A stretch of 63,636 nucleotides of DNA, counting the filler, from Rhabdomonas costata (lineage: Eukaryota): assembly GCA_019059605.1 (NCBI GenBank). It is 17 parts of 17 records of this genome, joined end to end, with 100 filler letters (N's around TTAATTAATTAA, not from the genome) between each part and the next. Parts side by side here need not be neighbours in the genome. Positions count along the whole stretch, not along the records: positions 33,745 to 37,390 come from JAHMHO010000642.1; 16 more parts are not named here. One strand, written 5' to 3'. The number at the start of each line of letters is the position of its first letter. Positions within the stretch are counted from its first letter, which is position 1. The notes beneath the pieces are model-generated. The model was given only the letters and a program-made list of their open reading frames with translations. It was not told where the DNA came from and ran no database searches. Shown here one piece after another: positions 1-63,636 of the stretch. The translations under genes were made by a program, and so were the position numbers.

Positions 1-2
1 AT

Positions 3-2040
<2,038 letters not shown>

Positions 2041-2859
2041 GGGGCATCGTGTAAGGGCACCCCGGTTGAGCTTGAGCATGACAGTTCTTTGTTTCCTTTG
2101 TTTCCTTGTTTTTATCTCGTATGGTTCATGTTGTACTTCTGGCCAAGCGCTATCAAAGGGGGCCGCAACCGTTGGTTGGGCTCACCTTTTCCATCGATGG
2201 GAGCGATATCTCCTGACACTCCAACCCGCTTGACCTTGGTTGGTCTTCCTTTTTTTTTTCGGTTGTTGTGTGTTGCAAACCTCCCTCTGGTCATCGGCAT
2301 TCTATTGATTCATCAATCATTCTTATATTCGCTCGTCCTTCTCACAGACGCGGTGTCATGCACACACACACACAGACCCGCAGTCCCCACCCTCACACCC
2401 AAACACATCCGTATATGTATTGCATTATCCTTTGCTTTTATTGGGAGGACTCGTGAACCAATCGTTTTCTCGTAATTTTGTTGTTTCTTTTTAGTCTCGG
2501 AGATTGTTGACGATGGGCATTCACGAGATGTCAAATTTTGAGCAAGGCGATCCAAGCGAAGTGATGGGACTGTGAGCCGACGGCGTCACATGCATGGTTG
2601 CAGCCAGAAGCGTGGCAGTACCAAAAATGAATGCTGCATCACCCCCCCCCCCTCCTCAGTTATGAAACACTACCTAATCCCAGCGGTATAGGGATATAAA
2701 AAACCGATAAACTGAAGTTAGGAATGAAGAATATCTTGAGCGCAGTATCAGGTGTTTGTCTTATGAACAGCAGTGACCCTGTGTTGCTTTCTTGTTTCAT
2801 CTCCCCAAGCAATCCCCGCATCCAACTACTGCCACAGTGTTTCCCCACTGCGGGGGGCT

Positions 2860-3411
2860 TCAAGAGGCCCTCTTTCCCTCATACCCAAGAGAAACCGCTT
2901 TATCCGGCCTACTAAAGAATTAAGTGCAATTCCTTGGGCTTTCCAACTCACCCGATATCCTGCTCTGAAGCATTAACAAACCGCTCCACCGGGCGCTGTC
3001 CCCTGTAGGCGGATTCAAGGTCATGTTCGAGCCAAAACCTTGGCTGAAAGTCACCGTTTGTTACGCATATACCGTAATAACCGGTTGGGGGAAAGAACAT
3101 CCTGTTGGGAGTGTATGTGTATTCTCAGCAGTGCCACCTTCCACCCATCAATCTATCCGTGGCAATGGCTATGCAAGGGGTTGGCCATGGGCGGGTTGGA
3201 AGCAGCAAAAGATCACTACCCGTTCTCATTTACGTGGGTTTTGTGCTTCCCTCCGTGAGACTCCGGTCAGATGCTTACTGCTCTTTCTATTCCTCTCTTC
3301 CTTTCTGCGTGATGGTGCACGGGCACCATACGCATACCCTACCTTAGTTTTTCGACGGGCTGTCCTGAGGAAGTATACACCCGTCTGCACCCCAACCCGC
3401 CTGGACAACAT
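2860..3411 (-). CDS. Possible small (~70 aa) spliced hypothetical protein; exons 3411-3343, 3043-2952, 2908-2860
   Basis: Phase-consistent GT-AG chain (donors GTAGGG, GTGAGT) gives MLSRRVGVQTGVYFLRTARRKTK/PRFWLEHDLESAYRGQRPVERFVNASEQDIG/PDKAVSLGYEGKRAS*. No recognised homology. Confidence 0.35.
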
Positions 3412-3650
3412 CTTGGCGCCAACTTCGGGAGCTGCCACTAGCCCTTGCCTTCACCTCAGTTTCAGCAGGCTCTGCCGATCACAATGTTGTTGTTCCATGG
3501 CTGCCCTTTGTTCTCTTCGATGTCCGTTCCTGTGCAGAGCCCGCCCACAGTGCCAAAGGAGGAAATGCATTGTGGTTCTGCGGAAAAAGAAAGGTCTCTT
3601 GAATTCCGCGCACCCTGCAGCTCAAGCTTTGAAAAGAGTAACCCGCTCAT

Positions 3651-3750
3651 NNNNNNNNNNNNNNNNNNNNNNNNNNNNNNNNNNNNNNNNNNNNTTAATT
3701 AATTAANNNNNNNNNNNNNNNNNNNNNNNNNNNNNNNNNNNNNNNNNNNN
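3651..3750. other. Artificial contig spacer (N-run, TTAATTAATTAA, N-run); 16 in total, also near 7450, 11200, 14950, 18700, 22455, 26205, 29950, 33695, 37440, 41185, 44990, 48730, 52470, 56210, 59950
   Basis: Identical six-frame-stop 12-mer embedded in Ns at about 3.75 kb periodicity. Confidence 0.99.
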
Positions 3751-4985
3751 TTTGGTTACTCATGCCGTCTCCACTGCCCCCGACTGGTGGGAGAATGCGC
3801 ATAAATATCTGTGGTGTTGAAATTTGTGGGTTCCCATTCTCTTGAGACACTGACGACTTCCACCGTTGACAGGGACAATGTGCGTTGTAACCTGAGTGTT
3901 TTACACGGCTTCTTTGCTTTGCTTTCGGGCTGACCCGTTTTGCGTTTTGCGCTGAGCAAATTTCGTTTCCTCCGCAGAGCGAACCGCAGGGTCGACTCTT
4001 CAGTTTCCGTGCTGCTTTGTTTTTCGACGTGGCGCCTGGGTGGGTGTGAGGAAAGGAAGAAGTCGGCCGGGTTGCTCAATGTTCAGCTAAAATAGATGTA
4101 ACCTTCGCGGTGTCTCCGATGTGTGTGTGTGCGTACCAATAGCAATCAGACCCCTGACCCATCCCTCGTGGAGCGGTGGTGTCTCCACTTTGACTTTCCT
4201 TTGCATGTTTTGGGATGTGAAATTTTCATGTAGTCATGGTGAGGGAGTGAGAGGATGTCGTTGCAGCCCACCGGAGGCTTGGTGCCACGCGGCTTCTCCG
4301 CAGCTTCGTGTGTTTGTGTGTGCACGTGCGTCTTTCCTCTTTGCGCGCACCACCTCTTTTGTGTGTCGCGATACACCAAGCTGCACCTTGGGCAAGTGCC
4401 TGACCTTTGTCGATGTTGCGGTGTGCCAGACATCTTGTGCCTTCCTTGATTGACCCACAGAGCCCCTGACTTGCCTGGGTATGCTCACGTGGTGGGATTG
4501 GAGGCAAAGCTTTGGCCAGAACATTGCTCCCATTGGCTCCTATTGGCGCGGTTGTGCTGCGATAGAACGGAACCATGAAACCTTGCGGAGGGATTCTGCC
4601 CTGAAAAAGGACATGACTTGTGTCAGTGATGCTATTTTTGTGTGGCCCTGAGTTGTTGACGAGAGATGGGCTCACACTTCCTTCCCCGAAGCGAGGCAGT
4701 CACAATTATTGGAAGCAATGTTGAAAAGTGGATGCTTGCCGGGCACTGCGCTTTTCCTTTTTTCCCTTCAGGCCGTTTACAGCACTGCTCCACAATACAC
4801 CCGAACCTCCCAGCATACATTCCCCACGTCCCCCTGCCCGTTGCGATCGGGGTTAAAGGCTTTTGTGCCTGCCTGAGAGCTTCGAGGAGACGGGGCTTTT
4901 GCACGGTTGCTCTCTCCGTGGCCTTCCTCTGTCCCGGTGTGTCAGGCTGTGTGGAGAGCGTTGCCGGCCTCACTGGTGCTGCGCG

Positions 4986-7400
4986 ATGGAGGGGGAAACC
5001 CCCCGTGCCCTGGCTGCCCGAATGAAGGGCTACGAAACGGGTTGGCCCCCATCCTTCTGCTGCTTTTTGTTCTCGATGAGTGGGTTGGAGGAAGGCTTGG
5101 CCTGCGTCACCCATTCACAGAGGCTGTGCTTCCGCGTAAGCTTCCCTTTGTGGTGCGCCTGGATGGCCACGCCTTCTCGACGTTCACTCGGGGCTTTGAG
5201 AAGCCCTTCGACCGCAGGCTGCACCAGGTGCACCCACACCAATTCCCGATTCGGCATGAAGCACGTTCTGTCCTTGTCTTTCTATTTGCCCTCAGTTAGC
5301 TGCCATTCCTGTCTATCGAAATTAATGAGTATTAGTTGCAGTCGGCACGTTGAGTAGCCTGTTCGATACGGGTATTGAGGACTATAGACTCACTGATGAA
5401 CAACCGGAGAGCTCGGGAGAGTCTCCAAGAGTTTCTGGAGCATGGTCCCCCTTGGGGTTCAGGCCATGGTGCGCACCACGGGGGAGCTTCTGCAGCAGTT
5501 CGGCGCCAGCGTAGCCCTCACACAGTCCGACGAGATCTCTTTGGTGTTTCTCCCTACCATCGTGGTGTGTGTGATTTTCTTGGAACTCGACAAACTGCTT
5601 CTGCCGCCTTAATGGAAAATTTCCATCTGCACACGCACACAACATTTCTTTGCCGTTTGTTTTCAGCTACTGACGTTATTCGACTAACTCAACCGCCGTT
5701 CTCGGGGTGGAGTGGTGGGTGCATTCCCTCAAATTGTGCTGATGTGGCGAATTTTAATTCCATTTTTGCACATTCGCACGTGCGGTATTTTTGCCAACTT
5801 CGCCAAACTTGGCGATCTTTTGCCCCCAATGGGACGTTCTCACCTCCTCTAACATCCGAAAAGCTGTTTTTCTGCACCGGACTAAACTGGGGCGTTTTTG
5901 TATGGTGGTGCCTGGCCTTCACAGTTCCGCAGCCTGTGTGCTGTCGTGCCACAGGTTTCCAGGAAGGCCAAACCCGGTGCTGCCTCGCAGGTTGCTTCGG
6001 CCGCAGGCACATGTTTCACGCCTCCCTCCCGCCCCCTACACAGCCGAAGTGCGGAGGAGCGCGCACACAGTGACCCAAGCCTTTGGAATGTTATTAAGGA
6101 CCGGAGGGATGTCGACTTGTTTGTGTTTTGCTATCCCTTCCGTTGGGGACTCATTTTGATGTATCCGCTGTTCACGGAAACTGGGTGCTGGCCCGCACAG
6201 GTTTAGAAGGAGGCTCCGCGGGGTCTGAAAGTCAGTCCTACCGGGAGCTTATCTTCGGGGGCCGAGTGCAGAAGATCGTCTCGCTGCTCGCCGGGATGGC
6301 CTCGGTGCGGTTTCACGTCAACCTCATGCAGGTGCGCCAGCTGCGGCGCGGGGCTATGTGACGAGCACTCCTGACCACAGAGTTGCCCAGTCCTTTTGCG
6401 CGCAAATTTGGGGGCGGCCCAAGCCCTGACGGGCACGCGTTTACAGCTCCCCTTGTTTGAAGTTGACTAGCTGGGTCTCTGGCACGCACCCTTCGCCACG
6501 CTTCCGGTTAACCCTTCACCCCTGCAGCTGTTGTAGCCCCGCTCTGCCCTTTCTCCGCCATTCAATGTAATCAATCCTTCCCCCATTCACTGTGGTGCCT
6601 CTCACTCTCTCACTCTCTCACTGTGCTGCCATTGTCGTTGATTCCTTCTGTTTCAAAAGGAGGACTTCAGCTCCTCCCCCGTAGAGGTGAGGCGTCGGGT
6701 GGAGACAAACCCGCCCCCCTTCGATGGCCGGGCCTTCTCCTTGCCCAGCGAGGCCGAGGTCTTGGCCAACCTGATATGGAGGAGCACCTTGGACTGTGTC
6801 CGGAACTCCCGGCTCGGTCTGGCGCTGGCACATTACCCCCAGGGGCAGATCCACGGCATCCCCACCCATGAGCTGGTGGATCGCCTGCGCCGAGAAAAGG
6901 TCCTCTGTGTGTGTGTCAGTTTTGTGTGGTCGTCGGTTCCGAGATGCGAGATGAGAGGAAATTGACGTGAGGCAGCGATGCGTAGAGCGGACGGAGGAGG
7001 AGGAGGGGTGAGGCTCCGATGAGCCCATCCTCCAGGGGGGATGAGAAACTTGAGTCTTCCCCGTCACCACCCATGCCAAGTGCGCAAAGTGTGTAAATGT
7101 GTGTAAGTGTGAGGATGAAGATCTGGTCGTTTATGTCTTCGCGGCGGGCCAACCAGGCACCTTCTGGCGTTTGTTGTCATGCCTTCAGAGTCACACCAGT
7201 TTTTCGGGAACGAGGACGTGGCCGAGTGCGCCCAACAGCACGCGTAATTCTGATATCCGTTTCGGTATTTTTCACCCAAACCACCCAAATCGACGTGTGG
7301 GTATACTCAATTGCGAGGTGGTGTGTGTGTGTGGGGGGGGGTGCGCAGGGCGTGGATTGGGACGCCATGCCAGGTTGTTTCAAGTATGGTACACACAAAC
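4986..7400 (+). CDS. Thg1-like protein (TLP; tRNA-His guanylyltransferase / 3'-5' RNA polymerase family), 3'-partial; exons 4986-5040, 5121-5227, 5463-~5565, 6201-6331, 6660-6899, 7349-7400
   Basis: Family motifs in order: RMKGYE, VVRLDGHAFSTFTRGFEKPFD, TQSDEISL, FGGRVQKIVSLLAGMAS, FDGRAF, WRSTLDCVRNS, W..MP..FKYGT. The exon 3/4 junction is not fully resolved. Confidence 0.92.
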
Positions 7401-7589
7401 NNNNNNNNNNNNNNNNNNNNNNNNNNNNNNNNNNNNNNNNNNNNTTAATTAATTAANNNNNNNNNNNNNNNNNNNNNNNNNNNNNNNNNNNNNNNNNNNN
7501 GGTTGGTGGTAGGGGAGGGAAGGAGGGCGGGGGAGGCGCTGAGTAGTTGATTAAAGCTCGATTTGCAAAGGTGCCCTCATTGTAAAGAA

Positions 7590-8085
7590 ACGGATAATGG
7601 CTGTTGAGCTGTGCTGTAGGGAAGAGTCTCGAGAAAAAGGCTTTTTCCTCTGTCAATGACTCCCAGGTCATGCTTTCTCCCTCTTGGGGCTCCTGCGCTT
7701 CCTACTGGCACTATTGGGTCCGAAACCTTTATGACGGTATGTCCCATCGGAACCTGGTCTTCCTTAGACCAAATATTGCCTAACGGGGAAAGGGGGCACT
7801 GAAAGGGGAACAGCCACTAAGTTTCAAAGTTATTGCCCATTTCAAGCCATTGCGAAAAATGGATAATGGCTATTTTCTCTGCCAGTGACAGGTCATGTTT
7901 CCCCCTCTTGCTCATTTTCGCCATTTTTGGGGCTTTTTTCCACCGAAAACGAACTTTCGGTGTGTTTTTATACTGGCAGTATTGGGACCGAACCCTTGAT
8001 ACAGTTTGTCCCTGGACCAAATAATGACGAAGGGGGCACTGAAAGGGGAAAAGACACTGAGTTATTGCCCATTCAAGCCCTGAAC
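7590..8085 (+). repeat. Degenerate tandem duplication, two ~230-270 bp units
   Basis: Blocks ggataatggct, caggtcatg..ccctcttg, actggca.tattggg.ccgaa, gaccaaata, aagggggcactgaaaggggaa and agttattgcccatt each occur twice in the same order (7590-7850 and 7860-8080). Confidence 0.75.
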
Positions 8086-8618
8086 GAATGACATTTGAGT
8101 GGATTTTTAATCCCACACACTCAACCCGGTGTAACCCGCACATCCAAAAAAATAAACGCACCTAGGATCTCCAAGGCATCCTGGAAAGAGTCCCAAGGAG
8201 CACGGACATCGCTTCCTAACCGCCTGCAAAAGTTTAATTTATTTTATTGCAATCTCATGAGACCCGTGCACTGGAGCTGGGGATTTCTTTTGGAAACAAG
8301 CGAATTTTTTCTTCGAATTCTTTTCTCGGAGTTTCTCGAAATTTCAGAAAAAGTCATATTTCTACGAAAACTTCCGAAGTGATCGACATCTCTTGAAATT
8401 ATTCATGTTTTGATAAAAATAGGCATAGCGGCAATCAATTCCCCCGTTGCCCTGCTCAGTCCCCCTGAGGTTTATTACCGTTTTTTCAAGCCCCTTTCAT
8501 TTCAAGAGAGAGGATTGTCAGTTCCTTGCTTTCCGGCTTATCTGTCCCTGCGCACCTTTCCTTTGAGTTGAAAAGTGCACTGCGCCTTGTACCCCACGAA
8601 CTCAAACCCCTATGGCAG

Positions 8619-9888
8619 GGCTGGCCGCGATCATCCGGACCTCGGGCAACCCCCAGACCCATGTCATCTTGCGGGGCTCCTCCTCGGGACCCAACTACTC
8701 CGCCGCTCACGTCCAGGACGCGGCAGCTAAGGTCTCTGCGCCCGATTCTCACTGGCACTCTTCTGCCCTCTATGTCAACTCACATTTTGATTATGGGCTC
8801 ATGCTTCTTCCCTCGCTCCCCGATCCCCATCCTTCTTCGCATGTCTTCTCTTTCTTCTCGGTCTCTATTTTTTCCTTTCATTGAGCATTCTTCTGTTTGT
8901 CACCTTCATCCTCGCCCCCCCGCCTCCGTGGTACACGGACATGGTGCACACAGCTACGGGAGAAGAAGCTGTGCGCCAAGATCATGGTGGACTGCTCGCA
9001 CGGCAATTCCAGCAAGGACCACAAGAGGCAACCCATAGGTATCTCCCGCTTTCTCCTTTCGCATAGTCCTCCCATGGCGGTCCGCACTCAGCCCACGTGC
9101 ACCCCACCGCTCCTGTTGTTTTTTTGTCAGTTGCGGTTTACTTGCTTCCGTTGCTCATTTTTGCATTGCGGAGATGTAGACTGACTGATTTGCTCTGTGC
9201 GGGATCTCCTTTTTTCCCGTCACTGTTGTGGTGGCCCTGTGTGAGCAGATTGCAGGCGGGGACACGGCTTTGTTCGGGGCCATGGTGGAGAGCAATCTGG
9301 TGGAAGGAAAGCAGGTTTGCCCTGTGTTGGCATTCCGCCAAGGCGTTTGAAATGGCTCTATGGGTCCAAAAGGCGCACTCTGATGTTTTTGGGCTCTCTT
9401 TTTGTAGAAGGAGACCGGTCTCCTCTCCCGTGAGATTTCTGCGCGCTAGGAAAGCTCCGTTGCTTTGCCATCTGGAACCACCACCAGTGTGTCTGGACTA
9501 TTCCTTTTGGCCGGAGCACTCTAGATGTATGGATCTCATGATTGCAGCGAGCACTGTCGTTCTGTCGTCCGTGTTCAGCTTTGTTTTTGTCGGGGTTCCA
9601 ATTTTCGAAGCCAAACTGGACTCAGCTTGGTTTGGAGTTATGCCAGATGAGGAACAGGCGAAAAAAAGGCGAAGGGCAACGAAGACGAATTTCTCGACTC
9701 CAAACTCAGGCGTTCGCCCCTCCCGCGTTCCCCACCCTGAAATTCCTTTGCAGGACATCGGGAACGGAAAGAACTTGGTCTATGGCAAGAGTGTGACCGA
9801 CGCCTGCGTGGACTTCCCGACCACGGAGCTGATGCTGCGGAAACTCGCGGAAGCTGTGCAGAAGAAGCGTCAGGGGAAGCCTTCCTAG
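8619..9888 (+). CDS. aroG: Class I (AroF/G/H, ARO3/4-type) DAHP synthase, 5'-partial; exons 8619-8731, 8954-9038, 9226-9314, 9754-9888
   Basis: Motifs TSGNPQTHVILRG..GPNY, IMVDCSHGNSSKDHKRQ, GAMVESNLVEGKQ, LVYGKSVTDACV, then TAG. The specific paralog name is not determinable. Confidence 0.93.
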
Positions 9889-10745
9889 GAAACGGAGAGA
9901 GTGCGAAGGGAGGCTGAGAAGGGTCGTGTTCTGAAAAAGGTAGCCCGCTCGGTTTGTCCAAATGCATTGGTGTCCCTTGGAGTGTACGCTTTTCAATTGT
10001 GACTAGATCCCTCTGGGAGAGGTCTAATTTCATTTTGCTGACCACTTGCGTTATGCCTTGATTTTACCTTTTACTGTTGTGTGAACCACTTGCGCCCTCT
10101 AAATCTGTGGTGGTGCAGAGGTGCTGCTGCTCACCACCCCGCACAGCTGTGCCTACTTGCTGGTCTTTACGAAGCTTTGCCCATGGAGAATAATGAGAAG
10201 CAGACAGGGGCTCTCCGCGAGGAACCATTTCTGCAAGCAGCTTTGCTTTACCGCGAACACAAGCTGCATCGTGTGTGGCATATGTGCGTTTCGTTCTATT
10301 TCGGGCTTCGTGTCCTCTCTTCCTAACAAATGTGAGCAGAGCCATTTCCGGAGGATCGGTGAAATCTTTTACCAGCTCGTTGTGTGCCGCTGCCTCTCTC
10401 ATGGCCCTTGCGTTGACGTTGACGTGGTTTGGTTCTGCCCATGTCTCCAACCGTGACCTAACGGCCGCTGACCCGGTCAAAAACCGCGATCGTGTGCTTT
10501 TCCCTCGTTGACTAATTTTGCTCTTGTATGGGTGGTTCTTTTGATTGTGTATGTCTGGTCTTGCTTTCTTCTGCCAGCCCTCAGCCGTTCTCCTTTTTCT
10601 TGCAAAACAAGCAAAGGCGCGAAAACCCCTGTACTAGTTTTTTGCTTCTGTCTCTCTCTCTTTGCACGTTCTTACGGTTAGCGAAGTGAAGGGTTTTGTA
10701 TTTTCTGAGGGCATTCCCCACACCACCACCTGCGTTTCCCGTAAG

Positions 10746-10934
10746 ATGTCCGACGCCGCAAAAGGAGGCGCACCCAAGCCCAAGGCGGCGGCTGCGGATC
10801 AGAAGAAGCTGCAGCAGGACTTGGTTGAGGACCCTGAGGTGATCTTCCCCACTCTCCACCTGTGGGACATCTCTACCTGGCCCCGCCCTGCCTTCTCGAT
10901 TCTCACCTTCTGCACATTCGTTTACTTTTACCCC
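10746..10934 (+). CDS. First coding exon of an unknown protein (MSDAAKGGAPKPKAAAADQKKLQQDLVEDPEVIFPTLHLWDISTWPRPAFSILTFCTFVYFYP)
   Basis: ATG directly after a pyrimidine tract and AG, strongly GC3-biased codons, ends at a GTATGC donor, hydrophobic C-terminal segment. Confidence 0.6.
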
Positions 10935-11251
10935 GTATGCCCTCAGGACGCCGACATAGAAGGCCGCTGAGTTTCAGGCTGGAATGTGGGGCTCCACATT
11001 TCGAATCAGTTGCGCGGAAAAAAGCAACTACTAATACTACTTGTAATGCAGATCATATTACACGTTTGTATTTAGATTCTAACATTCAAGGACGGGAATA
11101 GGTCAAAAAAGATGCCTGAACAACGCTTTTTATGTACATACTGATTTCACANNNNNNNNNNNNNNNNNNNNNNNNNNNNNNNNNNNNNNNNNNNNTTAAT
11201 TAATTAANNNNNNNNNNNNNNNNNNNNNNNNNNNNNNNNNNNNNNNNNNNN

Positions 11252-14200
11252 AGAATCTCCTCCGCTCGGTGACTTCGCCGCGCGAACACGGGCTTCGTCT
11301 TCGTGAGCAAGCACCAATGCAACTTTCCCCCGACGCTCTTTGCACGGCATCTGACTGCTAACTTTGGGGTTCGGATTGGTGTTGCACTGCCCGTTTTAGA
11401 GCAAAAAATCGACCTGGTTTGGCATCTTGAAGCTGACGGGCAGGCTGAAGTTAATGAAGGAGAGTGCTCCCTTCTCCACCTTAACGCAAGGACCTGCGAA
11501 GTTTACTTCGAGTGCGGACATGAATGCCAGCAGCCAGATGTTGGTCATTCGGATAGCAGTTCCTCGCCTGCTGTTACCTCTCCTCGCGCGACTTCTGTGA
11601 GTCGCATTGCACTTCTTGAAAATGTTCCGATTACCTTGGATCTCGAGAAAATTACGTCAGAGAATCATCACCTCCTTTCATGTGCAATTCCTAAAGTTTC
11701 CATGCAGCTCTCGACTTTGACTTCGGCGGTATTGGCGGGAACCTTCAAAGATATGCAACAGGAGTTTGAATCTGCTATGAGCTCCTCTCCTTCTGGTGAA
11801 TTTGCGTCGTCTGTCGTTGAGCGTTCTACATTGCTGAGCGCACCTACCCTCAACCTCATGGTTCAGGTGAAAGGTTTTGGGTTGACCTTCACTAGTGATG
11901 CCGGAGACAAGAAGTATCCATTGTTCGTTTTTCACGGCACGGGAACTCTTCAGCACACGAAAGCTGATGGCCAGTTTCACGCTCACTTGGAGTCTTTCTG
12001 GTGCGACTATTACAGCCCCTGCATTCACAGTTGGGAGCCTTTCCTTGAAAAAGCGAGCGCACACCTTGAAATTCAGAGCAAATCTCTCCCTACCGAGCTG
12101 CACACCGAATGTAAGCTGCGAGCCTCCCTTTTGAACTTCAACGTGACACCCGCCCTAGCGGGTGCCCTGCTCGAGGCATATTGTTTGTGGCATGAGATGC
12201 GGGTGGTCCCCAGTACCGCGTTGCTGCGCGCTGAGGAATTCTTTCTCTTTCATCTGGTCAATCACGCAGGCGCTCCTCTGCTCTTTCGGTGCGAACCTAT
12301 GGGGAGGGTAACAGTGGCACCCTCCAGCACGGCGCGGTTCCGCGTTCAAGGGAGAATAGACACCATTTCGTCGAATCCGCAGCTCTTGAAGGTCCAGCTG
12401 GTTGATGGGGTCAAGGACGGTGACGGGACTCCGATCAGGGTTGATTCTGTGGGAGAGTCTATTTACTCAATACAGGGTATTCCACTCTTGGTCCGTGTTA
12501 ATTTTGGAAAGGGCTTCAAACGGATTGAAGTCACTTCGCTCGTCACGATTATGAATCACACTCCCGTTGGCCTGCTAATTGTCGATGTTGGAAAGGTTGA
12601 CGCCGATGGAGGCTCGCTGGCAATTCCCTCTGATTTTCTGGACGTAAAACCAATGGCTGTTCGTCCATTAGTCGGAGAACAAAAGTTCACTGTCGCTCAG
12701 CTTGGCCTTCGATTTGGAGATCTGCACAAAATGGGCAATGCAAGCTTTACGATGCGGTGCTCTGCAGTTTCTCCCGACACTGGATTGTTTATTTGCTTTG
12801 TCGATCTTGCCGTGAACGAGCTCCTCAATTATGTGACTGTTTCGTTCTCTCCGACCTTTTGCATTCGAAACCTCTGTGGGAGAGCGGTTGAGCTTGAGCT
12901 GTTCGAGTCCAAACGGGGCAAAGCGGGATTCTTCCGAGCAAATCAGACACTGACCGCGGTCGCAAAAGGAAGTGTGGAGCATGAGCACACCTTCAAGGTA
13001 ACGTGCGCAGAAGTTGGATGTGAGCTGTGGCTTGAGTTCAGCGTACAGCAACCAACCATGGAGAAGATCAGCATGAGGTTTGCTGAATCAGAGAGCCAAC
13101 AGGTGCTGGTGAGACCTGTCGGCAATGATAAAGAATATTTTCCAACGGATGCGTTGCTATGCGACTCCAGAAAACGCGAGCTTCGTGTGAACATTGAGCG
13201 CAGCGGCATCAGGGAAATCACGTTGTCGGTTCCTTTCTGGATCATCAACGACACGACATTTTTTGTGAGCTATTCGGACAAGCTGACCAATCGCCGGACC
13301 CTGACTGCCGGGCAGGTGCTGGGGCAGAAGGTCGATAAACCAGATGGAACTCGTGATGGAGGCGATTGCCCAAGCCGGCAGCAGAGTCAATCGGGCATAG
13401 TTCCTAAGTGTCTCACACCTTTTCTTGTGAGCACTGGTACCCAGTTTGGATTTTCGTTGGACTTGGAGCAGTCAGCCCACTTCATGGTTGGTGACGGGGT
13501 GAGTTGGTCGAATTCTGTCAGTATTTCTAGACTAAGCACTCACTCGTTTGTGGAATGTGGCCTGAAAGATGGGACGGGGTACCGTTGCGCTGGCGTCTCT
13601 GTGGAGCTGCCACCGGGCAATGCGAAGCTTTACACAAAGGTGTTACGGCTGACCCCGAGATGGTTATTTCTCAACCGAACTTCGGAGCTTTTGGGTGTTC
13701 GACTCATTTCTCGAGGCTGTGCCGACTTAGTTGTTGAAGTAGCTCCATCCGAGCCCCTTCCTTGTCATTGTGGGAGGGCTTTGGGAAACAGTATTTCTTT
13801 GATTTGTTCAAGGCGGCACCGAGGACGATGGTCGAAGCCTATCATGGTTGACTCGGAAACAGATGTGACTGTTAATCTTTCTTATGTGGGAGATCCAGCT
13901 TCCCTGGCAGCAAAGAAGGAGTCAGTCGGTTTTGCTAATGAGCAACCATCAGAACCATTTGCCCTGGTCATTGTCCGAGTTCGCGTTAGTATGAGAGCCG
14001 GTGTCGCGTTTTTGACACTCGATAGCGTCTCTAAGCCGCCTTACTCTATTCAGAACAGGCTCGGCTTCGAAGTTCAAGTGCAACAACAAGGGATGCCCTT
14101 TGCTTATCCCATCAATCCACGATCAACTGTGGGTTATGCGTGGGATGATCCCGAAGGAGACCTTACTCTTCTAATTCACGTTGAAACCGAAACTTTCCCT

Positions 14201-14316
14201 GCCGTCCTGGACCCAAAACTTCTCAGCCACCCAGATGAAGGGCCATCGACGACTTCGAGTCATAGCTCTTTTCTTCAGAGTGCCACCATCAAAGTTGGCG
14301 GGTCGGTACCATGTGG
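11252..14316 (+). CDS. VPS13: VPS13-family bridge-like lipid transfer protein, large internal exon covering the VAB/SHR-binding repeats
   Basis: More than 1000 uninterrupted codons with WEPFLE, PFWIINDT, TKVLRLTPRWLFLNRT, PPYSIQNR and YAWDDP motifs. Probable donor GTAAGT near 14316. Confidence 0.88.
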
Positions 14317-15796
14317 TAAGTGGGGGTCCGGGACGGGCAAGGGTACAATGTGGGTAGGTTTTTGGTTTTTGCGGAAATCCAACAAGAGTTGCGCAAAACC
14401 GCGAAGCATTGGCAGCTGCAAACGATCAAACAAAAGACAACAAGGATAGGGCACAGAAGCGCAAAACGTGGAAGGACGATGTACACAAACAAAACTCGAC
14501 AAGAAAACACGTGGCGAGGAAAGAGACTTTTACAGGTGGAGCGCCCGATTGAAGACTCGGCGCAACAGCATCGAAAGAAAAGGAGAAAGCCCTTGGGAGG
14601 GATTTGACTGGCGGTGCTGCACAGCAAAGTGGACAGTTCCTTGGGGACAAATGCGGTCGCTTATGAATGGAACTGGCGCTGGAGTGGATGTTTTGCTCTG
14701 ATGACTGATTATATTGACCAGAAGATGGGCATACCGCACCGTGATCGCCATCTTTAACTTTCAGCAGGGAAAAGAGCGAATCTCCGGCACCACTGTTAAA
14801 GCGGTTGACATGCCACTGCCTCCTTCCAAAAAGAGTTCCCAACATTCCGGCACCGTGTGTGTGCAGAGCAGGTCTGGCCACGACATGGCGAAAAAAACCC
14901 NNNNNNNNNNNNNNNNNNNNNNNNNNNNNNNNNNNNNNNNNNNNTTAATTAATTAANNNNNNNNNNNNNNNNNNNNNNNNNNNNNNNNNNNNNNNNNNNN
15001 TGTGTTGGTGTGTACATAGAAAAAAGCAAACGAGATTGCAACGGAGAGCGTTGCAACATGGGGAAAACGGGCTTCTTGCTCTTCTGTGGCAATAAAAAGC
15101 TGAGAACGGCTTGCAAGCACCAAAGCAAGTACAGAGGAGAAAGTGTTCCGAAAGAAATCTGAGGTCTGGGTTCGCTCAGACTAGCTTCCCATTATCTCAA
15201 TAGGATGTCGTTTTTAGCAGCGGATACAGGAGGGCCCTGTGGACACGCACAGAGAGAGAAATATGGGAGGGCATTAAGGAACCAACGCGGTGCGGAAGCC
15301 CCGAAACCATACAATACACGTACCCTGATTTCGCATCAAACCGGCTGGCCGGTCCATTTCAGTGACCGAAACTCCGCAGGGAAAGGTATATGGCTGCATG
15401 TGTCCAGCAAGGCCAACGTGAGAAGCAGTTTAGCAGATAGAATTCATATAAACCATAAACCATCTTCTTGCGGATAGGTGACCCGCAACACTTCATCAAA
15501 AGACGTCACTTACTTTCAACTATGCCGGTAGCTGCAGACCTTGATGCCACAGACCACCAATATGCCATGGATCCTCGGGACACTGAGGCAGTACCGCGGC
15601 CAATGCAATGCAAAGACTCAAAACAAAAAGATTCGATCCGCGCAATCCCGGAAGTGACTATAATAAAAACTCTCAAAAGGGCAAAGCCGAAGCAAGCCCG
15701 GGGTCTTTTGCACGTACAGTGGCCTCGTTCCTTGCCGCCTGTTGCCCACCGAAATAAAAGGGTTCATGCTGCGTTGCTCCGCGTCCTTGCCACCAC

Positions 15797-16900
15797 CTGC
15801 CCACGCTCAGGGGCGTGATGATGTGATCGGCCTGGGGTTTTCGGGAAACGGGGATCCCGGAAGTTCGCAAGACGTGAAGCCCTTCCGTAGGAACATCGGC
15901 AGGAACAGGTTTTCCAACCTCGCCTGGAACTTCACCTGGGGCTTGAAGAGGGGAGGCATCAATGGGAGATTGTCTACATGAAAAAAAAGCGATGCAGAAG
16001 AAAAGAGCACCAGCTCAAAAGAACTCACCTTCCCACTCCACTCCGTCATCGTCGGAGCCCTCGCTGAGGCCTGGCGCCTCTAGGGATTCCACCCATTCTT
16101 CAATGGAGTCCTCAAAGCACGCGCTGCCCGAGGGGTACACCACCGTGGGAGGGGTGTTGGGGTACAGCCTTCGGGGGGCCTCTTCGGAAGCTGCGAAATG
16201 GATAAGTCCACATGAAGGGAGAAAAGGGGGTTCCCACCGCGTTTAATACGAATCGCCCACTCGCGGCCCAGGCAGGAAGTAAGCAGTGCTCGTCAGCCAC
16301 TCCCCAGAAAATAAAAATAGAAACAGCTGAAAAGTTGAGCCGATCTGCCGATGGCACGAAAGGGATAAAAATAGAAACAGCCAACATTACTAGCCGGATC
16401 AAGAAGAAGCTGCGTCGGAGGTCCGAAACCGTGCACCTCCAGAACGTCAGGAGAACGCCAAGCCCAAAAAACGCCCCAACTGACGGCAAAGTGCATTCGG
16501 GTACTGGTACAAACAGGCGAGGTCATCCCCAACCAACCCCAACCGGAATCGCAACACCTAAAACTATATATAAAATGAGGGATGGAAAGAATGCAACAAA
16601 GAAAGACGGCATTTGGTCCCTCCACGACAGAGAGACCGAACCCACCTGGAGAAGTTTTCTTTCCTTGAACTCCTGAAGGGATTGTGCTGTCCACAGGCTC
16701 GTCAAAGTCAATGCCTGCAACAGCCTTCCCACACTCACCTCCACCCTCCGCCACCGCCTTGCAGCCTCCGCGGGGGTAGAACGTGATCGGTGGTGTTGTG
16801 GGGTACCGCATGCCACCAAACGGCCGCTTCTCGGGGTGCTCCTCCGCGGAACCGCCGCTGCGCAGCCTTCTCTGAAGGCAAGACAGCGCCTTTGCCACGG
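15797..16900 (-). CDS. Hypothetical spliced protein with an internal repeat; exons ~16900-16646, 16190-16029, 15935-15797
   Basis: Phase-1-consistent GT-AG junctions (donors GTGGGT, GTGAGT). Repeated peptide YPTTPPITFYPRG / YPNTPPTVVYPSG. Confidence 0.5.
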
Positions 16901-19900
16901 CCTGCTTCAGCCCCGTCGGTCGGAGAGCGAATGGGCGGTGCGCGGTCAGCTTTGCTGGGAGCTCGGAAGGCATTACTGGTGCTCTTTAAAGGTTCACAAC
17001 AGGGAAAAACAACAAAGAAGCCTGAGCAACGAGGAGAGAGAGAGCAGAGCTGGAGCTGCACCCCATACGTGGTGTCCTGGCGCAACTTTATTTTCTCATC
17101 CATGTGAAAGCATTGTACGGCAGGTGGTATGTTTGCGCTGCGGGGCCGCCACAGGTTGAAGTCGTCTGTTGTGCACGCGCTCGCAAATGGCGCAATTTGC
17201 CCGGGAGCAATGCCTTGCATAGAGAACGCCACCCGATGCTCTGGGGAATGGGCGGTGCTGATTTTGCAGGTCATTGGGGGGGGGATTATCCCCCCCAGGT
17301 CTTATCTGTTCTTTCCTCCTCTACGCCCTGCACCACCGAACTCCGGGACTCCGGGACAGGAAATCACCATGCTGATGGCCTCTAAGCGAAATCACAGTGC
17401 TCCATTGACCTCGGGACAGAAACATGGGTTCGTCAGCACTGGGCATCCTACCATTTCATACCCGTAATCACGCTTATACAATGATCCCTAACCCTCATTC
17501 AAGTCCAGCTTTGACCAAGAAGGGGTGAAACGGCCTCGGGCCCACAGCCCACACTACAGTGAGAGAGAAGCCCGGGATTCGGGGCGGAGTGAAGGGTCCC
17601 CCCCATAAAAGGAAAGGGCGTGATGGCCAAACCTGTGGAACAGAGGAACAAATCGCGAGGACACACACAGTGGAATGGGCCCCACGAAGGATATACACAT
17701 TCCACCCCTCTCAGCCGCTACGAGAGCGTTGACAAAAGAAGGAGAGGCAACGCTCCTTCCAGTCCCAGTCACAAAAGTAAGCGAGAAGACAGAGCCCCAC
17801 CCACAGCACACCCACAGGAAAGAAACACGAGCTGACTACATGCACACAGGCCAGCAAGAAAACGGCAATTGTGATCAGACTCTCGTGACATGAGGACCAA
17901 GGGCTGAGCAGAAAACCAATCATTCCCAGCCAAAGAAACAGCCCGTTCCGAATTTCCGCCATGAGAATGCCTCTCCAACTGCCCAGGAGAGCGCTGCACA
18001 TAGCCCACATTCATACACCGGCCAACGACATCACACAAACACACACAACTAACCTAGTCTTCCGAGCTCCATTGCAGCGACGCAATGAGTTCCACGCAAA
18101 CGCACACATATTGGAGGCAAAGGACACCAAAAGCTTACAGGTCTGAAATACGCGCGTCCTCCCCAACACAAAGCCGACGGCATTGTGAGAGAAGGGGATG
18201 TGATTCAAGGAAAGGGAAGCGTTGAACTCAGAAAGCCGGTTCACGAACCACAAAAAATGACAGAAAAGCTTACAATTCTCGCGAAATGCTCAACACATTC
18301 TCACCTCAGGATTCCAGGGTTCCAGGGAAAGTTCGTCAGTGACAAAAAGTGATTGAGTGAGTGAGTGATAAATGCAATCAATGTGAACCCAAATCAGCGG
18401 TGACTGTAAAACCTCGATCAACCCAACAGAGGAGCACTTCTCTGGGAGCTTGGTTGTACAAGCATTCAAACAAAATGACTCGGGAGAGGAGTGGCGGTGG
18501 CAGAGTGGAAACAGTGCACGTGGATGAGTGACCGCATGTGCACGGGAAGGTGGTGGGGTGCAGGAAAGTGCATGGACTTCTCGAACGGGATCGGGCCGAC
18601 ACGACGCCAGATCGCCGGAGAGGATGGGAAAAGACGTTCACCCACGTAGANNNNNNNNNNNNNNNNNNNNNNNNNNNNNNNNNNNNNNNNNNNNTTAATT
18701 AATTAANNNNNNNNNNNNNNNNNNNNNNNNNNNNNNNNNNNNNNNNNNNNTTTTTTGGTCAGAAGTCACTTTCAGGGTTGCTGCGAGAAGGCCTTCTGTG
18801 CAGCAACAACAACGCCATCTTAAGGCTGGCCTGTAAAATCATTCTTTTGGCTGTGGTCTCTCAACCGTAGATGATCTCTAGGACGAAGCGGGTTCTGCCC
18901 CTCGCTGCTCGTCACGGTGCCGTCATGTGCATGTTTATGCTATGAAGCGCAATGAACACAGGAATTCAGGAACATATTCATGCACAGAGAACGGGTGCAG
19001 GTGCAGGTGTGCAAAGTGGCACTCAACCTGTCTTCTCTCTTCTGTGCCTGATCCACCCCCCTGGGCTTTTTGGTCAATGATCCAGCCCAGAGGTCAGCTT
19101 TCGCCTGGTAGCCATCGCTGCAGGCCACTTGTCATGCCCTCTCCTACCCTTTCTAGGTCCACACATACCTGAGAATGGGCATCCGTCGAACCGTGTGCAG
19201 TGTTGGATACATTGTGTCATGACGTTGATGTGTGCACCTGCCTGCAGGCGGTGTCGAGCGATGCCTTGGGGACACTGGTGAATGGGGACCGGCCAACATC
19301 CAATGGTCCTCCGCGTGATGTGTGCGTGTGCGCGTCTGCATGCAACTTCTTCCCTCCTGCCAGTGGCACAACTGTACCGGCTGGTACATTTCGTATCTCA
19401 ATACAAATTTGCTGATAAACTTGTGAATGGGTCGGCGAGTAATGGTTCTGGCGCAGCGGTGCCTACCTGTATTTTGCTTGTGTTTTTTTTGTTTCTGTGA
19501 GTCCGAAATTCCTTGTAAAATCTGGTGCTGCCCACTTCCCAGAAAAATGGGCACCCTTGAAAGACACACAAAGTCCAACACGGAAGGTTGTTGTGGGTGT
19601 CCTCCGCACAATTGGTGGGGCTTAAGCCTTACAGATTCAAATGCAGTACAACTTGCTTGCTGGAGCTCTGTCATCTCCACCGCCACACGTCAGTTACACA
19701 CCGATAAACATATATGATGCGCTGATTTCGCACGTCCGAAGTCCAAGGAATGACACCCTGGTCATTGATGTTCGCACATCTTTGCTGCTGGACCATTATT
19801 TTGCAGAGACAGCTTCTGAGTCTTGTCGGAAGCGTGCACCCCAGTGGGGTTGGTTTGTAGAGCTGATGCGTGGGTCCTCTCTCAACGCTCCCCTTCACTC

Positions 19901-22900
19901 TGTTTAGCTTGCGAATGAAGGGGTTTACCGAAATTGTGAAGTTACCGAAAAGATGGTTTGTTTGGTGTTGCTCAGTGAGTTGAAGAGGGGCTTGTTTGGA
20001 ACTGTTCTGATGATAACTTCGTGGTTTTTGGAGAGAGGGAAAGAAGAGTGGTGAACTAGTGTCTGGGTCTTTGGGGGGTGTTCGTTATATGTTATGCCGC
20101 TTCGCACTTCGAGTATTGTTCGCTGTGTCTTTTTTTTTTTCGGAAACTTATGTTTTCGTATGGTTCGCTTTGGCCTTCAGGGCGGGTTCGCGTGTGTGCT
20201 GTGTTGGAGTTTTTGTTTGAAAGTCCATGGCGAAAACGTACATTGTCACGTTTCATGAGAACCCATTTCCAGCTTGCTAGCATATTTCCTTCCGTTAAAC
20301 GCGACGACTTCACCAGAGTTACGTGTTTGTTTGGTTATCCGAAACCTGTGATTGGATGTTTCTTCTCTAAATCCTGTGTGTGTCCTGAAGCCGTGGCCAT
20401 CTCGGTTGGCCCTCTCCATTTGCTTCCTTGTTATGGACGGTTGTTTTCCGGGTGGTCAAACAGGGACCAAACGAACGAACGAACGAACGCTGCGTTCGAG
20501 CATCATGTCATCAGTCTGCCAGTCTGCCGGCGCTCCGCGTAGTCCCTTCCGGCATTTATGCCAATGACCGCTTTTGAATGAGGCTTTGGATGGTATGAAA
20601 AAAATTGCCGTGTCGTGGCGCTTAACTTGCCGTTATCGATGGGCCCAAATGGATGACCAAATTGTCTTCCCCAAAAATCCAAAAGGTGCTAAACCAGAAG
20701 CGTCCACCAACGCCCTTCCTTGGGCACCGCATGATGGAGGCAGGTGGCCCCCGCCGTCGTGTAGGATCCTTCCGGGGCCCGCATTTACGGTAGATGCCCG
20801 GAACACGGTTCTGTCATTCTAGATCTTCAGCGGGCCATTTTGGTAATTAGGGGTTCGGATTCAGATGTGAGTGTGGTAAGTTGTGGTTTTGAAAATGTTT
20901 TGTAAATGTGTTAATGTCTGGTGTTGTTCGATTTTTATTTTATATATCTTCATAGTTTGTGTGTTCTTTCTTCCTGCCCCCAACCCCCCCTCATCAGCTA
21001 ATGCGTTGCGTTGTTCGCACCCCAAGGCCACCATTTTCTCAACCGACCTTGGATTGCCCTTGTTTGCAACCAACATCTGGCTTTGTTTGCGAACACCACC
21101 ACGATGATGCAAGGAAAAGCCNNNNNNNNNNNNNNNNNNNNNNNNNNNNNNNNNNNNNNNNNNNNNNNNNNNNNNNNNNNNNNNNNNNNNNNNNNNNNNN
21201 NNNNNNNNNTTTCTTCCTGCCCCCAACCCCCCCTAATCAGCTAATGCGTTGCGTAGTTCGCACCCCAAGGCCACCATTTTCTCAACCGACCTTGGATTGC
21301 CCTTGTTTGCAACCAACATCTGGCTTTGTTTGCGAACACCACCACGATGATGCAAGGAAAAGCCTTACCGTGACAGCCGGGACGCGACAACGTCATCTTT
21401 CTTCTTACACAGGAAGGGCGGCATCGACGCAGGAGATGACACGACGACCAAGAGCGTGTTCGATAAAAGGTGGGGGAGAGTAACCGTATGTGTTGGGGCG
21501 CAGCGAACCATCACATTCAGGTAATGTCACGACGACCTCATCTTCCACTTTACCGGTCGGCCCTTCTTCGTCGGACCTCCCCTCTTATAGCCACCCTTTA
21601 ACTCAGGGAGCCATCACCCAGCGGGACTCTCTCTCTCTCACTCTAACTCTCTCACTCTCTCTCAATTCACCCTAATCATTGCCTTCTGAGTGATGAAGTG
21701 ATGCTATACCTTGCCGCTGATGCGGTCATTTTGGTGGTACTGCGCGGGTACTGACACACGGGTTATGGTTGACACTGTACCACGACCACCAACGTTACCA
21801 TTACCAACATCAAGGTCTAGCACTGAATTCGTACACCACTACTAATAGGGTAACACACCCTACGTTGATGACATACAGGCATGCGTCCTACCTCGAAGCC
21901 AAGGGATATGGTGGTGCATTTGTGTTATGTGTAAGGTCCGTACGTGGAGGGTGTCCACAAGCTGTTCGGTAAGTCCTCGCAGCAAGGAACCACCACACCC
22001 ACAACACCAGCAACAGAGACAGCAACATGCACCAACACAGCACTAGCATCAACCATCACACTCCGACACACGAAACCATCCACCCCAACCGCAACAAACA
22101 CACCCTGAGAGCCAAGAACGCAGGAACAATTAACGTGCACTACAGAAGCACTAACAACGGAAGCATCGACACCACTACCCACCAACTGCAACACACCATC
22201 CAACCCAAGCACATCAACAGAGTCATTAACAAACGTAGCATCGACACAACACGCAACAAGCAATACAACAACGAGAGCACGAACAACAGAAGCAAGAACA
22301 CAGGACACAGAAGCGTCATGGTTAACGGACACAGAACCTGAGAGCATGGTAGACCGACACAGTGAGCATGGTTGAGACCAACACCAACAGGGACACCAAC
22401 ACCCNNNNNNNNNNNNNNNNNNNNNNNNNNNNNNNNNNNNNNNNNNNNTTAATTAATTAANNNNNNNNNNNNNNNNNNNNNNNNNNNNNNNNNNNNNNNN
22501 NNNNGTGTTGGGTGTGGTTGGGTTTTGGGTTGCTAGGACAGAAATCAAGGGTGGCGGGTGTATTCCCGTCTGTGACTCGCTGCCCTACCGCGTCCTGTCT
22601 GCCTCATCAGTTGCTTCCGAGTGTTGGCGTCGGTGGCGGCTTCCAGAAATACTCTGATGTCCTGGGGTGAACCGGCGACACCAACGCCGAGCCTTGAGTG
22701 AGTGAGGAATCCTTTATTTCGGCTCTGTATTAATGTCTGTACTCCCCTTTCCCAGTCTTGTTTCCAGTATGATGAACCCGCTTCTATCACATTTAACACT
22801 GTCGCTCCCCAAGCCTTGTTTGATAGTACGTTTGCATGGCCACGTTGTTGAATTTCCTGTCAGGTAGCTTCTGCGTTACTGCAACACCCTTGAACACTGA

Positions 22901-23559
22901 AGGGATGACCTTTTCTTCACTGCAATCTGTTGACTAATAAGAAAAAGACTACAATTCCAAAAAAAAAACATCGTGCTTCCCTGATCCGCAAAACATTGAC
23001 AAGCAGTGCAAGCCTTAGCCTATGTGACATCTTCCAGTCTTCCAATGGAGGAAAGGTTGCAGAGCAATCACCACCACCCGACAAAGCGGACCCTTCTCTC
23101 AATTTCCCGTCTTTTCCCTAATCCAAAGCTGAACCCTTACGCTATGCTGTGTTTTTTTGTTTCCTTCTAACGCTTTTGCTTTGGGATTGGGAAAGAGGTG
23201 ATTTTAAACTAAATTTCTACCGGCAGCAGTAAAGTATTTTGCAAAGTAAGTAAGAAAGTATCAGTAAACCTGGCCTTGAGCCCAGTACGAGGTTAGGGAA
23301 ACCGAGCCCTCCTACACCTGAGGAGCACCAGCACGGAGATAGGGGCCAGAACATCGACCCCAGAGCAGACGTGACACGGCAGTTGAACGTACAGCATGCG
23401 GCATCTTCCATTTCGGCTCCGGAATTGGAAAATGCTTCTCCTTATACATCTTCACACGTTGCCATTTCAAACAATTTTTTGTTGCCACAGTAGAGTTATC
23501 GGCTAACATTTCAGGAGCGCAAGGCCGATGCCCCGCCTCTGCCTCCTCATCCAGCTCCC

Positions 23560-24030
23560 AAACCATCCACGGCAATTCCGCCCAGATCAATGGAGGAGCC
23601 TCTCTCCAACATTTCTGGCCTCCACGGAACATTCCGATCGGGACAGGCGTGCGCCGATTGCCTCCGATCCCGAAATAAGATAGGAAAGCGGAAGAAGCTG
23701 TCTGGGCGCAAAGACGTTCAGGAGCTGATCAAGAACATTGATCCAGCGACCTGTGGCCTCCAGTTCAGACAGTTCAAATTTACACACAGGTGCTCAAGCT
23801 CAACGAGGAGTAAAAATATCTCTCTCCACAGAAGCTGTCACAATGGCTGCCACCAGCTCGTCCTACCGACCACCGCATTACCCCATTCCCCGCATGGAAG
23901 AAATGCACGATAAAGGTGGAGATAGCTGCTTCTTCTACGATATTGGCATGCGCTCTGGATTCCACCAGATTTGGGTCTACCCAGACCACGTGGATTGCAC
24001 AGCCTTCAAATACAAGTATATCCGCTTTAA
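23560..24030 (+). mobile_element. Decayed Ty3/gypsy LTR retrotransposon reverse transcriptase fragment
   Basis: HYPIPRMEEMHDKGGDSCFFYDIGMRSGFHQIWVYPDHVDCTAF matches the gypsy RT consensus YPIPRIDELLD..GGA..F..IDL.SG.HQI.V...D..KTAF. Truncated before the YxDD motif. Confidence 0.8.
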
Positions 24031-25372
24031 GATGATCAGGGTGAATACGAATCTGATTAAACATTCACGCAAATCCAACTATTGAAACACATTATTAGTT
24101 TACAAGCGTTATAAATAATCTCATCAATGCAAGTTAAGGGATACGAATCTACGACCGTCACTGCATTTAAACGACGAAAGTCAACACACAATATCAAATT
24201 TCATTCGCCTTCCGTACGAACAGCACTCCCACTTCCGCACCGTACGGAGACGCAAACTCTTAAGCTGCTTCTGTGGCTACACATCCTCAGCTGGCGACAT
24301 CCTATACAAAATTTGTTCTGGGATCTTGATGTCAGACTTCAGATCAGTGCTGTGATCAATCTTCATCGCTGGCGGCAAACCACCTGGAACTTTTTGTGAA
24401 AGACGTCTGGAATTCACTATTCAACACAACAACCTTTGGTGGTGGCACTACCTCCACGGGGGCCGCACACACTGTACACCTACTTGATCAGCCTCTCTAC
24501 ATCTTTCATCGGAGAATTTCCAAAACTTTCTCTTCGTCTTCCATTCTTGCTCTTGCGATCTTGCCACAACTCGATGATTTTTCTTCACCTCACTTGCTGC
24601 TGCTCCCAAAAATTTCTTGGAGCACTGAAATCTCTGCTGTGTGTCCACTCCCAACAACCTCACCAGTCTCCCTCCACCTATTTTCAACCTCTTGATCTGA
24701 CCGTGAACTCTCACCGGCTAAACTGAGCACTGAAGACTGAAGTCTTCACATCTCACTGTGGCACCACCACAGTCGCAATCCTCCCATCCCTTTCAACTCT
24801 GCTTCCAACATTCCCATTGTGGGCAGTGTGGCGCGAAAAGAGTATGCAGCTGGAAGAATGTGTATATCATACCTTTCTATGCTTCCACCACAGTCCCACT
24901 GGAATTTCTGTCTAAATACGAGCACGAGCAGGTCCTCTCAGTCTTATACCAATCAATTCTGCCAACGCCTTGCGTGCCGCGGGCTGGATGACTCTAAACC
25001 AGTCCCTGCTGTCTTGTACAAACCTGTCTCGTACCAAAATGCCCACAATTAGACTCTGCTACCACGCGAAGACTTGTCGCGACAATGAGCTCGACGCGCT
25101 TTAAAACTCATAGCGGTTATATGATCAAACGTCTTACTGGTCAGACAACAACAAGAAAAAAGTGTTAGCGCGCAAAGCCCCTATCGGGCAGGTGTCATGT
25201 TGCCAGTGCAGGAGACGGGTTTTCAAAGAGGCCCAGGAATGGCATCTCCCACGGATTTGACCGTTTTACTTTCGTGTGCAAGGTGGGGACGCATGTACCA
25301 CTCAGTGGACTGGCAGCGGGTTCTGCGTCCAGTTTCTCGTTTTGTGGTTTTGGGTCAATTGCGCGCACACAC

Positions 25373-26050
25373 CAGCTCAGCTGCCTGAATCAGGAAGTGC
25401 GTGCGGTCTGGCTGGTAGTGTTCCAGCACGGTCAGGATGAGCCCCAGACAGGCCTCCGCTACCGTCCACCGCTCAGCAGGGTCCTCGTAGCCTCGCTCCA
25501 TAAACGGCACAAAGACGTCATCCGTGACAAAGCTGAAGAAGGGGAGGGAGAATAAGAAGTGACACCCCAGGCGGACACAGATGTGGGTACATACGTTCAG
25601 TTCGGCAACGAAAAGAAAGGGTACATCCAACAGTGAAAGCAGAAAATACGCCCCAAAATATCACCAAACACACCGCACACTAACGTGTCCCCACGTCTTG
25701 AGCACAGCGTATAACAGCGGAAACCATAATACCGAAGACGAGCAGTTTCGTGACTCGTTAATTCGCGCATGCCTGATGTACGGAAGGAAGGACGGAATCG
25801 CGGGGCAGCGTGGAAGGCCTAGCAGGGGCTCAAACAGGGCTTCCAGAAGGGTCACAAACCCGCGAGTCTCGGGATACAGCCTGTTTCGACACATGAGAGG
25901 GAGTGAAAGATTGCCAGGACTACAATTTTGCCAAGCCATTACAAAGGATAATTCGGTTCTCAGGAACCGCGTCCACCCCATCGATACCAACGCTCTGCTT
26001 GCTGGATACGTCTCTTCCACCTCATAAAAGGATCCATCAGACCTGCCTCC
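25373..26050 (-). CDS. NUP205: Nucleoporin Nup205/Nup192, internal exons (~26050-26010, ~25895-25773, 25532-25373)
   Basis: LYPETRGFVTLLEALF...SFLPYISFVTDDVFVPFMERGYEDPAERWTVAEACLGLILTVLEHYQP resembles Nup205 YPLTRAF..L...FDPYLQFLRDSVF..F..RAY...AEKWEVAE..LE.F..LL.DYEP (recalled alignment). Confidence 0.78.
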
Positions 26051-26255
26051 TCTTCATAGCAGTGAGCCTTTTGCTTGATGACAGTCAATGACGTGGACCG
26101 ATAACCACATTTTCGTCGATCCAACGCAGACCAAAGACCACGCAGACCCAACCCCNNNNNNNNNNNNNNNNNNNNNNNNNNNNNNNNNNNNNNNNNNNNT
26201 TAATTAATTAANNNNNNNNNNNNNNNNNNNNNNNNNNNNNNNNNNNNNNNNNNNN

Positions 26256-29200
26256 AGGCAACCCACGCAGCATCCCAAACCCCCTCCTCCAACCATACAG
26301 CCACAATAGATTCATCTGCGGACTCATCTCTCGCAACAGCGGAGCAGAGAAGGCGGCCATGCCAAAGCCCGGAAAGGCGCACTTCACCACCAGCTCCACC
26401 TCGTTGCCTTGAGGACCAGCTTCCGCCCAACCCAGCAGAATTCGGGGAAGCAGGGGGTCCACCCTAGCGGCGAAGTCAGCAATAGGCCCGTGCCGCCCAC
26501 AGATCTGCCCGTGGACCTCCTCCGAAGCTAAACTCACCTGGGGCAAAGGGGCAGCAATATATGCCATGAAAACAAGCAGTCCCCCCCCCCCCCTCCCGCT
26601 GCCGATCAGTTCTCTCAGTTGGGCTGTGAGAATGCAATATTCAAAAGAACGAGAACGCAAGACACAGCAGGTCGCTATCGAATCCGGAAAACTACAGAAA
26701 ACGTTCGCTTCTGTCGCGTGAGCAGTCTCTGGAAGACGAGGGTAAGACAGAATCACGAGATTCATCCCACACACATGAGCACATCTCTATTTGTATGGTG
26801 ATTAAATTAGAAAAGGTGAGAGCTACGCAGTCGCGAGGAGAAAGTGGCCAGCCCCCAACCACAGCTCACAGATTCAAATGACTGTCACAAGACTGCGGAA
26901 AATGCTTGTGTCACTTCTTCATGAAACATGCGAAACGTAACATGCACGTAACATGCTTTTTTAGGATGGTCACTGAAGCTCAGAAGCTCCTCGGCGCGCA
27001 AAAGAAACAAGGAGCAAACCCAGCTGATGCACCCGTCCGCTCGCCAAAGCATCCACAAAGCCTGGGCAGAGGCATCAGGCCACTTTAGAATCACAGCGCC
27101 TGCTCCTTCATAGGTGCGCACCTAAAACACAAAAGAATTATAAGAGACAGAGAAACTCCGCCATTACCATAACGGTCACCACACAAAGGCTGTCGATGCT
27201 AGTTCTTACAAAGTTCCTGCGAGAATACGTCAGGTGAGAGGTTGAAATGGGGGAATTTGATGCGGGCTACTTTTTTTTCTTTTATTTTTTCAACCTCGTT
27301 TGGGTCGTTGCACCCCCGGCGAACCATAGTGAACGAAAGCAGAAACAAACAAGGGGGTAACCCGCTTAGGGCTGTTTCCAACTCCACAAAAGATTGCAAA
27401 AGCGCTGGGTACTCCAGAACAAAAAGAAGCCGGAGCAAAAGCGGTCTCCATCTATGCTCGCTATACTCCCACTGATTCCGCGTACAGGTTCCTCCCTTCT
27501 AACTCACGGGTCCCAGGTACGGTAGGCGCAGGTACTTTTTTCCACCTTCTACCGGCGCTGCTTCATTTTGCTGCTCGGGTCGCTTTGCACCGAACAAAAG
27601 CAAAACAATGCCTCCTCCTCCTCCTCCTTCGCGCACCAAATTTGCGCTGTCCGCCCGTTTCACTTGGACGTGAACAAGGCCAGCTTCTTCCCGCACAAGC
27701 ACTTCACCTTCGAAAGCAATCAAAACGGTCAACAACTTGCGAGAGCGACCTACATCTTGAATTGGCATTGCAAAAATAGCGGGTCTGCGGGTCTTCTCAG
27801 ACAATGGGAGAACCGAAAAATCAGCAATGGGAAGTATGCCCATTGTGGGGCTGCGAAAAAAACTGGAAACCACATGTTTGAACAGGTCACAGAAAGCAGT
27901 TCTTTCTCCAACCACTAAAGCAAAAAAAGAAGGCTGTTTCGTTGTGCAAGAGCTGGTAGGAGCAGAACAAACAGCGCTGCCACATCCCATTTTCACCTCC
28001 TTTTCACCTCATCAAAGTCATCTCCCGAGCAAACGGTCAAAAAAAAACACTTGCTGAGAGTTATGTCATTCCAGCCTGAACGCGGCAAAGAAAAGAGGCA
28101 CAGCACCGCTTTCGATAACAGCCGTTTGGGGGAAAACGTTCCCTGGAACGCACCCACGGGGTACCCACTGCAGGGAGGAAGCACCCTCGCGCGTCCCCGC
28201 AGACGCCAACGATGAAGACGAGGGCTGCCAGGAGCACACCCGCCGAGTAGCAGGCCCGCCCCTTCCTTCCCTGCTCCGCTCCTCGGTGGCAGCAAACAAA
28301 GTGCCGAGACCGCCATGCTCATCGTCCTCCCATCGTAAACGCCTCAGCTGGGAGCCCGTGGGGAGAACCGCGAGGAGGTGATGAGCGGGGCCGACCCGAA
28401 GAGCGGAAGGACCCAAGGACACCCAGAATAATCTGAGCACCAGAAAGCATACCAAAAACCACGCCCACAGGACGACCCAGCAACATCGCAAAAACAAAAG
28501 AAAATGGCAAGACAGTGAAAAAGCAGATCCAGCAACCGGTGCTGGACTCAATCCAATTTAGTAGATTTGCGCGAATACCCAAACAACAAAGGCGCGGGCG
28601 CCTCTTCCTTTGAAATTCTCCGCGACCATCAATTCAGGTTGCCCAGACGGTGCAATTTACCACGCTCTCAATACAGTCTTGTGATTGGAAAGGAAACATG
28701 AATCACGGATCTTTGTATAGATACCCACTTAAACTCGAAAAAAGGTGCACACAGGTCAAGTAATAGTCAAGTAATAGAATGAATGGGGAGTTCCGGGCAG
28801 CAGGAGGGGCCCCACCCAGTCCGGCCCCGGCCAGTGTTGTCGTGCACATCGTCGAAGACCACAAGGGACTGCGCAGGCTGAGGCACACGTGTGAGAGTTC
28901 CGGTTGGGGAGCCCAGCAAGCGAGCGACAGCAAACGGGGAAGTGTGGGCCTCTGGCAAAGGGGAGGTGGGCCCAGGCGCCCCGGCCCAGGCCCAGGCCCA
29001 CACCGCGTGTGGCGCCCGCCAAAGCAGGCAGAAGGCCGCAGTTTCAGTCCGTTCGGAGGAGCGGGGGAAGCAGTCCGAGAGGGCTACAAGATCTCCGCAA
29101 AGCACGGGCAGCAACTGACACCACAAAACGAAAACAGAAAAGAGAAGGGCCATTTCAAACATGAAAGTCAAGCAGCTGATTCTGAACCAACGCAAAATAC

Positions 29201-29750
29201 AGCTCGCGCTTATATTTATAAAGGATGTTCCTTTATAAAGGTAAAGACAATAGAGGGCTAAGCCGAAGCAGGCCTGGGGTCTTTAGTATATACAGCAGGC
29301 TTCCCGAAACGCTGCGTGGCCGGTCCTCGGGGTCAGAAGATTCTGACCTGTCACCTCGGCCGGTTGTTGTGCCCCTTGGCGGCTCTTTAGTATCTCTTTG
29401 CGCCGCTTCTTGCACGCAGCGGAAGGTTTACGAAAGCACCCACAACGTATTTACAAAAGAACCACCATCGCTCACCCACGCCCCGAACGCGGGCAAATAG
29501 CCCCAGGCCGCCTGGAGCCCACACAATTCTCAGCGCCAGGGTGCAGTGTGTTCACCCACTCCAGGCGGATATCCCTGCACCGAACCTCCAGAAGCCCCCT
29601 CCAGGCACTGTGATGTCACCCTGCCGGGGGCAGCAGGGGGCAAACTGCCGCGCCCGCACCAGCTGACAGGTAACCGCCCGTGCCAGCGCTCGAGAAAGGG
29701 CTATCCAGGTTATCCAGATTGCTTCAGCTGATTCCTTCCGTGCTTCCCCT
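26256..29750 (-). CDS. Probable multi-exon hypothetical gene; exon structure unresolved
   Basis: Several GC-rich blocks on the minus strand follow pyrimidine-tract AG sites (~26540, ~27120, ~28345, ~29115). No recognised domain. Confidence 0.3.
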
Positions 29751-30150
29751 TGCGCAAGACACGTGCCCGGGCCAGCCGGCCCACAAACCGCTGCCCCGCC
29801 TTTGTGTGCCTTGTATGCCCCCCATGCCCCCATGGCCCGAAAATCCCAGAAGCGAAGCTGCACTCCTCGCTGTAGTGAACAACAGCAGGGACCAACAAAC
29901 ANNNNNNNNNNNNNNNNNNNNNNNNNNNNNNNNNNNNNNNNNNNNTTAATTAATTAANNNNNNNNNNNNNNNNNNNNNNNNNNNNNNNNNNNNNNNNNNN
30001 NGTGGTTGTGGCTCTAAACTGCACACAAAGTGTAGTGCGCACGCTGAAAATTGTACGCTGGTGCGAAGCCTCGTGCAGGTCTCTGGTGCACAAAGACCAG
30101 CGCATAGCCGTTTACAAGCCCCAAAATTAGTGTTACTAGGCCCCCTATCA

Positions 30151-30367
30151 AGTGCATTTATGCCCCCCCCCCCTCGCCACGTACCCCCCAAAAAGCTTCT
30201 ATTTTAATCCCGGGAACCGTGCATCGCCACCTAACCCCCTGCAAATCCATATATTAGAATCCCAGGGAACACGTGCATCACCTCCTAACCCCACCACCTG
30301 CAAACTCAGAAAGGGGAAAACAAAACTTCACAGCTCACCCTACCGGGGGGGGGGGCATAAATGCACT
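30151..30367. mobile_element. MITE-like element with ~21 bp terminal inverted repeats
   Basis: Left end agtgcatttatgccccccccc, right end gggggggggcataaatgcact. Internal direct repeat ggaac(a)cgtgcatc.cc.cctaacccc occurs twice. No clear target-site duplication. Confidence 0.55.
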
Positions 30368-30386
30368 AGCGCCTGTTACTACAGTC

Positions 30387-32292
30387 TCAGCGTTGCCAAT
30401 CAGAACCCTTTTGTTGTGATCCAAGGGCCTCCACAACACCACCGCCCCGTGAGCGCACCCAGGTCACCGTGTCACTCAGAAGGACGGCGGCCCTCACCAT
30501 CGCTCTCAGCGTGCCGCCCGCAGCCACGCTAGTCGCTGCCAGATAAGCAAAAAAAAAGAGCACACCCAATACTGCAGGCACGAATGATTGGGGATTGTAA
30601 AGGTGATGGTGGGGGGTCAGTCAAACGGCAGTTTGAGAGGGTATCTGCAGAGGAAACGTGCGCTAGAGCAGATGTTTAGAAGTGCAAGACAGTTTACAGG
30701 CCCAGATGCAGTACAATAGGTCGAGGACAGGCAATAAAAAATATAAAACCTACCATCCCTCAAAAAACTCAATTCTATCGGTTCGATATATTCGATCAAG
30801 TTCGTCCGGCAGAAGGTGCCTGTCCGGTTTTGCTGAACATATGTGCGCAGGAAATGGGCGGTAAAGGTGGGGAAAAGAAGGACCAGTGCCGAAGAAATGA
30901 GAGAAGTCATCCACAACAATCAATGTTGGAAGCCTCTCCACGGGCAGGAGATGGAGGGCAGCAAGCAGCTGTTGCAGCACGGACTCTGAGTCCACGTACT
31001 TCAATGTGATCCGGCTCAGCGAGGGGTCACCGGAGGGCACCCCTGAAATGATCATCAGCGTCTATATCCTCAAATCTCAAAACCAAAGAAAAGAAAGGTG
31101 ACAGGTTGAATTGCCTGTGTCCAGACAACATCTGGAGCACGAGCACGAGTGTGTGCTGTAGCACTCTTTACTCTTGCAATGAAGAGGCTGTAGCCCGTGA
31201 CAGAAAGGTGCGCGTGCAAGGGAAGTCCCTGATGGAGAAGAAGACGGGCGTGCACACAAACAGACAGCCGAGCATACGATATCGGCGCATTTTTAAGGTA
31301 CGCCTGCTCAAAGTTGTGCACCGCCGGAGCGAGGGAACGGAAAATTTACCCGATCGACAACACCTAAAAAGCTTCATTCCTTGCCCCAACACCACTGAAC
31401 CATGCTCAGTTACAATGATGCAGCTTGCATCAAAAAATGGAAGCTGCATCAAAAGATGGAAGGCTCTGCAGTGATCTCGCAGCGCACCTGAAGGGAGAAT
31501 AGGCGGAGAAGATTCCAACTTCTGTCGGGGGCAGATGTACAAAACCTGGGAGGGAAAAGACAGAACAACCAAATGCGTGAGCTGTATCCTTGAGAAAGGT
31601 CGGCTTGACTTTGACAAGAGATGCAATCGGTTCATTAGATGCAACCTGGCAACAACGGCGATCCCCCCCTCCCCCAAACAAAAAAATTGGATCTCGGTAG
31701 AGAGATCGCCGTGATCTCACATTTCGAACACGAGACTGAGCAAATCCACCTTTGGAGCATTCAGACAAAATGGAAAAGACTTATTTGGGTTCTGGAGAGT
31801 CACCCCGACTATGTCGGATGTTGTTGTTGTTGTTCAGCACAACGACGTTTCACTCCCAAAAAGACATCGCGAGAAGGCAGCATGATGGAGCGTTTCAAAG
31901 TTGTGACGTAAACAGCGGCAAACTTCAACACAACTTCAACAAACAAACCCGCCGATTGTGATCGATGGGAGAGGACGAATGTGACCGACTGTGATGCCGC
32001 GGGCTGGCTCGACCGAAAAAACATCGCGGAGGTGGTCTCGACCAAACTGACGGAGTGTGATAGGAAACTGTTACAGAGAAAGAATAGGAAGAGCATCCCC
32101 TGCACAGACCCTTCCCCCGCGCAGAGCAACGTTGACGGCGCCAGTGAAAGCCAGGGTAGTCTTCCCGCACCGCGGGGGCCCAAACAAAGCTATTCCCTCC
32201 GCATCCTGGGGCGCCTCACTCTCCGCACACCCCGCCGCACCACTCTTGCCCGCATCCCCAGACATGGGGTAGAACAGCCACTCGGGAAGCAT
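30387..32292 (-). CDS. SWSAP1-like RecA/RAD51-paralog ATPase; exons ~32292-32110, ~31545-31488, ~31043-30883, 30535-~30440
   Basis: Walker A GPPRCGKT, then VLYICPRQKLESSPP, LSRITLKYV..LQQLLAALH, Walker B PTLIVVDDF, and AAVLLSDTV. Same order as SWSAP1, with phase-consistent splice sites. The 3' end is uncertain. Confidence 0.75.
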
Positions 32293-32838
32293 CGGCAACT
32301 CTGTGGCGTCTGCGAGCTGGAATCACCCTTCCACTGTCCTTCGGTCCATTGTTGCTCAGACCTGGCTCCTTCTGCAGCCCTATTCTCAAACCGCAACCTC
32401 AACCACCTTGAACACAGAAAGATCAATAACGGCTTACTTTGAGCGCCAGAAGAGTCACTCTCACCTTTGAACGACAGAGCACGATACAGAGAAGCCTGGC
32501 GGGGATAGCACCGCCCTTCCGGTCTGAAAGGTGTCAGCAGTCCTTCTCAATACGGGATGATTGGCAGGGAAGAAGCCAGAGTGCGTAAACATTCTTGCAG
32601 CAGCCAATGATTCGCCGTTGCCTTCTTCGGGTTTCTGTCATACCAAAGAGAAAACAACGCTTCTCCGAGTGCCGCAGGGAATTGAGGATACATGAAACAT
32701 CAACAGATGACCAGCTCTGCTCGCCCAAGAGAAATAAACAGTGAAATGCAAAGCACTGCACTGCACAACAAATGTCCACAACGTCCTCCGCAGTTGGGGT
32801 TGGTGGGTACTTGAGGCCGCAGAGTCACGGCAGAGATT

Positions 32839-33407
32839 TCAAGGCTCGCCGACATTGAGGTGGTACTCCCGGATGATAACCGGGACGGAGGAGGGCGGGA
32901 CCATCCCCACCTCAGTGATAAGCATTGAGATGTACTCAGGCGGAGTCAGGTCGTACTGCATGTTGGAAATCCTGGGGGTTACAGAGATGAGCCTGAGGGT
33001 TGCATTTGAAATACTTCCGACCTGTGCTCACCCCTTCAAGGTTTCAGATGAAGTTTGCATGGCATGTACATTTGTGTGTCGTTTTTTGCAACTCATCTTG
33101 AGAGAACAACTACATGACAAATTTCCAGTCTTCAGCAACTAATTTCAATGGTATCCACGGGTCCAATCCAAAAGAAGCATAATTTTACCAAACCGCCCAC
33201 CTCTCCTTTTCCCTCTGCCAAATTATTATTATTAGAAACATCAACCGACAAGAACTGCATAGTACTGAGAGGATGGGCTAAACTGTGGCAAGTGTGAGAC
33301 CCCAGAGTCCCCAGCAAACCTGTACGTCAGATTCTCCACCACCACCGCCTCCGCACCGACCCCCGCCACGTCAGCAGAGGATGGCGGGGCGAGCAGTGCG
33401 GGGTTAC
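32839..33407 (-). CDS. EIF2B4: Translation initiation factor eIF2B delta subunit, last two exons (33407-33326, 32971-32839)
   Basis: GNPALL...NLTISNMQYDLTPPEYISMLITEVGMVPPSSVPVIIREY* matches the conserved eIF2B-delta C-terminus (YDVTP.E....VITE.G..P.SSVPV..R). Confidence 0.88.
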
Positions 33408-33744
33408 CTGTGAACGAGATGCCATTCCCAACAGCGTTTTTGATTCGAATAGCAACCAAAACACCAGCGTATCTCGCGAAAGCAAGTCACGCGAGATTTG
33501 CAAAAAAAAAAACTGCACATGCAACCCCTCCTCACCCCGAGTAGATTTCCTGCATCCGCCTCAACATAAGTATCGCCCTCTGTTCTCTGAACCCGTGCGA
33601 AAAGCTTACGCACAATTGGAATCCCAACTGAAGCCCAACAAAACNNNNNNNNNNNNNNNNNNNNNNNNNNNNNNNNNNNNNNNNNNNNTTAATTAATTAA
33701 NNNNNNNNNNNNNNNNNNNNNNNNNNNNNNNNNNNNNNNNNNNN

Positions 33745-34993
33745 TCGGCGTTGTCGGCCGTGGGGGTGGTAACAGCGACGGTGGCGGCGGTGGCGGCGGC
33801 GAGGTGAGCGCCTGCACTGCGTCGGCGGTGCTTAAGGGGACGAACCACTCGCTGCAGTCGTACAGCGGCACCCCTAGCGTCCTTCGGCTTCCCTTTTGCC
33901 GCCTCTGAAATCAAATGGACAGGCAGCAGAACACAAGGAAAGAGTGCAAAAAGGATGATGTACGCAGCATTCTCCCTGGAGGAGGACGGTGTGTGTGTGT
34001 GTGTGTGTGCATTTTTTGCAGGAAAAAGGTCACAGGCGATTGAACCTGGCACAGTTTACACAACCTCTGCTTCAAAAATGACCTGTCCGAGGGGAAACTT
34101 GTAAAGACACAAAAAAGCCACCCAACCCCTGTCTTGAGCATCAAGACTCACCTCTGCCGAAGCGGTGGTGGCGGCCGCTGTGAGGATGTTTTCCGCAGCA
34201 GTGAAGTGCACCTGAAGATGCCACCACGCATCAGCATCGAGGGTGAGGTGCGGTGGGGACTGACCTGAATTTCCACAATAGCTTGGAAGTCATTGGGAAG
34301 AACAAGAACAAGAACTTAGTGAACAATTGAACAATTTAACGTTGCTAACCCATGTCCTCATTAACCCATACCCCCCCTCCCAGACAAACTCCCGGTCTCA
34401 GCCTCCCACTCCGTGCCCCTAAACCAAACCTTTCCCACTCGTCCAAATTAGAAAAATACTTAGGAAAGGCAGGAAAGGCCGTGCCCGAGTTTTGTGCCAA
34501 CGGTAAACCCTTTATCACATATAGTGGTTTTGGGGGGTTAGCTACAACGTGGTTACCCCCACCCCTCCCTTACTTGGCACCATCAGATTCCCGTAGGTTC
34601 CTTCCTTCCGCCCGGTGGGGTACCCGACCCCACCCAAAAAACCTGGTGGGGTTGTGAACGCTTGGCAACATCCGCTTCAGCCCATGGACTGCATGGAATC
34701 AACCGTGGCCAGCGCCCTTTACGTTTCTACGTTTCGCCTAGACACAGGCGATAATACCACAAATACAACTCCTGGGAGGGTCTTTGGCAAAAGACAAGCC
34801 AAAAAGAGCCAGGGTTTGGGCAGGGCGACGACAAAGGGCCCTTTGGCAATACCTCCGTGGGGGTCGTCATCCGCAGCTTCACCTTCAGCCCAGCAGGGAG
34901 GCCGCGCGCAGCTTCAGTCACCCTCTCGGTCTTCCATTGGAATGCCAGCTCCTCCAGGGAATCGGCGAGGGCCTCTTCTTCTCCGTTCATGGC
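33745..34993 (-). CDS. Unknown protein, copy A of an inverted paralog pair; exons 34993-34853, 34211-34152, 33904-33745 (3'-partial); possible upstream exon ending at 35280
   Basis: AMNGEEEALADSLEELAFQWKTERVTEAARGLPAGLKVKLRMTTPTE / VHFTAAENILTAAATTASAE / RRQKGSRRTLGVPLYDCSEWFVPLSTADAVQAL followed by a Pro-rich tract. All junctions are phase-0 GT-AG and conserved in copy B. Confidence 0.8.
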
Positions 34994-35243
34994 CTGCGAA
35001 GGGACCCCATCACACAAGTGGCCTCAGGCAACGGTGGCTGCGTTGCAAACGCACTGTTTTGACGAGCTTGCCCGCGCACTGCGTTCCGCGGTGGATGTGA
35101 AATGGCGTATGGTATTTGCGAGTGGCAGTGACTGCTGCGGTATCGGCGGTGCTTGCAGTGTCAAGTGAACTACTAGCGAATGACCAATGAGGATCAGATT
35201 TTTCTGACGTACTGCACTAGCTATTCACCTGAATGCTTCCAAA

Positions 35244-35348
35244 CACCCATTCAATTATCCGGACGAAGCTGCAGCCAACCTGGGCCTGCAGCTGGCACAG
35301 CTGCAGGCCCAGGTTGGCTGCTGCTTCGTCCGGATAGTTGAATGGGTG
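35244..35348. repeat. Near-perfect palindrome: 51-bp arms, 3-nt loop (GCA 35295-35297), 2 mismatches
   Basis: 35244-35294 is the reverse complement of 35298-35348 except at two positions. An outer pair ttcacctgaatg (35224) / cattcaggtgaa (35360) extends it. Confidence 0.97.
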
Positions 35349-35615
35349 AACGACAAGTTCATTCAGGTGAACGACAAGTACCAATCCGTTATAGAAATCT
35401 GGTCGTTGGTTGTTTGCTTGTGACGTGTCCTGTTTAAGGTGGTATAGCGTCTGACAGAAGAACGATGGAAAAAAAACTTTGGCACCCGCTCGCACGCATG
35501 GCAAGCTCAACCCTGCAAGCTCAACCCTGCAGACTGTTTGTCCCTGGATAGCTATGGCAGACTACAAAAGGATACTCATCATGGTTGGGACATCCCCATG
35601 ACTACATTGCCGCAG

Positions 35616-37390
35616 GCCGTGAACGGAGAAGAAGAGGCCCTCGCCGACTCCTTGGAGGAGCTGGCCTTCCAGTGGAAGGCCGAGAGAGTAACGGAGGCCG
35701 CGCGATGCCTTCCTGCTGGGCTGAAAGTGAAGCTCCGGATGACGACCCCCACTGAGGTATTGCCGAAGGGCCCATTGTTCTCGCCAAACTCCTTGCTCAC
35801 TGGCATGGCTTTACCAAGGCCCTTACAGAAATCTCTTTTTGGGGGGTTTCGCTATGTTCCTGGACCGTGTAGTTGGCCACCACCATCAGCCAGCTCTTTG
35901 CCCGCTTTAGCCGGGATTGGGATGGGGTTAATCCACGGAACCATAGGAACTTTGGGGTGCCTCGGGGAGTTACTTTATTATTGCACAGCGTGGTCTAATT
36001 TATATAAATTCCTCCCTCCTTCTTTTAGAAGCGGTCGCCGCGTGGGTTGCAGAAAACGTCGCCCCCAGGGTCCAGAGAACCTCGGTTTTCCACTCTAACA
36101 GTGCAAAGCTTGGGGGTTAAACGATAGCATTGAACGTTGAGCATTTTGGAAGGCGAGATACGAAACTGAGCCATTGCTCTGGCTTTGCGTTTCCTGGGTA
36201 TTCTTGAGCTGCTTTGGATGGTTGGAACAAAGGTTCTCTTTTTCTTTTCGGGCCTCTGACGGGAACATTGCCTAGGGGCAGCTTTTATGAGATTTCATAG
36301 CGGTGGACATCGAAGACCCCCCCCCCGTCTTAAATTGACAACCCGTTATAACGCAATCTCCCCTCCCCAAGAACTGCACTGAACCCCGTGATAGTCGGGC
36401 GTCCTTCTGGGGTGAGAGTTTGAAGTGCTCTGGGTTTAAATTTGCATTTCTATTTTGGTGTCAAATCAATGCACCCTGTCACTTCGTTCTTTTGGGCATT
36501 TTTCGATCTCTAGGTGAGGCCGACACCGTGCCATCATAAGCCTCATACGCCCCCGCGTTGTTCCTCGAGAATTCGCTTCCAAAACCTAAGTGATCCACAC
36601 ATACGCACGCGCCCCCCAACACCACCACCTCACACACAACCATGCAACCACCTTCCAACCTTTTGTCTCTAAGAGAAGCCATTCCACCTTCCCCAACTTC
36701 AATGTTAATGCAGGAGCGGGGCGTTGTATTTCAGGTTCGCTTCACTGCTGCGGAGGAGGTACTCGCGGCGGCTGCCACCTGTGCTGTCGAGGTGTTTTCC
36801 CCGGATTTGAATAGGGCTCCTTGTCTGGCCTTTCTGTGCATTTTGCTGAATGTGGGGCTGAGGTCGGCTGTTGTGAAGCAAAGCTGAGAAACGTGCCCAC
36901 GTGATTATGTGCAATATCTTACTGGATTGTGCTAGGCTCTGCACTTCTTGCTGGGCGCGCAGGTACATATTTGCCTTGAATATCTCTTTCTTACTCCCAC
37001 GGATTGTGCCGATGACTTCCACTCCACCTCAAACCCAAACGGGTTCCTTCACCCAACAGCACAGGTTTTTAGTCAGCGGCTTCCTGGCTCTGTGGATCTC
37101 TTTATTTGTTTGGAGACACCTCTCTGCCTCTGCTCCGCTGCGAGCTGCCGTCCTCCCTGCCTGCAGAGGGGTCCCCCAGGGTGTACAAGGGTGACACTGG
37201 GAGTGCCGCTGTACGACTGCAGCGAGTGGTTCGCCCCTCTTACCGCGGCCGACGCAGTGCAGGCGCTCTCCCCCCCACCGCCGCCACCTTCGCCACCATC
37301 GTTACTGCCACAGCCGACAACGCCGACGACACCCACCACGATGCCCTCCTCGCTGCCCGCCGCACCTGTGGTTGGGGCGCGGAGTGCCTC
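35616..37390 (+). CDS. Unknown protein, copy B of an inverted paralog pair; exons 35616-35756, 36735-36791, 37167-37390 (3'-partial); possible upstream exons 35028-35106 and 35221-35312
   Basis: AVNGEEEALADSLEELAFQWKAERVTEAARCLPAGLKVKLRMTTPTE / VRFTAAEEVLAAAATCAVE / RGPPGCTRVTLGVPLYDCSEWFAPLTAADAVQAL followed by a Pro-rich tract. Same intron positions as copy A. Confidence 0.8.
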
Positions 37391-40300
37391 NNNNNNNNNN
37401 NNNNNNNNNNNNNNNNNNNNNNNNNNNNNNNNNNTTAATTAATTAANNNNNNNNNNNNNNNNNNNNNNNNNNNNNNNNNNNNNNNNNNNNGGTTGGGGTT
37501 GGCTTAGCATGGGCTTTCCGCAAAGCACACATTTCCTGTTCAGAGAAGGCTTCAGTGCAAGGATCTTTGCCGTTTTAAACGGGACACTCGCAACAAAAAA
37601 CTTACCTTGACCTTGGATGATGCCACTGGCCCGTTGGAAATCAGGAGTAAAAACGGGGCGCCAGGGACCCAAAATTCGGAGAAAGCGGCCTTTCGTGCCC
37701 ATAACATTTGCCTGTGGGGTTCCGAGTGGAGGCGACATCAAGAGAGGGTTGAATTGTGTGCGTTGTTAGGGGGAGGGCTGTTGGTGTACCCAGCACATGC
37801 TTTCGGTCCAGGCGGATGCTGCCCGTGCGCAGGCGACGAGCCCTTCCTGGCTTTACGCCCCCGCCAGCAAGGGGAGAGGGTCGGCTGGACGCGTGCTGGA
37901 TGGGGCTTCCCCGAGACACCGAGGTCCCGGTGAGCGGGGAGCCCGACATGTCCGCGCTGGCGGTGAAGCTCGAGGAAGCTACCAGGAAAAAAAGCAGAGC
38001 CTTTTCGGCACTAACCCTCATACCAAACGGGGTGGCGGGGGGCTGCTGCAACGTTGGATGAAGCAGCAGCCGGGTTCGCTGAAACCCAACAGAGAGAAGT
38101 GCGAGATTCGGGGTGCCCAGAATCATCACCCCGGAAGTCCAAGGAACCCAGGGTATACCGCGCATTGCAGCGGGATAATTTTGTTTGGCTCGTGAATTGA
38201 ACGCTATCCGGTTGTCCACCTCCTCGGAACTGCCTCCTTTGTTGAAGGCCTTCGTCAAGCGTCAACCGAGGTCGATCCCAACTTCAGGCTGCAGGCTGCC
38301 TGAGGGTGTGTGTCAACGTCTGTATCCCCAACCAGCTGGCCACTGGTGTCCCTCCCTGTGCGCCTTATGTGGTCCTTCATCCATGGACGTTAAACCTGGG
38401 ACAATGGGCCCGTGCGGAAGGAGCCGAGGAATCATCACGGCACTGTGGTTCCTGCCAGTCGGAATGCAAGAGGCAACCCGCAAGGAATCGAATGTGCGGG
38501 TGCCCGAGTACGCTTTCTTTGACGCGTGCATGTAAGCCTGGGATGTGAGCAGGCGGTGGACCTTGGCCAATTGTGTGGGGAGCAAGCACCCCCCTACAAT
38601 AGGGTTCATCTTGCGACGCATTCAACCCTGGATCCATCCATCTTCTTTTCTCCTCGCAGTACCAGAGAAAAGCCTCTGACACGAGTGCAAGTGCAAGCAG
38701 CTTTCTTCGAAGGGGGTTTCCTTATTGGAGGGCAAAGCCGAAGCAGGCCATACAATACAACACATACAATACAACCAGTATTTTGCGGTAAGCTGGTGCA
38801 AGTGCCGGGGTTAAAATGACGGCTTCATTTGGTGTCGATACGCACTGAAAAGAAAAGGAGAAACGCGAGTAAGCAATTGAACCACCAGTTCAGCGTGACA
38901 GGTTGTCCAGAGGCAGTTTAGCCAATAAAATGCAAAGAAAAAGCCAGTGAGGTTTTTTCATAACAGAGTGAGGTGTATATCTAAACAAACAAACTCGCCA
39001 TTGCAGAAGAAACCGATGCACAAAAAAAAGCTGAGATGCATCTGCCGCGAGTCAGAGGGACAGAAAACAGCATAAGCCTTTTCTGGATGACGCGCGTACC
39101 AGACTTGAAGCTTGCCAGCTTCATCTTGCGCTTGTTCCAGTCCTCCTTCAAGTCCCTGCGTCGCAATGCAACGATTGCCGTGGTGCGTCTTTGCCGAAGA
39201 CACTCTTGCGTGTGAAGTTATCTTTCCTTTGCACCATCTCATAAAGCTCAGAATTCATGGAATTTCTTAAATTCTTCTTGGAAAGCTTTAGAAGATCTGA
39301 GTACGCTGGTTTTTACGGGGGGCGGGTGAAAACTCTTGGAATCTTGAGCTGACTGACTTCCAGTCATACCTCAAACTGCTAAGTATTGCTGTAAAGCGGA
39401 GAGTCGTTCAAAAAGCAAATAAAATAGCACTGAAGCAAGAATGGGGGACAACCTGACAGCTGAAGAACTGCTCTCCATTGTTTGGTGAACTAGCGAACAG
39501 AGAACATCGTGGTCATATCAATAGAGAACACAAAGAGTAAGTCGCAGGCCAGGCACTCCGGCACCCAGCCACATACACCCACACACTACTCAACACAAAA
39601 ATTTCAAAGAGCAGGCCTTGTTTTTTCAAATAAAAAAGAAAGTGAAGACTGTCAACCTTTTTTGCGAGTTGTCGAGTTGTATCATCGTGGGAAGCGCAGC
39701 CCATTACCATGTTTTGCATTGTTTTGCATTGAAGATGTTTTCTTGCCTTGTTATGTGAGTCAGTGCTTCCCTGTGATTTGCTTTTGCGTATTATGCAGAA
39801 TGTTCTGGGTGTTGGTTGCGCAATCAACACAAAAAGCACCACCGTTCAACCCTTTATTGACGACTTCACAGACTTGGTGAGCTCCCCTCTCCCTGGTAAT
39901 GGTGAAGTTAAAAAGACGAGGCGCTTACTGCTACCTTAGAAAAGACAATATTGACCAGAAAATGTCGATGGTGTTTACAATCAACACTTTCTGCGCAGTC
40001 TTTTGCATTGTGGATTAGGATTTTCGACCCAGCAGGTTTTGATTCTCAAAAATTGCACCAAGCATCGGATTCACATTTTTGACCAGCATTCAATAGAATA
40101 GGACTTGCCCGTTTGTGGGAGGCCTTTCATGGGGGGCTCGAAGATTCGGTGATCAGGCGGTAGGCGGAGCCCTGGGTTGGTTTGGGGTTATCCAGAGCAC
40201 GGGTTTCGGTAACCTTTGCCAAGTCCCCAGCTCACGTTCTCTTAGAAAGGAGGTTCCCAGGAGCGTAGCGGAATGATTGTCATTTCCAAGAGGAGGTTCT

Positions 40301-41235
40301 TCTTTGACGCCCTCTTCTGATAATCCACTTTCCCAGAAAAGACAATAATGTTCACTATCAGAAAAGAGTGAACTCTATCCAAAGGCGATAGTGAGTCGAA
40401 AAAGTCGATGGTGAATGCTATAGTCTTCAAAAGACGATACGCAAAAATGTCGGTTGCGTTATGTGCACGTTTTGAAAGACGATGATGAACACAACCAGAA
40501 CAGACTGATGATAAGGGGTTCCCATAACAATCTGAGTTCTGTGAGTTTTCACGCCTTCTGAAATGGCAGAGCAAAATAATTCCTTCCGGCAGACGTTCAG
40601 AACCGACTTTTCCAGACTTCCAAAAAGCTGTGAACAAAAGGCACATGAGGTGTACTTTACAGAAGTATCACAGCAACTGCTCTGCACAGGATAGGACAAC
40701 CCAACGAACGCCCGATATGCATTTATTTCCTCACGGTGAAGCCAGAGTACTGCGATTGCCGTACAGGGCCTTCGGAGCTTATCTCACATTTGTCAATTCT
40801 GCTCCTCGGCGAGCCCGTGTGGCTCAACCTGCAAATAAAACAAAAGCTATATTCACCAAATGTCAGCCTTACACACTTATTGCAGTACAAATGGCAAATA
40901 ATTTTTCGGAAACTGCTTGCCGGAGGGCTCTTTTGGACCCTTAGGTAAAGTCCTCCCCCTGAACCAGCACCTTCTTCCCTTGCTCGGGTGTTAAGTCTCC
41001 AGGAGGCCCCCTAAAAGAGTCAAATTTGACCTAAAACGACCATAAAATGCTCAAAAATAGGCAAAAATGGGCAAAATAGGCTGCAAACAAAATAGTATAT
41101 GTGTTGCCAATTTCGCCCCCTTATCCCCCCAAAAANNNNNNNNNNNNNNNNNNNNNNNNNNNNNNNNNNNNNNNNNNNNTTAATTAATTAANNNNNNNNN
41201 NNNNNNNNNNNNNNNNNNNNNNNNNNNNNNNNNNN

Positions 41236-44030
41236 AACTTTGGGCCCAGATTGACCGGATTGTTGTCGTGGTTATCCCCATTGGCTTTACTATTGAGTTT
41301 GTTGAGGACCTGCTGCTGTGGACCACACCACTGTATTCATGGGCGGCGATATTGGGCTGGTGGCTTCTATGCTGGACTATTCAACCCTGGATGGTGCCCG
41401 TGAGCATCCCGTTGGGGTGCCTTGCCGCTATTCTTGCGAAGAAGAAATTAGGCCATCTGCAAGATGATCTTGTTTTTTCCTCTGAACGCATGGGCGCCGT
41501 CGCGTCCTCTGATTTGGACAAGGCTAGCACCGATTGTTTCAGTCCCACTTCCTCTCCTTCTTCCTCACCTGGTCCGACGTCTGGCCTTACTCCCAGCACT
41601 CAGAAAAAGCCTGCGCGGAAAACCACCGAGTCTCCTCTGCGTCGATCATCTTCACTCTCCATGGGACAAGCCAACGGTGAACGTTACGTCCGCTTTAGCG
41701 AACGAACTATCCCCCGTCCTGTCCGGTTGCGTGCGATGCAGAACGCCCAGAATCTGCTGAGCCTGGCCGCAGACGTGGCGGACTTTTTGTGCTGGGTCTG
41801 GGAAGTTCCTCTCAACGATGACCATACCTTGACGTATGCGGCAATCGCGTTTGCGGGTGTCCTCATTGTCTTCTCCTGGGCAGTGTATTTCCTCCCCATC
41901 AGGCTTCTCTTCAGCATCAGCCTCACGGTGGTGTTGATTGCGGGAAATTCCTCGGTGCGAGCGCTCTTCTTTCTGATGGCGTTTATGGTACAGCATGCCC
42001 GCCGGATGAGGTCACGTCAGGTTACCGCCGAGGCTCGAACTCCAGAGACCTCCGAGCCCTCCGAGGAGGACCTGCTCCGCCCCCGAGGCTCGATGAAAAG
42101 CGGTGTGTTTGTGGAGTCAGTGTACGAGATTCAGAAGTGGTGGATTGGTCGAGGGTGGTGTCATCACCAGTGGTACCCGTACAGCATGGCAGATTTTGTG
42201 GATCCGCCTGCGGGATGGCGGTGGAAAGGCCTGTGGTACGTCGAGGACAGTCGGTCCGCCAATCCCGAGGGGTGGTATTACGCGCAGGGCTTCGTGGTGG
42301 AGAACTTTCACCTGCATTGCGGGGTTGGGGACTTTGTTCGGCGACGGACGTGGATTCGCTCCCGAGTGAAGGTCAGCGGGGAGGCTCAGCCTGCGGGCAC
42401 AAGTAGCGGAAACCCCCCCTCCTTAGACAGCGGGGACGTTGGGAAGGCAGAGACGGTGGCCCCTGAAGGCTCCCAGAATGGGTCGGTTGCCTTCCCTTTG
42501 GAGTCAGCATCGGCCGATCCCCCTCCAGAAGACAGCGTTGTGGTCTGTGACCTGGTTGGGTTTTATGAGTATCAACGGTGGTGGCTAGGCCGAGGGTGGT
42601 GCCAAAATGGCTGGCAACTGTTTTGCCACCAGGCATCTCCAGACCCGCCCTCGGGGTGGCGATACAATGGTTTGCGCTGCACGGACGACGACGACAAGGA
42701 TGAGGGGTGGCGGTATTCCCGAGTCCTGAGCAGCGAGTACCACAAAGGGGCCAGGCATGGTGACTTTGTGCGCCGACGCACATGGTATCGCACTCGGATC
42801 CGTTTAATCGGCACCGCGGACCCGGAATACACCCCGCAGGATACCGAAGCTGACACGAAGGACCCCGCTGAGAAATATCCGAACGGAACGATTGTCAACA
42901 GCGATGGGTCTGTTACGGAGATTCTTGTTGGGGTACATGAGTGCCAGCGATGGTGGCCCGTATACGGATGGTTTGCAGACGGATTGAAGCCCTTTAATGA
43001 AGGGAGATCATCATATGCGCCGGAAGGATGGCGGTGGAAAGGGCTGAAGTGTTTACAAGATACGGGCGATAGCAATGACGAGGGATGGATGTATTCCCGT
43101 TCCTATGCGGCAAAGTTTCACAAGGGCTGTGGAGCAGTGAACGTCGTTCGTCGTCGTACATGGTGCCGCACCCGAGTTCCGGTTAAAAAGGAGTCACCGG
43201 AGAATGAGCCGAAGCCAGCAGAAAAGCCAGCGCGGCAAGGAGTGGAGGTGTCTTTGCAGACGTCTCCAATCAAGGTGCCGACATCTCCTCTGAAGACGCC
43301 GGAGGGCTCTCCTGGAGAGCCTCGCGTGGAGCCCGCTTATCCCGAGCAATCTTCCACTTCCCAGTCGCCCCTGCCTGAGGACACCACGTCGAAAGAGCAA
43401 ATGGTTCAGCCCTCACCCGCGAAACCCGGATCGCGTCGAAGGATGTGGCCCTTCGGCCGACGGGAAGCTTCCCACGTCACGATTCCCGCTACAACATCGT
43501 CTGTTGCCATGTGCGCTGAGTCCATTGGATCCGAGTCTAACCAACTTCCTGCGAGCCCATCCTTGCCAAGCATGATGGTTGCGGCCGAGAATGTGGCAGT
43601 GGGCAAGGAGTCGAGTCTCCAGACCCGAGTTTCCTCTCCCAAAGTGTCGATGTCTGCGGATGATGCTCCAGAAGTGAGCCGACCGCTCAGTTTTTCCTCC
43701 GATGAGTCCAGGGAAGCGGGCGTTGCAGAGCCTGAGCCGAGTCAGGTTTTTGAGATACAGCGGTGGCGATTCGGGCGAGGATGGAGTCGGCACGGGTGGG
43801 TTCCCCGGTCCTGCGCGGAGGTGACGCAGGCTGGTCCTCCTGAAGGGGAGGAGTGGGATGGGGAATGGTTCGTCTGTGTTGCAGACTCCTCGGACAAAGA
43901 TGGGTGGATGTATGGGTCCAGCGCTGCGGGCCCCTTCCATGAGGGCTGCACAAAGCCCGATCGGTGGAGGCGCCGTGCGTGGAACCGAAAGCGGCGAGCG
44001 GTTGCCTCCGCTTCAGTGTCAGTCAAGTAA
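41236..44030 (+). CDS. Pex24/Pex30-like membrane protein with four dysferlin (DysF) domains; 5'-partial terminal exon
   Basis: ORF of 920+ codons. N-terminal hydrophobic hairpins (LLLWTTPLYSW..., MQNAQN..., LPIRLLF). Four repeats of (Y/H/F)E.Q(R/K)W...GW..P.GW.W...D..D.EGW.Y......VRRR.W.R.R at ~42120-42368, 42561-42800, 42933-43178 and 43746-43997. Confidence 0.85.
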
Positions 44031-44518
44031 GTTGTGTGGTGGCTGAGTATTTTTCATCCCATTTGCATTTGTTTTCAATTTCCCGTCTGGGCCTCCAGCA
44101 ACTCTCCTTCGTCCAGTGCTGTAGTTGATAATGAGTATAGTGAGATATTTTGCTGATTGTAACTACTGCCTCTTTCCGGTATAACTGCCAGCTGGTCGTT
44201 TGCTTGTCGGAAACTTGAAATGTGCAAACCTCTATGGTTGAACCTTTCTGCCAGCATTTGTGAAAGAGTTTGCCTTATTGGCATAACTTCTTGTCCAAGT
44301 TGAAGCCAGGACGAACCACTAGGTTTGCGCTTTGAGGAGTGTTTCCCCGACTTGGTGGAGATCCCGACACAATTTTTTTTTCCGATTCAAGTCAATAGAT
44401 ACAGCACAAAACGGTGGGGGCAACGGCTTGACTCTGCCCTTTTATTCGGGTAACTTCGATTCTGTGCGCCCGCTCTCTTTTCGGGGTCGAGGGTTGCCTG
44501 TTGTTACTTTGGAGAGAG

Positions 44519-44521
<3 letters not shown>

Positions 44522-44549
<28 letters not shown>
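44522..44549 (+). repeat. (GT)n microsatellite
   Basis: About 14 GT units, read directly. Confidence 0.9.
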
Positions 44550-46635
44550 AGTTTTTTACTTCGTTTTCGGGAGGGGCGACACCACTGCAGAACCCGGGTA
44601 ACCGCCGTAACCCCCTCTCCATCATCCCTCTTCAATAGCTCTTCCTTGGTTTTTTTCCGCTTTGGGCCGTACCGTGTGTACCGTGTGACGCTGTGCTGGT
44701 TTTTATTTGTTCCCGTCGCCTTTGCCGCGGCAAGCAACGGCTGGTGCCCAAAACGTGCACTGTCATGTTCTCATTTACTTAAAGACTGCTCAGTCCTCAC
44801 TTGAAGACAACCACAAGAGTTGTTGATGGGAAGGGAATACAAGTGGCTGAATCGCCGCTAAAACGCCTTCAAATTATAAAATCCGTCTTCGCTCATCGGA
44901 ACTTCCATTTCGGTTCTTAGAGGATATTTCGAGCCAAAAAAANNNNNNNNNNNNNNNNNNNNNNNNNNNNNNNNNNNNNNNNNNNNTTAATTAATTAANN
45001 NNNNNNNNNNNNNNNNNNNNNNNNNNNNNNNNNNNNNNNNNNACAGCAGTCAGCGAAAGAAGGGGAGGGGAGCGTAGGGGAGGGGAGGGGAGGGGAAGGA
45101 GAGATGGTGATGGACAGAAACTGTTCTCAGGTCTCCGACGGGGGAGCGCACCACTGTGCAGAGGAAACGACCACTGAGACCGAGGGTCTAATGAAACTCC
45201 ATTTGGTTTCAAAGATATCGAGGAGCGATTTGCTTTACTTTCCAGCCCCATTGGAGTGACATTTCAATGCGCATGAGTTTGTGTCGCCTTGGGGGATTTC
45301 TGTTTCTGTTTCGCTGCCCGTCTCCTTTCTTTGCAGTCTTCCACTCCCAGCTGGCCACAGCACAGTCCCGCCAGGCCCTTGGGCAATGGCCCCATTGGTT
45401 CCAGGTTGGCACTCTCATCTGCTGGTTTGGCGTGAGTGGATCCAGTTTGAAGCGGAGGCGATGAACGTTAATTTGGGTCAGAGATGGTGTTGCCGGGGGG
45501 GGGGGTTCTGGGATGTGGTGGTGCAGGGATCCACTTTTTCGTTCGATTATGCCAATACTGCGTCCTCAGAAAATGACTCTCACCCACACTACCAAGTGCC
45601 ATGTTTATTGAGAGGCCCCAATGTTTGGAGGTCGATGTGTGCAATGCCGGATTTTTGCGAACCTGCTGATTTACGATGGTTTTTTTTGCCGAAGGGATGA
45701 AGCATAACGTGTCTTCGGAATACATCTCGCGATTCACGCGCACTCTTTCACTTCGAATTTCACCTTCGCATCCAACTGTTGCTTGCTGCTGGTCGTTGGC
45801 AGGAGCGCTGCCGTGCTTGATGCGATTTTGCACGCACGCACCAGCTGGTCCGCTTCTCTAGCGGGATTATCCCTTCCCATTCCCTCCCTTGCGGCCCTTT
45901 CGTCTCTGGGTACCCACTCCGCGGGGACTGGGTCAGGGGCACCAGCACCCAACCTGCCCCCGCCTCTCTCCGCGCCTGGCCCCGCCTCGCCTGCTTCTGG
46001 GGTAATGCCGACCGTGGCCTTCCCTCGATGCCGCGAGTATTTCATCGGGAGTCCCACGAGGAGTGGGGGTGGATCCTTGCCGCTGACCCCTGAAAACGGA
46101 AATCAGGCATGGCACTGTGTGGAGCATAATCGAGGGGGGTGGCGTCAATCACCACGGGCTTCACGAGCGAATCGATTAACATCTGTAATTTCTTTGTGCA
46201 GCGTCTTCCTGTACTACAGTGCGTTTTTTGAAGACGCATCCGGGGATCAGGACATGACAGTGTGCGGTAATGCGGAAGGTGATGATCTCACTCACAGGGT
46301 CTGCACATGGGAAAACGTATGAAAACGACACTGACTAAAAAAAAGGATCTGTTATTTCGCTTCGGATGCATAAGAAGCAACCAGGCTGACAAAATTTCTT
46401 TGAACCTATACACCAACCAAAGCCCGAATCGGGGGGTTTCCGTAACACATCCCTCACGGTTTGAGGGGAAACCCGGGAAACGTTCACTCCGAGACACTGC
46501 TCCCGAATGTTCTTGGTTTTTGACTTTATTGGTTCGGAATTATTGGGTTGAGGGTATGCAGTGTGACGAAGCATTGTTAGCGATTATCCTTGCTTATATG
46601 ACAGCACGAAACCACCCCTGGTTTGTGTCATTCAG

Positions 46636-48500
46636 GAACTGGTTTTGCAGCTCAAACGTGAGCTGGATGCTTTCAAGCAGGCCACGGCTGCGGACCAGCA
46701 GCACTCCGCCGCGTACGGTAGAAACACTCGGCTCACCCCCCCCCCCCCCCATGATGATCTGTGCTTGGCAAAGTGCGGGTGTTGACGTCTTCCCCGGAAT
46801 GCCATGGAATGCGGAAAAACGACGCAGTCTCACATTTCGTTTTTTTCTACAACTGAAGTTGAGACATGGGCTCTCCAGTTGACAGGCGACACACCACACA
46901 CACATACAGACACACACGTACACCCACACCCACACCCACACTGGGATTCTAGCTGAACGAATACTGCCTGTTCTCGTGGTGCTCTTGTCCTGCCCAGCTT
47001 CTCAACTCACTCCTGGTTCAACCACTCCTGGTTCAACAAGGCCCGACAATGGTTGAAGTCCATGTAAGTCGGTGGAGTTTGATCTGGGGTAGTTTTTTAT
47101 TTTTACAAGTATTCACGCAGTGACCGCAAACAGTGTATGAACGTGGATACGGTCCTCTCTGGATCGGTTCCCCCTTCGGCTTTCTGCTGTCTCCTTAGTT
47201 CTGTGTTTGTGTTGCAGAGAAATTCTTGTAACTGTGTGAGCCCATACAGGCGTTGGCTTCCGTCTGTTGTGTTGTTTCCCAATTTGACACACGCCCGCGT
47301 GTTTTATTCGTGGTGTCTGTTTCCCATTTCAGTTGCTCGGCTAGAGCAACAACTTCGAGAAATCCAACTCTCCGCTTCCCAAAAGCAGCAAAGCCTCGCC
47401 GAAGAGGTCTGTGAATGGACGGATTGCGAGATACCTGGCCTCATTAATTTATCTATTTCACCCAAGCTGCACAACGATCATCCGCAACCTTGCATCCTTT
47501 TTTCTCCGTGAAATATTCCGCCTTTTTTTTTTTGAAGGATCCTACCACAGTATTGCGTATATATGTGTGGGGGTGGCATGACTGGGTGGCTCCCAATTTC
47601 ATTCTTTGAGTTGTGGAAACGAATTCACCAACGATGGCACTTCAGCAGCAATACAAAACGAACGCCTTTTTCCTACCAAGGATGTTACCTTTTTAGGGTG
47701 CTGTTCGACAAGGCACGAGGCGCAAGGAAAAAGACAACGCGAAACTACTTATTCCAGGGCGGAAAGTAACGTAACCAGTGGACGAGCTAGAAAAAGCGGT
47801 GCGAGGCTGAAACTCGACCCCCCCCCCCGTGAACCAGTTTTGGTCCGTGAACCACTAACGGTGCTCAGCGGACCTTTCACATTTTTCGCCCAACAAGTTT
47901 TCGGTTTCCTATCTATAGGATTTTGTCCTGTGTTCCCAGGTAGACTCTCTGAAGACTCACAAACCGTGCTGCATTTCTCAGCTGCTGTCGCCGCAGCGCG
48001 GGTACAGTGTTGCGGGAGTAAGGGGTGATTTTGCTTCTCTGCAAAGTGGGGTCAGTTTCTCGCGGACTGACCAAAGTGTGCGAGTTTTCTCATAGTTTCT
48101 CTTGCCCTTCCATGTTTTATGAACAAACCCCCCAGTTTGGTTTTCGATTGCTTCCCTACACACTGGCACTGGCTGAAGGTGCCCAAGAAAAGGTCGCAAA
48201 ACTGTTTTGACGAAGTTGAATCGGGGGAATGGTTTTGAATTATGTACGATGTGGCAGAAGAGTTGGAAATTTCATAGCTGATGATATTCTGCCTTTGGGG
48301 GCAGGTATTCCACGAGAGTGAGCATTGAGTCCAGTCCATTGGGCAGCACTGCGCCCGGGGATGTCTCCTCACTGCACGAGGCTCTGGCCCTGGGACCCTG
48401 CCCGCCAAGCACCAGATCTCTGGACACGACCCCAAGGCCCTCCCCTTCGCTGGCTCGGCTGGAGCGGCTGGCTGCCGTCGGGCCGTACTCACCCTCTCGA
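46636..48500 (+). CDS. Hypothetical coiled-coil protein, internal exons (46636-46717, 47332-47406, possibly ~48305-48500)
   Basis: ELVLQLKRELDAFKQATAADQQHSAAY/VARLEQQLREIQLSASQKQQSLAEE joined in phase by a GT-AG intron. Heptad-like composition. Confidence 0.5.
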
Positions 48501-49065
48501 GGTGTTGGAGTATGGGGAGTCGAACCGGAAATGGAAAGGAGGGCCTCATCTGTACGAAAGCTGTGCAAGACTGGGAGGATAGCTCTGACAGCCGCAAGAA
48601 AGGGGCTCACGAATCATCTCGCCGTGTCGAAAGTGCACTTGAGTTGTGCGCTTGGGTGTCGCGTTTTTTATCCCCCTGACANNNNNNNNNNNNNNNNNNN
48701 NNNNNNNNNNNNNNNNNNNNNNNNNTTAATTAATTAANNNNNNNNNNNNNNNNNNNNNNNNNNNNNNNNNNNNNNNNNNNNGGGTGGTTGTGACTTGGCG
48801 GATAGGTTGGTGGAGGGTTGGCGGCAGAGTCCTATTTTCAAATCTTTTGGCGTGACCATGCATTTTGTATCTCGCGCCTGCATGTATTAGGGAGAAATGT
48901 GAACACTCTTAAAGCACTCGCCAGAGTGATGTTAACTCTTTAGCCCGTTAACCCGCTGACCAACTCAAATCATTGGTGGGTTCCTCAGGGCGCCAAGGTT
49001 ACTGTTTTGTGCTCAAGCAGCGGACTGGTACCGTTGCTTTTTCCCCTATTTGGGGGTACGCTTAG

Positions 49066-52000
49066 GGCGTCTCCATTGAGCTCCAGGGCTCGCTCATCGC
49101 CAGCGTGCAGTCCTCCCTGCAGACCTGGGTGGATCGCGGGGAGACGGCCGTGGACCTCATGGTCAACAACATCCAGGCCAGCGAAGCTCCAGGAGGAAAT
49201 GGCGCGGACGTTTCGCAGGCCGCCGCCACTCTTCGGCAGCTGGAACAGGCTGTGTTCACCACAGTGAAGACGTGCCCCTGGATGTTTGGAATGAATATCT
49301 CAATCTACTCGGACGTTTTCGGCGGGTGCGTGCCACTGCTCTTCTCTGGCTCTCACTTTTGATGTGATGCGAAAATGCAGTGTGAACAATTTCTCTTGGT
49401 TTCATGCATTCCAGGACTGGGGTGATGCAGGAGGTGGTCTTTGGGTGGTACAACTACAACTTCATGACCCAGCAAGTAACGCCGACGCTGTACAGCACCC
49501 CAGTCTTCGCGAATTCCTTCCTCAACGCCACCACGGCGCTGCTCTGTGAGGTGAACTCCACCACGGGGCAGCCTTTGCTCTGCTTTGACCAGACCAACCT
49601 CGCCATGCTGACCTACCGCTCCCCCCTTCCTGGGGGCCTTCCAGAGCAGCCCACCTGCCAGTGGATGAACCGCATTGCCTTTTCTCTTCTGATTGGGCTT
49701 CCCGACACGTACCTGGAGTGCCGGGTTCCCTTTCATGACCGCCGAGGGGTTTTTGTCGTGGGGATGGGGGCCAGCGTGTACACCATCAGCAGCATGCTGC
49801 TTTCCCTGGTGCCGAAGCACGGCGACAGGCTGTTTGCGATTTTCCGCACCAATGCGGGGACCATGATTGGGGCCTCCCATGGGAAGTTCTTCTCCCACTC
49901 CGATATCGACTACAGCCAGAACGACCCCTTCGCAAATCCCGTACCGATCAGCGACTTCCAGCTCTACAGCGCAGTGAACTCCACGGACCCCACCATCCAA
50001 GCGGCGGCGTACTGGCTGCTGCAACAGTATCAAAGCTGGTCCAGCATCCCTGAGCTCAACGCGACGGTGAGCCTGGTGACGGGTACCTTCTGGATCTGCT
50101 CGGTGCACATACCTGCAAAGGTGTTTCGTTAGGATCGCATTTTATTCGGGGGCTCCGTATGTTTTTGTATTGCTTTGGTCCCCGCGCTTTGTCACTAAAT
50201 TGTATGGGGGGCGTCATCGGAAATCGGGGTTAGGACCACTTATTTCGGCCGAAAACCTCACCCTATTCGCTGGGTGACATCCGCCATGGTCACTCCCGGA
50301 CCGGATCCGACCGGAGACCTAACATTGACCTCAGAACTCGAGCTGGAGTGACGTATGGTGGTGCTCCTGAGATGAGTTAGTTGGCCGCTTCCCGGCCTCA
50401 GACTCCTTCTCTACGCCGAGGTATGACCCCTTCAAGGTCCCTTTTTTTTGCCCAAGGGCATTGTCGACATTTTAGAAAGTTTTCAAGGGCCCGGGGTGGC
50501 ACTTTTCGGACCTTTGCAGGCCTGCATATTGAGATAAGCTTTCGGCCGGGCCTGCTTAGCATCCCTAAGGGTAGAGCCCAGGAGTACTTCATGCTGGCAC
50601 CGGAGCGGCCGGAATGCACATGTTTAGAGCCACCCTAAGGTCATTTTTGCCCCCCCCCCCTTTTTTTGCCTTTACACAGGCTTGCAAGGTCCGTTTTTTT
50701 TCTCGCTTGCTCTACCTCGGGCTTGGGTTTTGATAAGAGAACGAACTGTAGGCTGGCACACCGTCCGCCCACCTGCACGCCGGTCTGCCAGCACTGATTA
50801 TGTTTTTATCATTTTTTTTGCTTCTTTTTTAGTTTATACTGTACATTAAATTAAAGCATTTCTTACTGAATAGCAAAAAGGGAGTCGTTTTTTACCCAGC
50901 CCGCTTATTGCATTGACGTTTCCCATGTTTGTACCTTTGGTATTATGAAAACTATATAATCTAATATCCCACATGTGTATGTATACGTTTATACGTACAT
51001 ATGTCTGTACACACGTATGTATACGATGTATGTACCTACGTAAGTTTGTGTGTGTACCTGTGTGTTCGTTTGCAGGTAATTTAATGCATTCCGCCTTATA
51101 TGGGTTGCACCCGACGTTTTTTATTTTCAGTTTTTAATTCGCCACTGTTGAAAGACCAAACTGAACCTCTGCTAAATTGAAAAACCGCCGTAAAGTGAAT
51201 GTATTCATCGTTCGCGAAAAATGTAACTATCTTTTGCTCAACTGACAACCAACCCGGAAAGGTTTTGGTTCCAGAAGGTTGTGAGCCGACTGACTTTTAA
51301 GGGATGTCGACAAGCGTCAACGTTATTTGGGAACTTGCCAGAACGCTCGCTCCCTCTTCGTAGACGCCTCCCAGTGTGTGGAGGATCTTGCCTTCACCGC
51401 ATTGCCGGCCTTTCACGCGCTTCTCGTTTGTAAAAGAAAAACTTACCAAGCAATAAAAGCATCTTGTGAACGGGATGAAAGGCGTACCGTTCACCATGTT
51501 ACGTGGTGGGAATTGTGGGATAAACATTTTCTCAAATACACTATACCTGCCTTTGTGTCGTTGCTGCCACGTTTTTGCCTGTATTGCAATGAACCGCACA
51601 CCCCTGTGCCGCCTGACGCAGTACGGGCTGATGTGGCAAGTCTTCCTGCTGATCGATGTGGACACCCGCCTGGGCCCTGTGGTGGCCCAGAACGAACGGG
51701 CCGCACAGGACGTACGCCGTACCAACGCCATCCTGGTGGGAATCCTTGTGGCCGTGGTGGTGGTGGCCGGGGGGATCGCTGCGGGGGTTGCACTGCTGCT
51801 GTCGTGGCCTTTGGAGCGGCTGGCGAAGGGGATGGGTCTGTTGGCGGTGCTGAACCTGGAGGACCAGGAGCTTGCTCTTGCATCTCGACCTTCGGTGATC
51901 TCCGAAGTTGTGGGGTGCCAGAAGTCGTTCAGCGCGATGGAGCGGTAGTTTTCGTGTTTTTTTTTGCCCTCCACTCATCATCCTCACTTGAGCTTATCAG

Positions 52001-52286
52001 GTATCCTAAGAAGATATTTTAGCTTTATGAACTATTTTTTTTATTTGATATTGCTCTTATCCCAAACAAACTTCACCTGTTCTAGTGCACCCTTCTTTGC
52101 CACTTCAGAGTCTTTCTCGACGGTCTCCCTCCGTATGGTCGCATCCGGTTTGCAATGTAGGGGTCTGGAGGCCTTCGCGAGGTTTGTGCCGCGGGACGTG
52201 GTGAAGATGATGCTCAGCGGAGCGATGGACCAGGACAGCGGGATGACCTGGCGTACCGTCACCCTGATGTTCACAGACATTGTGGG
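49066..52286 (+). CDS. Receptor-type class III adenylate/guanylate cyclase (extracellular sensor, TM, HAMP-like linker, cyclase), partial; exons 49066-49325, 49415-50120, 51622-51944, 52161-~52286
   Basis: TM segment ILVGILVAVVVVAGGIAAGVALLL, HAMP-like PLERLAKGM..SVISEV...QKSF..M, signalling helix GLEAFARFVPRDVVK, and cyclase start VTLMFTDIVG. Splices are phase-consistent. Confidence 0.9.
50495..50640 (+). repeat. Interspersed repeat copy, homologous to 58580-58780
   Basis: Shared blocks cctttgcaggcctgca, ttcggc.ggg, cctaa..gtaga, caggagtacttc.tgctggca and ggccggaatgc...gtttagagc. Confidence 0.75.
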
Positions 52287-52689
52287 TTTGCCCCCCTCCT
52301 CCCCAGTTTCGACCACCACCGGACCGAGCACCTGTTCTGTTCTGTTCGGCCCCATTTCGTCAACCACCTCCCGGTCACTACCGCGCCGCTCTCATGCAAC
52401 ATTCCCTGCCACCCCACACACNNNNNNNNNNNNNNNNNNNNNNNNNNNNNNNNNNNNNNNNNNNNTTAATTAATTAANNNNNNNNNNNNNNNNNNNNNNN
52501 NNNNNNNNNNNNNNNNNNNNNGGTGTGGTTGAGATGTGGTATGGTATGGAAAATCTTAAAGTAACCACACACCTGCATTGAGTTCCGTTGTTCGTTTTTC
52601 ACCCAGAGGAACGCAATGCAGGTGTGTGGTTACTTTAAGATTTTCCATACCATACCACATCTCATACCATACCACAACTCATCCATTGA

Positions 52690-53620
52690 TGTTGATTGGT
52701 AATACACAGGTTAAAACGCTATTAGATTCCGGAGCTTTAGATTCCATTTGCAGAGGTACACGCTGCAGCAAAGGATTGCGGCGAGAGTAGCGAATGTAGA
52801 AGAACTCACCGTGATCAGTTTTGTGCGAATTGTCGGAAAATTTGGTGTCGCTCCGATTAAGTTGTTTTTAACAGTTATTAAGACGGAAATTCTAGTGGTG
52901 CTCGGCTATGGTTTTTTGACGAGACTAGAGCCGCGGATTCATTTGAAGCGCTGGTGTGTCACGTTTTGGAGAGGTGGAATGATTTACAACATTCAGTGGC
53001 TTCTACAGTAGTAGTGGATTATTGTATATAGTGTAGAAGTGGATTATTTCAGAATTACGTGCTCAACCACAGGTATTATGAAATCTAATCCAGAGAAGGT
53101 TGCTTTAGATCTTCCACCTATCACTCAACTACGGAAAGTATCTGAATTGTGACCCCATTGTTACACAGTTGCAGGTGATGAGGGAAACGACAACACACAC
53201 AACCAGGCTTCAACAAGGATGCATGTCATTTTGTTGCAGACAGAAGCGATCCAATTGTGGTGACCGTTACACAGGGTGCGGAGTCTCTTACAAAGTTGAT
53301 TCCAGAGGTTATTATTTCCACAGTGGTGGATGAGGTAACTCCAACTGAGCACGACAAGCGATCAACAGCTAGGGCTCATGAGCTTAAGTGGAAGGTAGAA
53401 ATTTACCTGGAAATGATGTAAAGAGTGGCCACCTTATACAGTGTTACCAACACCTCATATAACATCAAGAAGTCAAATCAATAAATAGCGCATATCTTTC
53501 CAGAGTCGTTTCACACAGACCACATAATTGATCTGAAGCCATACCGTAATGTACCAGATCAGAGTCTATACCAAATATACCGCCGGAAGGTGATGAATTG
53601 CGGAAGAAACAGAAGAGTCT
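52690..53620 (+). mobile_element. Decayed Ty3/gypsy pol fragment (aspartic protease to pre-RT region)
   Basis: VKTLLDSGA (retropepsin), VVLGYGFLTRLEPRI....VTF, and DHIIDLKP...P....Y. Interrupted by stops and frameshifts. Confidence 0.7.
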
Positions 53621-56290
53621 TTAGGATCTTGGTTTTAATGACTTGGTTTTACACTTGGTTGGTGGCACAATCCACTGCACACGACGCACCTGCACTGCCA
53701 AAACAACATCACACCAACGAACCCACCACACCGCAAGCATCCAGTCCCATCACCACGCTTTCCAACACCACTGCACAAGCACACAAAACTTAACTGAACC
53801 ACACCACAATAGCCTAAGGACACAGCGCACCCACCCCACACCCACCACAATGCCAACATGTCCAAAGCAACAAAAACAAAGTACCAAACACCGCAAAGCC
53901 AACACCATACTTACGAAAGGCCATGGCAACAAGACAGCGTAAAAGAAGGCGAAGACGTAGTGAAGGACACCAAAGCAACCGCAGAACTCCACACATCATC
54001 ATCACCATCACATATCAAGGCCACACGCAGTAGAGGGGGTATTTTGAGTCTATCTTTTAACACCTTTCCATCTTACTCTCACCTTTCATGCCACTATCAT
54101 TATCACAATTGCATTTGGTACGTAGTGGTGGCAAAAGTGCATCACAGGGTCACCGCGCAGTAGGTTATCAAGGGCCACCGGCAGGTAGCATTTACGTAGC
54201 AAGTGTCGAAATCACCAGTACCATGCGACGTATGGTGGTTGTTACACCTCCATTAACTCATCATGTGGTCCTCAAGTCTTATCGTACCACACCTGGCAAC
54301 TGCAGCGGCATCCATACAATTTTTGGGCTCATCTCGGCATCAGGTGTTACCAGGTGTGATCAGAGTGTAGTCACGAAGTCCATTTCACGTGAGGGTCATG
54401 GCCTCAGTAGGTCAACTAAGCATCCGTGCACCCCCTGAAACCACACCTGAGGATCTGCCCCCTTTGTCACACACTTCTTTACACCTTGTTCCACGCTTGC
54501 CTCTAGAGAGTAACTCTGTTTCATCTCTGTGTATGCCTCCAGTGTCACTCTGAGTGGTTGGGGATTCGGATTTGCTCCACCTGATCAACTCTGGTTTATC
54601 TGAGCACGGGATCTGATGGAATATGCAAAATTCTTAGCGGGACTTTGCATGGAGCTCTCTGCACAACACTTGCTCTGGATGTGGTCTTGACTTTGGACGA
54701 AGTGGGCCTCATAGGTGGGGCGGTAGCGGTCCTGCCTCATTGACTGATCTAAACTCTTCTGAAATTCTCCAACTGACCCCTTTGACACACTTCTCTGGAT
54801 CAACTCAGTATTATCCAATTCACAATCCCTATAAAGTGGCTCGTACTTCAGCAATACATACACACTACACACTCTGGAAGGGACATGAGTCTTAGCGTTC
54901 TCAAAAATTGACCTCGGAAAATGTGAATGCTGCCTTCTCCCTGTGGAATTGGGCTTGGGGGTCGAGGCGTGGAGACGTCTCCACTCCTGGGAAATGATGA
55001 AATTCAGGGTCTACCGCTTCTAGGTGGTGAAGGTGATCTCTAACCGCGGCCTCCTCTTCACACGTATCCTCGACCTCTGAACTCCAACATTACTCTGGAA
55101 TCACCCCCCTCTCTGGAGAGGACGTACGCGCTGCATTAAATTGTGGCTGTGGAGTGGGGAAAAACATGACAAAACTCGCCGGGAATGTGGGTGCTAATGT
55201 TGGAAGTGTCACCATTTCGAATGAATTAGCACTTACGTTAACAACACCTTCGGAAACGGTGGAATGGGCACGGCTGACATTTCTTTCTCTGTAGAGGTTG
55301 GAAAGTACTTGCCGGGAAAGTGGTGTGCCCATAACGTATGGCATCTAAATTCATTGCCGCACCCCCCACCGCGATTCTTCTCTAAACGGCGCACTCCGGA
55401 ATCACCAAAACCACTTGTGGAGTGGGTCTCGGCTTTTTGAATACTCCCGGCCATACCCATCGCCCTCACTATGGCCTGGATGCATCTTTTGAAACCTTTG
55501 TCAAAAAGATACTGCAAAAGAGTTTTTTTTGCAAAACATCGCCCCTTCAACGGATTCCCGGTGACAAACTGCTGATGGTAGAATTGAAAATTCCCCTCCG
55601 ACACATTTTATCCTTCCAAGGACGCCAAGGCAATCTCTTTTAGTCGGGCAAGACTTGACTTGGCGCTGCTTTTCCTCTAGAATGCGCCGGGGGCATAAAT
55701 GATCGCAACTTTATCTGGAAGCCACCCCAGTCCTTCAGCTCTTCTTCTTCTTCTTCTGAAACGAGTCAGAAAGTAAATGAGCGGGGTTGCCATCGTACTC
55801 TTGATCTTTCCCTACAATTTTCCGCGTGCCGCTGGATCTGTGGATGCGGGCGCAATTTATTCAAGCGGTAAACCTTCCGCTGAACTCTGTGGACTTGGTG
55901 CTGCCCCGAAAACTTTCCCGGGCTTGGCATATGTTATTCCACTCGTGCCGTTCCGGGCGCGCCCGCGGATTTCCCAATCATTAAAGACTCGGCTCTACGG
56001 CGGATGAGCCACTCCCACGCCGGAAAGGCGATATATAAAAACAAAGAAAACACTTCAACCAGGTAGCGGTCTGCTCTCGGGGACCTGGGGGTCAATTTGC
56101 GGGGTGGGTTCCGGTCCTTCCTTCCTTCATCTTCCACCCAGCAAATTGACCCCCAACCCCNNNNNNNNNNNNNNNNNNNNNNNNNNNNNNNNNNNNNNNN
56201 NNNNTTAATTAATTAANNNNNNNNNNNNNNNNNNNNNNNNNNNNNNNNNNNNNNNNNNNNGTTGGGTTTTCCGGGTGGGCGGGCGGGCAG

Positions 56291-59200
56291 GTGGAGCATG
56301 TTTTGCCCTTCGCGAAGTTTAGCGACGTGCACGGGGTGCAGTCCGCGGTGAACTCCCCCAATGTGCAGCGGCTGCTGGTCCTCCATCTTCCCTCCCCTAT
56401 CCAACGCTGCACGCACTCACGCACGCACGCCTGCGGTGCGCGCGCGCACACACACGCACACACAGAAACACACACGCCGAAATCAACGAAGGGTCCCAGT
56501 CACCCAAAGAAGGGCAAAGCCTCAGAGAGCTGAACAGCAATGGGACAGCGCAGGTAGTTGGGCCAGTGCGCGGAAGGGGTCCCTGTGCAGAACAGTGGGT
56601 CGCGAGGAGTTAGGGGGTGGCCAACCCTGCACAGCTAGCGAGAGCGGGGCATGGCGCAGCCAACGGGTCCACGAGGAAAGAGGAACACGAGTATTTTTCA
56701 AGAGAAAAGGTCACGCATGCGTTTTACACGAATGTTTTTGTTTGTGCATGTGGTGGATGTGCAGGCTAGCCACTCCAGGGCGTTGTACAAGCTGTACGGG
56801 CAGTTTGTCGGCAAGGGCTACCCACCGTCAATTGGGCTGCAGGAGTTCCAGTTCATGGCCAAGGAGCTGGACCTTCTGGACAGGTTTTTTTTCGCAACTC
56901 CTGGGCAACGAAGCCATTAATCCCTGTGCCCCCGCCCCTCCCCAAGTTCACCGGTGTGAAACTACTGGAACTCTGTAGCCCATCAAGGCCTTTTGCTCCC
57001 AAATGGGAAGCCTTTCGGCTGCGTATTTCCGGAATCCGGACTGCGCTTCGCTTGCTTGTATCCCGAAGGCACCGCATTTCCGAGCTTGTCAACAATCGGG
57101 AAATAGGGAATAGGTTCCGTGCAAATTGGTCCTTTTCTCGCCAACCCATTTTCATTCATGCCATAGTCCTCGAGAGCTGGTGATCCAGTAATTCTTCAGC
57201 GAGCGGAGGGTGGGGCGGCGGTGGGCACGTACGTGAACAGTTTAGTTTGGTCTGGAACCACGGTGTGTTCTCTGGATTTCAGAAAATTGTGCGAGAAAAG
57301 GATGTGCTGGGATCAACCCAATTTGGTTGTTGAAAGTGGTTAGGACGCGATGTACGGGTCCCCTGGGATTCTAATCGAGGCTTTTGCAGTGGGTTAGCTG
57401 GCGATGTATGGGTTCCCTGGGATTGCAATAGAAGATTTGCAGGGGTTTAGGAGACAATGTACGGGTCTCCTGGGACTCTTTCCAGGATGGTACTTTCACC
57501 GGTACTTTCACAGGTGCAGCGGAGCGGCCAAAATTCGTAGGGGCTTTCATTGGTTGCACGCATGTGCGGGTTCCAGCAGGATGGGGGGGGGGTCACAAAT
57601 GCACTCATGCCAAAAAAGAAAAGTAAACCTCCCGCTCCTCCTTCCCCCCTCCCCTGCGTCTCTGCAGCGGTGTGGGCTGAGCCGTCGGTGTGGGGTGACG
57701 GGAAAGAGTTGCCTTTGACCGAGGAGGTGCAGCAGCTGCAGCAAGAGAACGACGAAACCAGACATCGCCTGGCGCGGCTGCGCGCGGTGTTTCAGTCCCT
57801 GTACACTCAAGTCAAGGAACTGGAGAAAGGCAAGCTGGTGCTGGAAGAAGTCTCCTCGCTTTCTCCAGGTGCATGGCAGCGCAGGTGAGGGCGAGAGCCG
57901 TGGAGGCCAGCCTTTTTTTCTGAGCGATGTGCATAGCCCCTGTGGGTAAGAAAAGGATGTCGTCGCTGCTTCACCTTTGTGCACCCCAGCCCACGCGCAC
58001 GGTACTGTGAGGGGTTGTGGGTGCTGTCTTTCAGTCGCCACGACATCCATGGAACCCTGGTGGTCGAAGCCATCTCCTGCGGCCCCCGAGCCGGACAAGG
58101 CGAAGGGCCGTGGGCTACGGTTCCTCCCGGATGGCGGGACCTACTGTGGGGACTGGTGCGGAGACGACATGCAGGGCAACGGGGTCCTCACCTTTGCCCG
58201 GGGACAGGGGGTGTATCGGGGCAGCTTCGTGTCCGGCGCCCGCGAAGGCTTTGGGGTGATGGAGGAGGCTGATGGTGCGTGGCTGTGTGTGGCTCGTCGT
58301 GGGTGATCATGCTCAGCGCTTTTTCCATGCTCAGTGGGGTGGGGGCATCTATCGTGTCGTGTCATGCGTTATCGCCAACATCTGTCTCACAAGGCCTCTC
58401 ACCGTGTTATACGTTTACCAGTGTCACATATCAGATGCCTATTTGCTTTCGTGTGGTGGTCCGCCCCGGGGAGCACCCAGCGAGTGGGGAATTGATGCGG
58501 TGAGATGTAGGATAGGAGAGTGGGGAACAGAAGCGAAATGTTAGTGCTCAATGGCTGCCTTTGGAGATACAATGGGTTTTAGGGCCGGAATGCTTCGGTT
58601 TAGAGCTGGGTTAGAGTGTTTTTTCGGGTCATTTTGGTCTGTTTTTCGGCCTTTTTGGCCCTCCCGCGTGAAAGGGCCTTTTTGGCCCTTTGCAGGCCTG
58701 CAGGCTGAGCCTAAGCGTTCGGCAGGGGCTACATAGCCTTCCTAACCGTAGACCTCAGGAGTACTTCTTGCTGGCATCATAATGGGCGTCGGCTGGCCTT
58801 CCTGCTTGCCCCAAAAAAAGAAATACTTGCTAGTGCTGTGCAGACAAGGGTTGCTATCATTGCAATTTTCTCGTGCCCACTGTCGGTGGACTTATTTGTG
58901 TGTTTGTCGGCGGATTCAGGCTCAAAGTACACTGGGGACTACGTCGACGACCAGCGGCACGGCCAGGGCTTGCTGGAGTCCTCCAACGGGGATGTCTACG
59001 AGGGGGATTTCGTCCGTGGGGAATATCATGGGGTGGGCAAGTGCCGGTTTGCCTCGGGAGAGGTCTACGAAGGAGAGTGGGCGCATGGGCAGCCCTGCGG
59101 GGTGGGCACGATGACCCACCCCGATGGCTCCGAGTACCACGGAGAGTTCCGGGTGTGCTTCTGTGAATGAAGAACCTTTGCTGTCATGATCGGTGCTGTT

Positions 59201-59791
59201 GGCGTTGCGTGCGTGTGAGCGCGTGTTCGCGTCGAGACGGTTACCAGTGGGAACAATCATGCACTGCTGGAGCGATCAATTACTGGTGGAGCACACGAGA
59301 ATGACACGTCTTTGGTGCCCCCCCCCCTCCCCCGCAGGCCACGTTCCCGCCTCATTATTGGTGGCTGGCCTTCCAAATTGGTGGCTTCCCGTTAAACCAA
59401 ATCTAGACACAAGATGAACACCCAGGATGCACCCGCACGTTTTGCCAGACCTTCCTTATGCATGTGAAGCCTCTTGTGAATAGCGTTAGCACTGCTTACT
59501 CACTTTTCAGTCCGTTTTCTATAACGGTGGCATTCAGGAGAACCTGTGCCCCACACAAGCTTTGTGGCTTCGAGTTAGCGTCATTTGACAACGAGGTCTC
59601 GCTGGGCATGTGTTTCCGTTACCTTTGAGGAGTTCTGGGTCCGGTTGGAGGCAAGTGTGGGTTAATTCTCGCAGGACGGGCAGAAGAACGGCCGCGGGCG
59701 CTTCACGACAGCAGCCTCGGTGTACGAAGGGGAGTGGAAGGACGACGAGATGCATGGTAGAGGCCGGCAGACCTTCGAGGATGGAAGCTGG
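56291..59791 (+). CDS. MORN-repeat protein with N-terminal EF-hand-like and coiled-coil regions, partial; exons 56291-~56377, 56765-56883, 57514-57536, 57668-57868, 58035-58275, 58920-59152, 59675-~59791
   Basis: At least 7 Y.G.(W/F/Y).....G.G MORN units. A phase-consistent GT-AG chain including a 23-nt mini-exon links the upstream exons. Confidence 0.88.
57335..57480 (+). repeat. Intronic minisatellite, ~54 bp unit, about 2.7 copies
   Basis: atgta(c/t)gggt..cctggga at ~57350, 57404 and 57457, with similar intervening sequence (aat.ga.g.tttgcag.gg.ttag). Confidence 0.8.
58580..58780 (+). repeat. Interspersed repeat copy, homologous to 50495-50640
   Basis: Same blocks as the 50495 copy. The ggccggaatgc block lies upstream here and downstream there, which suggests a tandem unit. 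Confidence 0.75.
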
Positions 59792-60001
59792 TGTGCGATT
59801 ATGATGAAGAGAGCTAAGGGCCATGGGAGGCAGGATGGTGCGCCCGCGGCCGTTCTTCTGCCCGTCCTGCGAGAATTAACCCAAACTTGCCCCCAACCAC
59901 ANNNNNNNNNNNNNNNNNNNNNNNNNNNNNNNNNNNNNNNNNNNNTTAATTAATTAANNNNNNNNNNNNNNNNNNNNNNNNNNNNNNNNNNNNNNNNNNN
60001 N

Positions 60002-63000
60002 TGAGGGTCAGAGGCGTCTTGCCGCTCTCGTCTACCAGGTTGACGTCTGGAGAAAAGGATGTCCTGGCCAGGAGGTTCTCAAGCACATCCAGGGCGCCCT
60101 TCTCCACGGCAGCGATGATCGGGGTGGTGCCCTGCGTGTCCTTGGCATTGGGGTTGAGAAGGCCACCCAGGAGCTTCCGCACTCCGCCCTGGTCGCCCGT
60201 GCGCAGCATCGTGATCAGGGCCACGCCGTTGCGCTGGGGCTCCATGGCCAGGTCCTGAATCCCCTGCAGGGCGTCCTCTTCCGTCACCTCGTCCAGCTCA
60301 AACACCTTTGTTTTCACATGGGACAGAGCAACAAGGAGTTGAGTGACTTTTTCCAGAGGAAGGGATGTTTCTTTTTCGGTTCGGATTTTTCACATTTTTC
60401 AAAAAAAAAGTGCCATAGAGAGAACCCTTACGCGTAAGAGCATAACAAGTGCAAACGAAGCCCTTCCCCATTGTGACCCTGTTTGAGGCACTGGCTCGGG
60501 ATTTGCTCGCCAGCTCGTTTTCGATGCACTCTTCTTCTGGGGGTTGGGCGGCAGCTCCACCCCTCTGCCTCTGTGTATGAGCATATGAGTGCGCAGCACG
60601 GTCTTGGAGCAACGGTAGCAGCAAAACGCCCCCGTTCTGGGACCCGGCTGGTTTCTTGGTCAACACAGCCCCAAAACCGTCTGTGCGGATTGGATGGGGC
60701 GATATTACCCACAGCTCTCAAGCCAAAACGTGGAACCACAAAGCAAAGAAGAGGGAACGAGGGTTGCGGGGAGGCTGTCTCCCCCACGCACATACTTCGA
60801 CGCCGTCTAAGTTACGGTGCAGCTGGCTCTCCAAGAACTTCTTGCCTGCCTGGCCCAGCCGCTGCTTGACCTTGAACCACGTATTAAACCGGAACAAGAC
60901 CTCCTGCAAAAAAACAGACACGCAGAGCCATGAGTGAACGCGCACACCAAAATAGAATTATCGATGACACGGTGATACGGTACCAGAGCACACCTAAGGA
61001 CAAAGACCCACCTACACACGGGCCTGAGGGGCACAGGAAACGGGGGGTTGGCTTACGCGGCCTCTCGCTCTCCGCGGCCTCTACGCCATCCGGCTGGGAT
61101 GGTAGCTTTCGCTGCGCTCCTCGCGGTGGGGCCACCCTTTGCCTGGCCTCCAATGCGCCTGGCTTGCAAGGCCCTTCCCGTACAATGGGGTAAGTGGGTG
61201 GGGTAATTAACTTCCGGCCATCGGTCTGGCGGCTGACTGTGTGGGAAGCACCATGGACACGGTAGTCGGTACTGCTTGCATTCGGCAATTGGAAGCGACT
61301 CTTACACCGGATCTCTTATGATTACACCAGTGCGCACACGCAGGCAACGCTTGTACCGACCAATGTGTATTGGGCAGCATCGCATCCAACACTCCGCAAC
61401 CGTGACCTTCACCTCAATGAGAGATGACTCCGGCAGGCTTGTTGGTTCAAGGAGGCAAACGCACACGCACAGCCAGCATCGTCTTTATTCGATTTCTCTG
61501 CGTGGCTGTTCTTTGTGGAACAATTGCGACAAAGAGGAGTGGGGTGAAAGGGCTGGAAGGGTGTACCTGCTCCTTCCCAAAGGCGGACAGCGCGCTGATG
61601 CCGCGGGCTCGTGTGAGCCCGCCCCGCAGTGCATTCACCATGAACAGCGTCCCGTTGGCGGCCTTGCCTGCCTTGCCCTCCAGGAACTCCTTCGCCACTT
61701 TGGCGTCCAAAGTGGTGCTGCTGAACGCCGACCACACCAGGAAGCGCCCCTCTTGGTACTGCTCCTGCGGCAACACCGCCCATGGAAGTGCCCCAAACCG
61801 AACTGCCAGGCCATAGTTGATAACCAAGTACTACCTTTGCTGTCCTGAAGCAAGCAGCCTGAGGAGGAAGGGCAAACTCCTGACAAGAAGGGATGAGTGG
61901 AAAGAGGGGGGGACCATGTCCACTTGGGCGTTGATCCCGCGGTACAGGGGGGTCGCCGTTTCCACTGGGGGCAGCTCCTGCAGGCCCGCGTCCAAGTACA
62001 GCGCAAGGTCCTTCCACTTCTCCAGCGCAGCCTTGTCCTTCCCCCGCAGTGCGGCGTTCATCTGAGAGACAGACAGAGAGAGCCTAACAGGTACGGAGAG
62101 GCTTCTCCCCCTGCCAGCCATTCTCCAATGAACCGTCGCCAAGGTTGCAATTTCCAATAAGTCAAGCCTCTGTCTTCCCTTTTGGGTCCCTGAGCCCCAA
62201 GCTCCGTCGTGAAAGCTTCCATAGCTTCCACCATAGGCTCCCAAAGAAGGCCTTAATCAAGGACTTGAGGGCTCACACCCCGCCATAGCGTACCCGGCAG
62301 ACCTCTCTTACTATGACCAACCGCTCCCACCCGTTTGCCGGATCATTGATCAGAGGGGGGGGGTAACCTTGGAGTAGATTTCCGTCTCCAAGGTATAGGT
62401 ATGCACTGCGGCCACTCCCTCCCAGGTCAGCTTTCCGCCAAACGGGTTGTCTGGTTTGGCGGGCGGGTAGGTCTTCAGGAATTCCGTGGCATACAACTTG
62501 ACCTTGTCCTGCACCTGCTCCGCCGTCGGGTGCTCGGCCAAGTGCAGACGCACCAGCCACTCCATAAAGGCCGCCTTGGCCGCTCCTTTCGCCTGTGCTA
62601 CCATCTCCGCAGTGATGTCCTCCCCCTCCTGCAGTAGGCCGGTGGGGTAGTGGTTCCGCAGGAAGTGCTCCCACATGGAAACCTTGGGCACTGCGGTACT
62701 CGCCGAGGAGGACTCCGTGGCTGTGGCCGTAGCAGTGGTCGGGTCAGAAGGCTGGGCTGTGCCGCAGCAGTGGCAGGTGGAGTCCGGGCAGGGCAGGGAG
62801 AAGGGGTGGGCCTCGTCTTCGAAGTGCCCCGCGAGGTCACTGCGGTGGGAATGCATGTGCATGTGCACTCACAAAAGCTGCTCGATGCTTGATGCGAAGC
62901 TACAAGCACAGATTAGAGAACGACTCTGCAGGGTATCTTTGGCTTTGCTGCTATGTACACTCGCCAGCCAACAGAAGCCTCCACAGCACCTCCGCAGTTC

Positions 63001-63207
63001 CCCAGTGGGTGTGCGATGAGCGCACACACAAACAACTCGAAATGCAACGTGCACACACCTCGTGAAGTTCTTGCAGTGGGGGCACACGTAGTACTCCTCC
63101 AGACTGCACAGATCCAGAGCCGCCAGCACCTCGCTCATGGTTTTGCTGGGCTTCGTCACCGTAGCGTCCAGAAGGGACTGTTTGTGGGAATCGGGAAATG
63201 GGTAACG
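60002..63207 (-). CDS. C2H2-like Zn finger + R-S-E clade mono-ADP-ribosyltransferase + ankyrin repeats, partial; exons 63207-63059, 62839-62368, 62061-61915, 61764-61567, 60903-60796, 60305-60002
   Basis: CPHCKNFTSDLAGHFEDEAH; AVHTYTLETEIYSKMNAALR; LYRG; WSAFSSTT; GTLF; ISALSAFGKEQEVLFRFNTWFKV; ankyrin units NAKDTQGTTPIIAAVEKG and VNLVDESGKTPL. All junctions are phase-consistent GT-AG. Confidence 0.9.
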
Positions 63208-63636
63208 CTGGAAAAAGACTTCCGGGAAGACCGTTCGACTTCCGGGGACTAACCAGCTCACCGGAGTCCAAAGGTCGATTTCTGCAGCTGTTCGTCTTTT
63301 ATGCCCGACACTTTTTTCAACTCTTTGACGAGACTTTTCGAGATCAGGTCAGTCCCACTGTTTCAAATTGTGGGCCTATCTGTCATTCCTCCCGAAAAAT
63401 GCTAACCCGAGCGGAGCCAGTCCGCCTGGCCATGGCATGGGGTCCGAGACCGAGGCCTAGGCTTCGGCTGGCTGCCGGTTTGTGAGGGAGGGAAAACACT
63501 GACTCGGAGCCCATCGCGTTCTCAGGACTAGGCAGGGTGCCCACCGTCCCTGTGAACTACTTTTGTGCGCGGTCGTCTTTTCCTACTTTGCTGTGGTTTG
63601 CCTATTAAGAAATATTGTATACAAGAATATGTAGAT

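Follow-up and report, generated by a model that had tools for sequence, protein, structure and literature searches.

Head-to-head gene pairs are by convention those with an intergenic distance under 1 kb, and collagen IV gene pairs are head-to-head paralogs with a common bidirectional promoter. Mirror symmetry on another scale is found in the palindromes of sex chromosomes, whose whole arms are near-identical around a unique spacer, and inverted duplication is also one of the classical ways in which plant miRNA genes arise; near-perfect palindromes are usually held to be unstable. A 'bidirectional hsp-16.2/41 promoter' has been named for the hsp-16 pairs of C. elegans. Among the linked duplication events of human, mouse, zebrafish and C. 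elegans tabulated in PMC3194840 (Table 2), head-to-head pairs account for 13-21%. For sex-chromosome palindromes, maintenance by arm-to-arm gene conversion has been proposed (PMC6790999), and in yeast large palindromic duplications are reported to start from inverted repeats that measure 5-9 bp and enclose spacers of 3-12 bp (PMC7999016).

The locus described here belongs to a window of 63,636 nt (the whole stretch of DNA that was analysed), made up of 17 contigs of 3635-3707 nt that are linked by N44-TTAATTAATTAA-N44 spacers; apparent repeats every ~3.75 kb across the window are these N spacers and not biological. It fills exactly one contig, 33745-37390 (GC 0.545), in its entirety and is, as assembled, a head-to-head pair, the assembly being the sole source for the adjacency of its arms. 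Such a layout is common and ordinary for paralogs; the preserved centre alone is unusual. Pfam matches to VPS13_VAB, Pex24p and MORN on other contigs of the window assign the host to the eukaryotes, and a bacterial promoter/terminator scan was set aside for this reason. The Pex24p-like ORF of a neighbouring contig has no match at E<=1e-5; a search for the dinoflagellate spliced-leader motif gave 0 matches with <=3 mismatches, no tRNA genes were found, and Rfam at gathering thresholds gave 0 matches over the whole window. Inverted repeats reach the contig end in two more of the 17 contigs (52522-52673; 59643-59701 / 59840-59898), which indicates that the assembly acts oddly at inverted repeats.

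Two copies of an intron-bearing gene in mirror image

The axis of the contig lies exactly at 35296: with this centre, complementarity holds for 38 of 40 mirrored positions, as against 18/40 for the next best centre. Inverted matches of the centre and of three exon pairs are collinear and read outward from this point. In addition to 34824-34998 / 35611-35785 (88% over 175 nt, E 1e-53) and 33775-33881 / 37193-37293 (85% over 108 nt, E 1e-22), they include 34289-34167 / 36652-36779 (66.7% over 129 nt), which was added by a more sensitive blastn search. Together they define homologous genes on opposite strands with facing 5' ends, whose start codons (left ATG 34990, right ATG 35598) are only 607 nt apart and whose first exons begin 298 and 315 nt from the axis. 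The features of the contig are the following, with splice junctions marked by a slash:

33746..33904, minus strand: left exon 3, partial; RRQKGSRRTLGVPLYDCSEWFVPLSTADAVQALTSPPPPPPPSLLPPPRPTTP; open frame, preceded by TTTCAG/AGG, leaving the contig within a Pro-rich stretch
33905..34151, minus strand: left intron 2; 247 nt, GT-AG, phase 0; GCAGAG/GTGAGT and TTTCAG/AGG
34152..34211, minus strand: left exon 2; 20 codons, VHFTAAENILTAAATTASAE
34212..34852, minus strand: left intron 1; 641 nt, GT-AG, phase 0
34853..34990, minus strand: left exon 1 from the ATG; 46 codons, MNGEEEALADSLEELAFQWKTERVTEAARGLPAGLKVKLRMTTPTE
34991..35223, no strand: left half of the intergenic spacer; chance-level divergence except for CGCAGGCC immediately 5' of the ATG
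35224..35371, no strand: central quasi-palindrome; axis 35296, self-match 86.8% over 152 aligned columns, E 2e-40
35372..35597, no strand: right half of the intergenic spacer; diverged
35598..35756, plus strand: right exon 1, counted from its first in-frame ATG; 53 codons, MTTLPQAVNGEEEALADSLEELAFQWKAERVTEAARCLPAGLKVKLRMTTPTE
35757..36734, plus strand: right intron 1; 978 nt, GT-AG, phase 0; ACTGAG/GTATTG and ATTTCAG/GTT
36735..36791, plus strand: right exon 2; 19 codons, VRFTAAEEVLAAAATCAVE
36792..37166, plus strand: right intron 2; 375 nt, GT-AG, phase 0; GTCGAG/GTGTTT and CCTGCAG/AGG
37167..37388, plus strand: right exon 3, partial; RGPPGCTRVTLGVPLYDCSEWFAPLTAADAVQALSPPPPPPSPPSLLPQPTTPTTPTTMPSSLPAAPVVGARSA; frame open up to the contig end

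The four certain introns are all GT-AG, phase 0 and at matching protein positions (TPTE/V and E/R). The original prediction had described the whole contig as an old inverted duplication around 35296, with three exon pairs, identical intron positions and unequal intron lengths; the exact axis, the diverged arms with their collinear inverted matches and intron lengths of 641 vs 978 nt and 247 vs 375 nt bear this out. Its exon boundaries were also correct, the first-exon starts that it gave (34993/35616) taking in one extra codon, GCC, relative to 34990/35619. At 35619, where the part of right exon 1 homologous to the left copy begins, the right copy has GTG and the left ATG. Exon 1 is 88% identical between copies in DNA and 93% in protein, and the exon 3 proteins are 78% identical.

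Intron 1 is alike between the copies over its first 30 nt (z 8.8) and its last 78/83 nt (z 5.1), whereas its bulk (433/765 nt) has a z of -0.3 and behaves like shuffled sequence; similarity in intron 2 is weak (z 3.2). Likewise, the 161/170 nt of spacer flanking the centre (spacer_b) are at the shuffled level (z -1.2), with a z of 3.2 for spacer_a between the arms. With most intron and spacer sequence at the shuffled level, the duplication must be old. A longer exon 1, in which the conserved bases past the donor (25/30) would be coding, was rejected: the frames of the two copies part after a few codons, and that of the related protein P0001 (see below) closes 3 codons past the junction. Also rejected was an upstream ORF (ATGGGTG...) in the outer palindrome, which is out of frame with exon 1 and unconserved (MGERQVHS vs MGVWKHS).

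The arms are 67-88% alike in the conserved blocks and at chance level in the spacer and intron bulk, and their longest common exact inverted word is 31 nt. A fold-back chimera of the library, whether produced in amplification or through a missed hairpin adapter, which as argued in the original prediction would give identical arms, is ruled out by this divergence and by the unequal intron lengths. Nor is the locus a large palindrome with homogenised arms, for only 35244-35348 is near-perfect and the spacer and introns are randomised.

Purifying selection on both copies of an orphan protein

Over 118 aligned codons, dS is 0.82, dN 0.115 and omega 0.14 (synonymous vs non-synonymous change, Fisher's test, p = 3.9e-14), with 45 of the 75 differences at codon position 3; GC3 of the copies is 0.70-0.75. 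For exon 1, the Nei-Gojobori method reproduces the count of 14 synonymous and 3 non-synonymous differences made in the prediction (14.0 and 3.0 in 46 codons; omega 0.05), position 3 holding 13 of these 17. Neither copy carries a stop or frameshift, and the splice sites are intact in both. Since neutral drift of one copy would put pairwise omega at ~0.5 or higher, a value of 0.14 means that both have been constrained during most of the time since they were duplicated. Both copies are thus kept under purifying selection, as had been proposed for the two arms at the protein level, and dN/dS on the codon alignment is not near 1.

The original prediction recognised no protein family, and profile searches agree in leaving an orphan with one unnamed relative of 79 aa. 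Pfam gave 0 families at E<=1 for single exons (exons 1 and 3 of both copies and left exon 2) and for the relative itself; single-exon profile searches of the PDB reached only a capsid protein and some coiled-coil peptides (E 0.64-7.2), which were dismissed. A word-indexed search for longer homologous proteins found none among 48 candidates for exon 1 or 437 for exon 3. Exhaustive HMMER comparison of an exon 1 profile with 1.84 billion representative proteins returned six matches at E<=1e-3. The relative, P0001, is an unnamed protein encoded on ENA contigs no longer than 644 nt; its match to exon 1 has an E of 1.2e-14, it shares 64% identity with the right copy and 59% with the left, and its frame closes 3 codons beyond the common TE/V junction. 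Matches of P0002, P0003 and P0005 are limited to 13-16 profile positions in 4-8 stretches; P0004 and P0006, which are tandem-repeat proteins, were rejected as relatives. In the ESM Atlas, exon 1 has no usable match, and the best match of exon 3 (0.82, to bacterial hypothetical proteins) was set aside, as shuffled proteins reach that range. No related loci were found in the JGI metagenome collection, prokaryotic genome contigs or viral contigs, and a tblastn search for further copies in the window gave, apart from the two arms, nothing but low-complexity noise rich in Pro.

Structure prediction for exon 1 alone gives one helix at residues 8-36 (mean pLDDT 74.8; weak and fragmentary), and for exon 3 alone two short strands, a short helix and a disordered Pro-rich tail (mean pLDDT 61.8; weak). 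On these models, the protein may consist of an acidic N-terminal helix followed by a short region of mixed helix and strand and then by a Pro/Ser/Thr-rich linker; the remainder of both proteins lies outside the contig.

The symmetric centre and its possible origins

At the core of the palindrome, CTGCAGCTG-GCA-CAGCTGCAG, inverted repeats of 9 bp are separated by 3 bp. Around this core, 49 of the 52 facing positions of the inner arms (35244-35295 / 35297-35348) are complementary (z 14.6), with arm-specific mismatches 26 and 41 nt from the axis; identity then falls to 40/60 columns and, further out, to chance level. A mirrored 12-mer with the motif CATTCAG/GTGAA, CATTCAGGTGAA, stands at both outer edges, beyond a small indel-rich stretch. 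Folded as single-stranded DNA, the element makes a single hairpin (-78.4 kcal/mol; z -18 vs 200 shuffles), and its conservation far exceeds the identity seen at synonymous sites (pS 0.41-0.58). The central 36-mer has 0 exact matches in viral contigs, and a match to DUF7415 (Pfam) in a minus-strand frame through the palindrome (E 0.078, 13.6 bits vs a cut-off of 27) was dismissed.

At the level of sequence, the 49/52 complementarity points to a common 5' element that has been selected or homogenised. Of the functional paralog system around a symmetric element that had been predicted, the old duplication, the diverged and selected paralogs and the conserved symmetric centre stand, and a role of that centre as a control element or first exon is putative.

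The duplication itself, the structures of the genes and the selection on their protein are established. On balance, the locus as a whole is probably the product of an ancient palindromic duplication that left two outward-reading paralogs, both kept, with a common symmetric 5' element. An ancestral intron-bearing gene and its upstream region would have been copied in mirror image in the nuclear genome of a eukaryote; the mechanism was probably snap-back, seeded by a short inverted repeat of which the present core may be the trace. The resulting paralogs, reading outward from 35296, have both been kept as protein-coding genes of the orphan family and are presumably expressed, while ~105-148 bp at the axis would be maintained by selection as their common 5' element. 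This centre would most likely be a bidirectional promoter core, and may also provide a short non-coding leader exon for each side through the candidate junctions CAG/GTGAA ... CGCAG/GCC. Intron 0 of the left gene may then run from 35228 down to 34994 and that of the right gene from 35367 to 35615; splicing out the latter would remove the upstream ATG of the right copy.

Taken by itself, the likeness of the arms at the centre is accounted for just as well if the centre has no function and is kept alike by gene conversion on a local scale or by repair on a hairpin template. In a rather unlikely account of the whole locus, the innermost ~50-75 bp would be renewed by such a mechanism, through hairpin/cruciform extrusion or short-tract gene conversion, and the promoters of the two genes would be separate and diverged. 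Identity that peaks at the axis and declines outward is what this account would produce, as is an element able to form a single hairpin, and gene conversion is documented as keeping the arms of large palindromes (PMC6790999). However, palindromes whose arms are highly similar and lie close together around a short spacer are reported to be recombinogenic and to endanger the stability of the genome (PMC7999016), so that the persistence of this one over a dS of ~0.8 without deletion suggests a benefit. Moreover, the position of CATTCAGGTGAA outside the indel-rich stretch is poorly explained by a single continuous conversion tract.

It is improbable that only one copy works, the right one having lost an ancestral ATG and been recently silenced or left untranslated. 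The homologous codon is indeed ATG in the left copy and GTG in the right, but the latter has an in-frame ATG 7 codons upstream of this GTG with no intervening stop, all of its splice sites and frames are intact, and the pairwise omega leaves scant room for neutral drift. With P0001 as outgroup, both internal amino-acid changes of exon 1 fall on the left lineage, giving 2 derived changes in the left copy and 0 in the right in a lineage-specific test that covers the exon 1 protein. P0001 itself lacks an ATG at the codon that matches the left ATG and the right GTG, which makes it probable that the left ATG is not ancestral.

Less probable still is a mis-join, in which dispersed paralogs, each with an upstream palindromic element, were linked by an assembler that crossed between loci inside the palindrome. 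The assembly is highly fragmented and alone vouches for the adjacency of the arms, both ends of the contig break off at nearly homologous places in exon 3, and the ends of two other contigs are reached by inverted repeats. Mirror likeness nevertheless runs on collinearly outside the palindrome, in spacer_a and in the similar distances of exon 1 from the axis. The non-palindromic 3-nt spacer at the axis, together with the arm-specific mismatches, indicates that words across the axis were read from real molecules, and either locus would still need a palindromic centre.

A hairpin-RNA gene at the centre (miRNA-like or a long small-RNA hairpin), transcribed across the axis and acting on one or both neighbouring genes, is very doubtful. 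In its favour are a ~50-bp stem that has one mismatch and ends in a loop of 3 nt, and the fact that the 14 Rfam matches in the contig at E<=1, which involve 11 families, are all to miRNA-precursor models and all on 35246-35346 (both strands). Every one of them is nonetheless far under its gathering score (best match 53.7 bits vs 100; closest, mir-30, 40.3 vs 50.2), and mir-6536, MIR7807, mir-30 and the other families were rejected on this basis; any long hairpin yields such matches, and this one is built from upstream rather than coding sequence.

As remote a prospect is a mirror exon, in which the leader exon of each gene, read from the strand of that gene, would cross the axis and be spliced from CAG/GTGAA to CGCAG/GCC. 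Only one reading frame has symmetry about the axis; on both strands it stays open over the whole element, and it meets exon 1 in phase 0 on either side. The two sides differ by a 3-nt indel. Of 20000 shuffled palindromes, 2660 have an open symmetric frame, and the phase brings in a further factor of about one third. Against this reading, the frame has no ATG on either strand, and the edge peptides are unconserved. Were this true, one DNA stretch would supply the same 5' leader to both paralogs, possibly with one common peptide (...HPFNYPDEAAANLGLQL[A/C]QLQAQVGC[C/S]FVRI[V/I]EWV...), and either the overlapping antisense 5' ends or the ~50-bp hairpin of each leader would couple the two genes in their expression or throttle it.

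Comparison with known systems

If the locus is as assembled, an ancient palindromic duplication with a preserved 5' element would make it a clean natural case of a small palindromic gene duplication in which neutral sites have been randomised and a centre of ~105 bp has been kept. Three questions could then be tested on it: the evolution of symmetric bidirectional promoters, selection as against hairpin-driven conversion in the preservation of short palindromes, and the division of labour between the copies of a mirror duplication.

Like the linked 'duplogs' of animals and the collagen IV and hsp-16 pairs, the two genes are multi-exon homologues on opposite strands with facing 5' ends less than 1 kb apart, and purifying selection acts on both. 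Unlike in known head-to-head pairs, symmetry is here exact down to a 3-nt spacer, with ~105 bp of near-perfect palindrome in the midst of randomised neutral sequence; promoter sharing, which is found in that class, is putative in this pair, known from its sequence only. With sex-chromosome palindromes the locus has in common gene-bearing inverted arms about a symmetric centre, but its arms are diverged and alike only over the innermost ~50 bp per side, and its scale is 3.6 kb as opposed to tens of kb to Mb. The 9-bp repeat and 3-bp spacer of the core fall inside the seeding range of the snap-back/fold-back duplications of yeast; those, however, are somatic or experimental events in repair mutants, whereas the event proposed here would be ancient and germline. 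Finally, a long near-perfect hairpin derived from an inverted duplication recalls miRNA and other hairpin-RNA genes of such origin, from which this one differs in reaching no Rfam gathering score and in arising from upstream instead of coding sequence.

Gene models and mirror symmetry

The pair at 33745-37390 occupies exactly one contig (3646 nt, GC 0.545), with its left copy on the minus strand and its right copy on the plus strand, on either side of an axis at 35296. Mirrored positions are complementary there in 38 of 40 cases (next best centre, 18 of 40), which together with inverted matches between the exons bears out the inverted duplication proposed in the original prediction. Gene models were derived by reading the sequence together with junction contexts, and the exon coordinates proposed earlier proved correct.

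Exons of the two copies
34990..34853, minus strand: left exon 1, 46 codons from ATG
34211..34152, minus strand: left exon 2, 20 codons
33904..33746, minus strand: left exon 3, open at contig end
35598..35756, plus strand: right exon 1, 53 codons from first in-frame ATG; homologous part from 35619
36735..36791, plus strand: right exon 2, 19 codons
37167..37388, plus strand: right exon 3, open at contig end

The four certain introns all have GT-AG borders and phase 0, and as predicted they lie at identical protein positions in both copies and differ in length (641 vs 978 nt, 247 vs 375 nt). At its 5' end, intron 1 begins with 30 nt (34823-34852 / 35757-35786; GTATTGCC.AAGGGCCC.TTGT…), that are identical between the paralogs at 25/30 positions, far above the remaining intron 1; they may act as a splicing signal or reflect an isoform with intron retention. 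Neither copy contains stops or frameshifts, GC3 reaches 0.75 in the left copy and 0.70 in the right, and 607 nt separate the two start codons. The homologous start codon is ATG in the left copy and GTG in the right, where an in-frame ATG lies 7 codons upstream with no stop between; P0001, a 79-aa relative, has Ala and no ATG at this position and a frame open further upstream, so that the start position is not conserved in the family and the GTG is weak evidence for decay.

Inverted matches between the arms (self-blastn of the window; 'sensitive' marks a search of higher sensitivity in which the left arm was reverse-complemented and aligned to the right)
34824-34998 / 35611-35785: 88% over 175 nt, E 1e-53 (self-blastn)
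35224-35371, centre against itself: 86.8% over 152 columns, E 2e-40 (self-blastn)
33775-33881 / 37193-37293: 85% over 108 nt, E 1e-22 (self-blastn)
Axis to 34748/35852, continuous: 67% over 579 columns (sensitive)
34289-34167 / 36652-36779, exon 2 region: 66.7% (sensitive)
33881-33745 / 37193-37326, exon 3: 80% (sensitive)

The arms are adjacent as assembled. Inverted repeats reach a contig end in two further contigs of the other 16 (52522-52673; 59643-59701 / 59840-59898), and both ends of the paralog contig fall at nearly homologous exon 3 points, suggesting a tendency of the assembler to stop where sequence is inverted or repeated; a mis-join of the two arms is very improbable, because mirror similarity runs collinearly past the palindrome and arm-specific mismatches occur within 26-41 nt of its non-palindromic 3-nt spacer.

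Divergence and selection

Conservation between the arms was measured by aligning matched segments and comparing each score with 200 shuffles.

Arm-arm conservation (z-score)
Exon 1: 21.7
Exon 3: 15.4
Exon 2: 9.7
Inner centre, 52 nt per side: 14.6
Outer centre: 4.5
Intron 1, first 30 nt: 8.8
Intron 1, last ~80 nt: 5.1
Intron 1, positions 31-130: 2.9
Spacer adjoining centre, 64/69 nt: 3.2
Intron 2: 3.2
Remaining spacer, 161/170 nt: -1.2
Intron 1 bulk, 433/765 nt: -0.3

The last two values indicate that unconstrained sequence has been randomised, in line with a dS of ~0.8, and hence that segments still alike are either constrained or homogenised. This randomisation rules out a fold-back library chimera, as originally argued: the arms have diverged, and their longest exact common inverted word is 31 nt.

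Differences between the copies (Nei-Gojobori)
Exon 1, 46 codons: synonymous 14.0, non-synonymous 3.0; dS 0.59, dN 0.029, omega 0.05
Exon 2, 19 codons: synonymous 7, non-synonymous 8; omega 0.32
Exon 3, 53 codons: synonymous 26.5, non-synonymous 16.5; omega 0.145
All exons, 118 codons: synonymous 47.5, non-synonymous 27.5; dS 0.82, dN 0.115, omega 0.14

Synonymous and non-synonymous change differ strongly (Fisher's exact test, p = 3.9e-14), and differences at codon positions 1/2/3 number 4/0/13 in exon 1, 4/3/8 in exon 2 and 12/7/24 in exon 3, whose Pro-rich end is low-complexity and uncertainly aligned; the conclusion on selection is carried by exon 1 alone. Since neutral drift of one copy would give a pairwise ratio of ~0.5 or above, both copies have been constrained for most of their history. 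The predicted exon 1 count was reproduced, the claim of protein-level selection on both arms holds, and omega does not approach 1 over the wider alignment.

An orphan gene and its surroundings

Searched singly, exons 1 and 3 of both copies and exon 2 of the left copy matched no Pfam family; PDB sequences gave no meaningful match, and a word-indexed search found no longer proteins matching exon 1 or exon 3. Exhaustive HMMER search with an exon 1 profile returned 6 matches at E<=1e-3 among 1,835,955,588 representatives, and the sequences of P0001, P0004 and P0006 were examined. P0001 (an unnamed protein, E 1.2e-14; from ENA, on 2 contigs of <=644 nt) is a true relative that shares, over 49-50 residues, 64% identity with the right copy and 59% with the left; P0004 and P0006 were rejected as tandem-repeat proteins, and P0002, P0003 and P0005 match just 13-16 profile positions, in several stretches. 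The P0001 frame ends 3 codons beyond the shared exon 1/exon 2 junction (TE|V), supporting a splice site there, and with P0001 as outgroup both internal exon 1 amino-acid differences (T for A, G for C) fall on the left lineage. No related loci turned up in JGI metagenomes, prokaryotic genomes and viral contigs, the ESM Atlas gave no usable match, and the other 16 contigs hold no further copies; the gene is an orphan. Judged by sequence, its protein has an acidic N-terminus, no obvious signal peptide and a small structured region followed by an SPPPP/TTP-type linker, the remainder lying past the contig ends. Predicted from the exon alone, exon 1 forms a helix (residues 8-36, mean pLDDT 74.8), and exon 3, likewise alone, a pair of short strands plus one short helix, its Pro-rich tail being disordered (mean pLDDT 61.8).

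The N content of the window is 1496, and all but one 88-N gap consists of 16 spacers (N44-TTAATTAATTAA-N44) between 17 roughly size-ordered contigs of 3635-3707 nt. The window is no single molecule: features crossing spacers (3651-3750, 7401-7500, others) are artefacts of concatenation, and 'repeat families' at ~3.75 kb spacing were rejected as the N spacers themselves. Other contigs of the window carry eukaryotic genes (VPS13_VAB, Pex24p and MORN, the last at E 6e-20). The VPS13 adaptor-binding (VAB) domain (E 1.4e-18) lies in a 1058-aa intron-free open frame (11273-14449, plus strand) occupying most of its contig; the Pex24p match (E 6e-10) lies in a 930-aa open frame (41238-44030, plus strand), without homologue at E<=1e-5 in the word-indexed search, after which a Trp-rich module is repeated several times (…GRGW…GWRWKG…GW.Y…RRRTW.R…) in a form resembling dysferlin-type motifs. 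The window contains no Rfam family at gathering score and no tRNA genes, and nothing in it matches the dinoflagellate spliced-leader motif with up to 3 mismatches.

The sole internal gap (88 N, 21122-21209) is flanked by a 155-nt direct repeat (20967-21121 / 21210-21364, 98.7%) that looks like a scaffolding or gap-closure duplication. Stretches of ~100 nt common to separate contigs at 80-81% (50498-50599 / 58675-58776 and 30192-30290 / 57338-57438, one pair direct and the other inverted) may be dispersed repeats or conserved exons. The ~150-nt hairpin at 52522-52673, at the start of a contig (~58-nt arms, GGTGTGGTTGAGATGTGGTATGGTATGGAAAATC..., and ~35-nt loop; 86% identical to its own reverse complement over 155 columns), could be a foldback or MITE-like element or a contig-end assembler artefact. 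At 59643-59701 / 59840-59898, a 59-nt inverted repeat (96.6%, 138-nt gap) has its second arm stopping 3 nt short of the contig end.

The central palindrome and the origin of the pair

Within the quasi-palindromic centre, the inner arms (35244-35295 / 35297-35348) are complementary at 49/52 positions, with mismatches 1, 26 and 41 nt from the axis, the first within the spacer of the core CTGCAGCTG-GCA-CAGCTGCAG; outside them comes a small indel-rich segment, and further out each edge bears the mirrored 12-mer CATTCAGGTGAA. Folded as single-stranded DNA, 35215-35380 yields a single hairpin (-78.4 kcal/mol; shuffle mean -22.5, z -18). The 94% identity of the inner arms far exceeds synonymous-site identity (pS 0.41-0.58), and the centre is most likely a selected symmetric promoter core. 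Each side possibly also includes a short leader exon: the outer edges are donor-like candidate sites (ATTCAG|GTGAAC and ATTCAG|GTGAAT), and conservation returns 5 nt before exon 1, at acceptor-like candidate sites TTGCCGCAG|GCC and CCCTTCGCAG|GCC; splicing this candidate leader intron out of the right copy would remove its sole upstream ATG.

Local homogenisation through conversion or hairpin repair, with no function for the centre, is a possible alternative. Possible, too, is a hairpin-RNA gene, as all 14 Rfam matches in the contig at E<=1 come from miRNA-precursor models and lie, on both strands, on 35246-35346; they nevertheless score well under the gathering score (best 53.7 bits vs 100), as would any long hairpin. 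There is a low probability that a symmetric frame, with its codon GCA centred on 35296, encodes a peptide joined to exon 1. No other plus-strand frame stays open from one putative donor to the other; this one is open on the minus strand too, by symmetry, and would join exon 1 in phase 0 on both sides, which are a net 3-nt indel apart; if coding, it would yield a nearly identical peptide from both strands. Open symmetric frames arise by chance in 2660/20000 shuffled palindromes, phase match adding a further factor of about one third, and the lack of an in-frame ATG on either strand together with unconserved edge residues makes coding improbable.

According to a review (PMC7999016), large palindromic duplications can be seeded by snap-back where inverted repeats 5-9 bp long are separated by spacers of 3-12 bp, and the risk to genome stability is greater for longer, more similar and closely spaced palindromes. 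At the axis the inverted repeat is 9 bp long and its spacer 3 bp, which would fit such an origin. Snap-back there would have produced the head-to-head pair, both copies being retained while spacer and introns decayed; the innermost ~105 bp, still palindromic, would serve both genes as a symmetric bidirectional promoter core, to which leader exons may belong.

Head-to-head paralogs are a common, already known kind of arrangement. Table 2 of PMC3194840 puts their share of linked duplication events at 21.1% (human), 15.8% (mouse), 13.2% (zebrafish) and 20.9% (C. elegans), and promoter sharing by head-to-head genes is well documented (PMC12957363). In the large sex-chromosome palindromes described in PMC6790999, by contrast, conversion preserves similarity along entire arms. 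The present pair is distinguished by its exact symmetry, its great age, the near-perfect centre that it has kept and the orphan gene that it carries.

Follow-up and report, generated by a model that had tools for sequence, protein, structure and literature searches.

A near-perfect palindrome between two mirrored gene copies in Rhabdomonas costata, with little support for a shared coding exon

Results

Gene copies

The window analysed here, a stretch of 63,636 bases from Rhabdomonas costata, includes a contig (positions 33745–37390) in which three exon pairs are mirrored about a single axis, one member of each pair on either strand and the exon order kept. This is the arrangement by which a head-to-head duplication is recognised. 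Judged from its sequence, the contig is an old inverted (head-to-head) duplication of one protein-coding gene, with a palindrome at the mirror axis (Table 1).

Table 1. Features of the mirrored locus, in window coordinates
Feature	Position	Strand	Description
Exon 3, minus copy	33745–33904	−	Leaves contig end
Exon 2, minus copy	34152–34211	−	20 codons; donor GAG|GTGAGT
Exon 1, minus copy	34853–34993	−	First recognisable conserved exon; candidate start ATG 34988–34990; donor GAG|GTATTG; 88% to plus copy
Left spacer	34994–35191	none	From palindrome to minus-strand gene; unlike right spacer (z 0.1)
Left outer arm	35192–35243	none	Diverged mirror copy of 35349–35404; 36/52 aligned columns identical
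Left core arm	35244–35294	none	51 nt; 49/51 complementary to 35298–35348
Centre	35295–35297	none	3 nt (GCA); mirror axis at 35296
Right core arm	35298–35348	none	51 nt; inner palindrome 35271–35321 perfect except loop
Right outer arm	35349–35404	none	Diverged mirror copy of 35192–35243
Right spacer	35405–35597	none	From palindrome to plus-strand start codon; unlike left spacer (z 0.1)
Exon 1, plus copy	35598–35756 (conserved part 35616–35756)	+	Only contiguous in-frame ATG at 35598; donor GAG|GTATTG
Exon 2, plus copy	36735–36791	+	19 codons; donor GAG|GTGTTT
Exon 3, plus copy	37167–37390	+	Leaves contig end

Identity between the copies is 88% in exon 1, ~80% in exon 2 and ~79% in exon 3. Of the differences in exon 1, 14 are synonymous and 3 non-synonymous (pS 0.387, dS 0.54, dN 0.028, dN/dS ~0.05; NG86, comparing the 144-nt spans 34850–34993 and 35616–35759, which include 3 intron bases past the donor). 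These figures imply that the gene copies are old and under purifying selection. Alignment of intron 2 between the copies found no similarity (z 0.5). In intron 1, by contrast, the initial ~90 nt can still be aligned (35757–35850 on the plus strand with 34760–34852 on the minus strand; z 9.2, 0 of 100 shuffles as good), and this segment may be an intronic element or may serve to extend the exon by alternative splicing.

Exon-1 boundary and start codons

Similarity between the gene copies starts at CAG|GCC, at 35615|35616 on the plus strand and 34994|34993 on the minus strand. The earlier note had read these sites as acceptor-like, and the sequence bears it out. Each copy has a single in-frame ATG contiguous with the conserved exon, at 34990 (minus) and 35598 (plus). 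These two ATGs delimit a divergent region of 607 nt, which lies within the spacing of less than ~1 kb expected of a bidirectional promoter.

The plus copy has GTG where the minus copy has ATG, and in the three homologues (the two copies and P0003, described below) the boundary is followed by a codon for M, V or A. ATG 34990 is therefore not conserved as a start. A codon that varies in this way could point to a splice acceptor at the boundary, preceded by another coding exon; turnover of the start codon explains it as well. In the plus copy the in-frame ATG lies six codons upstream. P0003, which is known as protein alone, reads PQA at the place matching CAG|GCC and is open for 31 codons upstream, so that PQA is coding in two of the three homologues. 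Use of 35616 as an acceptor would remove the only contiguous ATG of the plus copy. Both copies also have a short upstream ORF (35554–35601 on the plus strand, 35010–34987 on the minus strand) whose TGA overlaps the candidate start codon (ATGA).

Homologues

Searches with exon 1 returned a single homologue from outside the contig. Four proteins matched in a set of 1.84 billion representative sequences, and one of them, P0003, is a true relative: a 79-residue ORF from an assembly, with an E-value of 3e-8 to exon 1. The other three are long proteins aligned over short stretches of the query alone, and we took them as chance matches. In a set of 5.8 billion proteins we found no relative among the longer proteins and none of near length. 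Pattern matches in JGI metagenome contigs (596), prokaryote genome contigs (336) and viral contigs (108) yielded no confirmed case, and a Pfam search of exon 1, P0003, exon 3 and the palindrome ORF returned no family.

P0003 also informs on the plus copy, which has the P0003 (ancestral) residue at both informative replacement sites. Because the ancestral residue is kept at both, we conclude that the plus copy is translated through exon 1.

Palindrome

The palindrome spans 105 bases, with two 51-nt arms that are 96% complementary and separated by 3 nt. Its sequence and arms are as the earlier note described them. The core arms differ at two positions only, 35255/35337 (AAT versus AAC, Asn) and 35270/35322 (GCT versus GCA, Ala), and the loop adds a further G/A mismatch at ±1 of the palindrome centre. 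An RNA fold of 35190–35405 reaches −143.9 kcal/mol, compared with −59.3 ± 4.7 for shuffled sequences (z −18; 0 of 200 shuffles as good), and the corresponding DNA fold has a z of −19. The palindrome is real and far beyond chance.

Within the 63.6-kb window, a 24-nt pattern from the core occurs solely in the two arms (expected 0.00), and a test for a fold-back transposon or MITE found no other copy of the core there. As exact DNA, the core had no match in metagenome, viral or genome contigs. Outer and core arms together form a blastn self-hit over 35192–35404 at 79%. The right outer arm contains a 21-nt tandem duplication (35345–35379), and in the right spacer (35501–35528) a 14-nt unit, GCAAGCTCAACCCT, is repeated twice.

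Mirror symmetry about the axis takes the form of a step. Ungapped matches per 10 nt number 9, 10, 9, 10 and 9 over the first 50 nt from the axis, and 4, 2 and 3 over the next 30 (51–80 nt). With gaps allowed, the outer arms align at 69% identity, a score reached by 0 of 500 shuffles. Local alignment of the spacers beyond ±104 nt found no similarity (158 of 300 shuffles as good). Symmetry is thus 96% in the 51 nt nearest the axis, drops to 69% as far as 104 nt, and is then absent. The neutral expectation for mirror identity, taken from exon 1 as 1 − pS, is 61%. The outer arms are near this value, and therefore the special part of the locus is the inner 2 × 51 nt alone. A near-identical tract at the axis, sharply bounded and with neutrally diverged arms beyond it, is the pattern expected of homogenised arms. 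The distance from the axis to the exon-1 boundary is 303 nt on the left and 320 nt on the right.

Coding potential of the palindrome

The earlier note proposed that the palindrome is a coding exon on both strands, spliced in phase 0 to the exon reading NGEEEAL..., and that a ~50-bp hairpin in the pre-mRNA hides the donor. The elements on which this proposal was built are present. Translations on both strands, with the peptide HPFNYPDEAAANLGLQL, are as given; CAG|GTTGGC follows 35312 on the plus strand and 35280 on the minus strand, in each case a phase-0 GT after CAG; and the two arm mismatches, the sole ones, are synonymous in the proposed frame. That frame is open on both strands, is the only one open through both arms, and outscores the other two in codon usage. 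Two synonymous and no non-synonymous differences in 17 codons fit the rates of exon 1 (binomial estimate P ~0.07 for two or fewer synonymous). A CAG|GCC boundary common to both copies, with PQA in P0003 and a codon for M, V or A behind it, is also in keeping with an upstream exon.

Part of this agreement is forced by symmetry. The same peptide, GT and phase appear on both strands because, in a palindrome, either arm read on the minus strand repeats its partner read on the plus strand, and the identity between strands therefore counts as one observation, not two. In that frame the probability of two synonymous mismatches is 0.062, uncorrected for the choice among three frames, and 38% of random 35-codon windows in the stretch are open. 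The codon score of the proposed frame, 1.73 on the plus strand and 4.30 on the minus strand, is intermediate between random open windows (−1.36 ± 4.33) and coding windows (5.09 ± 3.5). A coding reading of the palindrome is not beyond chance.

Moreover, the proposed exon has no start. On the plus strand its frame opens after a TGA at 35205–35207, 12 codons before HPF, and 35208–35312 contains no Met; on the minus strand the ORF runs for 114 codons (35217–35561) without any Met. Combinations of an ATG with a phase-0 GT between the genes number 13 on the plus strand and 2 on the minus strand, and none is common to both sides. With no in-frame ATG, a coding role needs a further exon inside the territory of the partner gene, on both sides. 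The proposed splice would itself discard ATG 35598, and no AG is found at the 5′ edge of the conserved block.

The donor also appears atypical for the gene. GTTGGC has T at +3, whereas the six inferred donors available for comparison, a small and unmapped sample, have A or G. Four of these are in the mirrored gene (GAG|GTATTG twice, GAG|GTGTTT and GAG|GTGAGT), where they were fixed by comparison of the copies, and two are in a MORN gene (GTGTGC).

Protein searches point the same way. No protein with the palindrome peptide was found in the 5.8-billion set, where the minus-strand peptide had no match among the longer proteins; this is weak evidence, as exon 1 itself has a single relative. The peptide is likewise absent ahead of exon 1 in P0003, again a weak point in a family nearly absent from databases. 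Finally, if the locus arose by fold-back, each supposed exon past the axis would mirror the downstream DNA of its own gene, and so would not be an inherited exon.

Other contigs in the window

The window contains 33 N runs, which include 16 pairs of the form N44-TTAATTAATTAA-N44 (for example at 33645–33744 and 37391–37490). It consists of 17 contigs of ~3.65 kb, one of which is split by an 88-N gap, giving 18 N-free pieces. Because the stretch is a concatenation of contigs, adjoining pieces are not genome neighbours. The 88-N gap (21122–21209) is flanked by a 155-nt duplicate at 98.7% (20967–21121 and 21210–21364) and resembles an unmerged scaffold overlap.

Inverted repeats are found at the ends of two other contigs. 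One (52530–52586 and 52608–52664; 57 nt at 98%) lies 8 nt from a contig start. The other (59643–59701 and 59840–59898; 59 nt at 97%) lies 3 nt from a contig end and spans an intron–exon junction of the MORN-repeat gene. Either the assembly broke off at real repeats in both cases, or the reads were chimeras formed by fold-back. Elsewhere in the window, long ORFs encode MORN and ankyrin repeats and, in two intron-free ORFs on the plus strand (11273–14446, 1058 codons; 41238–44027, 930 codons), VPS13 adaptor-binding and Pex24p-like domains (Pfam). These domains mark the source as eukaryotic, and the Atlas likewise assigns two of the ORFs to eukaryotes, at no finer level. A dinoflagellate spliced-leader motif had one match with 3 mismatches in the window, compared with 1.24 expected, and so gives no evidence of such a leader.

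Discussion

The palindrome is real and its setting is ordinary; the idea of a shared exon is unsupported. On balance, we think that the palindrome is probably the non-coding mirror axis of an old head-to-head duplication, with inner arms that were re-homogenised by template switching or conversion. The anatomy of the locus, the divergence figures and the absence of a start codon from the proposed exon are established by the sequence. The second possibility raised in the earlier note, a non-coding centre between divergent genes that start at ATG 34990 and ATG 35598, fits these observations, and no other in-frame ATG is contiguous with the conserved exon of either gene.

The history we propose would begin with an inverted duplication by fold-back at 35296, giving rise to two divergent gene copies. 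Purifying selection would then have kept the exons, while neutral DNA drifted past alignability. To either side of the axis, 51 bases would have been equalised again, once fairly recently or repeatedly, as DNA beside the axis folded back during replication and one arm was copied from the other, by template switching or short-tract conversion. Homogenisation of this kind would account for the 96% identity. Set against a pS of 0.39, the two differences in 51 nt would place the last such event at ~1/10 of the age of the duplication. Template switching is described in the abstracts of PMC8604942 and PMC8794818 as homogenising the arms of inverted repeats, and as creating or repairing perfect stems in one event. 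The core would not be transcribed; lying mid-way in the 607-nt divergent intergenic region, it may have a role for both promoters. Some results count against a homogenised axis, in that silent mismatches and a best codon score are also expected from a coding exon. In addition, the same step in conservation would be expected if a functional DNA or RNA element were under selection.

Such selection could have acted on the core as DNA, as a shared bidirectional promoter or enhancer site, or as a cruciform. The core is central between the divergent start codons and far better conserved than its flanks. Both genes are under purifying selection and must therefore be expressed, and PMC13100816 outlines how inverted repeats in promoters expand by template switching. 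However, 105 bp far exceeds a factor binding site, and homogenisation alone accounts for a sharp symmetric step with no function needed. We consider a selected DNA element unlikely.

Next in order, and also unlikely in our view, is a palindrome that is transcribed without coding, either as a 5′ leader exon (or an outron) common to the two genes or as a stand-alone long hairpin RNA that feeds small RNAs or regulates both copies. Whichever strand is folded, the hairpin is extremely stable. Outward-facing, donor-like CAG|GT sites are present at 35312|35313 and in the conserved 12-mer CATTCAGGTGAA (35358–35369, mirrored at 35225–35236), and acceptor-like CAG|GCC precedes both exons. An E-value search of Rfam gave matches to hairpin-type families (miRNA precursors) alone, on both strands, but these fall far under the gathering scores (best 67 versus 197 bits, another 53.7 versus 100), and at gathering level the palindrome had no Rfam match. 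In a 5′ leader, a hairpin this stable would block scanning, and such splicing would leave the plus copy without an AUG before the conserved residues. The outer 12-mer, with its donor-like CAG|GTGAA, was considered as the true end of a leader exon and dropped: a 12-base conserved run in a 69%-identical stretch is not significant (estimate ~0.15).

Behind these we place an artefact of assembly or library preparation, which we regard as improbable. Two paralogous loci, or orthologues from a mixed sample, would have been fused, one of them inverted, at a palindrome that is real but shorter, through a de Bruijn path or a fold-back chimeric read. The assembly is highly fragmented, with short contigs, and 2 of the other 16 contigs in the window have near-perfect inverted repeats at an end. 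Inverted chimeras are reported to predominate in displacement-amplified DNA, as outlined in PMC1855051. The inner 51 nt is a perfect palindrome save for the loop, so that its k-mers are common to both strands, which also counts for an artefact. Against this, the flanks are 88% identical in exon 1 and unalignable in the spacers and intron 2, which excludes a simple fold-back of one locus. A join of two loci would have to hit exactly homologous positions of two paralogues, each with a real palindrome of ~35–51 nt. Nor are the arms identical: the core has two mismatches, and in the outer arms 31% of sites differ.

More improbable again is the specific case in which the palindrome is transcribed outward on both strands as a shared first exon or leader, with its own donor held in a ~50-bp hairpin stem and the two transcripts mutually complementary. 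If true, both copies would have their expression coupled or switched by one element, or that element would supply a small-RNA pathway. Last, a coding exon shared by both strands, with no in-frame ATG, a seemingly atypical donor and an identity that follows from symmetry, is unsupported and very improbable.

If the palindrome is indeed a homogenised duplication axis, then an old inverted gene duplication can retain a long palindrome at its axis, and the inner arms of that palindrome can remain near-perfect while the remainder decays. The locus also carries a caution for annotation. Any palindrome gives the same peptide, GT and phase on both strands, and this agreement has no weight as evidence for a gene. 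The palindrome would matter more only if transcripts showed the hairpin in both mRNAs.

Several known systems resemble this locus in part. Palindromic segmental and gene duplications with arm-to-arm conversion exist, for example as sex-chromosome palindromes. These are alike in having two mirrored gene copies about one axis, with parts of the arms kept similar. The present case differs in its tiny scale (3.6 kb seen) and 3-nt spacer, and in its arms: large palindromes keep whole arms alike, whereas here the arms are old and have diverged save for the exons and the innermost 51 nt.

To our knowledge, a long perfect palindrome is no defining part of bidirectional promoters. The bidirectional promoters of head-to-head gene pairs outlined in PMC2688522 are similar in serving divergent genes, here with start codons 607 nt apart; the partners at this locus differ in being paralogues from the same duplication, known here from sequence alone. 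The shared-exon proposal would resemble natural antisense pairs in head-to-head orientation, and 5′ splice sites sequestered in hairpins, a likeness that presupposes transcription and splicing of the core. The inverted chimeras of displacement amplification (outlined in PMC1855051) share the inverted join and short loop, and fold-back repeats are present at other contig ends in the window; here, in contrast, the two flanks are diverged paralogues and not one sequence. Template-switched quasipalindromes, as presented in the abstracts of PMC8604942 and PMC8794818, are alike in combining an imperfect inverted repeat, a short loop and a near-perfect, bounded tract at the axis with divergence beyond it. 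The arms of the published cases in those abstracts are shorter than the 51-nt arms found here.
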